Origin: Nanoarchaeota archaeon SCGC AAA011-G17
Lineage (GTDB): Archaea; Nanobdellota; Nanobdellia; SCGC-AAA011-G17
Assembly (NCBI GenBank): GCA_000402515.1
Contig: AQRL01000035.1
Location: 36,006 to 100,005, forward strand
Reading direction: 5' to 3'
Length of the DNA stretch: 64,000 bases
Shown here: piece by piece, positions 1 through 64,000 of the stretch
How the letters are laid out: each line of letters starts with the position of its first letter
Numbering within the stretch: the first letter of the stretch is position 1
Program-made: the position numbers and the translations under genes
The notes under the pieces: generated by a model
What the model was told of the DNA's origin: nothing
Databases searched by the model: none
Seen by the model: the letters and a program-made list of their open reading frames with translations, nothing else

Positions 1-52
1 TGGATGTGTATCTGCAAGAGATGAGGCGATTTTCAGTGCTGCTGTTGGTTTT

Positions 53-1192
53 TCAGTTACAATCATTATTTTTGACATTTTTAGCGTACCATAAGTATTC
101 ATATACAAATTTTCTCTTTAATTTCTTATAATCTACTTTATTTTGTTTTTTTAGATTATTTAAATGATGTTGTATTGTTCTTTTGTCTCGTTTTAATATA
201 AACGCTATTTCCTTTACTGTTTTTAGATTTTGCTCTTTTAAAAAAGTGTATACTACATCCTTTGCACCATATCCATAAGTTTCTTTTGTTTCGGTAATTC
301 TTTTAATGAGACGATAATGCTTTTTTGGATGTATCAAATGAATTTGATTATAAAACTTTTTAAGGTTTGGTATTCCACTAATAGTAAAATAGTATGCTTG
401 TTTACCCTGCCAATTTAACTCTTTCTTTATTTCTGAACATTTTATTGGGAAATCTTTTTCAAGCATATTTTTAACATCTTCAACATAAGGTTCATATTTC
501 ATCTTTAGCCTCATTTGTCCTGTTTTATGGTGAACTGAGCCTTCATCATCAAAGACTGCCCTTAGATATGCTGATTTTATTTCTTTTGAAGAATTTTTTA
601 TTTGAAAGGGTATTTTGTTACTATAAATATCAAATTTGTGATATAGAAGTTTTCCTATAAAACAAGGGATTCTAATATTGATTGTTTTATTATCTTGACT
701 TATTCTAGTAGGAAATTCTATAAATCCAAATGTTTTAATAAAATTAGATTTAAATTCTCTAAGAAGTTCCTCACTTTGATTAATATATCCTGTTATAAAT
801 CCATTTTTAAATTCTATACATCCATCACAATAGAGATTTGCTATCAAAGAAGCCAATTCTGGTGTTAAGTTTATTTTTATGTTAGGATTTAAAATTAATT
901 GTGTTGTAGATTCTCCTTTAATCCCTTTTATTTGTGTTTCATCAAAATTTTTATTTAGATAATTTGATAACCAATAAATTATATCTAATCTTAATGTTTT
1001 TCTCTCTATCCATGATGACACTGTGGCTTGGCTTATCTTTGTATTTTTAAATGATTTTTTTAATTCTTTTGATAGAAGTCTTTGTGAGCCTGCTTTGTTT
1101 ATTGCATCATCTAAAATAGAATTTTTATAATTTTCTTCCAAATATAAAAATAACCTATTTGGTTCAAATTCTTTTAATAAATTAATTTCCAT
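53..1192 (-). CDS. Free-standing LAGLIDADG-family homing-endonuclease-like protein with C-terminal winged-helix
   Basis: Two LAGLIDADG-like motifs ('LIANLYCDGC', 'YLRAVFDDEGSV') about 100 aa apart. Basic C-terminal wHTH-like tail. No flanking extein context, so it is free-standing. Confidence 0.45.
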   Translation of the reverse strand: MEINLLKEFEPNRLFLYLEENYKNSILDDAINKAGSQRLLSKELKKSFKNTKISQATVSSWIERKTLRLDIIYWLSNYLNKNFDETQIKGIKGESTTQLILNPNIKINLTPELASLIANLYCDGCIEFKNGFITGYINQSEELLREFKSNFIKTFGFIEFPTRISQDNKTINIRIPCFIGKLLYHKFDIYSNKIPFQIKNSSKEIKSAYLRAVFDDEGSVHHKTGQMRLKMKYEPYVEDVKNMLEKDFPIKCSEIKKELNWQGKQAYYFTISGIPNLKKFYNQIHLIHPKKHYRLIKRITETKETYGYGAKDVVYTFLKEQNLKTVKEIAFILKRDKRTIQHHLNNLKKQNKVDYKKLKRKFVYEYLWYAKNVKNNDCN

Positions 1193-1195
1193 TTT

Positions 1196-1945
1196 TTATT
1201 TTTTAGCCATTGCCCAAATATTTTCAAAGTAGGCTTTCATCTCTTGAGATACTTTTCTGTTCTTTATTTCTATTGTGTTTGGTCTATCTTCAATAAAAAA
1301 GAAAACCACATATCCATCAAATATAATTGTTGTTGCATCAGAAGGCAAATCAATAAATCTATTATCCCCTAGCACAGAAAACTTTCTCATAAAATCATTC
1401 TTTCTAAACTGGGGGTCCCATAATCCCCTACATTTAACAACATTTTTGATATTGGCCCTTGACAATTCATTAATTAGTCTCTGGATTAAAATAGTTGAAC
1501 TTTTTGTGGTTATTTTTGGATTATTTCCCATCATATAAACAAATGTTAATTCTTTCTTCTTTGCAAGTTCGGATATTTTGCTGTCTATACCCAAGAAAGC
1601 ACTTTCAGAATCAACATGTTTAACAAATGTCTGCTCTTTTGATTCAAGGGTTTTAATTTTTGGGATTAAAGAGGTTAGTAATTCTTCTTTGCTCTTTACA
1701 ACACCCAAAATTTCAGTTATGTCTCTTGTGGAATAAATCATCTTATTCTTTTCTACAGATTTAGAAACAAACCCCTTAGTAATTAATCTTTCAAGCACAT
1801 CATAACATGTAGATTTGTATATCTTTGTCCCATTAGCTATCTGGTAGGCAGTTGTACTATTATTTTCGACCATAAATAAGAATACCTTAATCTCCTTATC
1901 TGAAAGACCATACTCTTTTAATATTATTGATATTTCTTCTTCCAT
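1196..1945 (-). CDS. TrmB-like transcriptional regulator (N-terminal wHTH)
   Basis: N-terminus 'YGLSDKEIKVFLFMVENNSTTAYQIANGTKIYKSTCYDVLERLITKGFV' is a typical TrmB/MarR-type wHTH. About 250 aa. Confidence 0.4.
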   Translation of the reverse strand: MEEEISIILKEYGLSDKEIKVFLFMVENNSTTAYQIANGTKIYKSTCYDVLERLITKGFVSKSVEKNKMIYSTRDITEILGVVKSKEELLTSLIPKIKTLESKEQTFVKHVDSESAFLGIDSKISELAKKKELTFVYMMGNNPKITTKSSTILIQRLINELSRANIKNVVKCRGLWDPQFRKNDFMRKFSVLGDNRFIDLPSDATTIIFDGYVVFFFIEDRPNTIEIKNRKVSQEMKAYFENIWAMAKK

Positions 1946-2063
1946 CTATCTATTTATGGATATATAACTTATAAATCTTTCTATTTGGTCGGAGAAAATG
2001 GACTATTTATATTTATAAGAGCATTGTTATCCTTAGATTGTAATAAAAATAAGAAGAAATCAA

Positions 2064-2603
2064 ATGTCAAAAACAATATACTTACCTAAAATAGAACCTT
2101 CAAGGGGACTTTATATAGATGAAATGCTAACTCTTGCAAATGAAGTTCCAATAAATAATTGGGAAATGGTTAGTCCCAAATACGCAGAAGAAATTGTTTT
2201 TGTTCAAAATACCACAAACAGAGAATTTACATACAAATACCATGTTACATCAAAAGACCTTGCTTTTTATCTTACTGATGATCTTGGTATTTTTAGAAGA
2301 AAAGGAGCTCTTAAAATACTCAAGAAAGATACACTTAAACAAGGTCTTTCTGTGGGATTACTTATGGAAGATATACTTAAGCAAGATACTCCTGTTGGAT
2401 ATTCTGGGAAAATCCTCTTAAGAAAATATCCAACCTTTAGGGATTTATGTGATAAGGTATTCAAATACCTGTGGATGAGCGAGAGAGAAAGATTAGATGC
2501 AGAATTCAAAGCTGAGGATTTAGAAGAGAGAAGAAAACTAAAAGAAGAAATAAAAGAAAGAAGGGAAGCAATTAAGGATATTAGAAAAAATTTATTAAAA
2601 TAA
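2064..2603 (+). CDS. hypothetical protein with charged coiled-coil C-terminus
   Basis: 179-aa ORF with coding-like composition. No recognisable motifs. Confidence 0.3.
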   Translation: MSKTIYLPKIEPSRGLYIDEMLTLANEVPINNWEMVSPKYAEEIVFVQNTTNREFTYKYHVTSKDLAFYLTDDLGIFRRKGALKILKKDTLKQGLSVGLLMEDILKQDTPVGYSGKILLRKYPTFRDLCDKVFKYLWMSERERLDAEFKAEDLEERRKLKEEIKERREAIKDIRKNLLK

Positions 2604-2611
2604 AGAAAGAG

Positions 2612-3214
2612 TCATATTTTAATAACTTTGCCTTTTCTTCCAACATTAATTACTCTTGTATTGCCTATTTTTTCCTCTATCCCTTCTGCCTCATGAATAT
2701 GGCTACAAAGCAAAATATCCGGCTTTAATGTTTTTATTGCTTTCTCAACACCTGAAGAGCCAGGAACAAAAGAAGAAAGATTTTCCATCAGTGTTCCTTT
2801 CGGATGAACATGGGTTACCATTATTTTTTTCTTTAGATTTTTTATATTTGAGAACCCCTTTTTAAGAATACTATAAATCTCTTTTTCAGACAACTGAAAT
2901 AATCCGATATTTGCAGAACCACAACCAAACAAACCAACATCATTTACTTTTATTGAATAGCCGTGAAGGTTTGTTGCACCGTACATCTCTGCAAGAAAAT
3001 CTGCTGTTGCAATGGTTTCATGATTACCTGGGATTAAAACAACTCTTTGATTTTTCTTGATAAATGGACCGATTATCCCTTTTGTTTCTGTGTCGTTATA
3101 AGTCAAGTCTCCACAAAGAACAACCAGATCAACCTTTTCTTTCTCTGCTTTTTCTGCCAGTTCATTTGCAAGTCTGGTATCCCCATGTATGTCTCCTGCT
3201 GCAAGTATCTTCAT
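2612..3214 (-). CDS. Calcineurin-like metallophosphoesterase (YfcE-like)
   Basis: 'AAGDIHGD' N-terminal motif, 'CGDL', 'GNHE', and 'VTHVHP' metal-ligand motifs. Confidence 0.75.
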   Translation of the reverse strand: MKILAAGDIHGDTRLANELAEKAEKEKVDLVVLCGDLTYNDTETKGIIGPFIKKNQRVVLIPGNHETIATADFLAEMYGATNLHGYSIKVNDVGLFGCGSANIGLFQLSEKEIYSILKKGFSNIKNLKKKIMVTHVHPKGTLMENLSSFVPGSSGVEKAIKTLKPDILLCSHIHEAEGIEEKIGNTRVINVGRKGKVIKI

Positions 3215-3459
3215 TTTTGTCTTTTTTCAAACTCTTTTAAACATTCAGAACAACAAAATTTATAGTTAAATCCTGCAAATTCTTCTTCAACACCTTCATC
3301 TTCTATCAACCCCTTGCAATGCGCACATTTTATAGCATTACTTTCTTTTTCATAACCTTTCATAAATCCTTCTTCTAATTCATCGTCCTCTTCTAAATCT
3401 TCTTCAATTTTTTCATGATAGTCATCTTCTAAATCTTCTTCAAAATCATCTTTTTTCAT
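3211..3459 (-). CDS. Small acidic protein with C-terminal zinc ribbon
   Basis: Asp/Glu-rich N-terminus, then C-x2-C ... C-x2-C ('CAHCKG...CCSEC'). Overlaps the neighbouring genes by 4 nt, consistent with an operon. Confidence 0.4.
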   Translation of the reverse strand: MKKDDFEEDLEDDYHEKIEEDLEEDDELEEGFMKGYEKESNAIKCAHCKGLIEDEGVEEEFAGFNYKFCCSECLKEFEKRQK

Positions 3460-4727
3460 TTTATCTCTTTAAGACCTCCCATATATTTTTGCAGTGCTTT
3501 TGGTATTTTTATTGTTCCATCTTTTTGCTGATGGTTTTCTAGTATCGCAACCATTGCACGTGATGTTGCAAGAACAGTATTGTTTAATGTATGCGCATAA
3601 TACTTTCCATTATCTCCCTGGATTTTTATTCCCAAGCGCCTTGCCTGGGCCTCTTCCATATTTGTTAAAGAACCAACCTCAAAATATTTATTCTGTCTTG
3701 GACTCCAAGCCTCTACATCACAGGACTTTGCTTTCAAATCTGCCAAATCCCCTGAACATATTTCTAAAATCCTTGTTGGAATTTCTAACTGCTTGAAAAT
3801 ATCAACTGTGAATTTCAGCATTTTATCATACCATTTGTAAGAATCTTTCGGCTCACAGATAACAATCATTTCCTGTTTGTGAAACTGGTGAACTCTGAAT
3901 AATCCCTTTTCATCTATACCATGCGAACCTATCTCTTTTCTAAAACAGGGAGAGAATCCAGTTATTTTTATCGGCAGTTCATCTTTTTTTAGTGTTTTAT
4001 TAATAAACATACCAATCATTGGGTGTTCTGATGTACCAATCAAATAAAGGTCTTCACCTTCTATCTTATACATCATGTTTTCCATTTCCTTGAAAGACAT
4101 TACTCCTTCAACAACTCTTTTTTTTATCATATAAGGAACATGGATATATTCAAATCCCTGTTTTAACATATAATCGCGTGCAAAATTAATCAAGGCCATA
4201 TCAAGCATGGCAAGCTTCCCTTTTAAGATATAAAATCCTTTACCGGAAATCTCTGCAGCAGAATCAAAATCAGCTAACCCTAATTTCTCAACAAGTTCTG
4301 CATGATTTTTAATTTCATAACTAAATTTTTTTGGCTTGCCTATTTTTTTTATTTCAACATTCTGTGAATCATCCCTCCCGATTGGGACAGATGGATGAAT
4401 TATATTTGGAATCAGCATTAAGTCTTTTTTTATTTCCTGATCTAATCTATCCTGCTTTTCTTCTAACTTTTTTATCTTTTCTGGGATTTCTTTTACCTGT
4501 TTTAATTCAGAAGAAGCGTCTTTGCTGTGTTTTTTTAACAGATTTATTTTTTCAGAAATTACATTTCTTTTGTGCCTTAGCTCTTCTGCCTCTTTTTTTA
4601 GTTCCAACCAAGAATCATAATTTTTTATTACCTTGTCTACAAGAGGAATTTTTTGTTCTTGAAACCTCTTTTTGATATTCTCTTTTATCCTTTCTGGATT
4701 GTCTTTTATAAATTTTATATCCAGCAT
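3456..4727 (-). CDS. serS: Seryl-tRNA synthetase (class II)
   Basis: N-terminal coiled-coil arm. Class-II motifs ('FRKE', 'GSHGIDEKGLFRVHQFHKQE'), C-terminal 'GS..N.....ARRL'. 423 aa. Confidence 0.9.
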   Translation of the reverse strand: MLDIKFIKDNPERIKENIKKRFQEQKIPLVDKVIKNYDSWLELKKEAEELRHKRNVISEKINLLKKHSKDASSELKQVKEIPEKIKKLEEKQDRLDQEIKKDLMLIPNIIHPSVPIGRDDSQNVEIKKIGKPKKFSYEIKNHAELVEKLGLADFDSAAEISGKGFYILKGKLAMLDMALINFARDYMLKQGFEYIHVPYMIKKRVVEGVMSFKEMENMMYKIEGEDLYLIGTSEHPMIGMFINKTLKKDELPIKITGFSPCFRKEIGSHGIDEKGLFRVHQFHKQEMIVICEPKDSYKWYDKMLKFTVDIFKQLEIPTRILEICSGDLADLKAKSCDVEAWSPRQNKYFEVGSLTNMEEAQARRLGIKIQGDNGKYYAHTLNNTVLATSRAMVAILENHQQKDGTIKIPKALQKYMGGLKEIK

Positions 4728-4770
4728 AAATTAAATGTTTTATTGTTATTTTTAAATATATTGGTCAAAT

Positions 4771-4800
4771 CCCTACCGATAGATATTTAAATATATACTA
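4771..4800. promoter_or_regulatory. Divergent promoter region with TATA-like box between serS and a wHTH gene
   Basis: 'tttaaatatata' archaeal TATA-like element in the 90-bp divergent intergenic spacer. Confidence 0.3.
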
Positions 4801-4818
4801 TAATATACCTCTTGTAAC

Positions 4819-5127
4819 GTGTATAAAAAGGGGGAATTTTTAGGGGGTTTAATTATGACAAAAAGCAATAATATGTTTGAGGTGTTTTTTAGAAAGAAAC
4901 CAGCTATGATTTTGGTAGCTTTAAAAAGGGACTCAAAAAACAAATACGGCAGTATTTTAGCAAAAGAAGTTGACTGTACTTATTCTCATACAGTAAAAAT
5001 TCTCCAAGAAATGGAAAAGGCAAAGCTAGTCAGCTTTGAGAAACAAGGCAGAATAAAGACAATAACCTTGACAGAGAATGGAACTAGAATTGCTGAAAAC
5101 ATTGAAAAAATAAGAAGTTTATTATAA
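4819..5127 (+). CDS. Small winged-helix transcriptional regulator
   Basis: About 100 aa. wHTH pattern 'YGSILAKEVDCTYSHTVKILQEMEKAKLVSFEKQGRIKTITLTENG'. Confidence 0.4.
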   Translation: MYKKGEFLGGLIMTKSNNMFEVFFRKKPAMILVALKRDSKNKYGSILAKEVDCTYSHTVKILQEMEKAKLVSFEKQGRIKTITLTENGTRIAENIEKIRSLL

Positions 5128-5177
5128 GGTTTAAAGAATAATAAACTATTTATATCTTCTTTTTCTTTTTTTCCTTT

Positions 5178-6305
5178 ATGGCAGGCGGGAAATTAAGATT
5201 ATTTGCTTGTAGAAGTGGAAAAGAATTTGCTTCTAAGGTTGCTGAGCATTTGAATAGAAAGTTAGAGGAAGAAAAAAGAATTCTAAATGAATCAACCCAC
5301 AACTGCAATCATGATTGTTACTTTTATTCCGAAGAAAGAGAAAGGCTGGGGAATGTTGTTGTTGAGAGTTATGGGTCTGAGGGCCTTGTGTTTAGAGAGT
5401 TTGCTAATGGTGAATATTATTACAAAATAAAAGACGAAGATAAATACAGTGTGCGGGGGGATAAGGCATATGTTATTCAGTTAACAGAAAAAGATCCTGT
5501 TTTAAGTTTATCAATACATGATAATATTTTTGAATTGATTGTTCTGTTGGATATGCTAAACAGGAGCGGTGTTGAAGAAACAAATCTTATAATACCCATA
5601 TTACCTTATTCAAGACAGGATGCCCAATCTGGAAGGGAGCCTGTTATGACAAGAAGGCTTGCTAAAATCTTCGAGACGAGCTTGATTAACTCCCTTATCA
5701 CAATTGATGTTCATTCCAAATCAGCTATTGATAATGCCTACGATATAAAAAAAGAATTACTATATGCGTCAAAGATAATTATTCCTGCATTGATGGAGGA
5801 GTTAAATGGAGATATTTCAAACCTTGTGCTTGTGTCTACTGATGCTGGGGGAGCCAAAAAAGTAAAATATTATGCAAAAGAAATTGGTGTTGACTCGGTT
5901 ATTTCATTCAAAGAAAGGATAAAAGCAAACCTAGTTGATAGTGTTTCAATAAAGGGAGATATAGAGGGGAAAGATGTTTGTTTTGTTGATGATATAATTG
6001 ATACTGGGGGCACAATAATAAAATCGATTGAAGAAGCTCATCTGAAGGGCGCAAGAAATATTTATATTATATGCACCCATCCCCTATTCAATGGAGATGC
6101 TGCAGAAAAATTTGAAGATTTATATTTAAGGGGGATGTTAAAAAAAGTAATTGGGACTGACACTGTAAATAAAAATAAAGAATTTTTAGAAAAGTATAAA
6201 TGGTTCAAACAGGTGGCTGTTTCTGAATTATTTGCAGACGTAATTTTTTGTTCATTTATGAAACGACCAGTAAGTTCTGTTTACAAGCCTGCAGAAAAAT
6301 TTTAA
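5178..6305 (+). CDS. prs: Ribose-phosphate pyrophosphokinase (PRPP synthetase)-like, with Cys/His-rich insertion
   Basis: N-terminus 'LRLFACRSGKEFASKVAEHL' and PRPP-binding loop 'VCFVDDIIDTGGT'. Extra 'NCNHDCYFYSEE' insert. Confidence 0.65.
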   Translation: MAGGKLRLFACRSGKEFASKVAEHLNRKLEEEKRILNESTHNCNHDCYFYSEERERLGNVVVESYGSEGLVFREFANGEYYYKIKDEDKYSVRGDKAYVIQLTEKDPVLSLSIHDNIFELIVLLDMLNRSGVEETNLIIPILPYSRQDAQSGREPVMTRRLAKIFETSLINSLITIDVHSKSAIDNAYDIKKELLYASKIIIPALMEELNGDISNLVLVSTDAGGAKKVKYYAKEIGVDSVISFKERIKANLVDSVSIKGDIEGKDVCFVDDIIDTGGTIIKSIEEAHLKGARNIYIICTHPLFNGDAAEKFEDLYLRGMLKKVIGTDTVNKNKEFLEKYKWFKQVAVSELFADVIFCSFMKRPVSSVYKPAEKF

Positions 6306-6636
6306 AAATAAAAAAAATAAAAAAAATAAAAAAAGAAAAGTTTATTTTCTCTTTTTTGCTTTCTTTTTTGCCATGTATTTTCACCTCTTTTTTTAATGAT
6401 AAATATTTTTTGTTAAATTATATATTATGTTTTTCTTTATATAGTTTTCTATTTTTTCCGAATATAAAACGAGAAAAAATTTTGGTGGAAATTATTTTTA
6501 ACTTACACAAGATTTAATTATTGCTTAAATTATTTATTATCGTATCTACAATTTATAGTAATTAATATATATTGTTTATGCGATAGGTAAAAAATAAAAT
6601 AAAAAGATTTAAATATTAGACTACCGTCGTAATTTT

Positions 6637-6930
6637 ATGGATTTGCAATCAATTATCAAAATTAAAAACTTGTTAAGGCTTCAAATTTTATCTGAATTAA
6701 AGAGAAAAAAATTGTGTGGTGATGAATTAGCAGATATCATTGGAGAAAATAAAAATGAAAAATTGAGCCCTGGAACAATTTATCCTGCTTTGAAATTTTT
6801 GAAGAAAAAAAAATTAATAATTCATAAACGAATTGGGAGGAAAAAAATTTATTCTCTAACAAAACAAGGGGAAAAAGAATTATTATCAGCAAAAAAAACT
6901 TTTAGAAAAATGTTTGAGAAGTTATTATAA
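6637..6930 (+). CDS. PadR-family transcriptional regulator
   Basis: 'ILSELKRKKLCGDELADIIGENKNEKLSPGTIYPALKFLKKKKLI' matches the PadR wHTH signature. Confidence 0.55.
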   Translation: MDLQSIIKIKNLLRLQILSELKRKKLCGDELADIIGENKNEKLSPGTIYPALKFLKKKKLIIHKRIGRKKIYSLTKQGEKELLSAKKTFRKMFEKLL

Positions 6931-7186
6931 AATAAAAAAATAAAAAAAAGTTAAGTTTATTTCTTTTTGGCTTTTTTCTTGGCTTTTCTTTTTCCACCAC
7001 GTGCCATCTTTGCTTCGCAGACATAATAGGTCTAAGAGAATTAACTCATTAGATTTCCTTTGCCATCGACGTAGTAAAGATAGCCTGGTTTTCTACTAAT
7101 AACATTTTTGGCTATAATTGTTCCCATTTTTCACCTCGTTTTTGTTTATTTTACCGACGATAGAAAAGCGCTTGAAGTATATAAAT

Positions 7187-8323
7187 TTATTGGTGCTCGA
7201 GGAGGGGATTATTAATGTGCCTTTCTATCTCATTGACGCACCTTATTGGGGATTTTTTAATATCTGACTCAAAGAATCTTAAAATTTTCCACCCTTTTTT
7301 ATTTATATACTTATCTTTTATTTTATCTCTATAAATGTTTATTTTTTGTCTTTCTCCTAATTTTTCCTTGTTGTATAAAGAAGGATTTCCATGCCAATAA
7401 TCCCCATCGCATTCGATTACTAATTTTGAAGAGGGTATTGCAAAATCACAAACAAACCTATTATCTATATTGAATTGGCTTATAAAGGATATATCCCCTT
7501 TGGTCATTTCTTCAGATAATTTTAATTCTATTTTTGTGTTAAAAAAGGGAAATTCATTATTACTTATCCTCCTTATTATTGCCTTTCTTGCCCTTACCGA
7601 AGCCTTCTTTCTTAATTCATAGGCTTTCTCTTTACCAAAAAAAATTTCCCAAGATTTCCCAAAATGGGAGTGGTTGGCTCCCTTTAAAGAAGAAATGTAT
7701 TGAAAATTTGGTCTTAAATTTATATCATATTCCTTAAAAAGATTAGATAATATAACTCGGTCATAACCTAATTTTTTCCCTATTTTTTCTAAGCTTAATC
7801 CTTCTATCCAATATAATTGGTTTAATAAATCTCGGAAAGTTTTATTAAATTTGAGTTCTATATTTTTTATTCTTTTTTGTTTTCTAATCCCCCAAATTAT
7901 TTTTAATTTATTGCTTATATTCTTTAAACGGGGGTCTTTTTCCTTTGATTTTCCTTTGGTCCATACAATATCCCATTTAAAACGCTCTTTATTGGCTTCT
8001 GATTTATCCCTTCTTTTTATCTTGTATTTATTAAAATAATATTCTATTGTTGTTTTACCAACATTTAGTTCTTTGGCAATTCTTCTTATAGAAATCTTAT
8101 TTATTAAATATAATTCTTCTAACTTTTTTTTATTAATTTCAAGGGGTAAATGCCTTCTTGCTTTGCAATAAAATTCTTTATCTTTTTTGAGGTTTAATTC
8201 ATAGGCCTTATTATTTATAGAACTTTCAGTTTTTTTAAGTTTATTAGCTAAGTCTTTATTCTTATTATTACAATATTCTTTTTTTAAATAGATAATCTCC
8301 TCTTTTTTCCAATGATTTCTCAT
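7187..8323 (-). CDS. DUF559/Vsr-like (PD-(D/E)xK) endonuclease with N-terminal repeated HTH DNA-binding modules; homing-endonuclease-like
   Basis: C-terminal 'VIECDGDYWHGN...GWKILRFFESD' is the DUF559/Vsr-type nuclease motif. Two sigma-70-region-4-like HTHs ('ISIRRIAKELNVGKTTIEYYF', 'LSLEKIGKKLGYDRVILSNLF'). Confidence 0.55.
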   Translation of the reverse strand: MRNHWKKEEIIYLKKEYCNNKNKDLANKLKKTESSINNKAYELNLKKDKEFYCKARRHLPLEINKKKLEELYLINKISIRRIAKELNVGKTTIEYYFNKYKIKRRDKSEANKERFKWDIVWTKGKSKEKDPRLKNISNKLKIIWGIRKQKRIKNIELKFNKTFRDLLNQLYWIEGLSLEKIGKKLGYDRVILSNLFKEYDINLRPNFQYISSLKGANHSHFGKSWEIFFGKEKAYELRKKASVRARKAIIRRISNNEFPFFNTKIELKLSEEMTKGDISFISQFNIDNRFVCDFAIPSSKLVIECDGDYWHGNPSLYNKEKLGERQKINIYRDKIKDKYINKKGWKILRFFESDIKKSPIRCVNEIERHINNPLLEHQ

Positions 8324-8359
8324 AAAAGATTACTAAGACACGCGCATATAAAAACATTT

Positions 8360-9181
8360 CTATGTGAGTGTATCCAATGGGTATTTTATTTTTTTTAATT
8401 GTTCTTTAGAAACATGAGTATAAATTTGGGTCGTACTAAGCGAGGAATGACCAAGACATTCTTGTATAAACCTTATATCAACACCCGAATCAAGGAGATG
8501 GGTAGCAAAAGAATGACGAAGCTTGTGGGGGTTTACTCTTTTTGCTATACATGCTTTTTCAGCTGATTTCTCCAACAGCTTCTGTATATTACGGGGAGAA
8601 AGAGTATTCTTCTTTCCTGGAAATAAGTATTCATTAGGGGTGTCTAGAGTAGAGATATGATTCTTAAGATCATCTATTATCAGCGGAGAGAGTGTGAAAA
8701 ACCTGTCTTTTGCTCCCTTCCCTCTTCTTACCCACCCTTCTTTCTCTTCCAGACTAAGGTCCTTCACCTTCAGATTAACAAGTTCTGATACTCTCAAACC
8801 AGTAGAATATAACAATTTTATGATCAAGCGTGTCTTGCTTGTTGGTGCTGCATCAATTAATTTCTTGATTTCTTCCCTGGATAAAACTTCTGGTATTTGC
8901 TTAGAAGTTTTAGGCGTCTTAATATTTACAATACCTTTCTTCATCATCTCATCATAAAGAAATTTTAATGCTGATTTTTTCAGAGAAACTGTCTTGCCTG
9001 AAAGTTTTTTTACTGCCATGAGATCTGCCATGTAATCCTTGACATCATCCTCTGTAACTTCTTCCGGCTGCTTTTTTAGTGCTTCCAGGAATAATTTGTT
9101 ATGCCTGACATAGGTGTCTACTGTTCTTTCTGAGAATCCCCTCAATTTTAATTCTGTTTCAAGTTTTTTCAGCATTTCCAT
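8360..9181 (-). CDS. Tyrosine site-specific recombinase (XerA/XerC-like integrase)
   Basis: Catalytic region 'HKLRHSFATHLLDSGVDIRFIQECLGHSSLSTTQIYTHV' (R..H..R..Y). About 270 aa with an N-terminal core-binding domain. Confidence 0.8.
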   Translation of the reverse strand: MEMLKKLETELKLRGFSERTVDTYVRHNKLFLEALKKQPEEVTEDDVKDYMADLMAVKKLSGKTVSLKKSALKFLYDEMMKKGIVNIKTPKTSKQIPEVLSREEIKKLIDAAPTSKTRLIIKLLYSTGLRVSELVNLKVKDLSLEEKEGWVRRGKGAKDRFFTLSPLIIDDLKNHISTLDTPNEYLFPGKKNTLSPRNIQKLLEKSAEKACIAKRVNPHKLRHSFATHLLDSGVDIRFIQECLGHSSLSTTQIYTHVSKEQLKKIKYPLDTLT

Positions 9182-9182
9182 T

Positions 9183-9563
9183 TTATTTCTTAAATATTTT
9201 CCTTTTTCTTTTTAATTCTTCCCATATTTCTCGAGAGATATCCTCTAAATTAAGCCCCAAATCACCCTTGTGCGGTTTAAAAGTTTCTTTAAACAGAGGA
9301 TCTATGCTGTAAACATTTGATAGCTCTTGCTTTGATAATACCTGATGCTCATGCTCACTTAGCACATGAAAACCCCTTTTTAGATCACTTAGATTATATG
9401 CCGAGAAGTATTGGTGAAAGACTGTAATATCTGCCTTAAAGGTAAAATTATCCGGGAAATAATAAAGAATAGTCTTAAGGTCATGAAAACTTACCTTATT
9501 TTTTATTTTTAATGTATCATTCATAGCAATATAAATAGGCAGGAAGTTATAAAGATTACGCAT
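9183..9563 (-). CDS. hypothetical protein (operonic with recombinase)
   Basis: 126-aa ORF. Its stop abuts the start of the XerA-like gene. Confidence 0.3.
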   Translation of the reverse strand: MRNLYNFLPIYIAMNDTLKIKNKVSFHDLKTILYYFPDNFTFKADITVFHQYFSAYNLSDLKRGFHVLSEHEHQVLSKQELSNVYSIDPLFKETFKPHKGDLGLNLEDISREIWEELKRKRKIFKK

Positions 9564-9624
9564 AATTCTGATTAATAAAAAGAATAAAAAAATACAAAAG
9601 AAAAAGTCTAGTTAATCTTTATTT

Positions 9625-9867
9625 TTACAATAATTGTACGTTTTTTGCTTGTTTTCCTCTATCGGTTTCAGTAGCTTCAAAGGATACTTTGTCATTTTCT
9701 TTCAAAAATGCACCTTGCGGCAAGGCTGAGTGATGTACAAAATAATCCTGCCCATCTTCTCCCTGGATAAACCCAAATCCTTTTCTTGAATTAAACCATT
9801 TTACAGTACCTTCCATTCTTGTACCGTCTGTAGTACCTTCTGTACCTTCCTCTTGTTCGTCTGTCAT
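9625..9867 (-). CDS. csp: Cold-shock protein (CspA family, S1-like OB fold)
   Basis: 'GTVKWFNSRKGFGFIQGEDGQDYFVHHSAL' RNP1/RNP2 motifs. Locally GC-richer than its surroundings. Confidence 0.85.
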   Translation of the reverse strand: MTDEQEEGTEGTTDGTRMEGTVKWFNSRKGFGFIQGEDGQDYFVHHSALPQGAFLKENDKVSFEATETDRGKQAKNVQLL

Positions 9868-9946
9868 TTACTTTTCCTCCAATCCTTTAGGATATAATTT
9901 TTGAGAATTTTGTTCTTTTTATAGTTTTGGATTTGAAAATAGATGC

Positions 9947-10513
9947 TTAGAGTGTGTCTAACGGATTCTTTATTCCCTTTAATTGTTTTAATCTATTATC
10001 CTTGAATTTTAAAAAGAGGTCCCAATTCGGTCCTTTTTTGAAGATAAACCATTGTATTTTCTTATTAAAAACGGGTGTTTCCCATGTATTTTCTCCCCTA
10101 GTTATTACCCATACTTCATCGGCTTTTGGTAAATAGTCCAATATTTTATCAATCCTGCATGAACAACATTCTACTACTATAATTCTATCTTCTTTTTCTG
10201 CAAAAATATCCGGTCTAGAACCCAAAAACATTCTCTCAAAATAAATCTCATTATCATTAAATCCTTGCTGGTGTAGAAGAGTTTTAGCTACATATTTCTC
10301 ATCTTTTTGTATTCCTTTGACAAGTAAAAGATCTTCTTTTTCTGGTTTGTTTATGCTTAAAATTTCCCTTTCCTCCAAATCAACCGTTTTATTAAAAATA
10401 AATGATGAGAGAATCATCTCGTCTTTAGGGTTATTATATCTAGAATCGCCTTGATTTAAGATATCATAGACTATCTCCATTGCTTCTTCTTGGGTTTTTG
10501 GGTCTATTCTCAT
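9947..10513 (-). CDS. hypothetical protein, possible PD-(D/E)xK nuclease fold
   Basis: 'GSRPDIFAEKEDRIIVVECCSCRIDK' resembles the D...E.K restriction-endonuclease-like/Hjc core. Weak. Confidence 0.3.
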   Translation of the reverse strand: MRIDPKTQEEAMEIVYDILNQGDSRYNNPKDEMILSSFIFNKTVDLEEREILSINKPEKEDLLLVKGIQKDEKYVAKTLLHQQGFNDNEIYFERMFLGSRPDIFAEKEDRIIVVECCSCRIDKILDYLPKADEVWVITRGENTWETPVFNKKIQWFIFKKGPNWDLFLKFKDNRLKQLKGIKNPLDTL

Positions 10514-11277
10514 TTAAATCCTGCGTTTATTAGCTTATTTTTTGCTTGATCAAATAACTGTTTGTCTATTATTGGTTCATGCTGACCTTCTGACTCCTGT
10601 TTTGCAAATTTGACCTTTCCTAAATAAGTAGTATTTTTGAGTAGTTTTTTTATGCCTGCGGTGGTCATACCATATTTTTTTGCTAGTTTTGTTAGAGATA
10701 TCTCTGAGTTTATAAATTCCTGGAAGATTTGTTTAACTTCTTCTGCTTGTTCTGTATGTGGAACTAGCTTTTTATTTACCATTTTATATCCCTTTGGTGC
10801 TTTTGTAATGAATCCCCCATCTTTTGCTTTTTTTTGCATGCCAAAAGTGGTTCTGTCCCCTATAATATTCCTTTCAAACTCTGCAAAAGCTCCGATTATC
10901 TGGAACATTAACTTTCCGCTTGCACTGGCTGTTTCAATTTTATCTTGCATGGAAATAAAATCAATCCTCCATTCTTTTAGTCTGTCAATAGTTAAAATCA
11001 AATCTTTAAGGCTTCTTGAGAATCTGTCCAGCTTGTAGATAAAAATTGCCTGAAACTTCCTTTCTTCAGCATCCCTAAGTAAATTTATCATCTCTGGGCG
11101 GTTCAGGTCTTTTGCGGATTTTCCCTCATCCCTATAAATTTTGAAAATTTCATAACCCAAGGCTTTTGCATAATTCTGCAGGGAATCTTCCTGGGCATCT
11201 AAAGAAAACCCGTGCTGGGCCTGGTCTTGAGTTGAGACTCTGATGTAAATTGCTGCTAAAGGCTTATTTTGGGTCAT
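10510..11277 (-). CDS. Serine recombinase (resolvase/invertase family)
   Basis: 'AAIYIRVSTQDQ...GFSLDAQ' catalytic Ser motif, 'YKLDRFSRS', C-terminal HTH. The start is probably the internal Met 'MTQNKP'. Confidence 0.8.
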   Translation of the reverse strand: MTQNKPLAAIYIRVSTQDQAQHGFSLDAQEDSLQNYAKALGYEIFKIYRDEGKSAKDLNRPEMINLLRDAEERKFQAIFIYKLDRFSRSLKDLILTIDRLKEWRIDFISMQDKIETASASGKLMFQIIGAFAEFERNIIGDRTTFGMQKKAKDGGFITKAPKGYKMVNKKLVPHTEQAEEVKQIFQEFINSEISLTKLAKKYGMTTAGIKKLLKNTTYLGKVKFAKQESEGQHEPIIDKQLFDQAKNKLINAGFK

Positions 11278-11287
11278 TTTTACTCTT

Positions 11288-11764
11288 TTAATATTTCTTT
11301 GGATATTCTTTAAAATCACTTATAATTTTAGGCATTCCAATCTCATCCACTTGTTTATGAATTTGCATCCAAGAGACCATATCTTTTAATCGTTTTTCTT
11401 TATCCTTGTGCCCGGGAATTTCATTTCTAAATTCTTTTAAGAGGAGGTTATAATTTGGAATTTTAGATAGATTAATTTCTTCTAATTTACATATGTCATA
11501 AAAACTATTTATTTCTAAGATAATATACTGGTTTAATACATCAGAAGGATTAAATCCTGCTTTTATTGAAATCTGATGGGCTTCTAACTTTAGTTCCTTT
11601 TTATGTTCATCTATCAATTCTTTGAAGTCTAATAAACTTAAAATAGTAGCATAAATGTATTTTAAACGAAATTTTGGATCTAGTTCTCCTTTTTTAGATT
11701 CAAGATAGTCCAAAACTTTTTTTGAAGATCCAGATTTTAATATTTCTCTAAATTCTTTATCCAT
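11288..11764 (-). CDS. hypothetical protein
   Basis: 158-aa ORF with coding-like composition. Confidence 0.3.
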   Translation of the reverse strand: MDKEFREILKSGSSKKVLDYLESKKGELDPKFRLKYIYATILSLLDFKELIDEHKKELKLEAHQISIKAGFNPSDVLNQYIILEINSFYDICKLEEINLSKIPNYNLLLKEFRNEIPGHKDKEKRLKDMVSWMQIHKQVDEIGMPKIISDFKEYPKKY

Positions 11765-11933
11765 TTCTCCTCTTTTTTGTGAACTTATGGACTATAATGG
11801 CTCGTCCACAGCAACTTAGGGTGCCCTAAGTATATAAATATTATGGTAAATTTGGGGGTTTAGAAGGCTTAAAATGCTTGTTGGTATTTTTGAATAACTT
11901 TTCGATGATTTTTTATGTTTTTGTATACTTGCT

Positions 11934-12269
11934 TTGATAATGAAAGAAAAAGTGTTTAGGTGCAAACAATGCGGTAAATGCTGCTTGACAACAGAATATG
12001 CTGATATTTCAAAGGAAGATATTGAATTGTGGAAAAAGATTGGCAGGTATGACTTATTTACTCCAGATATGTTGGTGGAATGGGATTATTTTGGTTCATC
12101 TGGATGGTTTAGAAACCAATTGTCTACTAGATGTCCTTTTTTAAGAAAAAAGAAGAATGAAGATACCTATTATTGTAAAATCCATAAAATTAAACCACTA
12201 TTTTGTAGGTCGTTTCCAAAGGACAAAGAACATGCTAAGAACTTTTGTGGTTGTGTTGGTTATCTGTGA
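11934..12269 (+). CDS. YkgJ/UPF0153-family Zn/Fe-S cluster protein (CxxCxxCC)
   Basis: 'CKQCGKCC' and downstream Cys residues. Confidence 0.5.
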   Translation: MIMKEKVFRCKQCGKCCLTTEYADISKEDIELWKKIGRYDLFTPDMLVEWDYFGSSGWFRNQLSTRCPFLRKKKNEDTYYCKIHKIKPLFCRSFPKDKEHAKNFCGCVGYL

Positions 12270-12566
12270 TTAAATTATTATCAAAAGATTTTATTGTTTG
12301 GGATGTGGTTTCTTGCTATACAAACGTTCTATAATCCACATATATATATTATGATTTTATCTGTTTCTTATTCTTCTAGTATGCCCTCTGACCCTTATTT
12401 CTCTATATCTTGGTCTTCTTGTTAAAAACCATAATATAAAAATTATGGCCAGGACCACCAACAAAAATGTTCCAAATCCCATAATAACACCTCTTACGGC
12501 ATATAGATATTTTGATATTTAAACTTTTCTAGAATATTTGTTGTTCAAATAAATGATTTTGTGTTT

Positions 12567-13334
12567 TTAAGATACTGGAATCAAACAAAGAACATCTACT
12601 ATTGGTCCTAATGTTCCACTACTACTTATAAATATAGTAGCTATACAAGCAACATTCCATAAATCTCCTATTTCGCTCTTTGGTTCAGCATATTTAACAC
12701 TACACTCAGTTCCTACTCTTTCTGCTTTTTCACATAAATCCAAAAAACCCTTTTCTTGTTCTACTCTTGAAGCTCCTTCACTTGTTTTAGCATCTATTAT
12801 TTCAATTTTTTTAGGATAAGATTGATGAATCGTGTTATCCCCCTTAACTATCAAAATATCCGGTTCTTTTAAGAAATAGGGGTCTATTTTTTTGTTTAAA
12901 TAATACTGGGTATTTTTTCCACCAATAAGAGTAAAATCTTCTATTTCAACATATCTATCACCAAAGTTTCCAGCTCTTGTTAATTCATCAATTGAGCTAA
13001 AAGAACGTTGTGCTTTCTGTGCATAATATTTCTGAACTGCTTTTTCCCAATCTGCTCCTTTCAGTCCATTATATTTTATTTTTTCTGTTGATGTTTTAAT
13101 TTCTTTCTTAGCCAAATCATCGGCTTCTTTAAAGGTTTTAGTTTCTTGTCTTGATATTTTTTGTGTATCATCAATGTTCTTTTTGACTACATTTCCAGTA
13201 ATCTTAGCCTCTTTAGATGATTTTACTCCCCCCTTGAATATATCACTTAACCAACCCCAACCAGCATTAACTGGTAGGGATATTACTAAAAATAACAAAA
13301 AACCCAAAAGAATAAATCTAATCCCCTTATTCAT
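12567..13334 (-). CDS. Secreted protein with N-terminal signal peptide and Cys-containing C-terminus
   Basis: 'MNKGIRFILLGFLLFLVISLPVNA' signal peptide. Confidence 0.4.
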   Translation of the reverse strand: MNKGIRFILLGFLLFLVISLPVNAGWGWLSDIFKGGVKSSKEAKITGNVVKKNIDDTQKISRQETKTFKEADDLAKKEIKTSTEKIKYNGLKGADWEKAVQKYYAQKAQRSFSSIDELTRAGNFGDRYVEIEDFTLIGGKNTQYYLNKKIDPYFLKEPDILIVKGDNTIHQSYPKKIEIIDAKTSEGASRVEQEKGFLDLCEKAERVGTECSVKYAEPKSEIGDLWNVACIATIFISSSGTLGPIVDVLCLIPVS

Positions 13335-13383
13335 AAATATTTAATATTTTTATTATTTTTAAGGGTTTTGGTGTTTAGAAATA

Positions 13384-14196
13384 TTATCCCCCATTGGTTC
13401 TAAAAAATCCTATAATTCTTTTAGCAAGTTCCACCATCCTTATTTCCTTCTTTTCTGGGTCGTCTGATGTATAAAATGAAACTTTTCCATTAATACTAAT
13501 CTTAAAACTAATGCCTCCCTGTTCTTTTCCTTTTACATAAAGAGGCTTTGAAATCGGGAGGAAACCCCTATCAATTAATCTTGTTTTTTTTAAATTTTTA
13601 TCTTTTTTATGTTCAGTACTAAATCCTGCAGTCTCCCCATACTTTCCATAATCCTCTATTATTTGTTTCATATATTTTGAGGGAAAATGGGGGTTGGGTT
13701 TTATTTTTCCAGGGTCTGTTATTTTTAATATAGAGACTGATTCTGCTTTGGTATAGAATTCCTTTAATAACTTATAATCAAATTCCTTAATCTCTTCTAT
13801 TTTTATTTTACCTGGAAATTTAGAAGATCCCAATGCATCTATTATCCTATTTTTTATTTCCATAAAACTACCTCTTCCAAATCCAAATCCCTCATAAGCA
13901 ATATATCCATCAGAAAAGATAATAACCATCTTTGATTCTGAATCTGTGTAGTTATCTTGTTGAAATCCACTATTTTCCTGATTAAGAAATTGACTTCTAG
14001 AGGGTAAATCTTTATAATAATTAAATGTTAAAAAGTCATTATCTTGTTTAAAATTAAGAAACCCCTTCCTGTTCCTCTTATAAGACCCCCTCATACCAAA
14101 GCTTTTTAAATCAGAGTAAAGAATTTTTATTAAATCTTCCTTTTTTGGAGGGGAACTTATGACCAATCTAGCAAAGCTAAGAGTCACGGATGCCAT
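13384..14196 (-). CDS. hypothetical protein
   Basis: 270-aa ORF. Confidence 0.3.
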   Translation of the reverse strand: MASVTLSFARLVISSPPKKEDLIKILYSDLKSFGMRGSYKRNRKGFLNFKQDNDFLTFNYYKDLPSRSQFLNQENSGFQQDNYTDSESKMVIIFSDGYIAYEGFGFGRGSFMEIKNRIIDALGSSKFPGKIKIEEIKEFDYKLLKEFYTKAESVSILKITDPGKIKPNPHFPSKYMKQIIEDYGKYGETAGFSTEHKKDKNLKKTRLIDRGFLPISKPLYVKGKEQGGISFKISINGKVSFYTSDDPEKKEIRMVELAKRIIGFFRTNGG

Positions 14197-14229
14197 AAAA
14201 TTAATATATCAACAAAGTATATAATCTTT

Positions 14230-14682
14230 ATGGTAAAAAAGAATCTTTTTTTGGAGAATATTGATTTATTTTTTTCAGGGCTCCTATTGATCTTTTTGAT
14301 ATTCTCAAATTACAGGGGGTGGGTTACTATTTTTTTTATCCCAGAACACATTTTTTTTCAAGGATACTTAATAGTATTTGGAGTTGTTCTTGCTGTATTA
14401 ACTATTTTTTTATCTTTGGATGAGAAACTATTTTATGTTTTAGACAAAAGAAATTTTAGAAAATTAACATTCAATATGTTTAAATTTCCCTTAATTGCTT
14501 CTGTTTTGGGATTCCTTCTAACCTTACTAAATCAGGGGGAGAAAAGTATCTGGTTTTTTTTCATAAATGTATCTATCCTTTTATATGTTATTTTATCTTG
14601 TTTTGAATTGTTTAAATTTATTTTTAACATCACTTATGGGATAAAAATAAAAAAAGCGGAAAAAGAATTAGAAAAAAATTAA
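14230..14682 (+). CDS. integral membrane protein (4 predicted TM helices)
   Basis: Hydrophobic helices throughout. Confidence 0.35.
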   Translation: MVKKNLFLENIDLFFSGLLLIFLIFSNYRGWVTIFFIPEHIFFQGYLIVFGVVLAVLTIFLSLDEKLFYVLDKRNFRKLTFNMFKFPLIASVLGFLLTLLNQGEKSIWFFFINVSILLYVILSCFELFKFIFNITYGIKIKKAEKELEKN

Positions 14683-14760
14683 AAAATCCTGAATAGTGGA
14701 ACTTTAGATAAGCTTAAAAGTTTTAAGATTTTATTAAAATTAAGGTGATGGGAGATAAAA

Positions 14761-15099
14761 ATGACTGAAAGAGGAAATAGAAAATATATCAAAAATAAAG
14801 TTTATGAAGATGGGAGATTACCTTCTATCTTGAATGATATAGAATTAGGAGACCTTGTTGAAATTGTTAGTGATGATGATAACAAAGAAGTTCAATTCCC
14901 CCCACTTAAAATGAGTGGATATGTCATAACCTTAGGTTCTATGCAAAGAGAAGAAAATGGTCCGCATTACTTGTGTATTGCACTGAGTGTATTTCACCCT
15001 TCAATGATAGAAGAGATAGGCAGGACACAAAAAGAATGGATGCCAAAGAATCCCCCTATTCCTGCAAAAGATATAGACAAGTATAGAGTTTTATCTTAA
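14761..15099 (+). CDS. hypothetical protein
   Basis: 112-aa ORF. Confidence 0.3.
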   Translation: MTERGNRKYIKNKVYEDGRLPSILNDIELGDLVEIVSDDDNKEVQFPPLKMSGYVITLGSMQREENGPHYLCIALSVFHPSMIEEIGRTQKEWMPKNPPIPAKDIDKYRVLS

Positions 15100-15147
15100 T
15101 TTTTTCTTTCTTTTTTCTCTGTCTAAAACTTTTAAGCAATGTTTAAA

Positions 15148-15675
15148 TTATTTATTTATTTTTTTATAGCCAACATAGATTAGAAGTATTAATGCAACCC
15201 CTGAAATTATGAATCTCAAGTAATCATCCATTGCTGACCAATATCTTATTACACCAACTAATATTGATAGTATCCCCCCAAATAAGAAGCCGTTAGCAAC
15301 TGCATCTACTGATATTACTGTAAGGCCTAAAATCAATGTTATAATGCCCAGGATAGTCAAAATTACAAAAACATTCCGGTCATATACCTCTTTTACTGCA
15401 GTGTATTCCTTATTGCATTTGTAGGTTACATCACAATAACCCATTATTACTGCACCGGTTGCTGTTGCTGTTTTTGGAACTTCTGGCCCTGAATAATGCC
15501 ATAAACCACCTGCATCTGTGCATTCTTTTTCTGTTTGAATATTTTTAGAATAAAGTGTTTCCGGACAGAATTGAGTATATTCTGGTGATTTGTAGAAGGT
15601 AAAAATCCCATAATTAAAAAAAACATTTAATAAAATTACAATCCCTATTGCCAAAGCTATTTGTTTGAATTTCAT
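15148..15675 (-). CDS. membrane protein with signal anchor and Cys-rich ectodomain
   Basis: N-terminal TM, 'CPETLYSKNIQTEKECTDAGG...CDVTYKCNKEY', C-terminal TM helices. Confidence 0.35.
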   Translation of the reverse strand: MKFKQIALAIGIVILLNVFFNYGIFTFYKSPEYTQFCPETLYSKNIQTEKECTDAGGLWHYSGPEVPKTATATGAVIMGYCDVTYKCNKEYTAVKEVYDRNVFVILTILGIITLILGLTVISVDAVANGFLFGGILSILVGVIRYWSAMDDYLRFIISGVALILLIYVGYKKINK

Positions 15676-15684
15676 TTTTTCCTC

Positions 15685-16272
15685 TTATTTTATTGATAAT
15701 AATCTTTTTTCTTTTTCTGTTAATCTTTTGGCTAACTTATGACCCTTATCTGTTAAATTTAAAATAATTTCCCTTCCTTTTCTACTCTTTTTTAATAGCC
15801 CCCATGTCGATAAAATATCTGTATAGTTTGAAACTAAAGATTTAATGTTTATATATTTTGTCCTTGGATAGAGTGTTTCTGCTAGCGCCCTCATTGGGAT
15901 CCATTCCCCACTTGATTCATTAAGAAGATTTACCATTCTCATCAAAAAAACCCCCTGTTGGTCAGTTATTAGGGTTTCAATATCTATTTCTTCATTTTTT
16001 AAAATCTCTTTTCTGGGTTCTTTGTAAGCTTCTTCTCTTTCATCTTCTTTTACTAAATAGCTTTCAAGCTTAGCTAATTTCATTTCTATATCTAATAATC
16101 TTCTATCAAAATTTTTAGAATTGTTTGTGTGGTGAGTATGGACCATATTTATCCGTTCATTTAATTTGCCCATATCACTTTTTATATTAATAAAGGAGTT
16201 CTGGACGGAATTATGAATATGATCTATTTTTTTATGTACGTCCTCTTTTTTTTTGAATAACCACCAAACCAT
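15685..16272 (-). CDS. Coiled-coil + C-terminal winged-helix DNA-binding protein (paralog of 16872..17486)
   Basis: Shares N-terminal 'V.NSFI..K' and coiled-coil with the downstream paralog. C-terminal wHTH 'IPMRALAETLYPRT...LTDKGHKLAKRL'. Confidence 0.45.
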   Translation of the reverse strand: MVWWLFKKKEDVHKKIDHIHNSVQNSFINIKSDMGKLNERINMVHTHHTNNSKNFDRRLLDIEMKLAKLESYLVKEDEREEAYKEPRKEILKNEEIDIETLITDQQGVFLMRMVNLLNESSGEWIPMRALAETLYPRTKYINIKSLVSNYTDILSTWGLLKKSRKGREIILNLTDKGHKLAKRLTEKEKRLLSIK

Positions 16273-16319
16273 TATATATATTAAAAAGTTTTTGTTTAAA
16301 TAGTTTTGGGTGTTCTCTT

Positions 16320-16660
16320 ATGAACTATATGAACGGTTCAGCAACGGTTCAGTGAATCCTGTGAACGTTCAGTGAACGTTCAGTGAACAGTAATTATAAT
16401 AAATTACATGTAAGTACTTACGTAAGTTACGTAAGATGTGTAAGTTACGGTTTATTTTTATATTTCACCGACGGTTTAAGTTGAAGTGTAAGTTACGTAA
16501 GTTACAGATCATGAAAGTGTAAGTGAACATTTGGTGACGTCATAGGAGTATTTTAGTGACGTCAGCGACGCTTTATTTTTAGTGAATATGAAGGAGAAAA
16601 ACGATAATTTATAGGCATCTGTGATGGTTAATCAGCGACGAGGAATAGATTAGTTCGCAC
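16320..16660. repeat. Iteron/palindrome-rich non-coding region (origin-like)
   Basis: Tandem 'AACGGTTCAG' x2. 'GTGAACGTTCA' x3 with a perfect palindrome TGAACGTTCA. 'GTAAGTTACG' family x5. Palindromic 'GTGACGTCA' x2. 'CAGCGACG' x2. Confidence 0.6.
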
Positions 16661-16764
16661 AATAGGGGTGTTTTGAGGAGATATATTAGGTTAATGTGAC
16701 TATATAGAGGAGAGAAAGAGTGAATAAATACGCAAAAAACAAGGGAATTAAGAGGGTTCTATTC

Positions 16765-16812
16765 ATGAATAGGATGTGCACAGACCAAATTAGATGTGTT
16801 TAGGATGTGCAT
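16765..16812. repeat. 46-bp direct repeat, copy 1 (TGAATAGGATGTGCACAGAC...GTGTTTAGGATGTGC)
   Basis: Near-identical to copy 2 at 17497..17541. The pair brackets the wHTH gene 16872..17486. Confidence 0.6.
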
Positions 16813-16871
16813 AAGTGAATAAGTGCATAGAATACAGGTTAAAATTACGTATAAAAATAGAGAAATGATAG

Positions 16872-17486
16872 CTAAAATAGTCTTTTCTGTCCTGGATCGG
16901 ACCCATAGTAAGCGGTGATTATTCTTTCCTTGTAGTTGAGGTTCCTAAAATCATCGAGTATCGAGAGAAAAACAGTCTTATTGTTGTGTTTTTTCTTAAT
17001 TATGGGAGCACCCTTTTGTATCAGAGAGCTTATGTAGGTTCTGATGCATCCTTCGGATAATCCCATCTTTTTTGAGACATCGATATAGGTTACATTGCTT
17101 TTCTGATCCTCCTCTAGCTGGTAGATTGTCAAAAAAGCCAGTAATTCCTGTTTTGTAAGGGTTTTAAGCAGGCTTTCAATGTTCTCAACTACTGTCTTTA
17201 ATCCTGATTTGTCATGTGAATAACTGTTGAATGAATGAATGAATGAATGAATAGACCCTATTTTTTCCTCTGGAACTATTGTGTTTTCTTCACTATTTGG
17301 CTTTGATTTTGTTATTTCCCCCCTTAAATCCTCTATTTTCTTTAGGAGGGTGTCTATTTGTTTGTTTTGCAGAGAAATAAGGTGTCTATTGTCTTCTATT
17401 TCTTTTTCAAGCTTGTCTGCGTGCTTTTTAGCCTCAATAAAGGAGTTTTTTACATTTTCTTTGAAAAAGGGGTCAATTTCTACCAT
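16872..17486 (-). CDS. Coiled-coil + winged-helix DNA-binding protein (iteron-binding/Rep-like candidate) containing a coding tetranucleotide SSR
   Basis: N-terminal coiled-coil. C-terminal wHTH 'TYIDVSKKMGLSEGCIRTYISSLIQKG'. Paralog of 15685..16272. Contains (TGAA)6. Confidence 0.45.
   Translation of the reverse strand: MVEIDPFFKENVKNSFIEAKKHADKLEKEIEDNRHLISLQNKQIDTLLKKIEDLRGEITKSKPNSEENTIVPEEKIGSIHSFIHSFNSYSHDKSGLKTVVENIESLLKTLTKQELLAFLTIYQLEEDQKSNVTYIDVSKKMGLSEGCIRTYISSLIQKGAPIIKKKHNNKTVFLSILDDFRNLNYKERIITAYYGSDPGQKRLF
17228..17251. repeat. (TGAA)6 tetranucleotide microsatellite inside a coding sequence
   Basis: Six perfect TGAA units, encoding 'IHSFIHSF' on the minus strand. Confidence 0.8.
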
Positions 17487-17496
17487 TTTTATCTGA

Positions 17497-17541
17497 ATAG
17501 GATGTGCACAGACAAATTTATATGTGTTTAGGATGTGCTTA
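17497..17541. repeat. 46-bp direct repeat, copy 2
   Basis: Matches 16765..16812 with a few mismatches. Confidence 0.6.
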
Positions 17542-17675
17542 ATATATGTTTAAGTGAATAATTGAATGAATAAATTGAATTCTTCAGAATTTGGGCATTA
17601 GAAGGCTATAAAACCATAAATTTTATAAATAAGCTAACTTTGTTTTTAAAATATAAACTAGTCGAGGTGAATAAT

Positions 17676-17843
17676 ATGACAGAATTATTGGTTGTAAGAA
17701 GCAAAATAAAAGAGTGCACAGATTTAAATGTTGCTGGAAACTTTGCAGATGCCTTAAGTGAAAAAGTAAGAGTTATGATTATGGATGCTGAGAAGAGAGC
17801 AAGAGGAAACGGAAGAAAAACATTAAAACCAGAAGATTTGTAA
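17676..17843 (+). CDS. small histone-fold-like protein (DUF1931-like)
   Basis: 'ELLVVRSKIKE...NVAGNFADALSEKVRVMIMDAEKRARGNGRKTLKPEDL' resembles small histone-fold DUF1931 proteins. This is a tentative call. Confidence 0.3.
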   Translation: MTELLVVRSKIKECTDLNVAGNFADALSEKVRVMIMDAEKRARGNGRKTLKPEDL

Positions 17844-17862
17844 ATTTTTTCTATTTCTTTTT

Positions 17863-18300
17863 TTATCCAATATACCCTTTAGCCTTATCTACATGGGGAT
17901 TTAGTGTTGGCATTGGCAAGTGAGGAGGCAAATTAACATCCTGAGAAAGATTCAATGCCTTAATATTACATTTTATCAAGGCTGTATTGAGCAATTGCGC
18001 CTTTAATGTTAATTCTATTTTTTTATCCTTTTTCCATCCATTTGCTATCTCCTTTATTTTAGCAGGAGTATCCAGATATAATAAGTGACCTTGTAATATT
18101 GTTGAACCGACGTCGGGATCATAGAACACACTATATTCAAAGGAAAGTTTTAGAACGTCTTGTTTTTTATCCTGACTTAAAGAAATTTCGTCTATAGATA
18201 TATCCTTAACTTCGATATTATTTCTAACTTTAATTCCCTTTTCTATTTTTCCTGTTCTCTCAACAGAAAACTTATCAAAATTAAAACCTACAACTGGCAT
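17863..18300 (-). CDS. hypothetical protein
   Basis: 145-aa ORF. Confidence 0.3.
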   Translation of the reverse strand: MPVVGFNFDKFSVERTGKIEKGIKVRNNIEVKDISIDEISLSQDKKQDVLKLSFEYSVFYDPDVGSTILQGHLLYLDTPAKIKEIANGWKKDKKIELTLKAQLLNTALIKCNIKALNLSQDVNLPPHLPMPTLNPHVDKAKGYIG

Positions 18301-18344
18301 GAATATTAGGTCTTGGGATAGTTTTTAAAGATTTTGGTTCTGAA

Positions 18345-20042
18345 TCACATCTCTTCTGGAGCCGTTATTGCCAAGAGATTTAACCCATTGCTTAGAACTT
18401 GTTTGGTTGCCTGCAGCAAGGATAAACGCGCCTGTTTTATCTTTTCCGGGGCTTGTAATACCTTGTGTTTATGATAGAATTCATTGGATAAATGGGATAG
18501 TTCGAGGAGATAATTTGCTATTAAATATGGTTTGTATTCTTCTGCTGCTTTCTTTATTACAGAAGGGAATAAGGACAGCTTTGTGATTAAATTAAACTCT
18601 TCTGACTGTTCTAATGCCTTGTAGTTTACATTCTTTGGTTTTTCTTTTCTTAAGATTGAAGAGATTCTTGCATAGGTATACTGAATATATGGGCCTGTAT
18701 CTCCCTCAAATTCCAAAGCTTTGTCTGGTGAAAAAATAATAACTTTTTCTGGTCCTTGTTTTAGAATATCAAACTTAATTGCCGAGGAGAAGATTGCCTG
18801 AACTGCTTTTTGTTTCTTCTCTGAAGACCAGGATTTATGGCGCTTTTTTACCTCTGATTCTAGTTTTGATAATAACTCTTTTTTAATCTCTGAATAGGTT
18901 ATTATCTTCCCCTTTCTAGAGGCCATTCTCCCTTCTGGCAGCATTACTAATTCATAAGACAAATGATAGCATTTTTTTGCCTGTTTAAACCCGTATAATT
19001 CCAAAATCTTGAATAGCTGCTGGAAATGTAATTTTTGTTCTGAACCTGTAATATAAATTAATTTATCCAGTTTATAGCTGTTTAAACGATCTATTGCCAT
19101 TGCAATATCTTTTGTTATGTATAAAGAGGTAGAATCACTCTTAAGGACCAGGGCCTTGTAAAGGTTATATCCCTCTAAATTAATTATAATTGCCCCTTCA
19201 CTATGCTCTGCTATCTTTTTCTTTAGCAATTCTGAAACAATTAATTTACCTTTGTTAATATAATCTGAATCAAAATAAGTTTTATCAAATTTCACGTCGA
19301 GATCTTTATAGATTTTATTAAAATAATCTAAGCTGTCTTTTACCCCCTGTTTCCATATCTTCAGATATTTTGGATCTTTTTCTTCTATCTTTTTATGAAT
19401 CTCCTGCTCTATGCCTGAATCCCCTAATTTTTCTGATGCTAAGGAATAAACATAACCAAGCCATTCTCCTCTATCTTTTGTTGGTTTTTCTTTTAGATGC
19501 TCTAGACCCCAGATACATTTGGATACATGGGTTCCTGTATCATTCAGATAGTTTACTGGAATCACCTTATATCCCTGAAATTTAAGAATTCTAACTAAAC
19601 TTTCTCCCAAAACAGTATTTCTTAAGTGACCTATGTGAAAGGCCTTGAAGGGATTAGGGCCTGAGAATTCAACCATTATTTTTTCTTTATTTAGTGATGA
19701 GCCATATTTGTCTTTTTTCTTTAGAATTTCCTGGATTGTTTGCTTTGTCAGCTCTGCCTTATTTATGTAAAAATTCAGATAAGGTCCTTGCGCCTGAATT
19801 GATTGTATAAACCCCTGCGGTTTTATTTTTAGCTCTAGATAATTTGCTATCTCATGTGGCGGCTTTTTGAATAGTTTTGATAGCTGAAAGCAAGGCAAGG
19901 CATAGTCTCCAAGTTCTGGATTTGGAGGAATTTCTAGTTTCAGGTCCTGCTTTGTCTCTTTTTTTAGAAGTTTTAGGATTTCTTTTTCAAAGTCCATTTG
20001 CAAAAAAAAGCTTAATTTGTATATAAATCTTGGGATTGTCAA
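18345..20042 (-). CDS. argS: Arginyl-tRNA synthetase (class I)
   Basis: 'FHIGHLRN' HIGH motif. C-terminal DALK-type anticodon-binding domain ('ANYLLELSHLSNEFY'). The start may be the internal Met 'MDFEKEIL'. Confidence 0.9.
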   Translation of the reverse strand: MTIPRFIYKLSFFLQMDFEKEILKLLKKETKQDLKLEIPPNPELGDYALPCFQLSKLFKKPPHEIANYLELKIKPQGFIQSIQAQGPYLNFYINKAELTKQTIQEILKKKDKYGSSLNKEKIMVEFSGPNPFKAFHIGHLRNTVLGESLVRILKFQGYKVIPVNYLNDTGTHVSKCIWGLEHLKEKPTKDRGEWLGYVYSLASEKLGDSGIEQEIHKKIEEKDPKYLKIWKQGVKDSLDYFNKIYKDLDVKFDKTYFDSDYINKGKLIVSELLKKKIAEHSEGAIIINLEGYNLYKALVLKSDSTSLYITKDIAMAIDRLNSYKLDKLIYITGSEQKLHFQQLFKILELYGFKQAKKCYHLSYELVMLPEGRMASRKGKIITYSEIKKELLSKLESEVKKRHKSWSSEKKQKAVQAIFSSAIKFDILKQGPEKVIIFSPDKALEFEGDTGPYIQYTYARISSILRKEKPKNVNYKALEQSEEFNLITKLSLFPSVIKKAAEEYKPYLIANYLLELSHLSNEFYHKHKVLQAPEKIKQARLSLLQATKQVLSNGLNLLAITAPEEM

Positions 20043-20084
20043 CCCATTATTTTAAACGGATGATAGGAATTCTTATATAGTATT

Positions 20085-20363
20085 TTGCATTTTAAGACCT
20101 TGATGAGCCTAATCTCTGATAATAAAAAAGAGAAGATAAGAATGGATATATTAAGATTTCTTTATGATGAATATCCTAAAATGCTTTATACCTATGAGGT
20201 TGCGGATGCACTTACAAGGAATGATGAGTTTATTTTGGGTTTATTAATAGAACTGAGAGATAAAAAAGCAGTACATTGGATTGAAGAGACTAAAGGAGGA
20301 AAGATTAAGAGGAAATGGGGAATGAATGAACTGATATTCAAAACCTATAAGGAATTACTTTAA
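20085..20363 (+). CDS. small winged-helix protein
   Basis: 92-aa ORF, '[40 protein letters not shown]'. Confidence 0.35.
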
Positions 20364-21710
20364 TAACTTTTTAAGAACCAATTCGTGCCCTTTCCAGACC
20401 AGAGCTTCTTTTAGAACATCCTGGATTGTTGATGCGGGAATAATTTTTATCTTTTCCTGATTTTCTTTGGATAATTTAACATCTTGAATATTTGATTGGG
20501 GGATTATAACCCTTGATATACCTGCTTCAATTGCTGCTTCTATTTTTGGAGTAACGCCCCCTACTGCCAATACCTCCCCCCTTATTGATAATGAACCAGT
20601 CATTGCTGTGTCTTGTCTTATTGGAATTCCTTTGAATGCTGAAATGATTGCTGTTGCTACTGCTATTGAAGCTGAATCTCCTTCTACCCCCTCTGAGGCG
20701 GTTTGCAAAAACTGAATAAAAATATCATGTTTAACATCCTCGCCAAAATGTTTTAAAATAATTGCTGAAACATTCTTTACTGCTTCCTTTGCAATTATCC
20801 CAAGCTTTCCTGTTGCTACAAATTCTGATTTTTTTCCGCCGGGGGTTACTTCTGATTCTATTGGCAAGACAATTCCGGAGAATGCAAAACCATCCCCTAT
20901 AACTGCCAGACCATTAACTCTCCCTACTCTTTGTCCTTTTGTTATTATTATATCATATTTTTTCTTGTCTTCTATATACCTGTCTGCCATTTGCTGCTCT
21001 AGTGTTCTTGCGAGTTTTTTTGCTTCAATTATCTGTTTTCTATCTACTACATTTAATCCCTGTTCTTTTGCTAAATCCCCTGCTGCTCTTATTAATCCGC
21101 CAAGCTCTCTTAATCTTAATGTTAATTTCTCGGATGTATTTGCCCTTCTTTTTGCCTCATTTATTATTTCCTGAACAGCTTCATGAGTAAATGGGGGTAT
21201 TTTTTTGTCCTTTGCTATTTCCTGTGCTACAAACAAGGTCAATTTATTCCTGTTTTCCTGCGTATCATCTATCTCTGAATTCATATAAATTTCATAACCA
21301 TAACCCCTTATTCTTGATCTTAATGCAGGATGCATTCTTTTTATTGTCTCAACGTTTCCTGCTGCTACTAAAATAAAGTCTGTTGGAACTGGTTCTGACA
21401 TTGTTGTTGAGCCAGATGAACGTTCGGATTGCCCCTTAATCGGATATTTTTTTTCCTGCATTGCTGTTAAAAGTTCTTGTTGTGATTCTGTTGTTAGTGT
21501 TGCAACCTCATCCATAAATAAAACTCCCCCACTTGACTTGTGAATCATCCCTGGTATTAGTCTCTCATAGGCAGGAGTACCCAGACCCCCTGAATTCTTC
21601 ACTAGAATTCCATTTACTATTAGATTGCCTGACTTTGTAGTTAAATTATACAAATAACCCCTGTAAGACACTTTTTCTATTTTCTTTATTTTTTCTGTTT
21701 TTAGTTCCAT
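20355..21710 (-). CDS. lonB: LonB protease, C-terminal part: intein C-segment (39 aa) + AAA+ remainder + Ser-Lys protease domain
   Basis: Begins '[39 protein letters not shown]' (intein blocks F/G), then '[29 protein letters not shown]' (LonB sensor region). Catalytic 'GDSASIA' and a downstream Lys. Confidence 0.85.
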
Positions 21711-22115
21711 TTTTCCAATGATTGTTGTGTTAGGATGAAATTTAATATATTATTATTTTACAAAAACTTCTTCCCCTTTTTTTAGTTTTGAGGCTTCTGT
21801 ATACTGCTTTTTTCCTTTGTTATTAACTGCTATTTTGTGCTCTGGTGTAACTAACAACGTTTTCCCTGACTCTGTTGTTATTTTATATAGATAGGGTTTG
21901 TCTGATTTGTATTTATTAACTGAAAGTACTTCTACAGGCTGGATTTTCCCATTCTTTTCTGCTAATATGTATAATTCATCTTTTTTAAGATATACTGCTA
22001 TGTATCCCTTTTTCTTAATTAATTCTTTTTCGTGCTTTTTTAGTATTTTATTTACTTCTGTTGAAATATTTACTTTTTTTCCATTTTTTATGAGTTTATT
22101 GTTACCACTAAATGA
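21594..22115 (-). other. Mini-intein in LonB interrupted by tandem in-frame TAA TAA stops (N-segment 120 aa, C-segment 39 aa)
   Basis: Block A 'SFSGNNKLIKNGKKVNI' and block B 'LLVTPEHKIAV' lie in the upstream ORF. Blocks F/G '[21 protein letters not shown]|S' lie in the downstream ORF. Both are in the same frame, separated by TAATAA + 13 codons + ATG. Confidence 0.75.
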
Positions 22116-22730
22116 TTGTAACGGGTCATGAAGTACATCACCAAGCAATGCCCCTATTCTCGCCCCTGTTGCATCTAAGAAGGGTGCCTTTGACTGCTTA
22201 GAGTTATCAATTAGTAATTTTGGTATTTGTATTTTTGAAAAATTTATTCTTTTTCCAATATTAATAAATAAAATAAATCCTGCTAAGAATATCATTGAGC
22301 CTATCAGTGATGCTGCGGCCATTATATCTCCATATTGCTTTCTTACTATCCATGGGGTAATTAGAGAGATTATTAACAAAACAAAGAAAAGTATATTCTG
22401 GTTTTTTGTTGAAGCAACTGCCTGAATTTTTAGTTTATCTACTATTTCCTTTCCTTTTCCCTTTGCAACTGTTTTTATTAATGGGGTGTTATCATCAATG
22501 GGATTTGGATAAGACAAAATATCTTGTAATTTTTCTTCTGGCAATAATTCTGCAAGACCCTGAGCAAGCATACTCTTACCTGTTCCCGGATCTCCAATAA
22601 GAAGGATGTTTCTTCTTTGTTTGGCTGCTTTCTTGATTAAATTTACTGCTTCATTCTGACCTATAATCTGGTCTACTAATTTCTCCGGTATTTTAAGTTC
22701 CTTAGTTGTTTTAAATTTTAGATTGGTCAT
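21753..22730 (-). CDS. lonB: LonB protease, N-terminal part: AAA+ Walker A + membrane anchor + intein N-segment
   Basis: 'GDPGTGKS' Walker A. Two TM helices inserted in the ATPase domain (the archaeal LonB hallmark). 'PFLDATGARIGALLGDVLHDPLQ', then the intein N-segment. Confidence 0.85.
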   Translation of the reverse strand: MTNLKFKTTKELKIPEKLVDQIIGQNEAVNLIKKAAKQRRNILLIGDPGTGKSMLAQGLAELLPEEKLQDILSYPNPIDDNTPLIKTVAKGKGKEIVDKLKIQAVASTKNQNILFFVLLIISLITPWIVRKQYGDIMAAASLIGSMIFLAGFILFINIGKRINFSKIQIPKLLIDNSKQSKAPFLDATGARIGALLGDVLHDPLQSFSGNNKLIKNGKKVNISTEVNKILKKHEKELIKKKGYIAVYLKKDELYILAEKNGKIQPVEVLSVNKYKSDKPYLYKITTESGKTLLVTPEHKIAVNNKGKKQYTEASKLKKGEEVFVK

Positions 22731-22759
22731 AATAAGAAAATAGTAAGATAAAAAAGCTT

Positions 22760-23023
22760 TTAAATTATATCTTCTTCGGCAACTACTACAAAGTCACCTA
22801 CTGCCATAACAGAACTAAAAGGTATTAGTAATTCTCCATTTGGTGTTCTTTCCAACTCAAGTCCCTCTGTGTACCCTGTTGGGTTTCTAAGAACTATTTG
22901 AAGTAGTTCACCTGTTCTTGTTTCAAATGTTATATCGGCAACTTCACCAAATCTTTTTCCTGTTTTGCTTACAACAATCTTACCCATTAGTTGTCTAGAA
23001 TACTTTTTTTCGTCTTCTGCCAT
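22760..23023 (-). CDS. PRC-barrel domain protein
   Basis: 'GKIVVSKTGKRFGEVADITFETRTGELLQIVL...LLIPFSSVMAVGDFVVV'. Confidence 0.5.
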   Translation of the reverse strand: MAEDEKKYSRQLMGKIVVSKTGKRFGEVADITFETRTGELLQIVLRNPTGYTEGLELERTPNGELLIPFSSVMAVGDFVVVAEEDII

Positions 23024-23099
23024 GACTTGTGTAGAATGTTAGGTTATTTATATACTTTTCTTTTATTTAATGCAGATTTTTGAGTTTATGTTGGATATA

Positions 23100-23459
23100 C
23101 CCACACACCTATATTTCGTATGGAGTAATGGAGATTATTATTTCTTATGAATAACTTTTATTTATTATTTATTAATTAGTTTCTTTTTTAGTTAATAAGC
23201 AAATGGTTAATTTCGATGATTTTGGGGTATGATAAAATGATAGTAGAAGGCTTGTATTAACTTATCTCTATTTCCCATTATAAATTTTTCTATGTTATAT
23301 TATATTATATACTATTATATATATTTTGTATTATACTTTTTAGAGTGTTATAACTAAAAAGTTCTATGAGAAACATAGGTGTTCTTGATGAGTGATTATA
23401 ACTGAAAAGATGGCTAAGTTTCAGCAATACAATCTCCATAGGCAATGATGGTGTGGGTG
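23100..23459. promoter_or_regulatory. Candidate chromosomal replication origin (oriC): inverted ORB-like repeats flanking an AT-rich unwinding region, directly upstream of orc1/cdc6
   Basis: 'CCCACACACC...TATGGAGTAATGGAGATT' at 23100..23136. Its inverted partner 'AATCTCCATAGGCAATGATGGTGTGGGTG' at 23431..23459. About 295 bp of (TA)n-rich DNA in between. Direct repeats 'T(G)ATTATAACT(A/G)AAAAG' x2 at about 23351 and 23391. Confidence 0.5.
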
Positions 23460-23509
23460 TTATTTCCTTTAAAGAAAATTCTTAAAAGCAAGCAGATGAT
23501 TTTAGTTAT

Positions 23510-24715
23510 ATGGTTAAGGTAGATTTAAACAATTTTTTTAAGGATTATCTCGATAAGAAACCCTTAATTCTAAATAAAAGATCATTACAAAATAATTATA
23601 CCCCAAGTGAGATTCCCCATAGGGATGAACAGATAAAGCAAATTGCTGGGATTCTTGCACCTAGTCTGAGAATGGAAAAACCATCTAATCTATTCATTTA
23701 CGGAAAAACGGGAACGGGCAAGACAGTTGTTACAAAATATGTCACTGAACAAATAATCAGCGCAAGCAAGGAAAAAAAGATACCACTAAAGGTATTTTAC
23801 TTAAATTGCAAGATGAAAAGAGTTGCTGATACTGAGTATAGAATAATTTCTCAATTGGCAAAGGCCTTTGGTGAAGAGGTTCCTGCCACTGGTTTGCCAA
23901 CAGATGAGGTTTATAGACTATTTTTAGATGCAATAGATAAGGAAAAACAGCTATTAATCTTAATTTTAGATGAAATTGATCAATTAGTCAAGAAAGCAGG
24001 CGATGAAATTCTTTATAATTTAACAAGATTAAGCTCTGAATTAAAAAATGTTGAGATTTGTATAATTGGAATAAGTAATGATTTATTATTCACAGAGAAT
24101 ATAGATCCTAGAGTAAAAAGTTCTTTAAGTGAAGAGGAATTGGTGTTTCCTCCATATAATGCCTTGCAATTACAGGATATTTTGAGAACAAGGGCAAATT
24201 TGGCATTTAGGCCAAATGTTTTGGCAGATGGTGTTATTGAAAAATGTGCGGCTTATGCTGCTAGAGAGCATGGGGATGCAAGAAGGGCCTTAGAATTGTT
24301 GAGAGTAGCTGGTGAATTAGCTGAAAGAAAGAACGAGGATAAAGTAGTTTTAGACCACTTGGATGAAGCAGAAGAGAAAATTGAGAAAGATAGAGTACTT
24401 GATGTTATTAATACACAGCCCAAACAATTCCAAATTACTTTACATTCTATTCTATCTTTGGATTTAGAGAATGAAAGTATTTTTACCGGAGATTTATATG
24501 ATGTTTATAAAACTAATTGCTTAACAATGGGATTAAAACCATTGACACAGAGAAGAGTTTCTGATATTATAGCTGAATTAGATATGTTAGGAATTATTCA
24601 TGCAAAGGTAATTTCCAAGGGAAGATATGGCAGAACCAGACAAATTTCCGTGGCAATCCCCCCCTCAACAATTCCAAATATAAAAAACAGTTTGAAAGAA
24701 AATTTAGGTTTATGA
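23510..24715 (+). CDS. cdc6: Orc1/Cdc6 replication initiator (AAA+ with C-terminal winged helix)
   Basis: 'YGKTGTGKT' Walker A. 'LILDEID' Walker B. The wHTH is at the C-terminus. 401 aa. Confidence 0.9.
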   Translation: MVKVDLNNFFKDYLDKKPLILNKRSLQNNYTPSEIPHRDEQIKQIAGILAPSLRMEKPSNLFIYGKTGTGKTVVTKYVTEQIISASKEKKIPLKVFYLNCKMKRVADTEYRIISQLAKAFGEEVPATGLPTDEVYRLFLDAIDKEKQLLILILDEIDQLVKKAGDEILYNLTRLSSELKNVEICIIGISNDLLFTENIDPRVKSSLSEEELVFPPYNALQLQDILRTRANLAFRPNVLADGVIEKCAAYAAREHGDARRALELLRVAGELAERKNEDKVVLDHLDEAEEKIEKDRVLDVINTQPKQFQITLHSILSLDLENESIFTGDLYDVYKTNCLTMGLKPLTQRRVSDIIAELDMLGIIHAKVISKGRYGRTRQISVAIPPSTIPNIKNSLKENLGL

Positions 24716-26364
24716 ACGAGAACATCAGTTATTTTTTGAAAAGGGGTTTTTTGGTATCTCCTGATTTTTTAGATAAATTGAATTCTATTGATAAATCTGA
24801 ATTTTTTAAATTAATAGAAGAAAAAATAAATAATAAGGAGAATCTTATTTTATTAAACAATGATTTGAGCTCGAATATCTTTAGCGGGAACAAGTTAACT
24901 CTTAACTGGCTGGAATTTGATAATTCAAGAGTACTTTTTGAAAAAAATAAAAATAGTGAATTGTATAAAACTTTTTTGGATATCTTGAGTTATGATTTAG
25001 ATTCAAACAAAAAAGAAGAATTAAATCATTTATTAGAAGAAGTGAAAATAGATGAAAAAAATTTAGGATTAGCAGAAGAAAATGGCGATGAAAACAATGT
25101 TATTATCCTAAAATCTTATAATGATGAGTCTAAAAAGAGGGATATTCAGGATTTTGTTGCCTATTTTAAAAACAGATATGAATTTTTGAAGGAGGTATTA
25201 TCAAACAGAAAAGAATTACAAAATGCGATTTCGATTAAAAGATTGTTAGGCAGAGATAAGAATGAGAAAGGGGCTGTTTCTTTAGTAGGATTAATTTATG
25301 ACAAAAATATTACAAAAAATGGAAATATAATATTAAAATTAGAGGATAAAACAAGCATAATACCCCTAATTATTACTAAAAATAACCCCGAGATTTTTAA
25401 TTTAGCAAATAATCTGGTTTTAGATGAGGTTATAGGTATTAATGGCTTTTGTGGGGATAATGTTGTTTTTGTAAATAGTATTTTTTTCCCGGATGTTCCA
25501 CTAACAAAAGAATTAAAGAAATGTAATGAAGAAGTTTATTGTGTTTTTACTTCCGACTTACATATTGGAAGTAAATTATTTTTAGAAGAGGATTTTAGCA
25601 GGTTTATAGATTGGTTGAATTGTAAGGATTGTAATGATGAAGAAAAGAAGATTGTTGAGAAGATTAATTATCTTTTCATAGTGGGAGACCTTATTGACGG
25701 CATTGGCATCTATCCAGGGCAAGAAGAGGATTTGATTATAAAAGACGTATATAAACAATATGAAAAATTTGTTTATTTTATAACTAAGATTCCAAAAAGA
25801 ATAAAAATAATTATTTGCGGAGGAAATCATGATGCACTAAGAATTTCTGAACCCCAGCCAATATTAGAAAAAAATTATGTTGGGTCCTTATATGAAAAAG
25901 ATAATATTTTTTTTGTTACAAACCCTTCATTAGTGAATATTCAATCTTCAAAGGATTTTTCTGGTTTTGATGTTTTGATGTATCATGGATATAGTTTCCC
26001 TTATTTTGCAGATCTTGTTGATGCTATAAGAATGGAAGGGGGGCAGAAGAGGGCCGATTTAATCATGAAATTTTTATTACAAAGAAGACATCTTGCTCCC
26101 ACACATACTTCAAATTTATACATACCAGATGCCAATCAAGACCCCTTACTTATTGATAAGATTCCTGATTTTTTTATCACAGGGCATATCCATAGAGTAA
26201 ATAGTATCAATTACAGAAATATAACCGGACTGAATTGTGGGTGTTGGGTTAGCCAGAGTGAAGAGCAGAAGAAGAGAGGATTGGTTCCAGACCCATCTAA
26301 GATTTTTTTGGTTAATTTACAAACTAGAGAGGTCAAAATAAGAGATTTTAGTAAAAATGAGTAA
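24712..26364 (+). CDS. DNA polymerase II (PolD) small subunit DP1, calcineurin-like phosphoesterase/exonuclease
   Basis: Metallophosphoesterase motifs 'FTSDLHIGS', 'VGDLIDG', 'CGGNHD', 'GHIH'. Overlaps cdc6 by 4 nt and DP2 by 8 nt. Confidence 0.85.
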   Translation: MNENISYFLKRGFLVSPDFLDKLNSIDKSEFFKLIEEKINNKENLILLNNDLSSNIFSGNKLTLNWLEFDNSRVLFEKNKNSELYKTFLDILSYDLDSNKKEELNHLLEEVKIDEKNLGLAEENGDENNVIILKSYNDESKKRDIQDFVAYFKNRYEFLKEVLSNRKELQNAISIKRLLGRDKNEKGAVSLVGLIYDKNITKNGNIILKLEDKTSIIPLIITKNNPEIFNLANNLVLDEVIGINGFCGDNVVFVNSIFFPDVPLTKELKKCNEEVYCVFTSDLHIGSKLFLEEDFSRFIDWLNCKDCNDEEKKIVEKINYLFIVGDLIDGIGIYPGQEEDLIIKDVYKQYEKFVYFITKIPKRIKIIICGGNHDALRISEPQPILEKNYVGSLYEKDNIFFVTNPSLVNIQSSKDFSGFDVLMYHGYSFPYFADLVDAIRMEGGQKRADLIMKFLLQRRHLAPTHTSNLYIPDANQDPLLIDKIPDFFITGHIHRVNSINYRNITGLNCGCWVSQSEEQKKRGLVPDPSKIFLVNLQTREVKIRDFSKNE

Positions 26365-29300
26365 GGAAGATAGTGAAAAATATTTTGATGAAATAAACAA
26401 AAAGATCAATGTAGCTTATGCTATAGCAAGTGAAGCTAGAAAAGAGGGCTATGACCCTGTTGATTCTGTTGAGATTCCAATTGCAAAGAATATGGCTGAA
26501 AGGGTTGTTGGATTAATAAGTTCTATTGTACCACAAATCAAGGATACTAATATTGTTGAGAGGATTCATGAATTAGAGAAAGAGTATGGAAGTCAAGACT
26601 GGAGAGTTGCTTTGAAAATTGCTGAAGAGGTAACAAAAGAAAAATTTTGTAAATTTAAAGATAAATTGGGAGCAATGGAAGTTGGAATCAGAGTTGGGAT
26701 AGCTTATGTAACTAATGGGGTTGTTGCTAGCCCTTTAGAGGGATTTACCGGAATCAAAATCAGAAAAAGAAGAGATGGAGGAGAATATTTTTCATTGTTT
26801 TTTTCTGGACCCATAAGGAGTGCAGGCGGAACAGGGGCTAGTGTTAGTGTTTTGATTGGCGATTATATCAGGAAAATTATGGGCTATCAGAAATATGATC
26901 CCGATGAGAAAGAAATTAGCCGGTTTGTTATTGAACTCAGAGATTATCATGAAAAAATTACTAATCTACAGTATTTTCCAAGCGAAGAAGAATTAAAATT
27001 TATGGTTGAAAACTTACCTGTGCAGATAGACGGAGATCCTTCTGAAAAATATGATGTCAGTAACTATAAGGGATTGGACAGAATGGACACCAACAAATTA
27101 AGAAATGGCGTCTGTTTGGTTTTGGGAGAAGGATTAACACAGAAAGCCCCAAAATTATGGGCGAAGATAAATACCTGGGGAAAGGAGTTTGGAATGGATG
27201 ACTGGTTTTTCTTAGATAAATTTTTGAAACTACAAAAAAGTATGAAGGCCAAAGAAAAAAAGAGCGATGCAGATTCTAATGTAAAAATAAAACCGGACTA
27301 TACCTACATAAATGATTTAGTTGCTGGAAGACCTGTTTTGGGGCATCCATTGAGAAATGGTGCATTTAGATTAAGATACGGTAGGGCAAGAAATAGCGGA
27401 TTAAGCGGAACTGCAATACATCCAGCTACAATGATTATACTAAATGAGTATATTGCCATTGGAACACAATTAAAGTGGGAGAGACCGGGCAAGGGAACTG
27501 TTGTTAGCTCATGTGATAGTATTGAGGGACCAATTGTAAAACTAAACAACGGATGTGTTTTGTTATTAGAAAATGTAGATGATGCCAGAAAGTATTCAAA
27601 GGACGTTGAGGAAATTATCTTTTTGGGAGATGCTCTGATTTCCTATGGTGATTTCAAGAATAGAGCACATCCTTTAGTTCCTTGCGGGTATAATGAGGAA
27701 TGGTGGAAATTAGAATTTGATAAAGCAATTAAAAACAAAGGGATTATTGAAATTACTCAAGAACTGGATGTTGATAAAGAATTTGTAAAGAATTTGTTTA
27801 AGGAGAGATATGTCAAGGTTAGTTTTGATAATGCACTTAAGATTTCTAAAAAATTGGATATACCCATGCATCCAAGATGGACATATCACTTTAAAAATAT
27901 AAATCAAGAGCAATTTCTTAGTTTAATGGATTGGCTTGAGAATGTGAGTGTTAAAAGAGATGAAAAATTCAAGATTATTTTACCCTTTATTTTTGATACG
28001 GCGAAATTAGTTGAGAAACCGGATCCAAAGAGAGTTTTAGAATTATTAGGAATACCTCATCTTGTTGTAAATAAAGAGTATGTTGTTATAGAAGGAGATG
28101 ATGCAAAAGCCTTTGCCTTTAGCCTTGGATTCTTAGAAAAAAATATTGATGAAGACTTATTAAAATTAATTGGAAAGAATTTGAGAGAAGATATTTTAGA
28201 GTTGATAAATAAGATTTCTGGAATTAAATTCAGGGATAAGAATGGAACGTTTATCGGTGCTAGGATGGGTAGACCAGAAAAAGCAAAGATAAGAAAAATG
28301 ACAGGCAGTCCGCATGTTTTATTTCCGGTTGGAGCAGAGGGGGGGAGATTAAGATGTTTTCAAGAAGCATTAGATAAAAAAAGTGTTACTGCAGACTTTC
28401 CTGTTTATTTGTGTGAAGGCTGCAGCCGAGAAACAATTTATCCCACATGTGAATATTGCCATAAAAAAACCAAGAAAAGATATTATTCTAATAAGACAAA
28501 AATGTTTTTAGATGAACCTCCGGAAAATATTACAAAAAGTAATTTTGGAGAATATCTTCCCCATAGAAAGAAAGCAGTGGATATAAATTATTTCTTTGAT
28601 AGAGCAATGCAAAAATTGAGAATCAGAACATGCCCAGATTTGATTAAGGGGGTAAGGGGAATGAGTAATGAGGAGCACATTCCTGAGAACCTTGCTAAGG
28701 GGATATTAAGAGCATTTCATGATATTCAGGTAAATAAAGATGGAACCATAAGATATGATATGACTGAATTGCCCATAACTCACTTTAAACCTAAGGAAAT
28801 AGGAACAAGTGTTGAGAGATTAAAAGAATTAGGCTATGAAAAAGATATAGAAGGAAAAGATTTAATAAATGACGAGCAAATTTTGGAGCTAAAAGTACAA
28901 GATGTTATTTTACCAAGTTGTGACGGTTCTTTTGAAAGGGGAGCAGATGAGATTTTATTTAGGGTAGGTAATTTTGTTGATGATTTATTAGTCAAATTTT
29001 ATGATATGGACTCATTTTATAATTTTAAAGAAAAGGGAGATTTAGTTGGTCATTTAGTTTTATGTCTGGCTCCACATATTTCTGCAGGGATGATTGGCAG
29101 AATAGTTGGATTTAGCAAGACGCAGGGATTTTATGCACATCCATATTTTCATTGTGCTGTCCGTAGAGATTGTTTTGATTATAATACCTTCATTACAATA
29201 AAAGAGAATGATATTTGGAAAAATTTGAAGATTGGTGATTTAGTAGAAAGATTAAATCCAGAGAAGGTCGTTGATAATTTTAATACAAAAGAGATTAAGG

Positions 29301-31330
29301 TTGAAAACTATAAAACCATTGGTGTTGTAAAAAAATTGAGGGAAGTTAATATTAATAATTTTACAAAACACAGTAGACAAATGATGTATAAACTTAGGAC
29401 CTCCTTAGGTAAGGAGGTGATTGTTACAGAAAATCATAAGTTCATTATTGATGGTAAAATTAAAAGAATGTGTGATTTGAATATTGGGGATAGGTTACCC
29501 TTGGCATATAAAATAAATATAAAATCAAAAGATAAAAGAGAAATTAACTTATTGAAATATCTGAAGGATGAGAATTTAATGGTTAGGGGAATTAGTAATA
29601 TTCTCTCTAAATTAAAACAAGATAAGATTATTAAAATTCTTGATGGATTAGAAATAAGTAAAAAACAGTTTATGAATTTTAGGTTGAGAGATAGTTACCC
29701 CCTTTCTTTTGTTTTGGGGTTGGATAAGAATATTCAAAATGAAATTTTTAATATCGGAAAAATTGCTGCGAAAAGAGATAATATAGAAACTCCAATAAAA
29801 ATAAATTTAGGTGATGATTTACTTGAAGTTATTGGTTTGTATATAGCTGAAGGTTATTCCAGAACAGTTAAGCCAAAGAAAGGTCTAAATCAGGTATATA
29901 TTGCATCAAATGATGTGGATATTAAAAATTTTATCAAGAAGGTTATTAAAAAATATTTTGGATTGATCCCTACAGAAAATAAAAATGATAGAGTTACCTT
30001 TTCTTCAAAAATATTTTATCTGTTCATCTCAAAAATTCTTGGCTGCGGTAATAATGCTAAAAATAAAAGAATACCTAGTCTGTTTTTAGATTTGCCTTGT
30101 GATAGATTGGCTTGTGTTTTGAGGGGATATTATGAAGGGGATGGAAGTGTTTCTTTGAGTGACAGGAGAGTTAGTTGTGATAGTGTAAGTGATGGTCTAC
30201 TTTATGATTTGGAATTTTGTTTAGGTCGATTTGGAATTTTTGTTAAGAGATATAAATATAAAAAACAGCCAGGTCCAAAGGTTAGACAGTTTTATATTAA
30301 CAAAAAAAGAGACATCCCTGAATTTGAGATAACTAAATTAATCATTGGTTCAAACTTTGTTGATAATTTTATGAAGATTGGATTTTTATCTGAAAGGAAA
30401 AAACGTATTTTAAGATTTCATAAAGATAAAAAATATTTGGGCATGAGGATTGATTATGATGAGAATTTTGTTTATGATCCTGTAATTTTAATAGATTATG
30501 TTGGTGAAAAAGAGAGTTACTGTTTAAATATTGATTCTGATAATCATTTAGTTTTAGCAAATTCAATTATTAGTAAACAATGCGATGGCGATGAGGCCGC
30601 GGTTATGCTGCTGATGGATGCTTTACTAAACTTTTCAAGGAAATATTTACCCGGGCATAGAGGTGCAAAGCAGGATGCCCCCTTGGTTCTAACCTCTTGC
30701 TTAATCCCCGGAGAGGTAGATGATATGGTTTTTGATATGGATATTGTCAATAGTTATGGTCTAGAATTTTATGAGGCTACCCAGGAATATAAACTTCCGG
30801 GAGATATAAAATTAGAGCTTATTAAAAATAGATTAGGAAAAGATGAACAGTATTTTAATTTTGGATTTACCCATGATACTACAGATATTAATCTGGGTGT
30901 TACAATAAGTGCTTACAAAAAGCTACCAACAATGATGGAAAAGGTTTTTGGACAGATGGATATTGCTGAAAAAATAAGGGCTGTTGATGAGGATGATGTT
31001 GCTAGATTAATTATTGAAAGGCATTTTATGAGAGATATTAAGGGTAATTTAAGAAAATTCAGCCAGCAGGAATTTAGGTGTGTTGCATGTAATGAGAAAT
31101 TCAGAAGACCTCCATTAACAGGCGTTTGTCTGAAATGTGGCGGAAAAATAATATTTACCATTGCTGAAGGAGGGATTACCAAATATATGGAGCCTGCTTT
31201 AAGCTTGGCTGAAAAATATGACCTGCCTGCTTATCTTAGGCAGGATTTGGAGCTGACACAGAAGAGAATTGAAAGTGTGTTTAGCAAAGACAAGGAGAAA
31301 CAGGAAGGATTGGGGAAGTGGTTTGGTTAG
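26357..31330 (+). CDS. DNA polymerase II (PolD) large subunit DP2, containing one 470-aa LAGLIDADG intein
   Basis: Extein is about 1187 aa. The catalytic motif is split: 'HPYFHCAVRRD' | intein | 'CDGDEAAVMLLMD'. C-terminal Zn finger 'CVACNEKF...CLKCGG'. Confidence 0.85.
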   Translation: MSKEDSEKYFDEINKKINVAYAIASEARKEGYDPVDSVEIPIAKNMAERVVGLISSIVPQIKDTNIVERIHELEKEYGSQDWRVALKIAEEVTKEKFCKFKDKLGAMEVGIRVGIAYVTNGVVASPLEGFTGIKIRKRRDGGEYFSLFFSGPIRSAGGTGASVSVLIGDYIRKIMGYQKYDPDEKEISRFVIELRDYHEKITNLQYFPSEEELKFMVENLPVQIDGDPSEKYDVSNYKGLDRMDTNKLRNGVCLVLGEGLTQKAPKLWAKINTWGKEFGMDDWFFLDKFLKLQKSMKAKEKKSDADSNVKIKPDYTYINDLVAGRPVLGHPLRNGAFRLRYGRARNSGLSGTAIHPATMIILNEYIAIGTQLKWERPGKGTVVSSCDSIEGPIVKLNNGCVLLLENVDDARKYSKDVEEIIFLGDALISYGDFKNRAHPLVPCGYNEEWWKLEFDKAIKNKGIIEITQELDVDKEFVKNLFKERYVKVSFDNALKISKKLDIPMHPRWTYHFKNINQEQFLSLMDWLENVSVKRDEKFKIILPFIFDTAKLVEKPDPKRVLELLGIPHLVVNKEYVVIEGDDAKAFAFSLGFLEKNIDEDLLKLIGKNLREDILELINKISGIKFRDKNGTFIGARMGRPEKAKIRKMTGSPHVLFPVGAEGGRLRCFQEALDKKSVTADFPVYLCEGCSRETIYPTCEYCHKKTKKRYYSNKTKMFLDEPPENITKSNFGEYLPHRKKAVDINYFFDRAMQKLRIRTCPDLIKGVRGMSNEEHIPENLAKGILRAFHDIQVNKDGTIRYDMTELPITHFKPKEIGTSVERLKELGYEKDIEGKDLINDEQILELKVQDVILPSCDGSFERGADEILFRVGNFVDDLLVKFYDMDSFYNFKEKGDLVGHLVLCLAPHISAGMIGRIVGFSKTQGFYAHPYFHCAVRRDCFDYNTFITIKENDIWKNLKIGDLVERLNPEKVVDNFNTKEIKVENYKTIGVVKKLREVNINNFTKHSRQMMYKLRTSLGKEVIVTENHKFIIDGKIKRMCDLNIGDRLPLAYKINIKSKDKREINLLKYLKDENLMVRGISNILSKLKQDKIIKILDGLEISKKQFMNFRLRDSYPLSFVLGLDKNIQNEIFNIGKIAAKRDNIETPIKINLGDDLLEVIGLYIAEGYSRTVKPKKGLNQVYIASNDVDIKNFIKKVIKKYFGLIPTENKNDRVTFSSKIFYLFISKILGCGNNAKNKRIPSLFLDLPCDRLACVLRGYYEGDGSVSLSDRRVSCDSVSDGLLYDLEFCLGRFGIFVKRYKYKKQPGPKVRQFYINKKRDIPEFEITKLIIGSNFVDNFMKIGFLSERKKRILRFHKDKKYLGMRIDYDENFVYDPVILIDYVGEKESYCLNIDSDNHLVLANSIISKQCDGDEAAVMLLMDALLNFSRKYLPGHRGAKQDAPLVLTSCLIPGEVDDMVFDMDIVNSYGLEFYEATQEYKLPGDIKLELIKNRLGKDEQYFNFGFTHDTTDINLGVTISAYKKLPTMMEKVFGQMDIAEKIRAVDEDDVARLIIERHFMRDIKGNLRKFSQQEFRCVACNEKFRRPPLTGVCLKCGGKIIFTIAEGGITKYMEPALSLAEKYDLPAYLRQDLELTQKRIESVFSKDKEKQEGLGKWFG
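29171..30580 (+). other. Intein in DP2 (Hint domain + LAGLIDADG homing endonuclease), Cys1 ... C-terminal Gln
   Basis: Starts 'CFDYNTFITIKENDIW'. LAGLIDADG motifs 'LLEVIGLYIAEGYS' and 'CVLRGYYEGDGSVS'. Ends 'YCLNIDSDNHLVLANSIISKQ' immediately before extein 'CDGDE'. Length is an exact multiple of 3 (1410 nt). Confidence 0.8.
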
Positions 31331-32529
31331 AGAAGAAAGTATAGTATAACGGGGATAATCAAACAGCCCATCATATGGTTTTTTGCAATTCCTAATAAAG
31401 ACGGAACAATACCAAATGCAGTTGAAATTAATAACACTAATAGTCCTAGAGGACCGGTTAGGATTATAACTATTGCAACAATAAAAATAATTATTCCAAT
31501 ACAGAGTTTTTGATAGTTTATTTTTGTTATTATAGAGGAAAAGATTCTTGCTATTCCTTTTGTTAGATAATATGCTATGAATGCACTAACTAATGTCGCT
31601 GCTAAAAAAATTATAAAATCAGAAAATGTTATTTTTTCCATTATTTTTGAGATGATAACTACTGAGCCATTTCTTGCTTTGTCTATTGTGTAGAGTGCGA
31701 TAAATGAGATTACCATGACGACTGTGTTTATTGCTCCCGTTAGCAACAAGAAATATTCTGAGGTTATTTTTTTGAATGGTGAAGAAGCAATTATTGCTGC
31801 CTCTGCCGGTCCTATTCCAGGGAGGAATCCGCACAGAGAGGAGGTTATCAATCCTGATGAGAGTACTTTTGCAGATTCTTTTTTTTCTAACTTTGGATTT
31901 GTAATTTTTTGGGGGGGTATTTTTGACTTTTCAGATAAACTCACAATTAAAATAGAAATACCAAATAAACCAGATAATAATGGAAGAAGCGGCTGTTTTA
32001 GTGTTGGCAGATTGAAGACTGCTATTCCTAACGTCCCTGATAATAAAAATATTATTAATGCTAATAATCTGGATTTATGCTCCTTGGATATTAAAAAGAT
32101 TGATGAGATAATTAAGATATAGGGGATGTAATCTTTGATTAAGGGATAAGTAAATTTTACAAAGGGTATCAATAAAGGGGTAATCATCAATGTCAGGATA
32201 ACTGCTGCTAATGAGCCAATTGCAGTCAGCATTACTGCCTCATACCCTCTTCCTTCTAAGAGCAATCTGTGCCCCGGAAGAACAGAAAGCACTTGGTCTG
32301 AATCTGGCGCCCCAAGGAAAATAGACGGAAGCGCATCCAAGAAAGTGTGGGTTATTGACATTGCAATTATAAACACTGAGATTGTTACTGGTGAAATAAA
32401 ATTCAATAAAAAGTATGAAGCTGAGAAGGTTAATACTGCCACCAGATTTATATGCAGACCCGGAGTTAAACCTGTTATTATCCCGGTAAAACATCCAAGA
32501 AGTATTGCAATCAACAGTTCAAGAATCAT
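31327..32529 (-). CDS. Polytopic membrane protein, TctA/DUF112-like
   Basis: At least 10 TM helices. 'GFLPGIGPAEAAII' resembles the TctA-family G.PG.G loop. Confidence 0.4.
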   Translation of the reverse strand: MILELLIAILLGCFTGIITGLTPGLHINLVAVLTFSASYFLLNFISPVTISVFIIAMSITHTFLDALPSIFLGAPDSDQVLSVLPGHRLLLEGRGYEAVMLTAIGSLAAVILTLMITPLLIPFVKFTYPLIKDYIPYILIISSIFLISKEHKSRLLALIIFLLSGTLGIAVFNLPTLKQPLLPLLSGLFGISILIVSLSEKSKIPPQKITNPKLEKKESAKVLSSGLITSSLCGFLPGIGPAEAAIIASSPFKKITSEYFLLLTGAINTVVMVISFIALYTIDKARNGSVVIISKIMEKITFSDFIIFLAATLVSAFIAYYLTKGIARIFSSIITKINYQKLCIGIIIFIVAIVIILTGPLGLLVLLISTAFGIVPSLLGIAKNHMMGCLIIPVILYFLL

Positions 32530-32875
32530 TTTTAATAGTTATCTCATCTGCTATTATTTCCAAGACATTGTTATATTCAGCTATCTTCCCTGTAACACTT
32601 ATATTTTCTCCCTTGGTCAGGTTAATCTGGAAATCCTTGAAGGCAACCACTGTCATTTTTGAAGTATTGTCTTTTAGGTCAAGAAGGAATAAACCTGGAA
32701 GATCTTTTGTTTTTGTTATTGTTCCCTCAATTTTTATCTGTGTGTCCAGCTGTTTGTCTGTTATATCATTTATTTGATAGTATTTTGGCTGGGAGAATTC
32801 TGCAATTGACAACAAGAGAAAAATACCTAGAATGGATATGACAAGGCAAATTTTCAGCAATCTTTTTTCATTCAT
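32519..32875 (-). CDS. Membrane-anchored OB-fold (tRNA_anti/BOF-like) nucleic-acid-binding protein
   Basis: N-terminal TM/signal anchor, then a short beta-rich OB-like domain 'IKIEGTITKTKDLPGLFLLDLKDNTSKMTVVAF'. Confidence 0.45.
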   Translation of the reverse strand: MNEKRLLKICLVISILGIFLLLSIAEFSQPKYYQINDITDKQLDTQIKIEGTITKTKDLPGLFLLDLKDNTSKMTVVAFKDFQINLTKGENISVTGKIAEYNNVLEIIADEITIKNDS

Positions 32876-32989
32876 CGGATTAGAGAAAGTTTTATATTAT
32901 AAATAAGTCTTTTGCTTTTGAAAAAATATCAGGACTCTACAACTTTAGTAGGGAAACATTTATAAAATTATACCAAAGTTAGACTGCTT

Positions 32990-33349
32990 ATGCATACTAA
33001 ACACCCCAAAAGATTTATTATATCCATATCTGTAATAATCTTTGTAGTATTGTTAATTACTATTTTCTATCTCTCTAAAACACTTTCCAATAGCTATAAT
33101 GAAACCATGCCTATTTGGGTACACAAGGGAACTATAATCCACAACACAGCTGAAGGAAAAGATTTTTGGGGATTGAAAATAAGCTTTTTGGATCGTCCAT
33201 TTGGTCCGAGAAAATTACGAATAAGCAATCTCTCCAATGATTTCCAATTAGATCAATTAAAAGTAAGAGTTAAATATGGAACAGCTGATGTAATAGGCAC
33301 TTCCGACTGGGATGTGATAGTTAAAATTATTGATATTCAAAAGATTTAG
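32990..33349 (+). CDS. membrane-anchored hypothetical protein
   Basis: N-terminal TM helix followed by a 90-aa domain. Confidence 0.3.
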   Translation: MHTKHPKRFIISISVIIFVVLLITIFYLSKTLSNSYNETMPIWVHKGTIIHNTAEGKDFWGLKISFLDRPFGPRKLRISNLSNDFQLDQLKVRVKYGTADVIGTSDWDVIVKIIDIQKI

Positions 33350-33374
33350 ATAGAGATTCTGATTAAGAATTTAA

Positions 33375-34691
33375 TTATATTTTTTCTAATATATTTTTGG
33401 TATACAGTCCTTTATCTGTTAATTCGTAGATTCCTCTCCTTATTTTTTGTACTGTCCCTTCATTTATTCTTTTTTTAACCCAGTTATAACATATTTTTTT
33501 AGGCATTAATTCTCTTATATGGTTTCCACAAAATATTGGATTGAGATTTTTGAAATGTTTTTGAGATTTATACCACCTATGATTTTTTAAATTCCATATT
33601 AGTTTTTGATGTTGTTTTTTGGAATCTTTTATTAAATCTGTTTCTATTAACTTTAATAATTTATCCCAGTTTAAGTAAATATTCAAAATGTATAGATTTT
33701 TATTTCCTTCTTTTCTGATTTTTCCATTTAATTCTAATTTTTCCAATAATCTTTTGTAATCTTCTATGTATTGTCTTTCTCTTTCAAAAAATCTAAGAAA
33801 GGAATGCAAACTTCCATGTTTGTCTTTAGCACAAGCAAAGTTTCCATCCCCATTGAATAGGCCCCTTAGAAATAATTTAGTTAATTTTTCACTTTCTTTA
33901 TCACAATTTTCTGATAAATAGTTTCTTGTTTTGTCCACCATATTAATAAATATATCTGTTAAGATACTACTACTTATCCATAATTTAATGCTGTAATTCC
34001 TAATTCTTTTAGCTTTGTTTATATAGAGATTTTCTTCTCTTATACCATATTTAATTAGTTTTTCTTTAACTTTTTCAATTCTATCTTTACTGAGTTTTTT
34101 ATTATAATAAATTGTTGTTTTTATTATTTTTATGTCTATAAGGTATTTTAACAGACCTATAAAATCTTTTATTATTTTTAACGAAGTATTAACAAAAGAA
34201 AATTCTCTTGCTCGTCTTTTAGCTAATTTGGGCTTTCCTCCTTCTGCTTGATAATATCCTAAACATTTTGCAAACTTGGAAGGCATATTTTTATTGATTA
34301 TTACTTCTTTAGAACCTCCATAATTCAGATACCAACATAATAATTTGTTTTTCTTTTCTAAAACTAAAATAGGATATCCTGATAATGTTTTTTCTGGAAT
34401 GAATGCTAAACTATTAAACTTGTTATTTTTGATTATCTCTTTTTCTCTTTTTATATTTTTTATTTCTTTTATATTAATTGTAATTATATCTTTAGGTTCT
34501 AAGTTTAGTTTCTTCCTTATATCCCTTGGTATGAAAAATCTTCTTTCTTTGTTAAGGTATTTTATAAATGAGAGTGATTTATTATTTTTTTGTATTTCTA
34601 CTTCAAAAAATTTATCTTTAAATTTATGATATTCTTCTTTGTGTAAATAGATTCTTCCATCTTTTAATATAGTCTCTTGTTCTGTTGACAT
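33375..34691 (-). CDS. Free-standing LAGLIDADG-family endonuclease-like protein with N-terminal AbrB-like and C-terminal wHTH regions
   Basis: 'CLGYYQAEGG' and 'FLRGLFNGDGNF' LAGLIDADG motifs. C-terminal 'IRRGIYELTDKGLY'. Confidence 0.45.
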   Translation of the reverse strand: MSTEQETILKDGRIYLHKEEYHKFKDKFFEVEIQKNNKSLSFIKYLNKERRFFIPRDIRKKLNLEPKDIITINIKEIKNIKREKEIIKNNKFNSLAFIPEKTLSGYPILVLEKKNKLLCWYLNYGGSKEVIINKNMPSKFAKCLGYYQAEGGKPKLAKRRAREFSFVNTSLKIIKDFIGLLKYLIDIKIIKTTIYYNKKLSKDRIEKVKEKLIKYGIREENLYINKAKRIRNYSIKLWISSSILTDIFINMVDKTRNYLSENCDKESEKLTKLFLRGLFNGDGNFACAKDKHGSLHSFLRFFERERQYIEDYKRLLEKLELNGKIRKEGNKNLYILNIYLNWDKLLKLIETDLIKDSKKQHQKLIWNLKNHRWYKSQKHFKNLNPIFCGNHIRELMPKKICYNWVKKRINEGTVQKIRRGIYELTDKGLYTKNILEKI

Positions 34692-34692
34692 T

Positions 34693-34884
34693 TTATTCTT
34701 TTTTAATTATTATTGTTAGCTCATCTCCGACTTTGAGTTCCCACTTTTTGACTATTCTTTTTGGTATTGTTATCACATAACCATTGCCTGTTTTCCATAA
34801 TTTTGTATCTACTTCTCTTCTCATTTTGTATTTATTTTGTAAATACTTTAGCCTATATAAATATTGTTGTTTTATAGAATACAT
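34693..34884 (-). CDS. AbrB/MazE/SpoVT-type swapped-hairpin DNA-binding protein
   Basis: 'GNGYVITIPKRIVKKWELKVGDELTIIIKKE'. Confidence 0.45.
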   Translation of the reverse strand: MYSIKQQYLYRLKYLQNKYKMRREVDTKLWKTGNGYVITIPKRIVKKWELKVGDELTIIIKKE

Positions 34885-34944
34885 TTGGGTATTGAAAGAA
34901 TAGTTAAATTTATATTATATACAGCATTTTTAACTTCTATGGGA

Positions 34945-35979
34945 ATGTCGTCATTTGAATTAATAAAGAGAAACACACAAGAGATTATTACTGAGCATGA
35001 ATTGAAGGATTTGTTAATGGAAAAAGCTCATCCAATTGCTTATATTGGTTACGCTACTACTAATTTATTACATATAGGGCATTTTTTACCTATTGTGAAA
35101 GTAGCGGATTTTTTAAAGGCGGGCTTTAATTTTAAGTTTTTACTTGCTAATTTACATGCACATCTAGATGATCAGAAGAGTCCCTGGAGTTTGTTGGACG
35201 CTAGAACTGCGGTTTATGAAGAATTAGTTAGAAATATGCTTAACTCTATTGGTGCTGATATAACAAGACTGAAATTTGTAAAGGGAAGTGATTTCCAGAC
35301 AGAGCAGCAGTATAGCATTGATGTTTTAAGAATGAGTGCTTTGACAACTTTGAGTAGGGTTAAGAGGGCTGCTTCTGAGGTGGTTAGGTTTGGTGATGAA
35401 CCAAAGATGGGTGGATTTATTTATCCTTTAATGCAGTGTGAGGATGTAGTTGCTTTAGAAGCAGATATTGCATTTGGCGGGATTGATCAGAGAGGAATTT
35501 ACATGCTTGGTAGAGAATTATTACCCGAGCTTGGATACAAGAAGCCATTATGTGTGTTTTCCCCATTATTACCTTCTTTTAGTGGCGGAAGGATGGGTGG
35601 AAAAATGAGCTCTTCTGAAAATAAGGGAAAGGTTGGTTTATTGGATGAGGAAGATGCAGTTAATAAGAAAGTAAATGATGCGTATTGCCCTGAAGGAATT
35701 ATCAAAGAGAATGGGGTTATGGCTTTTGTTGAATATATTATATTTCCATTAAAATATGACCAAGGCAAGAAACTTAAGATTGAGAGAAGTATTAAATTTG
35801 GAGGAGATGTTGAGTATACTAGCTATAAAGAACTTGAGAAAGACTTTGTTAAAAAAGAATTACATCCTATGGATTTGAAAAAAGCTATAAGCAGAGAGAT
35901 TAATATTTTATTAGAACCAATAAGGAAGAATTTCAGCAAGAAAAAAGATTTGTTAAGGGAAGCTTATCCTGAAAAATGA
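34945..35979 (+). CDS. tyrS: Tyrosyl-tRNA synthetase (archaeal type)
   Basis: Near-collinear with M. jannaschii TyrRS: 'FELIKRNTQEIITEHELKDLL', 'HIGH' ('LHIGHF'), 'KMSSSE' (KMSKS), 'ELHPMDLKKAI'. Confidence 0.9.
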   Translation: MSSFELIKRNTQEIITEHELKDLLMEKAHPIAYIGYATTNLLHIGHFLPIVKVADFLKAGFNFKFLLANLHAHLDDQKSPWSLLDARTAVYEELVRNMLNSIGADITRLKFVKGSDFQTEQQYSIDVLRMSALTTLSRVKRAASEVVRFGDEPKMGGFIYPLMQCEDVVALEADIAFGGIDQRGIYMLGRELLPELGYKKPLCVFSPLLPSFSGGRMGGKMSSSENKGKVGLLDEEDAVNKKVNDAYCPEGIIKENGVMAFVEYIIFPLKYDQGKKLKIERSIKFGGDVEYTSYKELEKDFVKKELHPMDLKKAISREINILLEPIRKNFSKKKDLLREAYPEK

Positions 35980-36437
35980 AGATTCTTGTTATATTTTATT
36001 CTAGAACCGGAACAACCAAAACGGTTGGAGAAAATATTGCAAATATTTTGAAATGTGATTCTGAGGAAATTTTTGATACAAAAGATAGAATGGGAGTAAT
36101 GGGCTATATGCAAGCAGGCAAGGATGCTATGTTAAAGAAACTTACAAAATTAAAAAAAATACAAAAAACTTCTGGATTGTATGATTTGGTTATAATTGGC
36201 GGTCCTGTCTGGGGATTTACAGTTTCTACTCCCATAAGAACTTACATTACAGAAAATAAATTCAAGAATGTTGCTTTTTTTTGCACCCAAGGGGGGAGTG
36301 GAGCAGAAAAGGCATTTAGTGAAATGGAAAGATTAACTGGAAAAAAGCCAAAGGCATTACTTGTCTTGAGAACAAAAGAGGTTTTAGATGGAAGCTATTC
36401 CAATAAAGTTAAAAATTTTGTTAAAGAAATTAAGTAA
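35976..36437 (+). CDS. Flavodoxin-like fold protein
   Basis: 'MKILVIFYSRTGTTK' flavodoxin phosphate-binding loop. About 150 aa. Confidence 0.55.
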   Translation: MKILVIFYSRTGTTKTVGENIANILKCDSEEIFDTKDRMGVMGYMQAGKDAMLKKLTKLKKIQKTSGLYDLVIIGGPVWGFTVSTPIRTYITENKFKNVAFFCTQGGSGAEKAFSEMERLTGKKPKALLVLRTKEVLDGSYSNKVKNFVKEIK

Positions 36438-38165
36438 TTATTCAATCTCCTTTATCATCCTTCCAATCTGATCAAATCCTTTCTGCCAGAATCTCTCATC
36501 ATCAATATCAAAACCAAGTTCTTTTACTAAATCCTTTGGCGATTTTGATGAACCTTCTGACAGCATTTGGATTAGTTTTTGTTTTGTATTTTTATTTTCT
36601 AAATATGCTGAATATACTGCCAATGATAAAAGATTTCCAAATGCATATGCATAACAATAGAAGGGAGTATTAAAGATATGGCGGATGTATAACCATTCAT
36701 ATTTGAAATAATTTGGAATATACATCTCTGGGCAAAAATGCTTTTTTATTCTATTAAGATACAAATCACTAATTTCATCTACTGTTGGGTTATTTTTTAT
36801 TATCTTATGGATTTCTTTTTCAAATTCTACAAATTCTATCTGCCTTGCTATAGTCCCATATAGTTGATCTAACTGCTGAAAGATTAATTCCTTTGCAATA
36901 GATGGATTTTCTTTTTTTAGTTTTTCAATTAAAATTAATTCTGAGAAGATAGATGCTGTTTCTGCTATTGGCAAGGCTGAATGGGCATTAAATATGTTCT
37001 GTTTTTTTGCCGATAAAATGAAATGTATAGCATGACCTAATTCATGCGCTAATGTTGTTGTACTTTCATAATTATCTGTGAAATTTATTAAGATATATGG
37101 ATAAATTTCTGGGATTGAACTGGAGCAAAATCCTCCCCCTCTTTTTCCCCTTTGGATTGTTGAATGAATATGCTTTTTATCCAGAATATTTCTTGCTTCA
37201 TTATAAAATATCTCTGAGAAATTTTTAAAAGAGGATAAAACTTTATCTGCTGCTTCTGAATAATTTATTTTTTCTTTTGATTTTTTTAAAGGAGCATAAA
37301 TATCTGTCCTGCTTATTTTTTTAATTTTTAATCTTTTGGCCTTTAGCTTGAAATATTTTTGAAATAATATTTGATTTTTTTGTGTAACTTTAATTAATGT
37401 CTCAATTGTTTTTTCAGATATATCCTGCGATTTGTTCCTTACAGATATTGGTGAAGGATATTTCCTCAAGAAGATGTTTTCATCATGCCAGTCTGATACT
37501 ACTGCCTTATAAATTTCTCCAATTATTTCTTTATGCTGAGAATAAGTGTTTATTAATGTTCTATATGCCAATTCACGAATTTTTGGACTTGGGTTTCTTA
37601 CTTCATTTACCAATTCTTCCTGCGTTACCTTCTTACCTTTAAAATCAAATAATAGATTAGATGATAGAATTTCATATATTCTGTCAATTATTTCTATTCC
37701 ATTTTTATCTTTAATATTTATTATCTTTTCTTCATTTTCTTTTAGTTTATACTTTTTATTTTTTACAATTTGCTCTAAATAATATTTAATGTGCGGGCAT
37801 GAGCCAATCAATCTTTTGATATCTTTTTCAGGAAAATCTACAAAATTTAAGCTAAACCAAAGAAGCCTATTGCTGATATCTGTGTCTATTTCATTTATTT
37901 TTGTTTCAAGTGCAATAGCCTTTTGATTTTTTGTATTTTCTGAGAACAAGAGAGCAGCGTATTGCTGTATCTTCGCTAAGCTTAAATGTAATTTTTCAAA
38001 ATTAGCTATAATTTCTCTGAACTTTTTTTCTGATATTTTATTATTAAATCTTGATTTATATGACTCTATCTTTTTTGTTATTAGCTCTACTTCAGATAAT
38101 AATCTTGGGATATCTTTTTCTGAAAGAATATCCTTTAAGTTCCATTCCTCTTTTTTGTAACCCAT
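36438..38165 (-). CDS. pepF: Oligoendopeptidase F (M3B family metallopeptidase)
   Basis: 'TLAHELGHAIH' HExxH zincin motif. About 575 aa. Confidence 0.8.
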   Translation of the reverse strand: MGYKKEEWNLKDILSEKDIPRLLSEVELITKKIESYKSRFNNKISEKKFREIIANFEKLHLSLAKIQQYAALLFSENTKNQKAIALETKINEIDTDISNRLLWFSLNFVDFPEKDIKRLIGSCPHIKYYLEQIVKNKKYKLKENEEKIINIKDKNGIEIIDRIYEILSSNLLFDFKGKKVTQEELVNEVRNPSPKIRELAYRTLINTYSQHKEIIGEIYKAVVSDWHDENIFLRKYPSPISVRNKSQDISEKTIETLIKVTQKNQILFQKYFKLKAKRLKIKKISRTDIYAPLKKSKEKINYSEAADKVLSSFKNFSEIFYNEARNILDKKHIHSTIQRGKRGGGFCSSSIPEIYPYILINFTDNYESTTTLAHELGHAIHFILSAKKQNIFNAHSALPIAETASIFSELILIEKLKKENPSIAKELIFQQLDQLYGTIARQIEFVEFEKEIHKIIKNNPTVDEISDLYLNRIKKHFCPEMYIPNYFKYEWLYIRHIFNTPFYCYAYAFGNLLSLAVYSAYLENKNTKQKLIQMLSEGSSKSPKDLVKELGFDIDDERFWQKGFDQIGRMIKEIE

Positions 38166-38174
38166 TTTAAGAAA

Positions 38175-39251
38175 TTAAATCAACCATTTGCCGTTTTTTT
38201 GAATGACTTTTCCATCTAAAATAATTTCCCCACCTTTTTTTAAATCTTTGACAATATCCCAGTGAATTGCTGAATCATTCGGCTGACCGCACTCTTTGTA
38301 AGCCATACCAAATGCCAAATGAATACTAAACATCTTTTTTTCATCAAATAAAAGTTCTTTTGTAAACCTATTAACTCTTGGATTCATTCCTATACCCAAC
38401 TCCCCGATATATCTTGAGCCTTTATCTGTATCAAGCATAGAATTCAAAAACCTTTCATTTTTGTCAGCTGTGGCCCTTACACATTTTCCATCTTTAAATT
38501 CGGCATAAATATTTGTAACCTCTACCCCTGATTTTATTGCTGGGTAGGTAAATCTTATATGTCCCTTTACAGATTTTGTAACTGGGGCGCAGAATATTTC
38601 ACCTCCTGGCATGTTTTCTTCTCCATAATCTGCAACAAAACTTTTATTGTATATCTCCATTTCTATATCTGTATCTTCACCAATTATCCTTACTTTTTTA
38701 CCTTTGTTTAACTGGTCTTTTAGATAACAGAACCTTTTTTTTAATTTTTCCCAGTCTTGTATCACTGAATTAAAAACAAAATCCTCAAATTCCTGGATAG
38801 ACATTTCTGCATCTTGTGCCAGGGCCTTGGTTGGATAACATGTTGTGCATCTTCTTATATTTGGCCTGCCATTTACTATATAATCCCCTACTGGTCTCAT
38901 AACTTTATTCCTTAAAGAAATAATCTTCGGATTAATATTCGTCAAATCCCTAGTATTACTCGGAGAGTTAATACTAAAATAGACTTGGACCTTTTTTAAT
39001 TCATTCATTCTTAGCTGCGGGAATTTACTAATTTGTTCTTCAGAGGCGTTTTTATAATAAATGTAGTTTAATTCAGGAAATTCAATATCTAATAAGGGAT
39101 ATGCCCCTTTTTTTAAAACTGCTTTGTAGAGTTCAAGAATTAAGGGCTTTGCTTCTGTTGTTCCCCTTATCTTTACATACTCCCCCTTTTTTACTTTCAT
39201 AGAATAATTAACAAGAATATTGGCAAGTTTTTCAACTCTTTTATCTACCAT
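38175..39251 (-). CDS. Aminopeptidase, M29 (AmpS/ApT)-like
   Basis: C-terminal 'GELGIGMN', 'SIHLAFG', 'SAIHWD' resemble M29 metal-binding motifs. Confidence 0.5.
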   Translation of the reverse strand: MVDKRVEKLANILVNYSMKVKKGEYVKIRGTTEAKPLILELYKAVLKKGAYPLLDIEFPELNYIYYKNASEEQISKFPQLRMNELKKVQVYFSINSPSNTRDLTNINPKIISLRNKVMRPVGDYIVNGRPNIRRCTTCYPTKALAQDAEMSIQEFEDFVFNSVIQDWEKLKKRFCYLKDQLNKGKKVRIIGEDTDIEMEIYNKSFVADYGEENMPGGEIFCAPVTKSVKGHIRFTYPAIKSGVEVTNIYAEFKDGKCVRATADKNERFLNSMLDTDKGSRYIGELGIGMNPRVNRFTKELLFDEKKMFSIHLAFGMAYKECGQPNDSAIHWDIVKDLKKGGEIILDGKVIQKNGKWLI

Positions 39252-39301
39252 AAATTAATAATCGCAATAAGATATTTAAGCCTTTTGAATTTAGTATATT
39301 T

Positions 39302-40042
39302 ATGAAAATTGTTAAGGTTAAGAGCAGTTTGGGGGGATTAGGAAAAAGCAATAGTGAAGATGCTCCTGATTTGGTTGTTAATCAGTTAAGGAATTATACC
39401 CAGAATTTTGAAGTTGATGAGATTAAGATTATTAAAGAAAACCTTGATGAGACCAACAAAAACATTTCTGAGAAAGAAGGGGATATTTTTATCGGTGGGG
39501 ATCATAGTATAACTTACTCTTGTTTTAAAAATTTCTGTAAGAAACATAAAAATCCCGGGCTGCTTGTTTTTGATGCACATGCTGACTGCATGGATAATTT
39601 CAAGATTACACACGAGGACTGGCTAAATGTCTTGGTTGAAGAAAAACTGGTCAAACCTGAGAATGTTATTTTGGTCGGACTAAGAAAAATTGAGAAACAG
39701 GAATTTGAATACCTTAATAAGAAGAAAATAAAATTTTTCGGAATGGATAAATTATTTGGCAATATTGAGGATATTTGTGACACGATTATGGAAGACTTAA
39801 GGAGTTGTGATGGTTTGTATATTTCTGTTGATATTGATGTTGTTGATCCTGCATTTGCTCCTGGAACGGGCTATCCTGAACCGGGCGGATTAAGCAGCCA
39901 GGAAATACTTTATTTTACTAGAAGACTGAAATTGTTGAAGAATCTTAAAAGAGTTGATTTAGTAGAAATTAATCCTAAGAAAGATATTAGTGAAATGACT
40001 GTTAAACTTGGAGCTAGAATCATTTGTGAATTTCTTAAGTAA
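39302..40042 (+). CDS. Ureohydrolase-family protein (arginase/agmatinase-like)
   Basis: 'GGDHSITY', 'LVFDAHADC', 'ISVDIDVVDPAFAPGTGYPEPGGLS' Mn-binding motifs. Confidence 0.7.
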   Translation: MKIVKVKSSLGGLGKSNSEDAPDLVVNQLRNYTQNFEVDEIKIIKENLDETNKNISEKEGDIFIGGDHSITYSCFKNFCKKHKNPGLLVFDAHADCMDNFKITHEDWLNVLVEEKLVKPENVILVGLRKIEKQEFEYLNKKKIKFFGMDKLFGNIEDICDTIMEDLRSCDGLYISVDIDVVDPAFAPGTGYPEPGGLSSQEILYFTRRLKLLKNLKRVDLVEINPKKDISEMTVKLGARIICEFLK

Positions 40043-40078
40043 TATTTAAATAGAAGTTGTATCTTTCTAAGTTTATTT

Positions 40079-40432
40079 ATGGAAACATTAGTTGAAGGGG
40101 TGGATATAGGGTTAGAACATCAACTTAAAGCTATTAATGACAAAATTTTAATTCTGGATAAGTCAGTTTCTTCATTAGAAAAAGGGTTAAAAGAGGCATC
40201 TTCAAAAGAAGTAAAAAAAGACGACCCAATTTGTTATGCGTCTACTCTTGTCATGTTGCTTGGTTATTATCAGGAATTGAAGGAGGAATTTATAAATTTA
40301 GGCAGAAATTGTATGGGTTTAAAAAATAAGTTTCCGGATTTATCAGATAGTTCTATTAACAGAGAATATAAAATTAAACAAAGATTAGATGGAATTCACC
40401 AGAAATTCAATTCTTTACTGTACTCTCCATGA
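40079..40432 (+). CDS. hypothetical protein
   Basis: 117-aa ORF. Confidence 0.25.
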   Translation: METLVEGVDIGLEHQLKAINDKILILDKSVSSLEKGLKEASSKEVKKDDPICYASTLVMLLGYYQELKEEFINLGRNCMGLKNKFPDLSDSSINREYKIKQRLDGIHQKFNSLLYSP

Positions 40433-40950
40433 CAATGAGATGTTTCATAGCAATTGACGTTCCTGAAGATATTTCTGATAAATTAAAAGAATTACAAAAA
40501 AAATTTGAAAATTTAGCCAGCATTACTTTTCCAAAAATATTCCACTTAACTTTAAAATTTTTAGGAGAGATTAGTGAAGAACAGATTGAAGAGGTTAGAA
40601 ACAGCTTAAGAAAAGTAAAATTTAAACCATTTAACTTGGAATTAACTGAAATTGGAAGCTTTCCAGATGATAAAAGGATCAATGTTTTATGGATTGGTGT
40701 GGAGCCAGCTGATAAGGTGATTGAATTACAAGAAGAGATTGAGCAGAATTTAAATGGATTTGCCAGGGATTTAAGATTTCACCCGCATATAACTATTGGC
40801 AGAGTCAAATTTGTTAAAGACAAAGAGGGAATAAAAAGATTATTAAAGAGGAAAGTAGAAGGCAAATTTAGGGCAGAAAACTTTAGGCTTATTAAAAGTG
40901 AATTAATGCCTGAAGGTCCAAAATATACTAATTTAGGGGTCTATTCATGA
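40429..40950 (+). CDS. 2H phosphoesterase (2'-5' RNA ligase LigT/ThpR-like)
   Basis: Two H-x-T/S-x motifs: 'FHLTLKFLGE' and 'HPHITIGRV'. Confidence 0.75.
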   Translation: MTMRCFIAIDVPEDISDKLKELQKKFENLASITFPKIFHLTLKFLGEISEEQIEEVRNSLRKVKFKPFNLELTEIGSFPDDKRINVLWIGVEPADKVIELQEEIEQNLNGFARDLRFHPHITIGRVKFVKDKEGIKRLLKRKVEGKFRAENFRLIKSELMPEGPKYTNLGVYS

Positions 40951-41066
40951 AATGCGAACTGTGTGGAAAAGAGCTAAAAGAGAAAGAAAAGAAATTATGT
41001 AAGAATTGTTTTAAAAGGATTAATAGCCATAAATTTTTTTAGTACAATAATGTATATAAATTAGTA

Positions 41067-41438
41067 ATGCTTCCTATTTTTTTTAGGATGACGAATATTC
41101 CTAAAGTTGAAGAGATTGTATCTTTTTTTTATGATTATGTTGTGGGATTAGGTAATAAGGCATTACACAGCAATCTGGTGAAGGGGGAGTATATCACTGT
41201 TGAAAATTTTTCTTTGCCTGATAATGTTTATTCCAGAAGACTTTTTTACTTTCCATATTATGTTTTTTTAGAACATAATCGAGACCATATTAAGAATCCT
41301 TGGAGATTAAATGAGGACCATTGTTGGTTGATTAATGGAAATTTTCCAGAGAAAAAGGTTTTTGTTAATGAAGTTTTAGCTAAATATAAGCCCAATTTAG
41401 AAGAGAACTTAAGACTTGCTTTTCAATCTGTTTCATAA
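41067..41438 (+). CDS. hypothetical protein
   Basis: 123-aa ORF. Confidence 0.25.
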   Translation: MLPIFFRMTNIPKVEEIVSFFYDYVVGLGNKALHSNLVKGEYITVENFSLPDNVYSRRLFYFPYYVFLEHNRDHIKNPWRLNEDHCWLINGNFPEKKVFVNEVLAKYKPNLEENLRLAFQSVS

Positions 41439-43627
41439 AACTCATTTAAAATTCTTATAATTTCTTCTGTTTTTTTAGGGCCCATTTTATCAACTTTCTG
41501 AATTTTTTCTGGCTCTGCATTAATTAAGCTTTTTACTGTTTTGAATTCCAATAATAATGATTTTGCCAGAGATGGTCCAATACCCGGAAGAGATTCAATG
41601 ATAAACTCCTGTTGCTCTTTTGTTGTAAGCGGTTTTTTTTCCAGCCTTACCCCGATATCTTTTGATTCTGCATCCTGCTCTCTCTTTGCTATGACTTTTA
41701 TTAGTTCGGCAGTGTCTAGCTGATTCTTTGTTCTTATTATAGGTATGCCAAAAGAGATTGCAATTGTTGCCAGCATCCCCCTAATTGCATTTGGATGAAT
41801 GTTTCTTACTGAATATATATCTTCTTCCCCCTCCAGAATAATCAGCGGATTAGAAAAATTTTCTTTAAGGTTTTTTATCTGTGAGAATAACCTTTTATCA
41901 ATTATTGAGTTTACAAAGTCTTTTACATCCTTTCTTTCTATTCCTACTCTTTCACTGATTATATAATCTGCCACATCCAGATTTTTTGTTTCTACGGACA
42001 ATCCCAAGTTAATAAGCTCTTTTAGAATTGTTGACCCCTTTTCCCTTGAATCAGCAAATACCTTTAATTTCTTTTCATCTGTAAATTCCTTTAATGTTGA
42101 TTGCAGTTTTTCTAATTTCCCCTGCAATCTTTCTTTTAATTTTGATAAAAGCTCATTCATTCTTTTTTCTTTGTGAAAAGAAACCCAATAATACATTTCG
42201 TCCCGTGTATTCTTGGTCATTAAAACAATCACTCTGCCTTTTTCTAAACGTGCAGTTCTTCCCCTCCTTTGTATACTTCTTATTGCTGAGGGGATTGGCT
42301 CATAGAAAATTACTAAATCCACCTGCGGAATATCGAGGCCTTCTTCTCCAACAGATGAGCTTACAATAACATTATAATTGTTATTAGTAAAGTCCTCTAT
42401 AATTTTTACCTGTTCCCTTTGGGTTAATCCAGTGTCTGCTTTTTTTGCCTGTCCTACAAACAGTTTTGCCTTTACATTTTCTATTTTATTCAATTCTTTT
42501 TCTATAAAGGATGCCGATTCCCTATAATGATTAAATACCATAATTTTTATATCTTGTTTTTTAGAAATCTCATGCTGGATTATCTTTTTTAGTTCTGTTA
42601 TTTTTGGATGTTCTATATTCTCTTTTATTAAATTCTGTGTTTTTATATATGCAGAATGGAAGTTTAGATCTGCTGCTAAATTTTTAGTTGCTTTTACTTT
42701 TGTGTTTTCTGCTTCGTGATATAAATTTTTTAGGTAAACATACAAGGGATAGGCTCCCTGTGTCTCTAATAATTCCAGTGCATGTTCTATCTTGATTATT
42801 TCTGCAATCACTGAAATTGCCCGCATCACCTGAAAATCTTTTTCTCCCCTGATTAATTTTCCCTGCAGCGCTGCCTGTAGATTTAGGAGGTCTTTTTTTG
42901 TTAGGTCTGTGTTATTTACAACCCCTAGTTCTTTTATTATTCCTAATTTTGTTTTTAATGCTTCTTTTAGAAAGTTTCTCGTTTCTTGGAATTCTTCAGG
43001 GAGGGATAGTTTTATTAAATCAATATCTAATTTTTGGATATATGGAGCAACATCGGGAGAATCTTCTGTCCTTATTTCAACATCTTCAATAAATAAATTT
43101 TTTGAAACATGCTCTATTTTTTCTAAAGTGTCTCCAGGGGAGGCTGTTAGCCCTATAATCCTTGGAAATCTTGCTTTTTTATGATACTGTTTTGATATCC
43201 AGGTATAGGCGTAATTTTGCACGGCTCTGTGACACTCATCAAATACCAGCAAAGAGACATCCTCAAGATTTATCCTTTCATTGACAATATCTGATTCTAT
43301 TGTCTGCGGTGTTGCTACAACTACATTTGCTGCTTCCCAAAGCTCTTTTCTTTTTAATGGAAGAACTGTACCTGTAAATAACTCTACATTCCCTATATTA
43401 CTATGGGTCTGAATTGTTTTTTGATGCTGAGAGCATAAGGGCTTAGTCGGCGCTAAAATTAAAACCTTGGATTTTTGGAAATTATTAAGGCGTGAAATTG
43501 CAGCTAAAAGAAAGATGATGCTTTTTCCCATTCCCGTGGGCAATACTATTAATGTGTTTTTTTTGATTATGGTTGCAAGAATTGTTTCCTGGTATAACCT
43601 TGGTTTTAAATCTTTAATTTCAAACAT
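41423..43627 (-). CDS. hef: Hef helicase-nuclease (archaeal XPF/FANCM homolog)
   Basis: 'VLPTGMGKS' Walker A and 'DECH' box. C-terminal XPF nuclease 'VGIERKDVKDFVNSI' (ERK motif). Terminal HhH2 'GIGPSLAKSLLLEF'. Confidence 0.85.
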   Translation of the reverse strand: MFEIKDLKPRLYQETILATIIKKNTLIVLPTGMGKSIIFLLAAISRLNNFQKSKVLILAPTKPLCSQHQKTIQTHSNIGNVELFTGTVLPLKRKELWEAANVVVATPQTIESDIVNERINLEDVSLLVFDECHRAVQNYAYTWISKQYHKKARFPRIIGLTASPGDTLEKIEHVSKNLFIEDVEIRTEDSPDVAPYIQKLDIDLIKLSLPEEFQETRNFLKEALKTKLGIIKELGVVNNTDLTKKDLLNLQAALQGKLIRGEKDFQVMRAISVIAEIIKIEHALELLETQGAYPLYVYLKNLYHEAENTKVKATKNLAADLNFHSAYIKTQNLIKENIEHPKITELKKIIQHEISKKQDIKIMVFNHYRESASFIEKELNKIENVKAKLFVGQAKKADTGLTQREQVKIIEDFTNNNYNVIVSSSVGEEGLDIPQVDLVIFYEPIPSAIRSIQRRGRTARLEKGRVIVLMTKNTRDEMYYWVSFHKEKRMNELLSKLKERLQGKLEKLQSTLKEFTDEKKLKVFADSREKGSTILKELINLGLSVETKNLDVADYIISERVGIERKDVKDFVNSIIDKRLFSQIKNLKENFSNPLIILEGEEDIYSVRNIHPNAIRGMLATIAISFGIPIIRTKNQLDTAELIKVIAKREQDAESKDIGVRLEKKPLTTKEQQEFIIESLPGIGPSLAKSLLLEFKTVKSLINAEPEKIQKVDKMGPKKTEEIIRILNEFYETD

Positions 43628-43668
43628 TTTCAGAAAGTTTTATTAAATTACCCCCTATCTTTTGATCA

Positions 43669-43935
43669 ATGATTGTTAACCTCTTCGGCATTATGGACTT
43701 TTTAGCAAGCATCGCTTTTGTGATGATTAGTTTTGGCTGGTTTAAAGGTTTTGCTATTTTTATGGCTCTTTATTTAATTATAAAAGGAATTATATTCTTT
43801 AGTGATATTGTCAGCTGGATTGATTTTGCCTGCGGTGTTTATTTATTATTAATTGTTATTGGGGTCAACCCCATTCTCAGTGTTTTATGTATTATCTGGC
43901 TGTTACAAAAAGCAATAATCAGTTTTTTTAGCTAA
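43669..43935 (+). CDS. small membrane protein (3 TM)
   Basis: Hydrophobic 88-aa ORF. Confidence 0.3.
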   Translation: MIVNLFGIMDFLASIAFVMISFGWFKGFAIFMALYLIIKGIIFFSDIVSWIDFACGVYLLLIVIGVNPILSVLCIIWLLQKAIISFFS

Positions 43936-43937
43936 AT

Positions 43938-44681
43938 TTATTGTGAATATTCTTTATAATAAAAATAAAAGGTTGTTAATATTACTGCTAAAACCCCTGC
44001 AAGGATTATTGAAAGTATTACCGGGAATAAATATAAAAAGCTTACAGATGCTACTATAAAACTAATGCTCAAAACATAAAATATTCTATTTCCAAAAAAT
44101 ATTTTACTTCCATTTAGGGGAGGCAAGGGAAGAATGTTTACTATTGCCATTGTTGCTGCAATATACATCCCCTTTTCAAAGAAAGGCAGGCCGGTTAAAC
44201 TAAGCAACTTAAATGCAATTACAAAAATTAGACTGACTATTGTTCCAGCAAATGCAATTTTTGCTTCTTCAAATTCTGTAAGCCTTGTAAATCTTCTTCC
44301 TGTTCTTTTTAATTGATCATCTTCTGTTGAAAAGCCACCAACCATTGGCAGGGCTAGTGAACCATTTGAAATTACTGAGAATACCAAAGGAACAATTATT
44401 CCCATATATATTTTAGTTTTAATAATGTGGGTTATGTACCTTGGCGCTTTTATTTTCCAAAGTGAGTAAAATACATTTACTCCCCACCTTTCTCCTATTA
44501 CCTTTTCTATGTACACCTGGGTGAGTAATATAATTGCAGAAAGAATTATTGCTCTTATTAAATTTTTTATCCCAATTATAAAATTAAAGCTTTCAATACC
44601 CCACTCATTAAATGAAAATATAAATCCTAGGATTAAAATTACTATTGTTAATTCGGCTGTTTCTTTTTTTGTGAATAGCAT
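43938..44681 (-). CDS. Membrane protein resembling site-2 protease (M50) but lacking HExxH
   Basis: 'NILPLPPLNGSKIF' matches the M50 'LLPxPPLDGG' motif. No HExxH is found. Confidence 0.35.
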   Translation of the reverse strand: MLFTKKETAELTIVILILGFIFSFNEWGIESFNFIIGIKNLIRAIILSAIILLTQVYIEKVIGERWGVNVFYSLWKIKAPRYITHIIKTKIYMGIIVPLVFSVISNGSLALPMVGGFSTEDDQLKRTGRRFTRLTEFEEAKIAFAGTIVSLIFVIAFKLLSLTGLPFFEKGMYIAATMAIVNILPLPPLNGSKIFFGNRIFYVLSISFIVASVSFLYLFPVILSIILAGVLAVILTTFYFYYKEYSQ

Positions 44682-45313
44682 TTTATTGTATTTATTATTC
44701 CCTCCTCATGCCCTGCTCCCAATACTGCCACTACTTTTTTATTTGCTGACATCAGGGAATATAATCTTTTTGCCATGAATACATCTCTTTCTTCAACCAG
44801 TACCTTATAGATTGAAGGATATCTTTTTTTCACTATTTTCAGCAATTTATTTATAATCTTTTTTTCTGGGACTCTTGTTAAGTCTATTTTTAATTCCTCT
44901 GACGGGATTAATGATGATTTTATTATATCATATATTATTTTTATCTTTTCTTTAAATGTTAATTGCTTTTTTAATCTTTTTAATGTAATTCTTATATCCT
45001 GGTCAATTAATGCAATCTGTATTTTATTTTTTTCGGCTAATTTTACTGCTTCTTTCATTTCAGCGCCCGGTGAGACGCCTACTTTTTCACCTAATTTTTT
45101 TTCTATATATGCACCTATTAAGTTGAGCAAGTTTATATTCTTTATGTTAAATTTTTCTTTTTTGTCAAAAATCAGCTTGTTAAATCTTAAGGGGTCTAAT
45201 TCCAGGGCAATAATATCAGGAGATTCATTTTTTATGACAGAATTAACCTCGTTTATGCTTTGTTTTGCAATGTGGGATGTTCCAATAATCACCAAGTTTT
45301 TATATTTTAACAT
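44648..45313 (-). CDS. TraB/PrgY/GumN-family protein
   Basis: 'VIIGTSHIAKQS...IIALELD' N-terminal signature. Confidence 0.5.
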   Translation of the reverse strand: MLKYKNLVIIGTSHIAKQSINEVNSVIKNESPDIIALELDPLRFNKLIFDKKEKFNIKNINLLNLIGAYIEKKLGEKVGVSPGAEMKEAVKLAEKNKIQIALIDQDIRITLKRLKKQLTFKEKIKIIYDIIKSSLIPSEELKIDLTRVPEKKIINKLLKIVKKRYPSIYKVLVEERDVFMAKRLYSLMSANKKVVAVLGAGHEEGIINTIKCYSQKKKQPN

Positions 45314-45389
45314 ATATTGCAGAAGGAAAATCTTTATATATATAAAATGTATCTTAAGAGGTTAAGAGCAAGACTAAAAGGAGGCTAAA

Positions 45390-45671
45390 ATGCTAAAAAC
45401 TAAAAAAATAAGTGATTCGATTGATATGCGCGTTTTTACAGACGTGGGTGAGTATTTCGGGGATGTTGAGGAATGCATACTTACATTAAATAAGATTTCT
45501 GGATGGAGAGTTAAAGCTACTAGAACATCAACTTTGAGTAAGTTATTGGGCGGAGCAAAAGGTGTCATTGTACCTCATCAGCTTGTTAAGGCTATGGGCG
45601 ATGTAATGATAATAAGCAAGGCTGCAATACCATCTTATACGGAAGAAGAAAAACAAGACGAAACTATTTAG
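45390..45671 (+). CDS. PRC-barrel-like small protein
   Basis: 'GEYFGDVEECILTLNKISGWRV...GVIVPHQLVKAMGDVMIISKA'. Confidence 0.4.
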   Translation: MLKTKKISDSIDMRVFTDVGEYFGDVEECILTLNKISGWRVKATRTSTLSKLLGGAKGVIVPHQLVKAMGDVMIISKAAIPSYTEEEKQDETI

Positions 45672-45711
45672 AAAGGAAACTTTTAAATAGGAAATCTACT
45701 AATCTTCTCTT

Positions 45712-46260
45712 ATGGCAGACAGTGCACTAGGGGTGACTATTGAATTTTTTAAGAGATTCGGCATCTTTGATGTAGTTCTTCCATTTTTACTTGTTTTTAC
45801 TGTTGTCTTTGCTATTTTACAGAAAAGCCAGATATTAGGCGAGAATAAGAAGAATCTGGATGCTACTGTTGCTTTTGTAGTTGCAATGCTTGTTGTTGCT
45901 GCTACCAGAATTGTTGGAGTTATAAATGAGGCCTTACCTGCAGTTGTTTTGCTTATAATTGTGTCTATGTCTTTTTTGTTGTTAGTTGGAATGTTTGTTA
46001 AACCAGGGGAGATTTTTAAGAATTTAGAGGGTCCATGGGTTAAATTTTTGATGATTTTACTTTTTATTGCAGTACTTTTAATATTCTTAGCAAATATAAG
46101 AATGGAAAATGGGGATAGCTGGCTGGAGTATACCCTGAGTTATGTTAGTGTTTATTGGAGCGGGGCAGTTGTCGGCTCTATTATTTTAGTTGTAATATTT
46201 ATAGCTGCAATTGTTTGGGTTACAATTGGTGAAAAAGATAAGAAGAAAAAGGAGGATTGA
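45712..46260 (+). CDS. Membrane protein, paralog 1 of tandem triad
   Basis: 'FDVVLPFLLVFTVVFAILQKSQILGENKKNLDATVAFVVAML', shared with the next two ORFs. 4 TM helices. Overlaps the next gene by 4 nt. Confidence 0.4.
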   Translation: MADSALGVTIEFFKRFGIFDVVLPFLLVFTVVFAILQKSQILGENKKNLDATVAFVVAMLVVAATRIVGVINEALPAVVLLIIVSMSFLLLVGMFVKPGEIFKNLEGPWVKFLMILLFIAVLLIFLANIRMENGDSWLEYTLSYVSVYWSGAVVGSIILVVIFIAAIVWVTIGEKDKKKKED

Positions 46261-46811
46261 TTATGGTTTTAGAGCAAGTTGATTTTGGCGGGATGTTTAA
46301 TTGGTTTGGAAGTATGGGGGGATTTGATGTTATTTTACCTTTCCTGTTAGTATTTACTCTTATTTTTGCTTTAATGGAGAAGGTTAAATTATTTGGGGAT
46401 AAAAAGAAAAATGTGCATGTTATAGTTGCTTTTGTTGCTGCTGCGTTTGTAGTTGCACAACCAGATATTGTTTTTTTAATCCGCGGGTTTATACCTAATG
46501 TTAGTATGTTTATTTTAATTATATTAATGGGTTTATTAGTTATGGGTATGTTTGGCTTAACTGGTGATACCAAATGGTCGTGGGGCTTTGCTGTTATTGT
46601 AGCTGTTGTGGCTATTTTGTGGAGTTTGAGCGCTGCTACTAGTGCCTATTACTGGCCATTTTATGACCTACTTACTTCGCAGGATATTGCATGGCTTATT
46701 GCAATTGGTGTTTTTATTTTAGTGATATGGCTTATTGTTAAAGAACCAGGAGATAAAAATAAACCAAATAAATTTTGGGATTGGGCTTCGGAAAAAATTC
46801 AGGGGAAATAA
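46257..46811 (+). CDS. Membrane protein, paralog 2 of tandem triad
   Basis: 'FDVILPFLLVFTLIFALMEKVKLFGDKKKNVHVIVAFVAAAF'. Confidence 0.4.
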   Translation: MIMVLEQVDFGGMFNWFGSMGGFDVILPFLLVFTLIFALMEKVKLFGDKKKNVHVIVAFVAAAFVVAQPDIVFLIRGFIPNVSMFILIILMGLLVMGMFGLTGDTKWSWGFAVIVAVVAILWSLSAATSAYYWPFYDLLTSQDIAWLIAIGVFILVIWLIVKEPGDKNKPNKFWDWASEKIQGK

Positions 46812-46814
46812 ATT

Positions 46815-47336
46815 ATGGCTAGTCTTTTAGATACGGGATTACTTGGATATGTTGCTCCAATCTTTTCTTTCTTATTGGTTTATGCTGTTATTTATGCTAT
46901 ACTCCTCAAGAGTAAAATTTTTGGAGAGAATAATTTAATAAATAGTGTAATTCCCTTGGCAGTTTCTGTTATGTTTTTATTAATGCCTGGTGCTGTTGAT
47001 TTTGTTAACTTTATAACTCCCTGGTTTGTTGTCTTGGTGATTGTTGGCTTTGCTGTTGCTCTGTTATTCTTGTTTTTGGGCGCTGAAAAAAGCACTGTTC
47101 AGGGATGGATGAGTAATCCGACTATTTACTGGACTGCATTGATTTTTGGGATGATAATTATTGTAGCTGGACTAACCCATGTCTTTGGAAATTTTTTTGG
47201 ACAGCCAGATACTGGCAGCGGTTCAATTGGTTCAGAGGTACAGTTTTCAATTTTTAATCCAAAAATTATTGCTACTATCTTTGTTTTGATAATTGCAACC
47301 TTTGCTATTAAATTTATATCAGAAGAAACCAAATAA
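46815..47336 (+). CDS. Membrane protein, paralog 3 of tandem triad
   Basis: 'VAPIFSFLLVYAVIYAILLKSKIFGENNLINSVIPLAVSVMF'. Confidence 0.4.
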   Translation: MASLLDTGLLGYVAPIFSFLLVYAVIYAILLKSKIFGENNLINSVIPLAVSVMFLLMPGAVDFVNFITPWFVVLVIVGFAVALLFLFLGAEKSTVQGWMSNPTIYWTALIFGMIIIVAGLTHVFGNFFGQPDTGSGSIGSEVQFSIFNPKIIATIFVLIIATFAIKFISEETK

Positions 47337-47975
47337 TTATTTCTTTTTCATTGCTTCAGTAATTCTTCCTAATTCCTTAACATTCATGGTTAAGGGCTCC
47401 ATTATTTTCTGGAATACCTGGTTTAGCGCTTTCATTTCTGCACTCACTCCACCTATATTTTTATTGTATTCATTTACTTTTCCAATTACTCCTACTTGTA
47501 GATTTTCAAAAGAATTTCTTAATCTTATTATTTCCTGTTTTATTGCTTCTATTTCTTCTATTGTTTTTTCTTTCCAGAGATTAATATCCCCAACATCTGC
47601 CATTAACTGATCCCATTTTTCGTTTATTATCTCTTCTGCTATCTCCTCTATTTGTTCTATATACTGTCTTTGTGATGGAATTTTTGTCGGCTCTGCATTA
47701 GGAAGCTTATACTTTTGCTGATAAGAAGATGGTTCTGCATATTCTTCAGGCTGGGTCATATAATCTTCCTGCCCTTCTTCCTGTTCTGGCTCACCTGGGC
47801 TTGGAGCCTCTAAACTAAAATCTTCAGAAGGGGGCTGTACGTTAAAATCTTCCATGCCCTGATAGATATCTTTGCTAGAATGCCCTTCTTGTTTTAAATT
47901 ACTAACTATAGATGGATCGGATATTCCTCTTGATTTCATAGTCTGTATTTTTTTCTTAATTATTTGCGGGGGCAT
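47337..47975 (-). CDS. Acidic coiled-coil protein (possible pilus/archaellum accessory)
   Basis: Glu/Pro-rich linker plus C-terminal coiled-coil. Divergent from the pilus ATPase. Confidence 0.3.
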   Translation of the reverse strand: MPPQIIKKKIQTMKSRGISDPSIVSNLKQEGHSSKDIYQGMEDFNVQPPSEDFSLEAPSPGEPEQEEGQEDYMTQPEEYAEPSSYQQKYKLPNAEPTKIPSQRQYIEQIEEIAEEIINEKWDQLMADVGDINLWKEKTIEEIEAIKQEIIRLRNSFENLQVGVIGKVNEYNKNIGGVSAEMKALNQVFQKIMEPLTMNVKELGRITEAMKKK

Positions 47976-48312
47976 TTCCTTTATCTTTTAAACTCTTATC
48001 AATTAGTAGTTTTACCTCTTTTTCTGTTGTAAAATGAAGGGGGTTCCACAGGTTAATATATCTTTCTAAAACTTTTAAGTCATCCTTTCTTGCAAAGGCC
48101 TCTACTTCTGTTATCATATGCCTAATTGTTTGTTTGACTTTTGTAAGGTCTGCTTTTATCCCTTTCATTTCATTATTGATATTTTTTAGTTGCAGGTTTA
48201 TACTTCTGTATTCTTCAATCATATTCTGGTCTGTTACAAATATTCTATCCCTAAGAATTACGACTTTATTTTCTATATCCCTTACTCTTCCAATTACATC
48301 CTCTTCAGGCAT
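47956..48312 (-). CDS. Coiled-coil protein
   Basis: 118-aa heptad-rich ORF overlapping the next gene. Confidence 0.3.
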   Translation of the reverse strand: MPEEDVIGRVRDIENKVVILRDRIFVTDQNMIEEYRSINLQLKNINNEMKGIKADLTKVKQTIRHMITEVEAFARKDDLKVLERYINLWNPLHFTTEKEVKLLIDKSLKDKGNAPANN

Positions 48313-48385
48313 TTTAAAGAATAATGTTTTCTTATATATTAATTTAATGGTTAGGTTTATATAATTCTGTTATAATTATTAATTT

Positions 48386-51300
48386 ATGGAAAAAGAGGAA
48401 ATAACTCCTGGCGGATATCAGATTATCAAACAAGGCAAAGAAGATGTTCTAAAAATAAATATGGAAAATGTGAGCTATCCTCCTTCTTTAGAAAATAGTT
48501 CCTTGTGTATGATGCAGACTATTTCCAAGCTTGCTCAGGTTCCAGGTGTTGGAAGGATTATTTTTTCTGACGGCAGAAATTATGAATATAACTATGAGCA
48601 GACACAAATACTTGTTGAGATTGCCGGAATTTATAACCATTTAATTAAACAAAAAAATACCTTAACCTTTGGGTTGGATGAAGGGGATAGCACAAGAAGA
48701 GAGATTATACAGAGCTTAATAATTAATTTATTGAGAAGTGACCCCATTGGATGTTATGTTGAATTAAAGAGGATTATCAGAGAAGAAAGAATAAGGGTGA
48801 GGGGGTTAACAAACGATACAGAGATAAGATTAACACAAATGTATGTTTCTTTATTGGATTATATTCTTGGGCTGCTTGACCGAACAAAGTTAGTACAAAG
48901 AGTCAGAGAGTCTTTAGACGGGCATATTGTTGGTGACAGGCTTGTGTATAAAAGAATTTTCAGCCCAATTATAACTCCTGACTTTATGTATACCAAATTA
49001 ATGTCCAGAATTCCTCTTAATGGCGAATTGGTGGATAGTTATAAAATTGACAGGGATACAGAGGTAAATATTTTTAGGATGCCGGGGCAAATAAAAAATC
49101 TGTATCATTTGAATCCTCCGGAATTTAAATTTGATGATGACAAGTTTGAGTTAATTCATTTAGCAAGAACTGTTTTAGCAGAGCATAAACCAAGAGAAGA
49201 GGAGTTTATTGATCCTGAAAGAATGAGAACTACTTTTTTTAATATCGGAAGGGATATGCTGCAGGAACTTGCAGACAGAAAGGGACTGAGGTTAAATTAT
49301 GCTGAGTTAAAGCAATTAACAAATGTTCTTGTCAGATATACTGTTGGATTTGGTTTGGTTGAAACTTTATTGAAAGATCAAAAAGTACAGGATATTACTA
49401 TAAATGGACCGATGGGCCAGACACCGATTTTTATAGTTCATGAGAATTTTGATGAGTGTGTTACCAATATTGTTCCATCTAGGGAGGATGCTTTAAGCTG
49501 GGCAACTAAATTCAGAATTTTAAGTGGCAGACCATTGGATGAGGCTAATCCTGTTTTGGATACTGAGCTTGTAATTCCAGAGGCAAGAGCAAGAGTTGCA
49601 ATTGTTTCTACTCCCTTAAGCCCATGGGGACTAGCTTATGCATTTAGAAGGCACAGAGACAAGCCGTGGACACTGCCTTTATTTGTTAATAACAAAATGA
49701 TTACACCTATGGCTGCAGGGCTATTGAGTTTTTTAATTGATGGTGCTAGGACATTAATTGTTGCTGGAACAAGAAGCTCGGGTAAGACTTCTTTATTGGG
49801 AGCAGGTTTGGTTGAAATTATGAGGAAATACAGAATATTAACTACTGAGGATACTTTAGAGCTGCCAACAGATGCACTTAGAAATCTTGGATATAATATA
49901 CAACCGATGAAAGTAAGAAGTGCTTTATCAAAAGGAGGAACAGAGGTTGCTGCTGATGAGGGAATCAGAACTGCATTAAGAATGGGAGATAGTGCATTAA
50001 TTGTAGGAGAAATTAGAAGTTCTATTAGAGGAAGTGAAAAAGTAGTTGTTGTAGATAATGGGGAAACAAAAAGAATTCCAATTGCAGACTTAGAAGGGAA
50101 AGATATAGAGAAAATGTATGTTCCTACTATAGATTTTGACTTACAGGTTAAATTGTCCAAGCTTAATGGGTTTGTTAAACATCCCAAAAGAAAAAAATTA
50201 TTAAAAGTCAAAACAAGAACTGGAAGAGAGGTTACTGTTACACCCGACCATAGTTTATTTACTTCTCATAATTTTAAAATATATCCAATAGAATGTAAGG
50301 ATTTGAAAGTTGGAAGTAAGATTGTTTTACCTTCTAAATTGCCTTGCGGGTATAATGATATAGGTCATTTAAATCTTTTAAATATTATTGGGGATGCTAG
50401 AGTTGAGAATTTTGAAGAACCGATTAGGCGGGTTATATCTAAAATAGGATGGAAGAAAGCCACTTCTCTTTGCAATATAAAATGTGGAGATATCTATAAT
50501 TATTATAGAGTAAATCAAAAGACCAATATCCCTATAAATTCTTTTAATAAATTAGTATCCCTTGCAGAAGAGAATAATAATCTAGAAAGTTTGTATATAA
50601 AGAATGGAACAAGTAATACTTTAAGTGCTTTATTCCCTATAAATGTAGATTTTTGTAGATTTTTAGGTTATTTTATTTCTGAAGGGTATTTCCATGATAC
50701 TTCTATTGTGATATCAAATGATAATGATAAAATAGTCTCAGATATTACTTCTTTATGTAAAACTCTCTTTAATCTTGAACCATATGTTAGAGAAACAAAA
50801 GGATTGGGGAGGTCTAAACAGATAGCGATCAGTAATTCTCCATTGGTAAAATTATTTGAAAAGATTGGATGCGGAAGAATTAGTAAAGAAAAAAGAATTC
50901 CTTCATTTATCTATGGTTTATCTGAATCTAAGATATACTCATTTTTAAGTGGATTATATGCTGGTGATGGAAGTTTCACATCATCAAAGTCTTCTGGTAA
51001 TTGTATTAGATATTTTACTATTTCAAAAGAACTTGCAGATGATTTGATGTATTTATTATTACATATAGGCATTGTTTCAAGAAAATTAATGAGGAAGAGC
51101 AATGGCTTATCAAACAATCCTATTTATATTGTTGAGTTTAAGGATAGGAATTTTGTAAGAAGATTTATAGATAATGTTGATTTTGTTAAATATAAACCAG
51201 TGATGACTGAAAAAAATGTTTCACACTCTCGTTTTAATAATGTAAGTTATGATATAAAAGAACTTGAGAACCATTTGAAATTAATTAGAAAATATAGGCA

Positions 51301-52150
51301 TTTGAGAAAATATAATTCATGCGGAAAAGAGTTTCTTAGAAAGATAGTTTTAGATAAAAATACTAATTCCGATTCTTCAATAAAAACATTTGTGAATGGT
51401 GAATTTTATTTAGACGAAGTCAAAGAAATAGAAGAAATAAATTTAGAGGAAGGAGAGTATGTTTATGATTTGTCTGTTGATCCAAGCCAGAATTTTATTG
51501 GGGGATTTGGAGGAATTTTATTACATAATACAGAAGCTTTAGCACTTTATGAGGCTATGAGAATTGGTGCATTGGCTAATGTTGTTGCCGGAACAATTCA
51601 TGGTGATAGTCCGTATGGTGTTTTTGACAGGGTTGTAAATGATTTGAAAGTTCCTAAGACTTCTTTCAAAGCCACAGATATAATTATTGTTGCTAATCCT
51701 ATAAAAAGTGCAGATGGATTACATAAATGGAGGAGGGTTACACAGATTACTGAGGTAAGAAAGAATTGGCAAGATGATCCATTAAGGGAGGGAGGATTTG
51801 TTGACTTAATGAAATATGACAGCAAAGAAGACAGATTAAAACCAACTGATGATCTGATTAATGGGAATAGCGAAATAATAAAAGGAATTGCTGCAAATGT
51901 AAAGGAGTGGGCTGGTGATTGGGATGCTGTTTGGAATAATATAGTATTAAGAGCAAAAATAAAAGAGGCTATAGTTAATTATTCAAGAGTTTTCAAAAAA
52001 CCAGAAATGTTAGAGGCTGAATTTGTTATCAAGGCTAATGATATGTTTCATATTACAAGCGGGAGTGTTCAGGAGAGAGAGGGGTGGCTGAATTCTGAAT
52101 TGATTTATACTGAATGGGAAGACTGGCTGAAAAAAGAAATTAATGGTTAG
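48386..52150 (+). CDS. Type IV pilus/archaellum-type assembly ATPase (GspE/VirB11/FlaI superfamily) containing a ~503-aa LAGLIDADG intein
   Basis: 'DITINGP', Walker A 'GTRSSGKTS', 'LIVGEIRS'|intein|'TEALALYEAMRIG', 'GTIHGDS'. About 470-aa N-terminal extension before Walker A. Confidence 0.8.
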   Translation: MEKEEITPGGYQIIKQGKEDVLKINMENVSYPPSLENSSLCMMQTISKLAQVPGVGRIIFSDGRNYEYNYEQTQILVEIAGIYNHLIKQKNTLTFGLDEGDSTRREIIQSLIINLLRSDPIGCYVELKRIIREERIRVRGLTNDTEIRLTQMYVSLLDYILGLLDRTKLVQRVRESLDGHIVGDRLVYKRIFSPIITPDFMYTKLMSRIPLNGELVDSYKIDRDTEVNIFRMPGQIKNLYHLNPPEFKFDDDKFELIHLARTVLAEHKPREEEFIDPERMRTTFFNIGRDMLQELADRKGLRLNYAELKQLTNVLVRYTVGFGLVETLLKDQKVQDITINGPMGQTPIFIVHENFDECVTNIVPSREDALSWATKFRILSGRPLDEANPVLDTELVIPEARARVAIVSTPLSPWGLAYAFRRHRDKPWTLPLFVNNKMITPMAAGLLSFLIDGARTLIVAGTRSSGKTSLLGAGLVEIMRKYRILTTEDTLELPTDALRNLGYNIQPMKVRSALSKGGTEVAADEGIRTALRMGDSALIVGEIRSSIRGSEKVVVVDNGETKRIPIADLEGKDIEKMYVPTIDFDLQVKLSKLNGFVKHPKRKKLLKVKTRTGREVTVTPDHSLFTSHNFKIYPIECKDLKVGSKIVLPSKLPCGYNDIGHLNLLNIIGDARVENFEEPIRRVISKIGWKKATSLCNIKCGDIYNYYRVNQKTNIPINSFNKLVSLAEENNNLESLYIKNGTSNTLSALFPINVDFCRFLGYFISEGYFHDTSIVISNDNDKIVSDITSLCKTLFNLEPYVRETKGLGRSKQIAISNSPLVKLFEKIGCGRISKEKRIPSFIYGLSESKIYSFLSGLYAGDGSFTSSKSSGNCIRYFTISKELADDLMYLLLHIGIVSRKLMRKSNGLSNNPIYIVEFKDRNFVRRFIDNVDFVKYKPVMTEKNVSHSRFNNVSYDIKELENHLKLIRKYRHLRKYNSCGKEFLRKIVLDKNTNSDSSIKTFVNGEFYLDEVKEIEEINLEEGEYVYDLSVDPSQNFIGGFGGILLHNTEALALYEAMRIGALANVVAGTIHGDSPYGVFDRVVNDLKVPKTSFKATDIIIVANPIKSADGLHKWRRVTQITEVRKNWQDDPLREGGFVDLMKYDSKEDRLKPTDDLINGNSEIIKGIAANVKEWAGDWDAVWNNIVLRAKIKEAIVNYSRVFKKPEMLEAEFVIKANDMFHITSGSVQEREGWLNSELIYTEWEDWLKKEING
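50021..51529 (+). other. Intein in pilus ATPase (Hint + LAGLIDADG endonuclease)
   Basis: Block A 'SIRGSEKVVVVDNGETKRIPIADL'. Block B 'VTPDHSLF'. LAGLIDADG 'FLGYFISEGY' and 'FLSGLYAGDGSF'. Blocks F/G 'YVYDLSVDPSQNFIGGFGGILLHN|T'. The N-terminal boundary is uncertain by about 4 codons. Confidence 0.75.
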
Positions 52151-52181
52151 ATTTATATAATTCTTTCTTGTAGTTTAAATA

Positions 52182-54335
52182 ATGAGTAAAAAAGAGGTAG
52201 AGGATATTCTAGAGAAATACAGGAAGAAACTAAAAGAAGAGGTTAGTCCAGATCTTAACCAGGGTGCATTTTCCAGAGAATATTCAAAATTTAAAACTGA
52301 GGTAATTGGGAAAGAACTTACATTATATGAAAAACTTTGTAATTTATCTGAGAGAATATTAAGAATAGGAACAAGTTCTGAAAAAAGACAAAAATTAGAG
52401 GAGAGCATTTATCATACTGAATTAAATATCAGCCCTGAAGGGGCTATGAGTTTTGCCACCTTATTTGGTTTTTTTCTTATTATTTTGTCCTTTGTAATTG
52501 GCGGGATATGGTATTTATTTAGTGGCTTAACTGCTGGAGTATCTTTTTCTGTTATACTAATAATTCTTATTGGACTAGTCAGTATGAGAGTTTTAGCTGA
52601 AGTTCCAAACAGAAAGGCAATGATGTGGAGGATAAAGGCCAGTGACCAGATGGTTTTGTGCATTCTGTATATTGTTATGTACATGAGACATACTTCTAAT
52701 CTAGAGCATGCTATTAAATTTGCAGCGCAGCATCTTGATGATCCATTATCTGCTGATTTGAAAAAAGTTTTCTGGAATTTGGAAACAGGGAAGGCCAAGA
52801 CGGTTAGTGAGAGCCTTGATATTTATTTAGAGGGATGGAGAAAATATAATATGGAATTTATCAATTCTGTCCATCTTATTGAGAGCTCATTATATGAGCC
52901 AACTGAGAAGAGAAGATTAGAGATTTTGGACAGAGCATTGGAGGTTATTTTAAACGGAACTTATGAAAGGATGATGAACTATGCGCATGATATAAAAAAT
53001 CCAATCACTACTTTGTATATGCTTGGTGTAATACTTCCGATACTGGCATTGATTATTCTTCCTCTGATGGGGGCATTTTTGGGAGTGAAGTGGTACTGGC
53101 TTGCATTCCTATATAATATATTACTTCCATTATTTGTTTATTTCAAGGGAAATGATATTTTGAATAAGAGACCGGGTGGAAGCAGTGAGAGTACTTTATT
53201 GCAGGGAAAGGATTATGAAGATTATAAGAGAATAGAATTTTTGGGAATACAGATGGATCCTTTAGTTCTTGGCTTGCCTATTTTATTTTTGGTTTTAATA
53301 GTTGGATTAAGCCCCTTGATATTACACTCTTTATTTCCTGCAAGCCTTTTCTTGAATGCTGAAGGTGTTTTTGGTTATTTTAGTGATAATGGGCTTTGTA
53401 CTGGAAAGAATTGTATGGGTCCTTATGGAATCTTGGCACTTTATCTGAGTTTGTTGATTCCTCTTAGCTGGACTTTGGGAATTGGATTGTATTACAGATT
53501 AAAGACGAGAAAATTAATAAAAATAAAGGATGATACTACAAGATTAGAAAAAGAATTTTCAAGCAGTTTATTCCAATTAGGAAACAGAATTGGAGATGGA
53601 TTACCGGCTGAGATTGCAGTTGAGAAAGTGGCTGAGAATATGAGGGGAACTGCAACTGGTGATTTCTTCAGGATGATTGCAATCAATATCAGAAATTTAG
53701 GGATGGATCTGAATGAGGCTATTTTTAATAAATCAAGAGGGGGAATTATTTACTATCCTTCAAATGTTATCCAGAGCTCGATGAGAGTACTTGTTCAGAG
53801 TGTTCAGAAAGGCCCTGCAATAGCTGCCAGTGCAATGATCAGCATTTCTAATTATTTGGATAATATAAATAAAATAAATGAGAGACTTAAAGATTTATTG
53901 TCTGATATTACCAGCAGTATGAAGGGGCAGATAAATTTTCTAACTCCTCTTATTGCCGGAATTGTTATTGGTATTGGGGCTATGATAACAAGCATTATTG
54001 TCAAGCTTGGTCCATTATTAGCAATGACTGGGGGAGATAAGGTTGAGGGATTTGGTGTTGACCTGAGCATTATTGCAGACATCTTTCCGCTTGACAAGGT
54101 AATTCCCCCATATTTCTTCCAGTTGGTTGTTGGGATTTATATTTTACAACTTGTTATTATTTTAACTAAACTAAAAAGTGGGATTGAATTTGGTGTTGAC
54201 AGATTAAGAGAGGAGAATGAAATGGGTGGAAATTTATTTAAGGGAGTGGGGCTTTATGTTATTGTATGCATAGTTGTTGTATTCATATTAACTATGCTAT
54301 CGGAAGGAGTAATGTTAACAACAGGTGGACTATGA
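52182..54335 (+). CDS. Polytopic membrane platform protein (FlaJ/TadC/GspF-like)
   Basis: 717 aa. Two blocks of TM helices separated by cytoplasmic domains. Immediately downstream of the ATPase. Confidence 0.6.
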   Translation: MSKKEVEDILEKYRKKLKEEVSPDLNQGAFSREYSKFKTEVIGKELTLYEKLCNLSERILRIGTSSEKRQKLEESIYHTELNISPEGAMSFATLFGFFLIILSFVIGGIWYLFSGLTAGVSFSVILIILIGLVSMRVLAEVPNRKAMMWRIKASDQMVLCILYIVMYMRHTSNLEHAIKFAAQHLDDPLSADLKKVFWNLETGKAKTVSESLDIYLEGWRKYNMEFINSVHLIESSLYEPTEKRRLEILDRALEVILNGTYERMMNYAHDIKNPITTLYMLGVILPILALIILPLMGAFLGVKWYWLAFLYNILLPLFVYFKGNDILNKRPGGSSESTLLQGKDYEDYKRIEFLGIQMDPLVLGLPILFLVLIVGLSPLILHSLFPASLFLNAEGVFGYFSDNGLCTGKNCMGPYGILALYLSLLIPLSWTLGIGLYYRLKTRKLIKIKDDTTRLEKEFSSSLFQLGNRIGDGLPAEIAVEKVAENMRGTATGDFFRMIAINIRNLGMDLNEAIFNKSRGGIIYYPSNVIQSSMRVLVQSVQKGPAIAASAMISISNYLDNINKINERLKDLLSDITSSMKGQINFLTPLIAGIVIGIGAMITSIIVKLGPLLAMTGGDKVEGFGVDLSIIADIFPLDKVIPPYFFQLVVGIYILQLVIILTKLKSGIEFGVDRLREENEMGGNLFKGVGLYVIVCIVVVFILTMLSEGVMLTTGGL

Positions 54336-54439
54336 ACAAAAAAGGTATTGCTGATAAAACTATGATTGTAATTGGTATTTTAATACTCGCTGTTATTTTG
54401 ATTTTAATCTTGAGGGGGATTATTAACAATGTATTCTAA
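54332..54439 (+). CDS. 35-aa prepilin-like micro-protein (class III signal peptide + TM only)
   Basis: 'MNKKGIADKTMIVIGILILAVILILILRG'. ATG overlaps the TGA of the previous gene (ATGA). Confidence 0.4.
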   Translation: MNKKGIADKTMIVIGILILAVILILILRGIINNVF

Positions 54440-55187
54440 AAAAGGAATCGCTAAGCTTACAGTTTTTCTTATTGTTGGTTTACTAGGAGCGATTGCTCTT
54501 TTTTCTGTTTGGGGAGGTATTTTTCCAGCTTCTAGAGATATTGTTATGCATAAGGTGTGCACTTGGAGTATAAACTTTAAAGACAAGCTCATTATAGGAA
54601 CTAATTTGTGTTATACTGATGACAAGGAAGTAAGTGAAAAAGATAAGGAAGCTGTAATGAAAGATATTGCAGACAAGATGGTTGAATGCTGGAAGAGAAT
54701 GGATGAGGGAAGAACTCCAATTGATACAAATTGGTTTGTTGGGGGATATAAATGCTTTAAGTGTTATAGAATAAAAATTACAGGACTAAAAGATAAAATT
54801 AGTTATGAAGATTTTTTTAAATTTTTAACTGAAAATCCTATTAAGGGAAAGGAAGAAAGCTATAATACTTTCTTTAAGAAATATGATGAGGATAATGCGA
54901 TTGTTCTTCTTGGAAAAAGTGGCACTATTAAAGAGGCGTTTATTGATCCAAAACAATATGAATATTATACTGTGGCTTTTAAGGGCTATACTCCTGCTGG
55001 GAAGGGAAGTGTTGCTGCTACAGCATATAGCTCTGTAAAATTAGCCCCATTTACTGGAGGATGGTCTCTTCTAGCAGGTGCCACAGCCCTGACTACTGGA
55101 GGTGTTCGTTACTGGATTAGTGAAAACTCAATAATTGTTGCATCTTATGATAAATTGGAGGAAGAGTGTTCATCAACTTTAAGATGA
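54429..55187 (+). CDS. Prepilin-like protein (class III signal peptide)
   Basis: 'MYSKKG|IAKLTVFLIVGLLGAIALFSVW' followed by a 220-aa domain. Confidence 0.55.
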   Translation: MYSKKGIAKLTVFLIVGLLGAIALFSVWGGIFPASRDIVMHKVCTWSINFKDKLIIGTNLCYTDDKEVSEKDKEAVMKDIADKMVECWKRMDEGRTPIDTNWFVGGYKCFKCYRIKITGLKDKISYEDFFKFLTENPIKGKEESYNTFFKKYDEDNAIVLLGKSGTIKEAFIDPKQYEYYTVAFKGYTPAGKGSVAATAYSSVKLAPFTGGWSLLAGATALTTGGVRYWISENSIIVASYDKLEEECSSTLR

Positions 55188-55327
55188 AAAAGGGACAGAC
55201 AGTTATGGATACAACAAGAGAGTTAATTTGGGTATTATTAATACTGCTCGCTTTGGTTTTTTTTGTTTATTTTTTGAAGGATAAAATAACTCATTTCTTT
55301 GAGGTGATGTTTGATGCTCTCAAATAG
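55184..55327 (+). CDS. 47-aa prepilin-like micro-protein
   Basis: 'MKKGQTVMDTTRELIWVLLILLALVFFVYFL'. ATGA overlap with the upstream gene. Confidence 0.4.
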   Translation: MKKGQTVMDTTRELIWVLLILLALVFFVYFLKDKITHFFEVMFDALK

Positions 55328-55985
55328 GAAGGGGAATGAAGGAATGTGGTGGACAATTGCTGGTGCAGGGATTGCACTCATTATTTTAATTATCTTAATT
55401 TTTGCTTTTCTTTCTGAAGGAGGTATTTGGGGAAAAACAAAAGTAGCTATTACTAAATTTTTTGAAAAGGGTGAAGAGGGGATTAAGCTATATAAGGAAT
55501 ATTTTGGAGATAATCCCAGCAAACAGGTAATAAAGGCAGGGCTAATAAAAGATTTTATTATAACTAATCTTAGCCGGATTGAGAATAAGGACTGCATAGG
55601 TTATCTTGATTTGTCTGGCATAAATGAAGATATTGATGGCTATTCTGTTTATTTTAAGAAAACAGATGAGGGAACTGATTTTTATGTGTATAGTGGGGGG
55701 AAGAAAGATTATGGTGAGATATTAAAAGACCATCTTGCTTATGGTCATGTCAGTACTAATCTATTTGGGTATAATCCTGTCTTTAAAGAAGAATATAGTG
55801 AATTTTGGCTTCTTAATGGGATGACAAGTATCATTTTTCCAGTTGGTGTAAGCTATCCACTTTTATATTCCTCTTCAAAAGCTAATAATCCTTATTACTT
55901 AAATTACAAAGACAAGAGATTGCGTTTTGTTGTATTACCTGATGAACTTTCCAAAATAAATAATCCAAGTATAAATAAATGTTAG
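55314..55985 (+). CDS. Prepilin-like protein
   Basis: 'MLSNRKGNEGMWWTIAGAGIALIILIILIFAFL'. Confidence 0.5.
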   Translation: MLSNRKGNEGMWWTIAGAGIALIILIILIFAFLSEGGIWGKTKVAITKFFEKGEEGIKLYKEYFGDNPSKQVIKAGLIKDFIITNLSRIENKDCIGYLDLSGINEDIDGYSVYFKKTDEGTDFYVYSGGKKDYGEILKDHLAYGHVSTNLFGYNPVFKEEYSEFWLLNGMTSIIFPVGVSYPLLYSSSKANNPYYLNYKDKRLRFVVLPDELSKINNPSINKC

Positions 55986-56044
55986 ACGAAACATTTAAAT
56001 AGAAAATAAAAGAATTTATATATAAGTATATATTGAGAGGTGTT

Positions 56045-56497
56045 ATGAAAATGAATAAAAGAGGTCAAGGTGGACTTTCTATGGATACTATTATTATAGC
56101 TGTAATTGCTATAATTGTTTTGTTATTGATTGTTACTTTCTTTACAGGCGGAATGGCTAATGTTTTCGGCAAGATAAGGAATGTATTCTCGACTGGGACA
56201 GCAGGAACAGATATTGATCTTGCAAAGAAAAGCTGTGAAAGTTATTGTGAAAGAGCACAGGGATTAGCAACAGAAGGTGAAAGAAAGGTATCAACTTATT
56301 GCACTTATGAATTTAAAATAGATACAGATAGTAGTGGGAAAGTTGATAAGGCTGATGGGGATGGATGTACTAAAAATAGAAGAGATAGTAATGGTAATTC
56401 TGTAACTGCAAAATCTGATTGTTCTGTTGGGGTTGTTTATTGTGATAAATCTCCAATTGTAATCAGTTGTCCAGGAGTAACTTGTGCTACAGTTTAG
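56045..56497 (+). CDS. Cys-rich prepilin-like protein (candidate major pilin)
   Basis: 'MKMNKRGQGGLSMDTIIIAVIAIIVLLLIVTFF', then a 110-aa domain with 12 Cys. Confidence 0.55.
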   Translation: MKMNKRGQGGLSMDTIIIAVIAIIVLLLIVTFFTGGMANVFGKIRNVFSTGTAGTDIDLAKKSCESYCERAQGLATEGERKVSTYCTYEFKIDTDSSGKVDKADGDGCTKNRRDSNGNSVTAKSDCSVGVVYCDKSPIVISCPGVTCATV

Positions 56498-56520
56498 TAA
56501 TTTTTTTTCTTTTTATTAAA

Positions 56521-56748
56521 ATGAACAAAAAAGGGGATTTGAACTGGGAAGTAATTGTTACTGGTATTATAGTTGTAATTGTTTTGGTTGTTCTTGTAAT
56601 ATTTTTCAGACAGCAGATAATGGATGTTGCTAAGGGTTTTAAAAGTATTGTTGAAGGGGGAACAGCTGGTGTTGATGAGATAGATGTCAATAAAATGGCT
56701 GGAGAGGGAAGCAAGACATTTAGCAGAAATTTTATATATACCTCCTGA
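56521..56748 (+). CDS. Prepilin-like protein (75 aa)
   Basis: 'MNKKGDLNWEVIVTGIIVVIVLVVLVIFF'. Confidence 0.5.
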   Translation: MNKKGDLNWEVIVTGIIVVIVLVVLVIFFRQQIMDVAKGFKSIVEGGTAGVDEIDVNKMAGEGSKTFSRNFIYTS

Positions 56749-56760
56749 TTAGCTATTGTT

Positions 56761-57321
56761 ATGTTAAATAAAAAAGGGGATGAAACAGTATGGCAATATA
56801 CCATTGGCTTATTTATTATGTTTTTTGTTCTTTTTGGTTTGACCAGCTGTGGTTATAAAATACTCAATCCTAATTGCGATCCTGCTTCTGTTGAGGCTTT
56901 TAATGAATTTGTTAAATATTATGAAGAATGTACCGGCAAGAATGGAGACTGTGGGAAGTTTAATTATTCCAAGTTGGACAAGCTGGATAATATAGTTGTT
57001 GAGCCAACAGGCAATAAATTAGAGAGTACAAGCATTAATCTGAGATGCAATGGAAAAACTTCATTCAGAAACAGCAGAAAAATTGATGTTAAATTATGCT
57101 TTAAATACGGAGAAAATGTCAGATTAGCAAATAGCGGTGATTCTGTGAATATTTATCCTGATGAAGGGAATGATCTTGAATATTTTTTAAATAATAATTT
57201 GAACTTATACAACATAAATCAGGATAATGTTTGTTTTGTTATGATTGGGAAAACTATGGAAGAATATACTAAGGAAGAAGCAAGAAAACAATTTATGGAT
57301 AAAGATTATATGTCTAAGTAA
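56761..57321 (+). CDS. Prepilin-like protein with Cys-containing domain
   Basis: 'MLNKKGDETVWQYTIGLFIMFFVLFGL'. Confidence 0.5.
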   Translation: MLNKKGDETVWQYTIGLFIMFFVLFGLTSCGYKILNPNCDPASVEAFNEFVKYYEECTGKNGDCGKFNYSKLDKLDNIVVEPTGNKLESTSINLRCNGKTSFRNSRKIDVKLCFKYGENVRLANSGDSVNIYPDEGNDLEYFLNNNLNLYNINQDNVCFVMIGKTMEEYTKEEARKQFMDKDYMSK

Positions 57322-57326
57322 GTGGA

Positions 57327-57713
57327 TTGATTAAAATGAATAAAAAAGGCCAGGATTTACCGACTGTAACAACTGTTGAACTTTTTATTTTATTATTAAT
57401 ATTTGGAATGCTTGCTTATGTAACTTTTAATGCAAATATCAGCAATGATGTCAATAATATAAGGGCAAAGGATTTGGGATTGGCAATAAGCCTAATCAGC
57501 TCTTTTGACAAGAATGTTAAATTCAGCTATAATCTTGAGGATGAAAAAAAAATTAATTTTATAGATAATAATGTTGAAATTTCCAATAAAGACGGAAGCC
57601 ATTTTGAGAAAAGCAAATTTAATCTTAATAAAAAAAATACATTTAACGGGAAAGACGGCAATTATCAATCATTAAGCATAAAAAAATCAGGAGATAGTGT
57701 TGAGGCAAAATGA
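57327..57713 (+). CDS. Prepilin-like protein
   Basis: 'MIKMNKKGQDLPTVTTVELFILLLIFGML'. Confidence 0.5.
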   Translation: MIKMNKKGQDLPTVTTVELFILLLIFGMLAYVTFNANISNDVNNIRAKDLGLAISLISSFDKNVKFSYNLEDEKKINFIDNNVEISNKDGSHFEKSKFNLNKKNTFNGKDGNYQSLSIKKSGDSVEAK

Positions 57714-58117
57714 ATAAAAAAGGCGGGGGAGAGATATTATCAGGAAAAACAGGGTATTATATTGTTTATATTTTTATTTTTGCAATAAGCATTGCTATTG
57801 CTGCAGCTTATATTAATAATAAAGTTACAGTGAATGTTGATTTTTCTGTACTGGAAAGGGATGTTGTCAGCAGCATGGTTTTTGACTGTTTGAAGGGCAG
57901 TGAATTTGGAATTATTGATTATAACAAATTCAAGAGTGAAAATCTGAAAGAGTGCTTTGATGAAAATACATATTATGTCAAGGTCAAATTGAGAGAGAGC
58001 GGAGAGATAAGGAATTTTGATTTCAGCAGTGATAATCGTGTTGAATATTATGTTCTTGTTGACAAGGGAGAATTACAAAGAGATTTTTTATCTCTGGAGT
58101 TTGAAAATGTTGCCTGA
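57710..58117 (+). CDS. Prepilin-like protein
   Basis: 'MNKKGGGEILSGKTGYYIVYIFIFAISIAIAAAY'. ATGA overlap. Confidence 0.5.
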   Translation: MNKKGGGEILSGKTGYYIVYIFIFAISIAIAAAYINNKVTVNVDFSVLERDVVSSMVFDCLKGSEFGIIDYNKFKSENLKECFDENTYYVKVKLRESGEIRNFDFSSDNRVEYYVLVDKGELQRDFLSLEFENVA

Positions 58118-58586
58118 TGATGTTAGTGATTTGATTATTGCAATGATTCTTCTAGTCTTGCTTGCTTCTGTTGTCTGGGCTTTGCAGAGCCCCATTGGAA
58201 AAACCCTTGCTGGTGAGGGATTAAACAGAGAGGCTAAAATAACTGCAGATATCCACAATTACAATTTTGAGGAGAATATATTTTTAGTTAATTATCTAAG
58301 GACACCAATTGCCAAACTTACAGTGGCTGATTATATTTTGATGTGCGATAATGAAGAGAAATTTGGGAATTTAAAAAAAGAGACAGACAAGATTTTGAGA
58401 GAGTATGGTAAGAAAATAAATATTATTGTCAGCTGCAAGGATGAGAAAAAGATTGTTGCTGGATATTTGATTGATGAAAGTGAAAGCAGGACTGGCTTAT
58501 TTTTTAATGGTGAGAAGGGGGTTGAGATTAATTTCAGCCCAGAATTCAAACAAAATTATTATTATGGATTACCCTATGTACACTAA
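58107..58586 (+). CDS. Pilin-like/membrane-anchored protein
   Basis: 'MLPDDVSDLIIAMILLVLLASVVWAL'. It overlaps the stop of the previous gene. Confidence 0.4.
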   Translation: MLPDDVSDLIIAMILLVLLASVVWALQSPIGKTLAGEGLNREAKITADIHNYNFEENIFLVNYLRTPIAKLTVADYILMCDNEEKFGNLKKETDKILREYGKKINIIVSCKDEKKIVAGYLIDESESRTGLFFNGEKGVEINFSPEFKQNYYYGLPYVH

Positions 58587-58587
58587 A

Positions 58588-59562
58588 ATGAACAAGAAGG
58601 GAATGGTATTTGCAACATTCACAGTAATGATTGTATTCCTCTTTATCATAAGCAACATTATCTACAAGATGCATACAGAGAATAAGAGCAAACTAAAAGA
58701 TGTCGGCTTGGGAACTGTAGACTTGATTAGGCAGAGAAGTGATTTTGAATTTGACAATCTGATTAGTGAGAAAGAGGTTGAGCTTAAAGTAAATAATGCA
58801 CTTGTAAAATTTGCTAATGGCGAGGGGAAGAATTATCTTAATGATAACAAATTTAATGAGATGTTTTTTCAGTATCTGAAGAAAGACAGCAATTTCATAT
58901 ATGATTATGATTTTAATTTAATTGGAAATATAATTGAATTCAGTGTTAAAGAAACAGCTGCAGGAGAGATGATTAAAAAAACAAGCATTGGAAAGACTGA
59001 GGAGTGCAAAAAAAAAGTGGTTGAATTGGCTGAAAAGCAGCTTGGTTGCAAATATGTATTGGGTGCGAAGGGACCGTGCGGGAGTGCATTTGACTGTTCC
59101 GGACTTATTAAGTGGGTTTATATTAATGCAGGTGTTGGTGTAAATTATTTCCCAGATGGAAGCTGGATACAGGCTGATTGGGGAAGGAGAAGCAATCTTG
59201 AGGTCAGCAATGATATTGGAAAAGATGCTAAATTAGAGGTTGATAAATTAGAGCCAGGAGATATTGTTTTTTTTAAGGGTAGCCTGCCTACTGATGGTTA
59301 TGGGGCTGAAGAACTGGATATAAGGCATGTTGGAATTTATATTGGTGATGGAAAGATTATTGAAGCAGCTGGAAAGGATTCTGGGGTTATTGAGTCTGAT
59401 ATCAGCAATAAAAGGAATTATAGGGGGGCTATAAGGGTCTGCTCTGAAAACTTTGTGGAAAATGAAGGTGTTTTTAGCTTGGATTCTAAATACGAATATA
59501 AAATTGAGCTGAATAAGAGGGATTTTATCACTCCAGACGGCATTAAGAGCATTAATATTTGA
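58588..59562 (+). CDS. Prepilin-like N-terminus fused to NlpC/P60 cysteine peptidase (cell-wall hydrolase) domain
   Basis: 'MNKKGMVFATFTVMIVFLFIISNIIY'. C-terminal 'GAKGPCGSAFDCSGLIKWVY' (catalytic Cys), 'PGDIVFFKG', 'RHVGIYIGDGKIIEA' (catalytic His). Confidence 0.65.
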   Translation: MNKKGMVFATFTVMIVFLFIISNIIYKMHTENKSKLKDVGLGTVDLIRQRSDFEFDNLISEKEVELKVNNALVKFANGEGKNYLNDNKFNEMFFQYLKKDSNFIYDYDFNLIGNIIEFSVKETAAGEMIKKTSIGKTEECKKKVVELAEKQLGCKYVLGAKGPCGSAFDCSGLIKWVYINAGVGVNYFPDGSWIQADWGRRSNLEVSNDIGKDAKLEVDKLEPGDIVFFKGSLPTDGYGAEELDIRHVGIYIGDGKIIEAAGKDSGVIESDISNKRNYRGAIRVCSENFVENEGVFSLDSKYEYKIELNKRDFITPDGIKSINI

Positions 59563-59619
59563 AATAACTAATTAAGTATAATCAACTATATAAACTAACT
59601 AAGATTTTTTGTTTCTAAT

Positions 59620-60624
59620 ATGATTAAAATAAGCTATGATGATATAATCAGAAAAATAAAAGAGGAAAAAAAGATAAGTGATGAAGAGATTAATTCTAAA
59701 ATAGAAAAGAAGATTGAGCAATTAGCCGGCCTTATTTCCAGAGAAGGGGCTGCACATATTGTAGCACATGAATATGGGGTTAAGGTCTTTAAAGAGGGGG
59801 CTATGAAGATCAGTGAGATTCTAAGCGGGATGAGAGAGGTTGAAATAAACGCCAAGGTTCTTACTGTCTTTGGAGTTGTCAGCTTCAAAAAAGAAAGCAG
59901 AGAGGGAAAGGTTGCAAGCTTTTTAGTCGGAGATGACAGCGGTAAAATAAGAATTGTTTTGTGGGATAATTCACATATTTCTTTTATTGAAAACGGGCAG
60001 ATAAGAGAAGGCAGTGTAATCAAAATTAAGAATGCATATGTCAAGGATAACCAAAATGGGCTTAAAGAATTACATTTAGGAGAGAAATCTGAGTTAATCT
60101 TAAATCCTGATAATGTTGAAATCAAAGAAATCAGCTCGGTAAATAATGCTGTATTTTCCAATTTAACTGTAAAAAAAATAAATGAATTAACTGAAAATGA
60201 CAGGAGTGTTGCTATCAGAGGGGCTGTTGTGCAGGTTTTTGAGCCAAGGTTTTATGAAATGTGCAGCGAATGCAACAGGAAGGTTGTTTTAGAGGATGGA
60301 CAGCATAAATGCAGTGTACATGGAGCTGTTAATCTCAGATATGGAATTGTCAGCAACTTTGTTTTGGATGACAGCACTAATACTATAAGAATTGTTGCTT
60401 TCAGGGAGGCTGCTGAGAAATTTTTTCATTTAAATAATGATGAGTTAATGGCAATAAGAACAAATCCTGGGAAATTTGAGGAGATAAAAGAGAATTTATT
60501 CGGAAGACTGGTTGAAGTGAAAGGGAGAGTTATTAAGAATATTATTTTTGACAGACTGGAGTTCAATGCAAATAATATTGAAGATTTAAAAGCGGAAGTT
60601 CTTTTGAAAGAATTAGAGAGATAG
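59620..60624 (+). CDS. rpa: Replication protein A-like ssDNA-binding protein (OB folds + zinc ribbon)
   Basis: Two OB-fold-like segments ('VNAKVLTVFGVVSFKK..GKVASFLVGDDSGKIRIVLWD'; 'RGAVVQVFEP'). 'CSECNRKV...CSVHG' Zn ribbon. Confidence 0.55.
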   Translation: MIKISYDDIIRKIKEEKKISDEEINSKIEKKIEQLAGLISREGAAHIVAHEYGVKVFKEGAMKISEILSGMREVEINAKVLTVFGVVSFKKESREGKVASFLVGDDSGKIRIVLWDNSHISFIENGQIREGSVIKIKNAYVKDNQNGLKELHLGEKSELILNPDNVEIKEISSVNNAVFSNLTVKKINELTENDRSVAIRGAVVQVFEPRFYEMCSECNRKVVLEDGQHKCSVHGAVNLRYGIVSNFVLDDSTNTIRIVAFREAAEKFFHLNNDELMAIRTNPGKFEEIKENLFGRLVEVKGRVIKNIIFDRLEFNANNIEDLKAEVLLKELER

Positions 60625-60698
60625 ATATTTAATTATTATTGAACATCACATTTGTAAAAGATAATAAAAAGGTTTTTATATAATATTTATTATTAAAT

Positions 60699-61235
60699 TT
60701 GAATATGAGAGATAAAATAAGACAATTTCTAAAAAACAAGAAACAACCTATTTTGTTATTGAAGCATAAGGGCAATACCAATCCTCTTTATGAATGGAGT
60801 AAGATTAGAAATCCCCTAAGAACAGCCTTTAATGCGTTTATTATAAATATTTGTAAAATTTTACCCTTAGGAATGAAAGTTTCTTTTTTAAGATTTTTTT
60901 TGGGAATTAAAATTGGAAAAAATGTAGGAATTGCTCCTAGCACAGAAATCGACCCATATTATCCCGAATTAATCTCAATAGGTGATAATGTGACTATAGG
61001 ATGGAAAGTTAATATACTTTGTCATGAGTTTACACAAGCCCGCATTAGGTTTGGTAGGGTAAATATTGGAAAAAATGTTTTAATTGGTGCATTTAGTTTA
61101 ATACGTTCGGGAGTTAGTATTGGGGATAATTCTGTTATAGCAATGGATAGCTTTGTAAATAAAGATATACCTCCGAGTGAGTTGTGGGGGGGAGTTCCAG
61201 CTAGAAGAATTAGAAAATTAAAAGAGGCCATATAA
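60699..61235 (+). CDS. Hexapeptide-repeat (LbH) acetyltransferase
   Basis: Repeated [LIV]G.N..I hexapeptides ('IGDNVTIGWKVNI', 'IGKNVLIGAFSLI', 'IGDNSVIAMDSFV') and C-terminal 'GVPARRIRKL'. Confidence 0.6.
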   Translation: MNMRDKIRQFLKNKKQPILLLKHKGNTNPLYEWSKIRNPLRTAFNAFIINICKILPLGMKVSFLRFFLGIKIGKNVGIAPSTEIDPYYPELISIGDNVTIGWKVNILCHEFTQARIRFGRVNIGKNVLIGAFSLIRSGVSIGDNSVIAMDSFVNKDIPPSELWGGVPARRIRKLKEAI

Positions 61236-61271
61236 CCAAAAACATTTAAACCAATAAGTATTTCTTGTTTT

Positions 61272-61829
61272 ATGAAAAAAGAGCTGAATATATTACTTCT
61301 TGTCAGCGCCTTCTTTATGCTTGCCGGGGGATTATTCGGGCCAATCTATGCTATCTTTGTTGAGAAGATTGGCGGGGATTTGATTACAGCAGGAACTGCT
61401 TACAGCATTTATTATATATTTGCAGGCATTCTGATATATATTGTTTCTAAATTTGAAGACAAGATGAAGAATCAGGAATTTTTAATTGTAATTGGCTATT
61501 TTATCAACTGCATTGGTTATCTTGGTTATCTGTATATTTCAGAGCCATTGCATCTTTATATTGTCCAGATAATATTCGGCATTGGGGCTGCAATCAATGT
61601 ACCGGCCTTTAAAGGAGTTTTCAGCCATAATCTTGACAGAGGGAAATTTGATTCTGAGTGGGGATTGTGGGATGGAATGTCTTATTTCTTCTGGGGGATA
61701 AGCGCTTTTGTTGGCGGCTATGTTGCTAAGATTTATGGATTTGAAATATTATTTTTCATAATGCTTTGTCTGTCTGCTATTGGCTTGATAATATCTACTA
61801 GGTTATTTTTTATAAAGAAAAGAAAATGA
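61272..61829 (+). CDS. integral membrane protein
   Basis: 5-6 TM helices. Confidence 0.3.
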   Translation: MKKELNILLLVSAFFMLAGGLFGPIYAIFVEKIGGDLITAGTAYSIYYIFAGILIYIVSKFEDKMKNQEFLIVIGYFINCIGYLGYLYISEPLHLYIVQIIFGIGAAINVPAFKGVFSHNLDRGKFDSEWGLWDGMSYFFWGISAFVGGYVAKIYGFEILFFIMLCLSAIGLIISTRLFFIKKRK

Positions 61830-62293
61830 TGTTCAGAACGCATCTGGCTTTTGCACTTCTTGTTGGTTTGCTTACAATGAATTTATTTGATTTTAATAAG
61901 TATTTATTTATTAGTTTGGTTTTATTTTCCGGGATAGTTCCTGATATTGATTATCCAAGATCAAAGATAGGGAAGAAGCTGAGAACAATAAGCATTCCTA
62001 TCAAGTTTCTTTTTGGGCACAGGGGATTATTTCACAGCGTGTTTATGGCTGGAATTATTTCTTTAGTTATATGGTGGTTTTTTGACAGATTATGGATTCC
62101 TGTTTTTATCGGCTATTGCTCACACTTGATTATTGACGGCTTTACAAAGTTAGGTGTTAATTTTATCCATCCATTTAGTCAATTACATTTATCCGGATTT
62201 ATAGAAACAAACGGGTTTATTGAGAAATTATTATTTTATATCTTAGTTGGATGTAATGTTTTAATCATAATAAAGAATATAAACCTGTTTTAA
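61826..62293 (+). CDS. Membrane-bound metal-dependent hydrolase (DUF457/YdjM-like)
   Basis: 'THLAFALLVG...PDIDYP...HRGLFHS...HLIIDGFT' His/Asp pattern. Confidence 0.45.
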   Translation: MMFRTHLAFALLVGLLTMNLFDFNKYLFISLVLFSGIVPDIDYPRSKIGKKLRTISIPIKFLFGHRGLFHSVFMAGIISLVIWWFFDRLWIPVFIGYCSHLIIDGFTKLGVNFIHPFSQLHLSGFIETNGFIEKLLFYILVGCNVLIIIKNINLF

Positions 62294-62968
62294 TATTTTT
62301 TAGGCATGAAAGAGGGATTAGAAGAGATTTTCGATACTGATTTGCTAAAAGAAAGCGAGGATGATTTTGAATTTGATGAAGAGCTGAATGAACTGATAAT
62401 GAGCAAAACTTTCAGAAGACTATATGTTGCAAGTTAAAAATGAACTTAGAAGATAGAGCAGATAAAAAAGGAAAATTTAGTTTGACAGAAGCAATATTGA
62501 ACTATCCTTTTTTTGATACTAACTATAGACCTGTAGAGTTGTTTAAGGAAACGGAAAGAACAAGAAGATGGAGAGCAGAATCTTCTTATTCCAACTTAAG
62601 GATTGGCTAACTAATAATAAAAAATGACAGAAGAAAACTTAGAAAAACAATTAGGGCTAGGGAGGGAAGTAACTACAGAAGAATTATTATATAAAATAAA
62701 CAACCCACGAAGTTCCCTCTTGGTGTATCAGAACTTTGACCTTAAAGAAAGACTAGAATCTTTAAAAAGATGGAGAGATTTATCTAGCCGTTCACAGCTT
62801 CTTGTTGGGTATAGTTAATTGTAATAAGAAATGAGTTTAGAAGAGAAAACTATTGAAAGAGAAGATTTTAAGAGGGCATCTTCCAATTGTTGTTTTTCAA
62901 GCTTTTTATTCTTGGTCTAATGTTCTTTTTAGGGAAAAAAGAGAAATTTTATTAGTTTAAATATAGAA

Positions 62969-63430
62969 TTATTCTCTAATCTTTTTAGCTAATTCTGCCA
63001 AATCCTTATCTTCTGCCCTTTTATGGTCGTGAGATGAAATATATCCTTCATAAGTTTCAAAATACTTATCTACGTTGGATTTTATCGGTTTCCATTCTTT
63101 CATTTTTGTGCCATGCATTGGAAATAATTTGGCGTGTACATGATCTACACCAAACCCCTCAAAGATCAGTCCAGTTCTTCCAACAGTTTCTAATTTTGAA
63201 TCTATTAATCTAGCAACCTTTTTAGCTGCAATTATTAGATCTTTTAAAACGTGGTCCGATAAGTCAAAAGCATAACTGGGATAGTGCTCTTTTGGAATCA
63301 ATACAGAAAAACCTTTTGTGTTTGGGAAGATACTTAGAAAAGCTAAATGTTTTTCATCTTCCCAGATTTTATGACAAGGAACCTCTCCCCTGACAATCTT
63401 ACAAAAAAGGCAGTTTTCTTGTGTTTTCAT
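62969..63430 (-). CDS. HIT-family (histidine triad) nucleotide hydrolase/transferase
   Basis: 'CLFCKIV' N-terminus. 'GVDHVHAKLFPM' H-x-H-x-H-xx motif. Confidence 0.7.
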   Translation of the reverse strand: MKTQENCLFCKIVRGEVPCHKIWEDEKHLAFLSIFPNTKGFSVLIPKEHYPSYAFDLSDHVLKDLIIAAKKVARLIDSKLETVGRTGLIFEGFGVDHVHAKLFPMHGTKMKEWKPIKSNVDKYFETYEGYISSHDHKRAEDKDLAELAKKIRE

Positions 63431-63472
63431 AATTTTATTTTACCCCTTATTATTTAAAAATGTATCTAAGAG

Positions 63473-64000
63473 TTATTTTAAATCATACTTTTCAATTAAA
63501 CTCCTTAGATTTTCACTTCCATAATCATTTAGCCCCATATTCTCTGGTGTAATTATTTTTCTATCAGGGTAACGTGGCCATGGTTTTGTTAATCTTATAT
63601 GGTCTAAACCCAATAATCCATATAATATTCTTTCTGGAGCAGCACCAATCCCACCATGAGGGGGCATTCCATTTTCTCTTAAAGCAATATAATTCCAATA
63701 ATGTCTAACATTATGTTTTTGCCCCTTTTCTATAAGATTTTGGATAATCTCCTCAGGATCTGTGATTTTCTCAGCTACTCCCACCATCTCTCCCGCGCCA
63801 TGCGGAGCAATTAAATCGCAGGTCATTGACAATCTGCGATCTTCAGGAAGCCTTCTATAAGGAAATCCTTCAGAGACAAAAGGAGGAAAATCTACCCAAA
63901 CATATCTATCACCAAAATAATCAGTTAATATTATCTCATCTCTTCTTTTAAGACCCTCCCCCCATTCAGTAGTAGATCCTTTTCTTTGTGTTAAGATTAA
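63473..64000 (-). CDS. Class-II AsnRS/AspRS-like catalytic domain protein (asparaginyl-tRNA synthetase or archaeal AsnA), N-terminus beyond window edge
   Basis: 'CDLIAPHGAGEMVGVAEKI', 'YWNYIALRENGMPPHGGIGAAPERIL', 'KPWPRYPD' match class-II motif 3 and the AsnRS C-terminus. The frame stays open to position 64000. Confidence 0.55.
   Translation of the reverse strand, partial: LILTQRKGSTTEWGEGLKRRDEIILTDYFGDRYVWVDFPPFVSEGFPYRRLPEDRRLSMTCDLIAPHGAGEMVGVAEKITDPEEIIQNLIEKGQKHNVRHYWNYIALRENGMPPHGGIGAAPERILYGLLGLDHIRLTKPWPRYPDRKIITPENMGLNDYGSENLRSLIEKYDLK

Follow-up and report, generated by a model that had tools for sequence, protein, structure and literature searches.

Organization of the LonB locus

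The window (the whole 64-kb stretch of DNA analyzed here) carries two LonB open reading frames (ORFs) on the minus strand, which were read directly from the sequence as lying in the same frame and 42 nt apart. The upstream ORF (N-ORF, 22730..21753; 325 aa) comprises LonB residues 1-205 followed by an intein N-fragment (IntN). The LonB N-extein (22116..22730, minus strand; 205 aa), assigned by translation and TIGR00764, contains a Walker A motif (GDPGTGKS) and two hydrophobic membrane segments, and its C-terminal end reads ...GALLGDVLHDPLQ. IntN (21756..22115, minus strand; 120 aa, SFSGNN...KKGEEVFVK) extends from the Ser1 codon at 22115-22113 to a final sense codon at 21758-21756 and includes block A (SFSGNNKLI) and block B (TPEH), ending with KLKKGEEVFVK at the canonical endonuclease-insertion/split site. 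The N-half gene is closed by tandem in-frame stops (21750..21755, minus strand; TAA at 21755-21753 and TAA at 21752-21750), and 13 sense codons (21749-21711) separate these from the ATG at 21710-21708 that opens the downstream ORF (C-ORF). This ORF begins with the intein C-fragment (IntC; 21594..21710, minus strand; 39 aa, MELKTEK...NGILVKN), identified by similarity to other IntC sequences and by Pfam, that holds blocks F and G and terminates in an Asn codon at 21596-21594. The LonB C-extein follows (20355..21593, minus strand; 412 aa plus stop; TIGR00764 and Pfam), starting at the Ser+1 codon (21593-21591) and containing a Walker B motif (VLFMDEV), an AAA-LID domain, and a Lon_C protease domain with the GDSAS serine and the catalytic-domain lysine motif. 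Cysteine was absent from both intein fragments. An earlier sequence-only reading had described these coordinates, the tandem stops, the 13 codons, the 42-nt gap, and the 120/39-aa partition, all of which hold on the minus strand. Scans of the window for tRNA and Rfam families returned nothing relevant.

Profile and structural evidence for the intein and its host protein

The joined fragments matched the Pfam Intein_splicing model (PF14890) with 47.4 bits against a cut-off of 35.8 (E 2.3e-12), and the N-ORF matched TIGR01445 (intein N-terminus) with 33 bits against a cut-off of 24.5, such that the Hint-domain HMM matches proposed as a check were obtained above cut-off for the joined fragments and the N-ORF. 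IntC alone was weak, with a Pfam E of 0.024 over Intein_splicing model positions 119-155 and a TIGR01443 score of 13 bits on the C-ORF and 15.5 on the joined fragments (cut-off 15.6); its identity to IntC sequences from some 80 further species nevertheless ranged from 60 to 89%. For the host protein, TIGR00764 (LonB) aligned at model positions 2-196 in the N-ORF (E 1.4e-61) and 195-600 of 608 in the C-ORF, and since these segments adjoin, the intein is placed as an exact insertion in LonB. The C-ORF alone scored 590.6 bits against TIGR00764 (cut-off 516.6) and also matched Pfam Lon_C (E 6.6e-32) and LonB_AAA-LID.

An AF2 model of the fused fragments gave a pLDDT of 91.8 and a pTM of 0.84 with a family alignment in which full-length database N-halves and C-halves were aligned to the fused window sequence, compared to a pLDDT of 39 in single-sequence mode. 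The best Foldseek matches in the PDB were archaeal mini-inteins (TM 0.80-0.85), and the fused split inteins Aes123 PolB1, NrdJ-1, gp41-1, and Npu DnaE were also matched. Model confidence dipped at the fusion point, where residues 121-130 had a pLDDT of 85 between flanks of 94-98. The joined window fragments are predicted by this model to have the HINT/intein splicing-domain fold.

The split across Woesearchaeota and Nanoarchaeota

The survey set included 80 species-representative Woesearchaeota/Nanoarchaeota genome loci and 42 metagenome loci, with about 15 loci missed by the first regular expressions placed by tool-reported coordinates and tblastn. The two-gene architecture was identified in about 79 of the 80 species loci, and the comparison of orthologous loci suggested by the sequence-only reading returned the same arrangement in more than 80 related species. 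Throughout the 80 genomes, the IntC ORF opened at an ATG 37-45 codons, mostly 39, before N-SGGLGT (the hyphen marks the splice junction here and below) with an in-frame stop just upstream. A protein search with a query spanning the junction recovered more than 90 N-halves of ~315-350 aa that covered only its N part, at identities down to 43%, and C-halves that covered only its C part, while a contiguous match was absent among the best 120 matches. The more than 90 homologous N-halves shared an end point corresponding to the endonuclease-insertion site. The relatives L027, L036, and L095 carry an endonuclease domain exactly there, confirming the proposal that the break occupies the endonuclease-loop position.

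The gaps between halves in the relatives ran from an ATGA overlap (-4 nt), seen in at least 19 species, up to ~3 kb, and the halves lay in different frames with TAA, TAG, or TGA closing the N-half. Some gaps contained genes on the opposite strand. Joining at the RNA level or by ribosomal bypass was considered and ruled out by these kilobases and opposite-strand genes between the halves in relatives. In three species no N-half occurred within 4 kb on either side, and in L011 and L017 an N-half was present upstream. Some LonB genes may occur in three pieces, which would need two orthogonal split inteins.

Contiguous forms were also identified at the LonB site. L054, a mini-intein with a short linker, was the contiguous exception among the 80 genome loci; the metagenome scan added full-length contiguous forms in L095 and L098; P0143 was a contiguous mini-intein; and P0162 contained a contiguous intein at the exact LonB site with a canonical HN-T. 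Querying protein sequences with an artificial endonuclease-IntC junction returned no contiguous full-length forms. Along with 28 intein-free LonB alleles, a series of contiguous, fractured, endonuclease-free, and unlinked halves exists within one LonB family. The members derive from groundwater, sediment, and marine metagenome assemblies according to their record titles, and based on these origins the family is presumably mesophilic. A literature search did not find a published description of this split-intein family.

The comparison indicates that the LonB split is old and clade-wide and not a freshly broken mini-intein, which replaces the view in the sequence-only reading of a contiguous mini-intein interrupted by two stops. 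Little supports the alternatives raised there (readthrough, a sequencing error in the stop codons, and pseudogenisation), because the halves of the relatives differ in frame and stops or sit up to 3 kb apart. Stop readthrough or recoding would yield a contiguous precursor with a 174-aa mini-intein splicing in cis and could draw on the shared frame of the two ORFs and the 13 open codons between them. Its probability is nevertheless close to nil: two consecutive TAA codons would have to be read through, TAA closes 32 of the 55 long ORFs in the window, more than any other stop, and the in-frame spacer is an out-of-frame relic of another gene (see below). Readthrough cannot be the way of the family since the relatives' halves are mostly out of frame, ATGA-overlapping, or kilobases apart.

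Catalytic residues and fragment charge

Residues expected to catalyze splicing were conserved in the family. An unbiased scan after HDPxQ identified Ser (43), Cys (15), or Thr (11) as intein residue 1 and nothing else in 69 of 69 loci, and block B read TxxH or SxxH in 66 of the 69 (TPEH in the window); His98 was invariant in alignment A2. The IntC end was [VC]KN-S in 64 of 66 scored loci (VKN-S in the window), although these loci were selected by a pattern requiring N[SCT] and their Asn and +1 counts are consequently not independent. KN-S was also present in 14 of 14 further complete IntC loci taken from tool-reported coordinates without a residue filter, and the terminal Asn and Ser+1 were invariant in alignments A1 and A2. 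Ser+1 is a native LonB residue, as the intein-free alleles read HDP[LF]Q-SGGLGTP.

Other positions departed from the canonical pattern. In the window, the penultimate residue is Lys rather than His, block F is LYNLTT with Asn for the usual Asp, and the block F His is absent. Neither the penultimate His nor the block F Asp/His is known to be universal among active inteins. The departures lower confidence in activity, while being compatible with class 1 intein membership, and their conservation family-wide (KN-S in 64 of 66 and LYN[LVI]TT in 65 of 66 loci) argues for a variant mechanism over decay as far as the alignments indicate. The net charge in the window was +15 for IntN and +5 for IntC, and both fragments were positive in 28 of 29 scored loci. 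Well-studied natural split inteins have oppositely charged fragments; this electrostatic complementarity, typical of split inteins without defining them, was not observed.

These residues bear on whether the two LonB proteins are ligated at all. LonB could stay split with the intein fragments serving as a high-affinity, non-covalent dimerisation module, a reading compatible with the non-canonical state of several catalysis-assisting residues (block F Asn and penultimate Lys) and with the status of splicing in the family as a prediction from sequence. Intein-free assembly of a fragmented enzyme is also documented, as the fragmented NrdA of phage Aeh1 assembles without splicing or an intein (cited in PMC2677866, PMC3045599). 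Residue 1 was limited to Ser, Cys, or Thr in all 69 loci, which is the pattern expected of a nucleophile and not of a structural residue. The terminal Asn does not vary and TxxH hardly does, and the contiguous L054 and L095 must splice for LonB to be active because their intein interrupts the AAA+ domain. A LonB that is never ligated consequently appears improbable.

Selection and expression signals

Nei-Gojobori dN/dS between the window and its relatives was 0.06-0.15 for IntN (pairs with unsaturated dS), 0.085-0.13 for IntC, and 0.05-0.17 for the exteins, indicating that both intein fragments are under purifying selection, like the exteins, and that the split is maintained. Intein and extein divergences were discordant: the window intein was 83-90% identical to those of L061 and L086, with exteins only 58-69% identical, and L084 displayed the reverse pattern with 97% extein and 88% intein identity. 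This discordance suggests that the intein element still moves between hosts.

A TATA-box-like element (TATTAAAT; 21740..21747, minus strand) was noted by eye at -37..-30 from the C-half ATG, and visual inspection of the upstream regions of other window genes revealed TTTAWATA-like boxes ~-34..-27 from their ATG. The element might speculatively be an own promoter of the C-half, at a G+C content (31.6%) where TATA-like motifs arise by chance. The Shine-Dalgarno-like signal of the C-half is weak (GGA).

Recent pseudogenisation would hold that an endonuclease deletion also removed the expression signals of the C-half, leaving LonB dead or dying in this genome and functional in relatives. The weak Shine-Dalgarno-like sequence fits such a loss, the 42-nt junction of the window is unique among the recovered loci, and pairwise dN/dS mostly reflects the history before the deletion. 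However, the reading frames of 325 and 451 codons have both stayed open at a genomic G+C content of 31.6%, and every column invariant in the family alignment is retained in the window, as are the 36 nt before the ATG that provide the native start context of the relatives. In addition, at least five other lineages have short endonuclease-free gaps with intact fragments, and a second LonB copy was not found in the 64-kb window. Pseudogenisation is very unlikely on this evidence.

Homing endonuclease and the origin of the spacer

In most relatives an endonuclease of 345-375 aa is encoded, either as an ORF separating the halves or in fusion with IntN. A separate endonuclease gene lies between the halves in about 20 relatives (e.g., L061, L025, L065, and L079), and in about 30 species the endonuclease forms an in-frame fusion with IntN, leaving IntC as the only separate piece. 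The endonuclease matched the intein-containing RtcB region (NF038162, E 2.6e-28) in 11 of 11 members; only the NCBIfam models of intein-containing RtcB and RFC were matched, and a Pfam match was not found. A PDB sequence match to GlmU (E 0.07) was rejected as spurious, and there was no meaningful PDB sequence match. On visual reading, LGATFGDGGIF and FFGSxFGxELG in the endonuclease appear LAGLIDADG-like.

The spacer of the window retains traces of this gene. In the 36 nt before the window ATG, 29 positions were identical to the endonuclease 3' end in L061, and farther upstream the match dropped to background (10 of 24 nt). The spacer peptide in the endonuclease frame resembles SLTFILNQEPLEKWN (L061) and SLNFILKQENLEKWN (L075), each followed by the stop. 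From these nucleotide and peptide matches, the segment at 21701..21749 (minus strand), which overlaps the IntC start codon, is identified as an endonuclease-gene 3'-end relic, and the 42-nt spacer thus preserves roughly 36-45 nt of that gene. The 13 codons described in the sequence-only reading represent the endonuclease 3' end read out of frame.

Endonuclease-free short gaps with intact fragments were also identified independently in at least five further lineages: L008 (82 nt), L023 (96 nt), L022 (147 nt), L069 (158 nt), and L014 (-4 nt). Neither the 80 genome loci nor the 42 metagenome loci contained the exact 42-nt junction, for which a single-cell assembly is the one source. In the closest environmental relatives (L082-L085, L127, and L087), ~3 kb separates the halves or the N-half is followed by a different gene.

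An assembly or amplification artefact would explain this uniqueness by a chimera or collapse that removed ~1-3 kb from a true locus like L082 or L127. The source looks like a single-cell amplified genome, the exact junction occurs in no other genome or metagenome contig examined, and the nearest relatives by extein (L084, 97% identical, and L127) have other DNA after the N-half stop. Such an accident would nonetheless have to join the N-half stop to a point 36 nt before the IntC ATG with both ORFs kept, and endonuclease-free states arise independently in other assemblies. Two deposited versions of the source contig carry the same protein. An artefact is highly unlikely, and even if true the gene would still be split with the spacing alone changed.

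The data suggest a history in which a bifunctional intein with a nested endonuclease, as at the LonB site in relatives, was broken in the clade into IntN, endonuclease, and IntC genes or into an IntN-endonuclease fusion and IntC. The lineage of the window would then have deleted the endonuclease gene and any cargo genes, leaving 42 nt that include 36 nt of the endonuclease 3' end also carrying the IntC start context. As the 42-nt spacer is read as a relic of the endonuclease 3' end, the window locus is best described as a "fractured gene" that lost its endonuclease.

Proposed assembly of LonB by protein trans-splicing

LonB in the window is probably a "fractured" gene whose products are joined by a naturally split class-1 intein. 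The split-intein reading made from the sequence alone is sustained by the Hint segments, the break position, the recurrence of the two-gene layout with its catalytic residues preserved in over 80 relatives, and a dN/dS of ~0.1. Full-length LonB is most likely made by post-translational joining of two proteins, and we infer both expression and trans-splicing from the sequence. The two adjacent genes would be translated separately into a membrane-anchored LonB 1-205-IntN (120 aa) and an IntC (39 aa)-LonB 206-617 protein, and IntN and IntC would associate into the HINT fold. Ser1 would attack the upstream peptide bond (N-O acyl shift), Ser+1 would accept the N-extein (trans-esterification), and the terminal Asn would cyclise, yielding a seamless LonB of ~617 aa, joined at ...HDPLQ-SGGLGTP..., and freeing the intein fragments.

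More tentatively, LonB in much of the Woesearchaeota/Nanoarchaeia may be obligatorily trans-spliced, with the intein acting as a permanent assembly device for a membrane protease and perhaps as a point of control. The family might preserve every step of the fractured-gene route in cellular organisms, from a contiguous bifunctional intein through IntN-endonuclease fusions and three separate genes to endonuclease loss and unlinked halves. If true, an important quality-control protease of a whole clade of reduced-genome archaea depends on post-translational ligation, and the family would be the first large, mesophilic, naturally split, cysteine-free (Ser1 members) intein family with a canonical split site.

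Comparison with known split inteins

The LonB locus resembles the fractured genes of Dassa (2009) in that the halves keep their original order and orientation at one locus, with IntN ending the upstream gene and IntC starting the downstream gene. Their model also places an endonuclease ORF between the halves, with its 3' end running into the downstream gene and providing that gene's start, as in the LonB relatives; the window corresponds to stage III, in which the endonuclease is lost and an intact endonuclease gene between the halves is not present. The cases differ in host, mainly phage compared to a cellular DPANN archaeon here, and in host protein, DNA synthesis and repair enzymes compared to a protease. 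Their endonucleases are GIY-YIG or Vsr-like, whereas that of the LonB locus is of the type nested in archaeal inteins (RtcB and RFC regions). About 30 LonB species with the endonuclease fused to IntN and the contiguous-to-unlinked series in one family further separate the two, and the many species of the LonB family offer a natural way to test the published account of how split inteins originate.

Contiguous LonB inteins are known from the Euryarchaeota, with 10 given in Table 2 of PMC4760082. They share the host protein (archaeal LonB, a P-loop AAA+ protease) but are contiguous and splice in cis; in the uncultured relatives, L054, L095, and P0162 provide contiguous inteins at exactly the HDPxQ-[S/T]GGLGTP site of LonB.

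The DnaE (Ssp and Npu), gp41-1, NrdJ-1, and IMPDH-1 split inteins are canonically split like LonB, with an IntN of ~100-123 aa and an IntC of ~35-40 aa, and the HINT fold is shared between the LonB model and Npu DnaE (4kl5), gp41-1 (6riz/6qaz), and NrdJ-1 (8ubs) at a Foldseek probability of 1.00. These inteins have Cys1 and oppositely charged fragments, and the DnaE halves are unlinked in cyanobacterial genomes. The window intein instead combines Ser1 and Ser+1, is without cysteine, has two positive fragments, and replaces the penultimate His with Lys.

The LonB split intein adds to the known natural split inteins and is notable as cysteine-free. Cysteine-less split inteins are described as very rare, the sole natural one cited being Neq Pol and the useful ones being artificially split and aggregation-prone (PMC10189870, PMC11923092). 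The window provides a naturally split, predicted Ser1/Ser+1 intein without cysteine, and its lineage occurs in groundwater. Screening for cysteine-less split inteins could extend to dozens of diverged homologues, and some LonBs have a second intein site that might be orthogonal.

By description, the Neq Pol intein of Nanoarchaeum equitans PolB is similar to that of LonB in being archaeal, from a DPANN-type reduced genome, canonically split, cysteine-free, and based on Ser-type nucleophiles. Its host protein is DNA polymerase B and not a protease. The Neq Pol halves are far apart in the N. equitans genome, unlike the 42 nt between the LonB halves of the window. Neq Pol is active only at 50-70°C (PMC10189870), whereas the LonB family is presumably mesophilic.

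LonB Locus and Identity of the Intein

LonB is encoded in the window by two minus strand ORFs. The N-half ORF (22730..21753, 325 aa) comprises LonB residues 1-205, including the Walker A motif (GDPGTGKS), two hydrophobic membrane segments, and the C-terminal end ...GALLGDVLHDPLQ, followed by a 120-residue intein N-fragment (IntN) that starts with SFSGNNKLIKNGKKVNI, contains TPEHKIAV, and ends with KLKKGEEVFVK. It closes at tandem in-frame TAA stops (21755-21750, minus) and is separated by 13 sense codons (21749-21711, minus) from the C-half ORF (ATG at 21710, to 20355, minus; 451 aa), in which a 39-residue intein C-fragment (IntC) precedes the LonB continuation with Walker B, the LID domain, and the Lon_C protease domain. 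Re-reading of the sequence showed that the sequence-only reading was correct in its coordinates and lengths, in the frame of the two ORFs relative to each other, and in the 42-nt gap.

The LonB model TIGR00764 aligned with the first ORF at positions 2-196 and the second at 195-600, placing 159 extra residues at one exact point of LonB. Joined, these residues matched Pfam Intein_splicing at 47.4 bits (cut-off 35.8) and the N-half ORF matched TIGR01445 at 33 bits (cut-off 24.5); the 39-aa IntC by itself gave only a marginal profile match. An AlphaFold2 model of the fused IntN and IntC, calculated with the family alignment, had a mean pLDDT of 91.8 and a pTM of 0.84. Its top PDB matches by Foldseek (TM 0.77-0.85) were the archaeal mini-inteins PhoCDC21-1, TvoVMA, Mja KlbA, TFIIB, and RadA, followed by the fused split inteins Aes123 PolB1, NrdJ-1, gp41-1, and Npu DnaE. 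All four residues of class-1 covalent chemistry are present in the window intein (Ser1, block B TPEH, C-terminal Asn, and Ser+1), and three helper positions are unusual: block F Asp is replaced by Asn, the block F His is absent, and Lys occupies the penultimate position. The profile matches, the HINT-type model matches, and a clade-wide split support the earlier interpretation of the two halves, namely that LonB carries a putative trans-splicing split intein.

Distribution of the Split in Related Genomes

A protein search with the whole junction as query returned 267 proteins, the best 120 of which were inspected. More than 90 of these 120 were proteins of ~315-350 aa covering only the N-extein (the N-terminal LonB part) and IntN (59-64% of the query) at 100% to 43% identity, others covered only IntC and the C-extein (~31%), and none of the best 120 covered both parts. 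All N-halves stop a few residues past a K-L-K-x-G/F-D/E-x-V motif and all C-halves share one start-sequence pattern beginning with M. An IntC profile scan of one genome per species identified 80 loci in Woesearchaeota/Nanoarchaeota assemblies; a nearby upstream stop shut the IntC frame in all but one, and the opening ATG lay 37-45 codons, mostly exactly 39, ahead of N/SGGLGT (slashes mark intein junctions). Judged from these sequences, the split is that of a clade and not of this genome alone.

The halves occurred in several configurations. In ~30 species (a), IntN was fused in frame to a homing-endonuclease domain of ~350 aa, giving 470-500 aa after HDPxQ, with the TGA stop running into the IntC ATG (ATGA) in no fewer than 19 loci and elsewhere a gap of 1-225 nt. 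Approximately 20 species (b) had three genes, i.e., the N-half, an independent endonuclease ORF (345-375 aa; e.g., L061 2937-4010 and L025 2855-3922), and the C-half, where the endonuclease 3' end overlapped the IntC start and further genes were sometimes inserted. The endonuclease was absent or fragmentary in ~15 species (c), including short gaps of -4 nt (L014), 82 (L008), 96 (L023), 147 (L022), and 158 nt (L069). One species (d, L054) had a contiguous mini-intein and three species (e; L013, L015, and L020) had no N-half within 4 kb on either side of IntC. A metagenome scan added a contiguous full-length IntN-endonuclease-IntC (L095), a similar locus cut by the contig end (L098), one more mini-intein fragment that is contiguous (P0143), a distinct, canonical intein occupying this LonB site and ending HN/T (P0162), and 28 intein-free related LonB loci reading HDP[LF]Q/SGGLGTP.

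In many species the halves were out of frame, overlapping, or parted by opposite-strand genes, so that expression is possible only as two polypeptides; in the close relative L082, for example, they are separated by a 352-aa opposite-strand gene, a TrmB-family gene, and the endonuclease gene. Readthrough or recoding of the stops in the window is very unlikely, to the point of being negligible, considering the two TAA codons in tandem, the use of TAA as the main stop codon in the window, and the out-of-frame halves of relatives.

The endonuclease had no Pfam match and no PDB sequence relative. All 11 tested endonucleases matched the endonuclease region (positions 217-455) of the NCBIfam model NF038162 for intein-containing RtcB (best E 2.6e-28) and three of the 11 an NCBIfam model for intein-containing RFC, assigning it to the kind nested in archaeal inteins. 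By eye, LGATFGDGGIF and FFGSxFGxELG look like LAGLIDADG motifs. The endonuclease also has a conserved module at its N-terminus (IIxEQDIINTY..RQQEQCRLY..GYKRIAK..KTRWWH) and a helix-turn-helix-like tail at its C-terminus (GYGAExAMxxLNLTPxxLYxxLN). Extra genes lay between the halves, 5' of the endonuclease gene, in L082 (3985-6988), L009 (962-3969), L075 (1095-3950), and L079 (1027-4001). The first three each contained a LonB-strand TrmB-family regulator (236-246 aa), named by Pfam in L082 and by its resemblance in size, position, and sequence in L009 and L075, and one opposite-strand gene of 344-359 aa that in L009 has a CxxxCxxC motif and looks radical-SAM-like; L079 instead had three LonB-strand ORFs of 88, 89, and 248 aa. 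The order TrmB-endonuclease-C-half recurs among these loci and could reflect a transcription unit.

Origin of the 42-nt Spacer

Over the 36 nt upstream of the window IntC ATG, 29/36 positions agreed with the 36 nt directly preceding the L061 IntC ATG and 22-25/36 with those of L075, L079, L068, L073, and L078; further upstream, identity drops to background (10-11/24). In these relatives the stretch is the endonuclease gene 3' end, its peptide ending ...SLTFILNQEPLEKWN before the stop in L061 and ...SLNFILKQENLEKWN before the stop in L075, with the window stretch readable in that frame as 15 residues and the endonuclease stop falling within IntC codons 3-4. From this identity, the 13 sense codons are an out-of-frame relic. 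The window lineage probably deleted the endonuclease gene and anything else between the halves, from just past the N-half stop to ~12 codons before the endonuclease stop, while keeping the C-half's native start context. In the fractured gene model, the endonuclease 3' end overlaps the downstream gene and supplies its start (Dassa et al., 2009).

An assembly or amplification artefact could likewise have removed the DNA between the halves, as the exact 42-nt junction is absent from 122 other loci, the nearest relatives (L082, L087, and L127) have ~3 kb between the halves, and L084, with a 97% identical N-extein, has other DNA right after the N-half stop. This is decidedly improbable and would change the spacing but leave the split.

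Conserved Catalytic Positions and Selection

A scan made without residue restriction found Ser (43 loci), Cys (15), or Thr (11) at intein position 1 and nothing else, an exchange that is what catalytic requirement predicts for these sequences. TxxH or SxxH was present in 66/69 loci and IntC ended [VC]KN/S in 64/66 loci scored with a pattern requiring N[SCT], such that the Asn and +1 counts are not independent; 14/14 further complete-IntC loci (tool-reported coordinates) ended KN/S. The unusual penultimate Lys and block F Asn are conserved across the family and the window intein has the family residue in every invariant alignment column. Non-covalent assembly of the halves without splicing is unlikely, with both the Ser/Cys/Thr pattern and the existence of contiguous relatives that must splice speaking against it.

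In the family alignment, residues 66-69 of the window intein (VNKY) have Tyr after a conserved Lys/Arg, as in most Ser1 members, and most Cys1 members have His at this position (VNKH, ANRH). This position could be the counterpart of the "NX" histidine motif described for Ser1 inteins (PMC10189870), with the opposite correlation here.

Nei-Gojobori dN/dS between the window and relatives was 0.06-0.15 for IntN (pairs without dS saturation), 0.085-0.13 for IntC, and 0.05-0.17 for the exteins, indicating purifying selection on both fragments as strong as on LonB. Such ratios mostly record earlier history and would be compatible with lineage-specific death of LonB after the deletion, a quite unlikely outcome as both ORFs are intact despite the AT-rich genome, every conserved residue is retained, and endonuclease-free adjacent halves occur independently in five or more other lineages.

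Possible Intein Mobility and Other Inteins

Intein and extein divergences were discordant: compared with the window, L086 was 58% identical in the N-extein and 90% in IntN, L061 60-69% in the exteins and 83-87% in the intein, and L084 97% in the N-extein and 88% in IntN. This suggests that the split intein and endonuclease moved between LonB alleles, with dS near saturation in some pairs.

Some relatives carry a second intein farther along LonB at ...SGAMVRxEAVP/C (P0064, P0076, and L018), a site with no intein in the window LonB. P0064 and P0076 (217-aa proteins) comprise the first IntC, a middle extein, and a second IntN, whose end ...KLKIGDDVKTK falls at the canonical split site, and in L018 (4001-6700) a homologous endonuclease domain is joined to the second IntN and then a stop follows; such a LonB would be three pieces joined by two predicted trans-splicing reactions. 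An N-half relative (P0002; L086 35-907, a short contig) begins MHRFVANGIISHN/TGKS, where MHRFVANGIISHN is the predicted C-terminal end of yet another intein within the LonB Walker A (GxxGTGKS). Precomputed Pfam matches of the source contig also place a contiguous intein with a LAGLIDADG_3 domain in DP2 (DNA polymerase II large subunit, 1657 aa; window 26357-31330, plus), giving the genome a minimum of two inteins, of which one is contiguous and the other split.

Putative Expression Signals

The window has a G+C content of 31.6% and the tRNA and Rfam scans found no tRNA or Rfam RNA genes in its 64 kb. Among its 55 long ORFs, transcription-unit head genes have a TTTAWATA-like box ~34-27 nt before the ATG, its centre at ~30 nt implying leaderless or very short-leader mRNAs, and operon-internal genes often have GGAGG or GGTG. 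The N-half, one of these head genes, has TTTAAAA at -34..-28. Ahead of the C-half, TATTAAAT lies at -37..-30, in part a product of the deletion junction, with nothing more than GGA at -7..-5. Co-transcription of the C-half with the N-half or its own near-leaderless transcript are both possible from these signals.

Comparison With Known Split Inteins

LonB inteins appear in the searched literature only as contiguous euryarchaeal ones (PMC4760082), and our literature search found no paper on split inteins in Woesearchaeota and only an incidental one for DPANN. The LonB arrangement would work in the manner of known naturally split inteins and, relative to fractured genes (split-intein gene halves at one locus with an endonuclease in between), that of the window is a derivative. 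In contrast to known systems, the intein resides in a cellular DPANN archaeon and in a membrane protease instead of a DNA-metabolism enzyme, and the family endonuclease belongs to the kind nested in archaeal inteins and is not GIY-YIG or Vsr-like. Both window fragments also differ in being net positive (IntN +15, IntC +5) and the chemistry is all serine with zero cysteine in the intein. Split inteins that lack cysteine are described as highly uncommon (PMC10189870, PMC11923092), with Neq Pol, which requires 50-70 degrees C, cited as the sole natural example (PMC10189870), and a cysteine-free intein is practically appealing. The host protein and lineage are new for a kind of arrangement that is already known, and the LonB family context is unusually informative.

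What the first reader, a model, noticed from the sequence alone, without database searches (positions are those of the whole stretch)
47337..59562. Type-IV-pilus-like locus: intein ATPase + platform protein + at least 11 tandem 'MNKKG' prepilins
Downstream of a FlaI/PilB-type ATPase and a FlaJ/TadC-like membrane protein lie at least 11 consecutive small genes. Their products all begin with a basic 'M(N)KKG/ KRG' box followed by a 20-25-residue hydrophobic helix. That is the class-III (prepilin/archaellin) signal architecture.

There is no FlaH/FlaG/FlaF set, which argues for an adhesion pilus rather than an archaellum. No prepilin peptidase (PibD/FlaK) lies in the window.

Many pilins carry an acidic residue 3-8 positions after the KKG. 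Many starts overlap the previous stop as ATGA, consistent with translational coupling and fixed stoichiometry. Two are micro-proteins of 35 and 47 aa, essentially bare signal plus helix.

In a reduced, DPANN-like archaeon such a multi-pilin operon is a prime candidate host-attachment or uptake apparatus. The 'MNKKG' signal variant and the pilin repertoire are, as far as I can judge, not a described system.
Basis: partly seen in the sequence, partly recalled or inferred. Interest (0 to 1): 0.78.

Follow-up and report, generated by a model that had tools for sequence, protein, structure and literature searches.

The report
Woesearchaeal type IV pilus operon
This is a real type-IV-pilus-like gene cluster of a tiny DPANN (Woesearchaeota) archaeon, conserved in hundreds of related species but invisible to routine annotation, and one of its pilin-like proteins carries a bacterial cell-wall-cutting enzyme, which hints that these archaea attach to or attack bacteria.

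Summary
On the + strand, 48386-59562 encodes:
- a FlaI/TadA-superfamily ATPase split by a 503-aa LAGLIDADG intein;
- a 717-aa membrane protein with no sequence-family hit, whose predicted structure contains a GspF/PilC-type cytoplasmic domain;
- 11 small genes.

Ten of the 11 start with M-x-K/R-K/R-G followed by a hydrophobic helix. P10 does not. The stretch 47337-48312 holds two unrelated minus-strand coiled-coil genes.

The "MNKKG" box is an ordinary archaeal class III (prepilin) signal, not a new variant. Across relatives the residue after the last basic residue is G or A in 61% of operon-strand N-termini, against 11% in controls.

The locus is the conserved pilus operon of Woesearchaeota. 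At least 578 species-level genomes carry the membrane protein, in fixed synteny. P5 (56051-56497) is the best major-pilin candidate.

The most interesting point is P11, a conserved terminal pilin-like protein that here carries an NlpC/P60 peptidoglycan endopeptidase. Other species' operons carry SLT, M23 or Amidase_2 modules on pilin-like N-termini.

No prepilin peptidase lies in the window, and no filament or cleavage has been shown.

Verdict: a new variant of a known kind, of moderate interest.

The parts
48386..52150 (+). Assembly ATPase of the GspE/FlaI/TadA (T2SSE) superfamily. It encodes 1254 aa, or 751 aa after splicing, and has a long N-terminal region of about 290 aa specific to this family.
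   Evidence: - T2SSE hit at E=2e-14 on the extein.
- Best solved relatives are 2oap at 2e-26, CpaF at 2e-22 and FlaI at 7e-16.
- NCBIfam FlaI, TadA and BasE models all score far below their cut-offs.
- Detected in 49 of 49 related loci, median 61% identity.
50021..51529 (+). A 503-aa intein with a LAGLIDADG homing endonuclease (aa 546-1048). It sits in the conserved IVGEIRS|TEA segment. It has Ser1, a C-terminal His-Asn and Thr at +1.
   Evidence: - Intein_splicing E=1e-22 and LAGLIDADG_3 E=3e-19.
- The intein-free orthologue in L002 is 751 aa and reads IVGEIRSTEASALYEAM, exactly the predicted splice product.
- In 7 of 53 related loci the ATPase ORF is about one intein longer or more: six of 1259-1278 aa and one of 1786 aa. 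The insertion sites were not checked.
52182..54335 (+). Platform-like polytopic membrane protein (717 aa, about 8 TM segments). The family is specific to Woesearchaeota/Nanoarchaeota.
   Evidence: - No Pfam, NCBIfam or PDB sequence hit.
- More than 2600 homologues, none with a Pfam domain on record.
- AF2 model: pLDDT 79.5, pTM 0.75.
- The only Foldseek hits with probability of at least 0.97 are EpsF/OutF domains, target TM-score 0.67-0.75.
54332..54439 (+). P1, a 35-aa micro-pilin-like protein (MNKKG|IADKTMIVIG...). Its start overlaps the platform gene's stop as ATGA.
   Evidence: -.
- An equivalent ORF of at most 45 aa lies directly after the platform gene in at least 17 of 48 loci.
- It is called as a gene in the public record.
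54429..55187 (+). P2, a 252-aa pilin-like protein (MYSKKG|IAKLTV...).
   Evidence: -.
- No family hit.
- BLAST-detectable in 9 of 38 loci.
55184..55327 (+). P3, a 47-aa micro-pilin-like protein (MKKG|QTVMD...YFLKDK...). Its start overlaps the P2 stop as ATGA.
   Evidence: -.
- Conserved 48-51-aa counterparts carrying the YFLRDK motif occur in other loci, including AR20.
- Weak Flp1_like hit at E=0.054.
55314..55985 (+). P4, a 223-aa N-terminally anchored protein (MLSNRKG|NEG...). Its class III status is uncertain.
   Evidence: -.
- Counterparts in several loci start with an acidic MxDEE..GIG N-terminus and have no K/R-G box.
56051..56497 (+). P5, a 148-aa protein and the best candidate for the major pilin (MNKRG|QGGLSMDTIIIAVIAIIVLLLIVTFFTGG...). 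It has six invariant Cys in a variable head.
   Evidence: - The first ~70 aa are nearly invariant across 42 homologues, while the C-terminus varies.
- Found in 33 of 38 loci.
- 858 clusters at E<=1e-3 among 1.84 billion representatives. The listed top matches mostly start within the first few residues of the protein.
- The -1 residue is G in 113, A in 16 and S in 10 representatives. Q is at +1 in 72 of 139.
- AF2 model: helix 11-49, helix 55-70 and a small sheet.
- Its homologues are enriched for a TATA-like box upstream (19/28 against 39/196) and an oligo-T run downstream (32% against 3.6%).
56521..56748 (+). P6, a 75-aa short pilin-like protein (MNKKG|DLNWEVIVTG...). Its N-terminal part resembles that of P5.
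   Evidence: - Flp1_like at E=6e-4, 19.7 bits against a cut-off of 33.5.
- Found in 17 of 38 loci.
- The L002 orthologue also carries a weak Flp1_like hit.
56761..57321 (+). P7, a 186-aa pilin-like protein (MLNKKG|DETVW...) with Cys residues just after the helix.
   Evidence: -.
- No family hit.
- Not BLAST-detectable in other loci.
57336..57713 (+). P8, a 125-aa pilin-like protein (MNKKG|QDLPTVTTVELFILL...).
   Evidence: -.
- Counterparts in L001 and L002.
57710..58117 (+). P9, a 135-aa pilin-like protein (MNKKG|GGEILSGKTGYYIVY...). Its start overlaps the P8 stop as ATGA.
   Evidence: -.
- Found in 8 of 38 loci.
58107..58586 (+). P10, a 159-aa N-terminally anchored accessory protein without a class III box (MLPDDVSDLIIAMILL...).
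   Evidence: -.
- Its orthologues in L001 and L002 also lack the box.
58588..59562 (+). P11, a 324-aa modular pilin-like protein. It has a class III box (MNKKG|MVFATF...), a conserved ~135-aa N-terminal moiety and a C-terminal NlpC/P60 peptidoglycan endopeptidase domain.
   Evidence: - NLPC_P60 E=5e-14, 52.6 bits against a cut-off of 23.
- The catalytic Cys (DCSGL) and His (HVGIY) align to solved NlpC/P60 enzymes.
- The N-terminal moiety is homologous to the last pilin-like gene of at least 30 loci.
- Only 8 full-length homologues exist. Beyond these, hits cover only the NlpC/P60 domain, and the named ones are bacterial-type cell-wall hydrolases such as CwlO-like DL-endopeptidases.
47337..48312 (-). 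Two divergently transcribed coiled-coil proteins of 212 and 118 aa. They are conserved neighbours of unknown role and are not part of what the finding described.
   Evidence: - No family hit.
- Present at a fixed offset in 48 of 49 loci.
45712..47336 (+). Three tandem paralogous 5-TM proteins of 182, 184 and 173 aa. They are conserved neighbours of unknown role.
   Evidence: - No family hit.
- Present in 47-48 of 49 loci.
- TM_a has a single conserved Asp and no GxGD motif.

Best explanation
The + strand stretch 48386-59562 is the type-IV-filament (pilus) operon typical of Woesearchaeota, which are DPANN archaea.

**How it most likely works**
1. The ATPase precursor splices out its LAGLIDADG intein to give a 751-aa FlaI/TadA-type ATPase, presumably hexameric.
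2. The ATPase docks on the cytoplasmic GspF/PilC-like domain of the 717-aa membrane platform protein.
3. Ten proteins are inserted into the membrane by a class III signal. A prepilin peptidase encoded elsewhere in the genome cuts them after the Gly of M-N-K-K/R-G.
4. ATP-driven movement of the platform lifts the mature subunits out of the membrane. They pack through their hydrophobic N-terminal helices into a filament.
5. P5 is the bulk (major) subunit. It is made from its own promoter and terminator inside the operon. The micro-pilins P1/P3, the short P6 and the fast-evolving larger proteins P2, P7, P8, P9 and P11 are low-abundance subunits that prime or cap the filament.
6. P11 is a modular pilin. 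It presents an NlpC/P60 endopeptidase on the filament, so contact with a bacterial cell locally cuts peptidoglycan stem peptides. This would help attachment, penetration or harvesting of cell-wall material.

**Shown here**
- The families or folds of the ATPase, the intein, the platform domain and the NlpC/P60 module.
- The class III sequence motif and its enrichment over controls.
- Conservation and synteny across species.
- Transcription-signal enrichment around P5 homologues.

**Inferred**
- Signal cleavage and filament formation.
- Which subunit is the major one.
- Tip location and the target of the hydrolase.
For: **ATPase and intein**
- T2SSE superfamily hits.
- The intein boundaries are fixed by an intein-free orthologue of exactly the predicted length and junction sequence.

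**Platform**
- The gene lies 31 nt after the ATPase gene.
- The AF2 model has pLDDT 79.5.
- The only high-probability Foldseek matches are EpsF and OutF.

**Class III signals**
- Ten of the 11 small proteins carry the box.
- The box is 50-fold enriched on the operon strand in 80 loci.
- The consensus is M-N-K-[KR]-G with a leader of 4-7 residues.
- Without imposing G, the residue after the last basic residue is G in 207 and A in 55 of 428 operon N-termini. In controls it is G in 2 and A in 6 of 75.

**P5 as the major pilin**
- An invariant N-terminal 70 aa with a variable Cys-rich head.
- It is the small gene most often detectable in other loci: 33 of 38.
- 858 clusters in the representative library.
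- A canonical K/R-G|Q start.
- The AF2 model shows a long N-terminal helix with a small head.
- Enrichment of TATA-like boxes and oligo-T runs around its homologues, p about 1e-6 and 1e-5.

**Operon conservation**
- The membrane protein is found in at least 578 species genomes, all labelled Woesearchaeota, Nanoarchaeota, Nanoarchaeia or unclassified archaeon, except one MAG labelled 'bacterium' (L038).
- The same gene order occurs in a 736-kb complete genome.

**Hydrolase theme**
- P11 carries NlpC/P60 with its catalytic Cys and His intact.
- The same conserved terminal gene carries Amidase_2 in L028.
- Mid-operon pilin-like genes carry SLT, SLT+M23, SLT+Amidase_2 or M23 in L080, L078, L013, L034 and L075.

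**Literature**
- Peptidoglycan hydrolases are unusually frequent in Nanoarchaeota (PMC12352652).
- SLT proteins mark small-genome Woes-/Pacearchaeota and were read as pointing to bacterial hosts (PMC8204110, PMC9723730).
- Modular pilins sit in tip complexes in Streptococcus sanguinis (PMC9934059).
Against: - No prepilin peptidase is present among the multi-TM ORFs of the window. I could not search the rest of the genome, so cleavage is unproven.
- The platform protein matches no T2SSF sequence model. Its two halves show no detectable repeat.
- None of the pilin-like proteins reaches the threshold of any pilin family.
- In about half of the N-termini the hydrophobic stretch begins 1-10 residues after the Gly rather than directly.
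- Which protein is the major subunit is open. P3, P1 or P6 would give Flp-like mini-pilins.
- The NlpC/P60 fusion is confined to a narrow clade (0 of 38 other loci; 8 full-length homologues).
- Hydrolase modules occur in only a minority of loci, so they are not a core feature.
- The conserved neighbourhood also contains housekeeping genes (RPA, TraB), so synteny alone does not prove functional linkage.
- No filament has been seen on any Woesearchaeon.
Confidence: 0.75

Rival explanations
1. The same machinery forms a short pseudopilus rather than a long adhesive pilus. It would work as a type-II-secretion-like or competence-like piston. It would either push proteins such as the hydrolases through the S-layer or pull in DNA and other macromolecules from lysed neighbours.
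For: - There is a single ATPase and no retraction ATPase in the locus.
- There are many low-abundance 'minor' subunits relative to one conserved subunit, as in T2SS and Com systems.
- Hydrolase-bearing subunits are present.
- These organisms have reduced genomes and are thought to scavenge nucleotides and cell material (PMC8204110).
Against: - No secretin, ComEC/ComEA or substrate genes were seen in the locus.
- The hydrolases carry the pilin-type signal themselves, so they would be subunits rather than cargo.
- P5 looks like a strongly and separately expressed bulk subunit, which fits a long filament better.
Confidence: 0.15
2. The K/R-G boxes are not cleaved. The small proteins would then be ordinary N-terminally anchored surface proteins, or bindosome-like surface assemblies, that merely sit next to a secretion ATPase. 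No filament would form.
For: - No prepilin peptidase lies in the window.
- No pilin family or fold match was found.
- P10, and P4 orthologues, have N-terminal anchors without the box.
- Archaeal class III signals are known on non-filament substrate-binding proteins (bioRxiv 10.64898/2026.04.22.720090).
Against: - The box is conserved far beyond what a positive-inside anchor needs. K is at -3 in 209 of 227 N-termini. G or A follows the last basic residue in 61% of operon N-termini against 11% in controls.
- P5 has the conserved-helix and variable-head pattern typical of polymerising pilins.
- The ATPase and platform genes are tightly coupled to these genes in every locus.
Confidence: 0.07
3. 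It is an archaellum (motility) operon with unusual archaellins.
For: - The ATPase's best NCBIfam hit by E-value is FlaI (1e-37).
- FlaI is among its solved relatives.
Against: - The FlaI score is 130 bits against a cut-off of 550.
- afGspE and CpaF score higher than FlaI in the PDB search.
- No FlaH, FlaF, FlaG or FlaC/D/E gene, and no archaellin-family hit, appears in any ORF of the locus.
- According to Makarova et al. 2016 (PMC4858521), all archaella have these seven components.
Confidence: 0.02

Closest known systems
Archaeal type IV pili / TFF systems (Aap, Ups, Epd and the 'system 1' and '4A' loci found in some DPANN; Makarova 2016 PMC4858521; Sivabalasarma & Albers 2026 preprint)
   Same: - The core of a FlaI/TadA-type ATPase, a polytopic platform protein and several proteins with short K/R-G/A class III signals.
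- Fast-evolving pilins.
- No archaellum accessory genes.
   Different: - The platform is a single 717-aa protein that no T2SSF, TadC or FlaJ sequence model recognises.
- The ATPase is 751 aa, with a family-specific N-terminal region of about 290 aa, and reaches no curated cut-off.
- None of the pilins belongs to a described pilin family.
- The accessory set differs: micro-pilins of 35 and 47 aa, P10, and the upstream 5-TM triplet and coiled-coil pair.
- I could not assign the locus to a numbered clade or subsystem.
DPANN 'dark matter' pilus islands (Makarova, Wolf & Koonin 2019, PMC6393860, Fig. 2A)
   Same: - The same idea: a secretion ATPase and a TadC-like gene followed by unannotatable small proteins with signal peptides, read as diverged pilins.
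   Different: - That paper gives a general example and no analysis of this family.
- Added here: its breadth (at least 578 species), the fixed synteny, the motif statistics, the fold evidence for the platform, a major-pilin candidate and the hydrolase modules.
Modular pilins of Streptococcus sanguinis (PilB with a vWA module, PilC with a lectin module; PMC9934059)
   Same: - A class III signal and a short pilin moiety with a functional domain grafted at the C-terminus.
- Encoded inside the pilus operon among minor pilins.
- In S. sanguinis these pilins cap the filament and present effectors.
   Different: - The module here is an enzyme that cuts peptidoglycan (NlpC/P60; in relatives SLT, M23 or Amidase_2) rather than an adhesin.
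- The organism is an archaeon with no reported peptidoglycan of its own.
- Tip location is not shown.
Bacterial Tad/Flp pili
   Same: - A CpaF/TadA-like ATPase is among the best solved relatives.
- Very short pilin-like subunits are present: P1, P3 and P6. P6 and P3 give weak hits to the Pfam model Flp1_like.
   Different: - The TadA model scores 121 bits against a cut-off of 373.
- There is one large platform protein instead of the TadB+TadC pair.
- There is no secretin, no TadZ/TadD/TadG set and no G|xxxxEY Flp motif.
- The Flp1_like hits are below threshold.
Large SLT-domain proteins of Woesearchaeota and Pacearchaeota (Rinke 2013 and Castelle 2015 as cited in PMC8204110; PMC9723730)
   Same: - A bacterial-type cell-wall hydrolase in a DPANN archaeon, read as a tool against bacterial walls.
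   Different: - Those papers describe free-standing proteins of up to 3000 aa and do not mention pili.
- Here the hydrolase domains sit on pilin-type N-termini inside the pilus operon, and several unrelated catalytic families are used.

Membership tests
Type IV filament (TFF) system | Assembly ATPase of the GspE/PilB/FlaI/TadA (T2SSE) family | tested here: met
   - Pfam T2SSE: 53.3 bits against a cut-off of 24.9 on the spliced extein.
- PDB relatives: afGspE, CpaF and FlaI.
Type IV filament (TFF) system | Platform protein recognisable as GspF/PilC/TadC/FlaJ by sequence (Pfam T2SSF) | tested here: not met
   - No T2SSF hit in Pfam or NCBIfam at E<=0.1.
- A profile of 36 homologues finds no solved platform protein.
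- None of the 120 listed homologues has a Pfam domain on record.
Type IV filament (TFF) system | Platform protein with the GspF/PilC cytoplasmic helical-bundle fold in a polytopic membrane protein next to the ATPase gene | tested here: met
   - AF2 model with pLDDT 79.5.
- Foldseek probability 0.97-0.99 and target TM-score 0.67-0.75 for EpsF/OutF only.
- Only one such domain was located. A two-domain repeat was not demonstrated.
Type IV filament (TFF) system | Subunits with a class III signal: a short basic leader, G/A at -1, K/R at -2, then a hydrophobic helix of about 20 residues | tested here: met
   - Ten of the 11 small proteins here carry it.
- Motif statistics and controls come from 80 loci.
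- P5 family: the -1 residue is G in 113, A in 16 and S in 10 representatives.
Type IV filament (TFF) system | Cognate prepilin peptidase (Peptidase_A24: PibD/FlaK/EppA) | not testable with these tools
   - Not present in the window. All ORFs with at least 3 predicted TM segments were listed and the plausible ones scanned, with no A24 hit.
- The conserved 5-TM paralogues lack a second Asp and a GxGD motif.
- The rest of the genome could not be searched.
Type IV filament (TFF) system | Pilin fold: an extended N-terminal helix packed on a globular head | tested here: inconclusive
   - The P5 AF2 model (pLDDT 76.6) has helix 11-49, helix 55-70 and four short strands.
Archaellum | FlaI equivalog plus FlaH, FlaF, FlaG, FlaC/D/E and archaellins | tested here: not met
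   - FlaI model: 130 bits against a cut-off of 550.
- No archaellum family hit in any locus ORF.
Tad/Flp pilus | TadA/CpaF equivalog, a TadB+TadC pair and an Flp pilin | tested here: not met
   - TIGR03819: 120.8 bits against a cut-off of 373.
- There is a single platform gene.
- Flp1_like scores 19.7 bits against 33.5 for P6 and 13.4 bits for P3.
Modular pilin (for P11) | Class III signal and pilin moiety with a grafted functional module, encoded in a pilus operon | tested here: met
   - MNKKG box followed by a helix.
- A conserved 135-aa N-terminal moiety shared with the last pilin-like gene of at least 30 loci.
- The NlpC/P60 module scores above its cut-off.
- The fold of the pilin moiety and incorporation into a filament were not tested.
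NlpC/P60 peptidoglycan endopeptidase (for the P11 C-terminal domain) | Family HMM above its cut-off, with the catalytic Cys and His present | tested here: met
   - PF00877: 52.6 bits against a cut-off of 23.
- DCSGL and HVGIY align to the catalytic residues of 6bim and 8v3w.
- The third triad position is Glu instead of His.
- Activity was not tested.
Intein (class 1, with a LAGLIDADG endonuclease) | Nucleophile at position 1, C-terminal His-Asn, nucleophile at +1, and an insertion that is precise relative to an intein-free homologue | tested here: met
   - Ser546, His-Asn at 1047-1048 and Thr1049.
- Intein_splicing and LAGLIDADG_3 hits.
- The L002 orthologue is 751 aa with the junction IVGEIRSTEA.

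The most novel reading that the evidence does not exclude
Woesearchaeota pili may be cell-wall-opening filaments used across domains. A conserved set of minor pilins would cap the filament. In many lineages they have repeatedly captured bacterial peptidoglycan hydrolase domains: NlpC/P60 here, and SLT, M23 or Amidase_2 elsewhere. The pilus would then both bind a bacterial host or prey and cut a hole in its wall. This would point to bacteria as the long-sought partners of at least part of this very abundant and uncultured archaeal group. It would also be a kind of pilus-delivered enzyme weapon that the papers searched here do not describe in archaea.
Probability: 0.3. Interest if true: 0.8.

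Novelty: new variant of a known kind. Interest (0 to 1): 0.55.

Why it matters
Woesearchaeota are among the most widespread uncultured archaea. Their hosts and their way of attaching are unknown.

**1. [quoted passage not shown] A major comparative paper on Woesearchaeota (PMC8421398) does not mention pili, archaella or secretion at all. Here a complete ATPase-platform-pilin operon appears in at least 578 species-level genomes. Some of these are MAGs from that same aquifer data set. The operon escapes standard annotation because only the ATPase matches a Pfam model.

**2. The hydrolase modules suggest a testable host.** Peptidoglycan-cutting modules occur repeatedly on pilin-type N-termini, in an archaeal group not known to make peptidoglycan. 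This gives a concrete hypothesis for contact with bacteria. It links earlier scattered reports of murein hydrolases in these archaea to a specific surface machine.

**3. Practical value.** The locus provides:
- a marker family for annotating DPANN pili;
- a candidate major pilin (P5) for antibodies, proteomics and cryo-EM;
- an intein-bearing ATPase allele.

Tried and rejected
- **Family searches on the small proteins.** Pfam and NCBIfam found no pilin, archaellin or DUF361-type hit. There were only sub-threshold Flp1_like hits for P6 and P3.
- **Platform profile against solved structures.** The profile found nothing.
- **Repeat test on the platform.** hhalign of its N- and C-terminal halves, looking for the T2SSF-type duplication, gave no signal: probability 0.1%, with low alignment diversity.
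- **AFDB50 fold search for the platform.** The library was unavailable.
- **Hidden prepilin peptidase.**
  - TctA, MFS and YdjM proteins were identified as such.
  - The M50-like protein scores below threshold; by eye its metal-binding motifs look degenerate.
  - The three conserved 5-TM paralogues have one conserved Asp and no GxGD motif.
  - All were rejected as peptidase candidates.
- **Archaellum reading.** Rejected (see the membership test).
- **Non-coding RNA.** No tRNA or Rfam family in the window.
- **NlpC/P60 fusion as a general feature of the family.** Rejected. It is absent from 38 of 38 other loci and restricted to 8 close clusters. The general feature is a minority of loci with varied hydrolase modules.
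- **Peptidase_M15 and D-Ala-D-Ala ligase hits.** I did not locate them. They may lie outside the operons, so they are not counted as evidence.
- **Literature searches.** Searches pairing 'Woesearchaeota' with 'prepilin peptidase', or pili with NlpC, returned nothing relevant.

Full report
**What is in the sequence**

The window is archaeal and AT-rich, about 31% GC. It encodes Orc1/Cdc6, PolD DP1 and DP2, Hef, LonB and RPA. It is identical to part of contig AQYW01000081.1 of assembly GCA_000380905.1, and the public gene calls there match my gene model over the stretch that was returned, from the platform gene to P10.

On the + strand the genes are:
- 48386-52150: a 1254-aa ATPase precursor.
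- 52182-54335: a 717-aa membrane protein.
- Eleven small genes, P1 to P11, ending at 59562.

Three junctions are ATGA overlaps. Three more overlap by 11-14 nt. The only sizeable internal gaps are 65 nt before P5 and 23 nt after it.

The first 1 kb of the stated interval (47337-48312) holds two minus-strand coiled-coil genes that the finding did not describe.

**The ATPase and its intein**

- The precursor hits Intein_splicing, LAGLIDADG_3 and T2SSE.
- Removing residues 546-1048 gives a 751-aa protein that hits T2SSE at E=2e-14.
- Its closest solved relatives are afGspE (2oap), CpaF and FlaI.
- The orthologue in a 74%-identical relative (L002) is exactly 751 aa and reads IVGEIRSTEA across the junction. 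The intein is therefore Ser546...His-Asn1048, followed by Thr.
- It scores far below the curated cut-offs for FlaI, TadA and BasE. It belongs to the superfamily but to no named family.
- In 7 of 53 related loci the ATPase ORF is one intein longer or more. Six are 1259-1278 aa and one is 1786 aa. I did not check the insertion sites.

**The platform protein**

No Pfam, NCBIfam or PDB sequence search recognises the 717-aa protein. It has more than 2600 homologues of about 700 aa at about 50% identity. None of those listed has a Pfam domain. Most named ones are 'hypothetical', and two are labelled TadB by JGI.

An AlphaFold2 model built on 36 homologues is confident, with pLDDT 79.5 and pTM 0.75.
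- Foldseek gives probability 0.97-0.99 only to EpsF and OutF domains.

So the 'FlaJ/TadC-like' call is supported at fold level for one domain, not at sequence level. I could not show the two-fold repeat typical of these proteins.

**The small proteins**

Ten of the 11 begin M-x(0-3)-K/R-K/R-G followed by a hydrophobic helix. P10 does not, and neither do its orthologues.

I fetched 80 loci from species-representative genomes. In these:
- Such N-termini occur at 0.70 per kb on the operon strand, against 0.014 per kb in controls.
- The consensus is M-N-K-[KR]-G, with the Gly most often at position 5.
- A test that does not presuppose Gly shows the same thing. The residue after the last basic residue before the helix is G or A in 262 of 428 operon N-termini, against 8 of 75 controls.

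Restriction of -1 to G/A, with K/R at -2, is the known rule for archaeal class III signals, by my own knowledge and as summarised in PMC4858521. The 'MNKKG' box is therefore canonical and not a new variant.

The two micro-ORFs are real genes. P1-like ORFs follow the platform gene in at least 17 of 48 loci. P3-like 48-51-aa proteins with a YFLRDK motif recur, including in AR20.

**Which protein is the major subunit**

P5 stands out on several counts:
- Its first ~70 residues are almost invariant across 42 homologues, while the Cys-rich head varies.
- It is the small gene most often detectable in other loci, 33 of 38. Most of the others are too diverged for BLAST.
- A profile search of 1.84 billion representatives finds 858 clusters. 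The 150 best listed are 87-225 aa, and most are matched from within their first few residues.
- In those proteins the start is K/R-G/A/S, followed mostly by Gln. To my knowledge this is the pattern of euryarchaeal pilins.
- Its homologues are preceded by a TATA-like box in 19 of 28 cases, against 39 of 196 for the other pilin-like genes. They are followed by an oligo-T run in 32% of cases against 3.6%. In the window these are TTTATATATAA upstream and T8CT5 downstream.
- The AF2 model shows a 39-residue N-terminal helix, a second helix and a small sheet.

No solved pilin matches the model, so the fold test is inconclusive. P6 shares the P5 N-terminal pattern and has a sub-threshold Flp1_like hit.

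**The hydrolase module**

P11 ends in an NlpC/P60 domain (E=5e-14) with its catalytic Cys and His in place.

Its N-terminal 135 aa are homologous to the last pilin-like gene of at least 30 other loci. Those genes are usually 235-295 aa and start MNKKG or MNKKA.

The NlpC/P60 version exists in only 8 close clusters. The domain's next relatives match only the NlpC/P60 domain, and the named ones carry bacterial-type cell-wall hydrolase names such as CwlO. This suggests capture from bacteria.

Other lineages show different captures:
- The same terminal gene carries Amidase_2 in L028.
- Mid-operon pilin-like genes carry SLT+M23 (L080), SLT (L078, L034), SLT+Amidase_2 (L013) or M23 (L075).

These modules are a minority feature. 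They are recurrent, though, and drawn from unrelated catalytic families.

The papers I read report murein hydrolases in these archaea and suggest bacterial targets (PMC8204110, PMC9723730, PMC12352652). None of them links the hydrolases to pili or class III signals.

The closest concept is the 'modular pilin' of Streptococcus sanguinis, which sits in a tip complex (PMC9934059).

**Distribution and context**

Of the 80 loci kept, all are labelled Woesearchaeota, Nanoarchaeota, Nanoarchaeia or unclassified archaeon, apart from one MAG labelled 'bacterium' (L038). They include the complete genomes CP066683.1 and AR20 CP010426.1.

Gene order is fixed over about 15 kb:
- an M50-like protein, TraB and a PRC-like protein;
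- three 5-TM paralogues;
- two divergent coiled-coil genes;
- the ATPase, the platform and the pilin-like genes;
- RPA.

Because housekeeping genes are part of this block, I do not claim that the upstream genes belong to the machine.

**Comparison with the literature**

- Makarova et al. 2019 already noted DPANN pilus islands with unrecognisable pilins (PMC6393860).
- A 2026 preprint classifies archaeal TFF systems and mentions DPANN members of systems 1 and 4A (10.64898/2026.04.22.720090).
- In contrast, a groundwater study stated that type IV pili components are missing in DPANN genomes (10.1101/2020.05.14.094862).
- A large Woesearchaeota comparison does not mention pili.

The kind of system is therefore known. 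This family, its breadth and its hydrolase-bearing subunits do not appear in the papers I could search.

**Limits**

- No prepilin peptidase lies in the window, and the genome could not be searched.
- Cleavage, polymerisation, the identity of the major subunit, the position of P11 on a filament and its substrate are all inferences.

**Verdict**

This is a genuine pilus-type operon. It is best filed as a new variant of the archaeal type IV filament systems. One feature is worth following up: peptidoglycan hydrolases mounted on pilin-like proteins.

Noticed in passing
window 20355-22730 (-): The archaeal LonB protease gene is in two ORFs. The first (21753-22730) ends inside the N-terminal part of an intein (Intein_splicing positions 10-94). 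After a 42-nt gap the second ORF (20355-21710) carries the rest of the AAA+ and Lon_C domains. The intein is either broken or split.
   Followed up: partly
window 26357-31330 (+): The PolD large subunit DP2 is 1657 aa and carries an intein with a LAGLIDADG domain (aa ~955-1405). Together with the pilus ATPase and LonB, this makes three intein-bearing genes in 64 kb.
   Followed up: partly
window 53-1192 (-) and 33375-34691 (-): Two free-standing ORFs with LAGLIDADG_3 domains. One also has an HTH. They may be homing-endonuclease-derived genes or regulators.
   Followed up: partly
window 7187-11764 (-): A mobile-element-like cluster. It holds a DUF559 endonuclease-like protein, a tyrosine recombinase (Phage_integrase) and a serine recombinase (Resolvase+Recombinase), with small unknown ORFs.
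   Followed up: partly
window 45712-47336 (+): Three tandem paralogous 5-TM proteins of about 180 aa with no family. They lie just upstream of the pilus genes in 47-48 of 49 species loci. The first has a conserved FGxFDxxLPF...LEKT motif. Their function is unknown.
   Followed up: partly
window 47337-48312 (-): Two overlapping coiled-coil proteins (212 and 118 aa) are transcribed divergently from the ATPase gene. They are conserved in 48 of 49 loci and have no family hit. They might be cytoplasmic partners or regulators of the machine, or simply syntenic neighbours.
   Followed up: partly
window 43938-45671: Three genes are conserved with the locus in 42-45 of 49 species: a 6-TM M50-like protein scoring below the family threshold (by eye its HExxH and LDG motifs look degenerate), a TraB/PrgY/GumN-family protein and a 93-aa PRC-barrel-like protein.
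   Followed up: partly
L080:15180-17225, L078:10357-11949, L013:14602-16239, L034:6686-8389, L075:14357-15475, L028:20223-21776: In other Woesearchaeota species, pilin-like proteins of the same operon carry SLT, M23 and/or Amidase_2 peptidoglycan hydrolase domains behind MxKRG/MKKG N-termini.
   Followed up: partly
L017:1180-6540: One ATPase homologue is 1786 aa. This is about 500 aa longer than the single-intein alleles, so it may carry two inteins.
   Followed up: no
loci L003, L005, L012, L036, L054, L063, L068 (NC_groundwater_*_Ag_* MAGs): Several loci come from the same aquifer data set whose authors stated that DPANN genomes lack type IV pilus components and used pili to call ultra-small cells CPR bacteria (bioRxiv 10.1101/2020.05.14.094862).
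   Followed up: partly
A4 set of operon-region ORFs: Two Peptidase_M15 (D-Ala-D-Ala dipeptidase) hits and one D-Ala-D-Ala ligase hit occur among ORFs downstream of the platform gene in some loci. I did not locate them, and they may lie outside the operon.
   Followed up: no

Follow-up and report, generated by a model that had tools for sequence, protein, structure and literature searches.

A predicted class 1 LAGLIDADG intein beside the Walker B motif of a putative DPANN type IV filament ATPase

The gene for a secretion-type ATPase of Nanoarchaeota archaeon SCGC AAA011-G17 carries 503 extra codons in its catalytic core, and the locus raises the question of whether this insert is a protein-splicing element, a domain of the ATPase family or a lesion, and whether it does anything for its host. 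The window analysed is 64,000 nucleotides of contig AQRL01000035.1. A full-length class 1 intein with a two-motif LAGLIDADG endonuclease, inserted in-frame in the ATPase of a DPANN type IV filament (FlaI/GspE/CpaF-like), is the reading preferred here, with a probability of roughly 0.93. The insertion point lies one residue past the Walker B motif (GEIRS//TEA; the double slash marks a junction). The features of the gene are as follows.

48386..52150, + strand: precursor open reading frame, 1254 aa, an intein-interrupted T2SSE/FlaI/CpaF-type secretion-superfamily ATPase (reading frame plus Pfam/NCBIfam)
48386..50020, + strand: N-extein, aa 1-545, with a DPANN-specific N-terminal region at about aa 1-290 (phmmer alignment and motif positions)
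49763-49792, + strand: Walker A, AGTRSSGKTS, N-extein
49841-49867, + strand: Asp box, TTEDTLELP, N-extein
49994-50020, + strand: Walker B, ALIVGEIRS, N-extein
50021..51529, + strand: class 1 intein, 503 aa, precursor aa 546-1048 (intein models and fold match)
50021-50062, + strand: block A, SIRGSEKVVVVDNG, Ser1 the first nucleophile (Ser in 9/9 copies that reach the N-terminus)
50240-50260, + strand: block B, TPDHSLF, with Thr74 and His77 (T and H in 14/14 aligned copies)
50660-50689, + strand: LAGLIDADG motif 1, FLGYFISEGY, catalytic Glu221 (E in 17/17)
50942-50977, + strand: LAGLIDADG motif 2, FLSGLYAGDGSF, catalytic Asp316 (D in 17/17)
51458-51529, + strand: blocks F/G, YVYDLSVDPSQNFIGGFGGILLHN, with Asp483, His502 and Asn503 (D, H and N in 17/17)
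51530..52150, + strand: C-extein, 206 aa plus stop, beginning with Thr+1
51530-51532, + strand: Thr+1 codon
51587-51610, + strand: His-box region, AGTIHGDS, C-extein

The reading frame is unbroken over 3765 nt. The initial annotation had called an ORF of 1254 aa with an insert in the catalytic motif, and both the ORF and the exact span of the insert were recovered, as were all of the intein blocks, the +1 Thr and the two LAGLIDADG motifs that it quoted. The junctions in the precursor read LIVGEIRS//SIRGSEK...GGILLHN//TEALALYEAM, and removal of the insert leaves an extein of 751 aa, the length that had been predicted for the spliced product. The Pfam T2SSE match is extended by splicing from profile positions 84-222 to 84-273, and the NCBIfam FlaI match spans the junction (aa 290-695). 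In phmmer alignments 'livgeirstealalyeam' pairs with 'iivgevrgreaqtlfqam' of Archaeoglobus fulgidus GspE (2OAP) without a gap, and the junction is likewise gap-free against CpaF and FlaI, so that the clean extein junction sought at the outset is present.

Intein-free alleles give the same result at the nucleotide level. A fully syntenic ortholog without the insert (L001) encodes 751 aa with 84 % amino-acid and 77.6 % nucleotide identity, and the window ORF, minus 1509 nt, is colinear with it over 2256 nt; around the insertion point the empty allele reads ...GGAGAGATTAGAAGC//ACTGAGGCT... (also given as ...ATTGTAGGAGAGATTAGAAGC//ACTGAGGCTAGTGCTTTG...). The presence/absence polymorphism is in-frame and precise. 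The initial annotation had allowed that the insert might be a genuine domain of the ATPase family, and this is ruled out, because 112 of the 120 nearest orthologs (93 %) have no intein at all.

The host protein was assigned to the T2SSE family by a score above the gathering cutoff together with the Walker A, Asp box, Walker B and His box motifs; the spliced extein reaches 53.3 bits against PF00437 (cutoff 24.9), all four motifs were located, and it belongs to the family on both counts. Its phmmer alignments to 2OAP, CpaF and FlaI have E-values of 2.4e-26, 2.5e-22 and 7.5e-16. It was not filed as FlaI itself, since its score for the FlaI equivalog (NCBIfam NF058587) is 130 bits where the cutoff is 550; genes of the archaellin or FlaH type were not identified near the ATPase gene. 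The ATPase would work like FlaI, GspE and CpaF. A type IV pilus locus was taken to be an ATPase gene with neighbouring genes for class III prepilins and for a platform protein that is polytopic (FlaJ/TadC/PilC type), and downstream of the ATPase gene the window contains the following.

52182..54335, + strand: 717-aa polytopic membrane protein, directly downstream of the ATPase, also present at the intein-free ortholog locus
54332..58117, + strand: small ORFs with an MNKKG/MNKRGQ start followed by a hydrophobic helix (read from the sequence), starting at 54332, 54429, 56033, 56467, 56761, 57327 and 57710 (seven or more ORFs)

The 717-aa protein probably serves the filament system as its platform protein, but it gave no match to the T2SSF/FlaJ model. 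The small ORFs resemble prepilins that have class III signal peptides, and for this reason the locus is called type IV pilus-like. Pfam and NCBIfam scans of the membrane protein and the pilin-like ORFs returned no significant family, and the ortholog locus gave one weak Flp1_like match. A pilus role for the ATPase is suggested by homology and gene context.

The insert matches intein models far above chance level: Pfam Intein_splicing at E=1.3e-23 (84 bits, cutoff 35.8), LAGLIDADG_3 at E=2e-19 in two stretches, and NCBIfam intein_Nterm and intein_Cterm at 42.1 bits (cutoff 24.5) and 22.1 bits (cutoff 15.6). Among solved inteins its sequence matches PI-PkoII (1.4e-20), VMA inteins and TFIIB mini-inteins. 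An AlphaFold model of the intein (pLDDT 88.3, pTM 0.89) finds only intein endonucleases among its top Foldseek matches (2cw7 8.5e-30, 7qss 1.2e-25, 1dq3 3.7e-21, then PI-SceI); its endonuclease part matches I-DmoI and I-Tsp061I, and its whole length matches PI-PkoII and PI-PfuI. The class 1 signature is complete, with Ser1 in block A, a TxxH block B, the block F Asp and a terminal His-Asn followed by Thr+1 (...YVYD483LSV...GGILLH502N503//T), and the endonuclease region has the two helices with acidic residues and the alpha-beta-beta-alpha-beta-beta-alpha fold of a monomeric two-motif LAGLIDADG enzyme. All splicing residues and both endonuclease acidic residues are intact. Insert removal restores a contiguous conserved host protein with intein-free homologs, and the identification of the insert as an intein from its blocks and LAGLIDADG motifs is borne out by both models and structures. 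The GC content of the intein is 28.1 %, against 36.0 % in the exteins, with the same offset in two other alleles (L004 and L005).

From these conserved residues, splicing and homing are both predicted. Translation would give a 1254-aa precursor that is presumably inactive, because its ATPase core is split by 503 residues. Ser1, helped by Thr74 and His77 of block B, would then undergo an N-O acyl shift, and Thr+1 would attack the resulting ester to form a branched intermediate; cyclisation of Asn503, assisted by His502, would release the intein, and an O-N shift would ligate the exteins into the 751-aa ATPase (...LIVGEIRS-TEALALYEAM...). The freed intein may, through its LAGLIDADG domain (Glu221, Asp316), cut intein-free alleles near the insertion point and be copied into them by recombinational repair; the endonuclease activity and its target site are likewise predictions.

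The best sequence and structure matches are PI-PkoII (the Thermococcus kodakarensis Pol-2 intein, 2CW7), PI-PfuI (1DQ3), TliVMA (7QSS) and PI-SceI (1VDE). As in the window intein, their HINT domain is split by a DNA-recognition region together with a two-motif LAGLIDADG endonuclease, and the presumed mechanism of splicing and homing is the same. TM-scores normalised to the query are 0.57-0.70 for 2CW7, 7QSS and 1DQ3 and 0.41-0.45 for PI-SceI, whereas identity in the structural alignments is only 12-19 %; the hosts of the known inteins are DNA polymerase, RNR and V-ATPase rather than a T2SSE-type ATPase, and their nucleophiles are combinations of Cys or Ser in place of Ser1/Thr+1. At position +1, Thr serves as the nucleophile less often than Cys or Ser does.

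A second comparison is with the KlbA intein of Methanocaldococcus jannaschii (MJ0781, 2JMZ/2JNQ), which matches the window intein weakly (E=2e-4), and a protein-database search with the KlbA intein also returned a single weak match. We take the KlbA host to be a VirB11/TrbB/T2SSE-type ATPase, which fits the MJ0781 match and the end of the 2JMZ N-extein (GHDG//ALAYDEP), where GHDG matches NTGHDG of CpaF. The site was read from PDB sequences, with the intein and guessed flanks as query. Both inteins have a HINT fold and sit in the catalytic core, but the KlbA site, after '...GHDG' of the His-box region, is by motif alignment about 17 residues further downstream than the window site, and KlbA is a 168-aa mini-intein without an endonuclease. 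KlbA is a class 2 intein with Ala1, Cys+1 and no N-terminal acyl shift (PMC7765530). With Ser1/Thr+1, class 1 chemistry and a site after Walker B, the window intein was rejected as a KlbA-type element.

Table 3 of Novikova 2016 (PMC4760082) lists 21 inteins in archaeal VirB11 (COG0630), in Crenarchaeota, Euryarchaeota and 'Other Archaea', and five in CpaF (COG4962), the host category of the window intein; clustering of inteins in P-loop ATPase motifs is described there as general. The initial annotation had left open whether host and site were catalogued. The host superfamily is listed in that table, and same-site copies in public metagenome proteins bear automatic intein annotations; no published description of an intein at GEIRS//TEA was found in a literature search in which Novikova 2016 was considered by its Table 3. 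As an element the window intein is ordinary and of a well-known kind, and its host family was already known for inteins.

Same-site inteins are present in other DPANN ATPases (P0062, P0073, P0121-P0137 and L004-L007), which by their source labels belong to Woese-, Micr-, Aenigm- and Nanoarchaeota. They share the insertion codon, Ser1 and the junction GGFGG(I/V)LLHN//TEA, are 45-75 % identical over their full length, and are alleles of one intein. The +1 residue is T in 15 copies and S in one. The nearest copies, from Woesearchaeota, are 74-75 % identical in the intein and 62-66 % in the exteins, and this mismatch with a patchy distribution is the pattern expected of a mobile homing intein, although the difference in similarity could partly reflect differing substitution rates. 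Homing into intein-free alleles is proposed as the cause of the patchy, host-incongruent distribution.

The strongest competitor of an active homing intein, though a good deal less probable, is an element that still splices while its endonuclease is dead or decaying, so that it is inherited only vertically on its way to a mini-intein or loss. The rarity of the same-site intein (2 of the 120 nearest orthologs) fits this account, as does the fact that the closest relatives lost the intein or never had one. Against it, the intein is more similar than its host, every same-site copy is full length (494-528 aa) with no mini-intein among the copies compared, and the LAGLIDADG catalytic residues and surrounding glycines are invariant in 17 copies despite their divergence, an indication that the endonuclease is under purifying selection.

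A further rival reading, an improbable one, makes the intein a switch for its host, with redox, metal, temperature or nucleotide gating splicing and so controlling activation of the pilus ATPase. A site beside the catalytic Walker B glutamate guarantees an inactive precursor, the ATPase family has been invaded at at least four catalytic motifs, and work cited in PMC4760082 and PMC7360933 documents conditional splicing by inteins that sit in ATPase motifs, those of RadA and DnaB among them. The sequence, however, indicates no sensor, and with Ser1 and Thr+1 as nucleophiles the intein lacks a pair of catalytic cysteines through which redox could act; the 93 % of closest orthologs that lack an intein function without one, and insertion in a conserved motif is equally explained by conservation of the homing-endonuclease target. 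The initial annotation had tied filament assembly to splicing, and this is true only trivially, since an intact ATPase requires splicing, with no sign of regulation. A non-splicing Hint/LAGLIDADG domain that inactivates the gene, or an artefact of the single-cell or metagenome-style assembly from which the sequence comes, is very improbable given the open frame and intact splicing residues, and is effectively refuted by recurrence at the same codon in independent assemblies from other sites and phyla.

The homing intein may also have relatives at other motifs. Their signature would be a start of S(I/L)(R/K/P)G.E... and an end of NF(I/V)GGFGG(I/V)LLHN, and their sites would be Walker A (GK(S)//T), the position following Walker B (GEIRS//T) and a point immediately ahead of the His box (QGMA//(S/T)GHP); the inteins of the Asp box (ED//T) differ in structure. 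Two inteins are present together in some DPANN alleles, and in some hosts of same-site copies the second one lies at the Asp box or Walker A. It is tentatively suggested, as a possibility somewhat short of an even chance, that one intein lineage moved repeatedly between catalytic motifs of archaeal T2SSE-type ATPases. The Walker B site appears unusual in that empty alleles do not conserve the +1 residue, which is Leu, Lys or Thr with about equal frequency, so that in many of them an invading intein could not splice, and homing would either be confined to alleles with Thr or need co-conversion to bring the Thr codon along.

For annotation, the gene is best described as an intein-containing T2SSE/FlaI-like ATPase with a mature product of 751 aa, and not as a 1254-aa multidomain protein. 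With it, the host family gains a documented insertion site that follows Walker B and is used by a Ser1/Thr+1 intein; the well-studied KlbA intein of that family lies elsewhere and splices by another route. Its Ser1/Thr+1 chemistry and many natural variants, here from a probably mesophilic host, may modestly extend the toolbox of protein engineering. DPANN archaea rely on surface filaments for host contact, and an obligatory splicing step in a filament ATPase could in principle matter physiologically; the evidence suggests nothing beyond a selfish mobile element that occupies a conserved site. If the repeated movement between motifs is true, ectopic intein transposition and the 'immunity' of alleles could be studied in this ATPase family as a natural system.

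The ATPase reading frame of the window is interrupted by an in-frame insert at the following positions.

48386..52150, plus strand: ATPase precursor ORF, 1254 aa, from the ORF call
50021..51529, plus strand: intein insert, 503 aa (precursor aa 546-1048), within the ATPase ORF

The initial annotation had described a LAGLIDADG intein at exactly these coordinates, and all of the motifs it quoted were located in the sequence where it had placed them. In the ORF translation the junctions read SALIVGEIRS - SIRGSEKVVVVD...GGFGGILLHN - TEALALYEAMRI (here and below, hyphens within motifs mark insertion points). The GC content of the insert is 28.1 %, compared with 36.0 % for the exteins (the remainder of the ATPase) and 31.6 % for the whole window. 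Contig AQYW01000081.1 (NCBI assembly GCA_000380905.1) contains a stretch identical to the window.

The identity of the insert was borne out by profile, structure and residue comparisons. Pfam Intein_splicing (E=1.3e-23) covers intein residues 11-503, LAGLIDADG_3 matches in two stretches (E=2e-19), and the NCBIfam models of the intein N-terminal and C-terminal splicing regions both score above their curated cutoffs. The remaining strong NCBIfam matches are intein-bearing forms of unrelated proteins (RpoA'', Tes, DnaB, RFC, DP2, VMA, GyrA, RNR and RecA), which are therefore matched through their intein part only. The best matches by sequence among solved structures are PI-PkoII, VMA inteins and TFIIB mini-inteins. 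An AlphaFold model, built with 17 inteins from the same site as input, was confident (pLDDT 88.3, pTM 0.89), and its top Foldseek matches were exclusively intein endonucleases (2CW7 at 8.5e-30, 7QSS and 1DQ3, then PI-SceI), followed by free-standing LAGLIDADG enzymes and mini-inteins, each covering its respective half of the model. In an alignment of same-site copies with overall identities of 45-75 %, the splicing residues Ser1, Thr74/His77, Asp483 and His502-Asn503 and the endonuclease residues Glu221 and Asp316 are kept in every copy, and the first C-extein residue (+1) is Thr (n=15) or Ser (n=1). From sequence and modelled fold, the element is predicted to be, in mechanism, a standard class 1 intein with a homing endonuclease.

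Removal of the insert leaves a 751-aa product with a clean junction. The Pfam T2SSE match extends from profile positions 84-222 in the precursor to 84-273 in this product, the NCBIfam FlaI and TadA models pass through the junction, and the spliced extein aligns gap-free to A. fulgidus GspE (2OAP, 2.4e-26), CpaF (2.5e-22) and FlaI (7.5e-16). Since GEIRS-TEA falls onto GEVRGREA and GEVRGPEA of the homologs, the intein sits one residue past the Walker B motif, adjoining the catalytic glutamate. The proposal that filament assembly is tied to protein splicing stands insofar as splicing is needed for a working ATPase; no evidence of regulated splicing was found.

Among inteins of the same ATPase superfamily, the well-studied ones are those of KlbA. 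Construct 2JMZ of M. jannaschii KlbA has an N-extein ending in GHDG, which places KlbA in the His-box region, approximately 17 residues downstream of the Walker-B site, as the insertion point of the window intein is called here. With Ala1 and Cys+1, KlbA belongs to the class 2 mini-inteins (PMC7765530), and on both position and class the window intein was rejected as a KlbA intein.

The distribution of the element is patchy. Among the 120 nearest orthologs (P0001-P0120), 112 are intein-free, 2 have an intein at the Walker-B site and 6 at the Asp box. The three closest (84 % identity) are intein-free proteins of 751 aa, and the locus of one of them, L001, is fully syntenic with that of the window, sharing upstream small genes, two divergent genes, the ATPase, a membrane protein (720 vs 717 aa) and 35-aa and 250-aa ORFs. 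The L001 ATPase ORF has the same length as the window ORF minus nt 50021-51529 (2256 nt), with 77.6 % nucleotide identity overall and 79-87 % locally near the junction. Three Woesearchaeota from Rifle groundwater have same-site inteins that share 73-75 % identity with that of the window, while extein identity is only 62-66 % in the two of these compared (L004 and L005). A homing element subject to gain and loss is expected to leave just this pattern, with absence in the closest hosts and, elsewhere, intein similarity exceeding host similarity. At the Walker-B site, every allele with an intein has Thr or Ser at +1; in the intein-free alleles among P0001-P0120 the residue varies (Leu 28, Thr 27, Lys 26, Val 7, Gln 7, others). 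Many alleles would therefore be unable to splice if invaded, barring co-conversion of the flank.

A search with the window intein against the full library returned 5161 relatives at E<=0.001. T2SSE-type ATPases host 46 of the best 150 of these. Breakpoints fall at four places in window extein numbering.

~468: Walker A, GK(S)-T
~491: Asp box
546: site of the window intein, after Walker B
~555: QGMA-(S/T)GHP, in more distant paralogs, shortly before the His box

Inteins at Walker A, the Walker-B site and the pre-His-box site have the end NF(I/V)GGFGG(I/V)LLHN in common, and those at the latter two also the start S(I/L)(R/K/P)G.E; Walker-A copies start (V/I)P.(D/E)E. Because these termini recur at several sites, they suggest that one intein lineage moved between ATPase sites. 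Window-like termini are found in P0139, P0177, P0180, P0181, P0184, P0191, P0198 and P0224, approximately 10 residues downstream of the window's site (LFQGMA-S...HN-(S/T)GHP..T(I/M)HA). These are T2SSE/FlaI-like ATPases of greater distance, with 22-32 % extein identity, which is suggestive of movement of the lineage between sites or paralogs. The Asp-box site (ED-TLELP; window equivalent 49850/49853) is occupied in orthologs P0004, P0027, P0053, P0091, P0094 and P0095, three times as commonly as the window's site among the 120 closest; its intein has Ser1 (SVTGDSE...), the end (I/V)(I/V/L)AHN and Thr+1, and P0004 (82 % identity) carries it instead of a Walker-B-site intein. Two inteins per allele occur in P0164-P0166 (1772-1783 aa; Asp box and Walker B) and in the Aenigmatarchaeota locus L007 (JACPZZ010000034.1, 1-5568), whose ORF of at least 1855 aa has Walker-A and Walker-B inteins, the former of 746 aa with Cys1 (GSGK-CLSGD...VSN-TSLLN). 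The intein-bearing ATPase gene calls P0121, P0122, P0129 and P0145 belong to other DPANN lineages. They begin at an internal Met (M(L)EI(L/M)RKYRI...) and have an N-extein of only ~71 aa despite long contigs; a split gene, a frameshift or a gene-calling artefact could account for this.

One further ORF of the window has an intein, and two more are intein or endonuclease candidates.

26357..31330, plus strand: DNA polymerase II large subunit DP2 ORF, 1657 aa, with the second intein of the window (Intein_splicing and LAGLIDADG_3 at ~aa 955-1405)
33375..34691, minus strand: 437-aa ORF with two LAGLIDADG-like motifs, LGYYQAEGG and LRGLFNGDGNF (Pfam LAGLIDADG_3, 4e-10)
20355..21710, minus strand: LonB protease ORF, whose match to the LonB model (aa 37-441) begins only at profile position 195

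The DP2 and ATPase inteins are only 25 % identical. The 437-aa ORF lacks a Hint domain and resembles no host protein, and may be a free-standing homing endonuclease. The first 39 residues of the LonB ORF weakly match an intein-containing IF-2 model. Its N-terminal ATPase portion may be encoded by the upstream ORF 21753..22730, with a further intein or a split of the gene in between; inteins are known in LonB (PMC4760082).

The closest relatives of the ATPase carry the source labels Woesearchaeota, Nanoarchaeota or Nanoarchaeia, which makes the organism of the window a DPANN archaeon. The NCBIfam FlaI score of the ATPase (130 bits vs a cutoff of 550) rules out a FlaI equivalog. Directly 3' of the ATPase gene lies the 717-aa polytopic membrane protein, followed by a run of small ORFs.

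54332..58117, plus strand: at least seven small ORFs starting MNKKG or MNKRGQ, then a hydrophobic helix, from reading of the sequence

These starts resemble a class III signal peptide, and the run looks like a prepilin gene cluster, which suggests a type IV pilus-like locus. Neither the membrane protein nor the prepilin-like ORFs matched any curated model in Pfam and NCBIfam scans, so that "pilus assembly ATPase" stays a function we infer from homology and gene context.

Literature searches found no paper on this specific intein; public databases already give related alleles an automatic "intein/homing endonuclease" label. Novikova et al. 2016 (PMC4760082) count 21 archaeal VirB11 (COG0630) inteins, "Other Archaea" included, as well as 5 in CpaF, and describe inteins as generally clustering in ATPase motifs, Walker B among them. 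The host family is already known for inteins, and the window intein is a further example of a known element type; what is mildly novel is only that DPANN filament ATPases have been invaded at several sites and by multiple inteins, and that the +1 position is not conserved.
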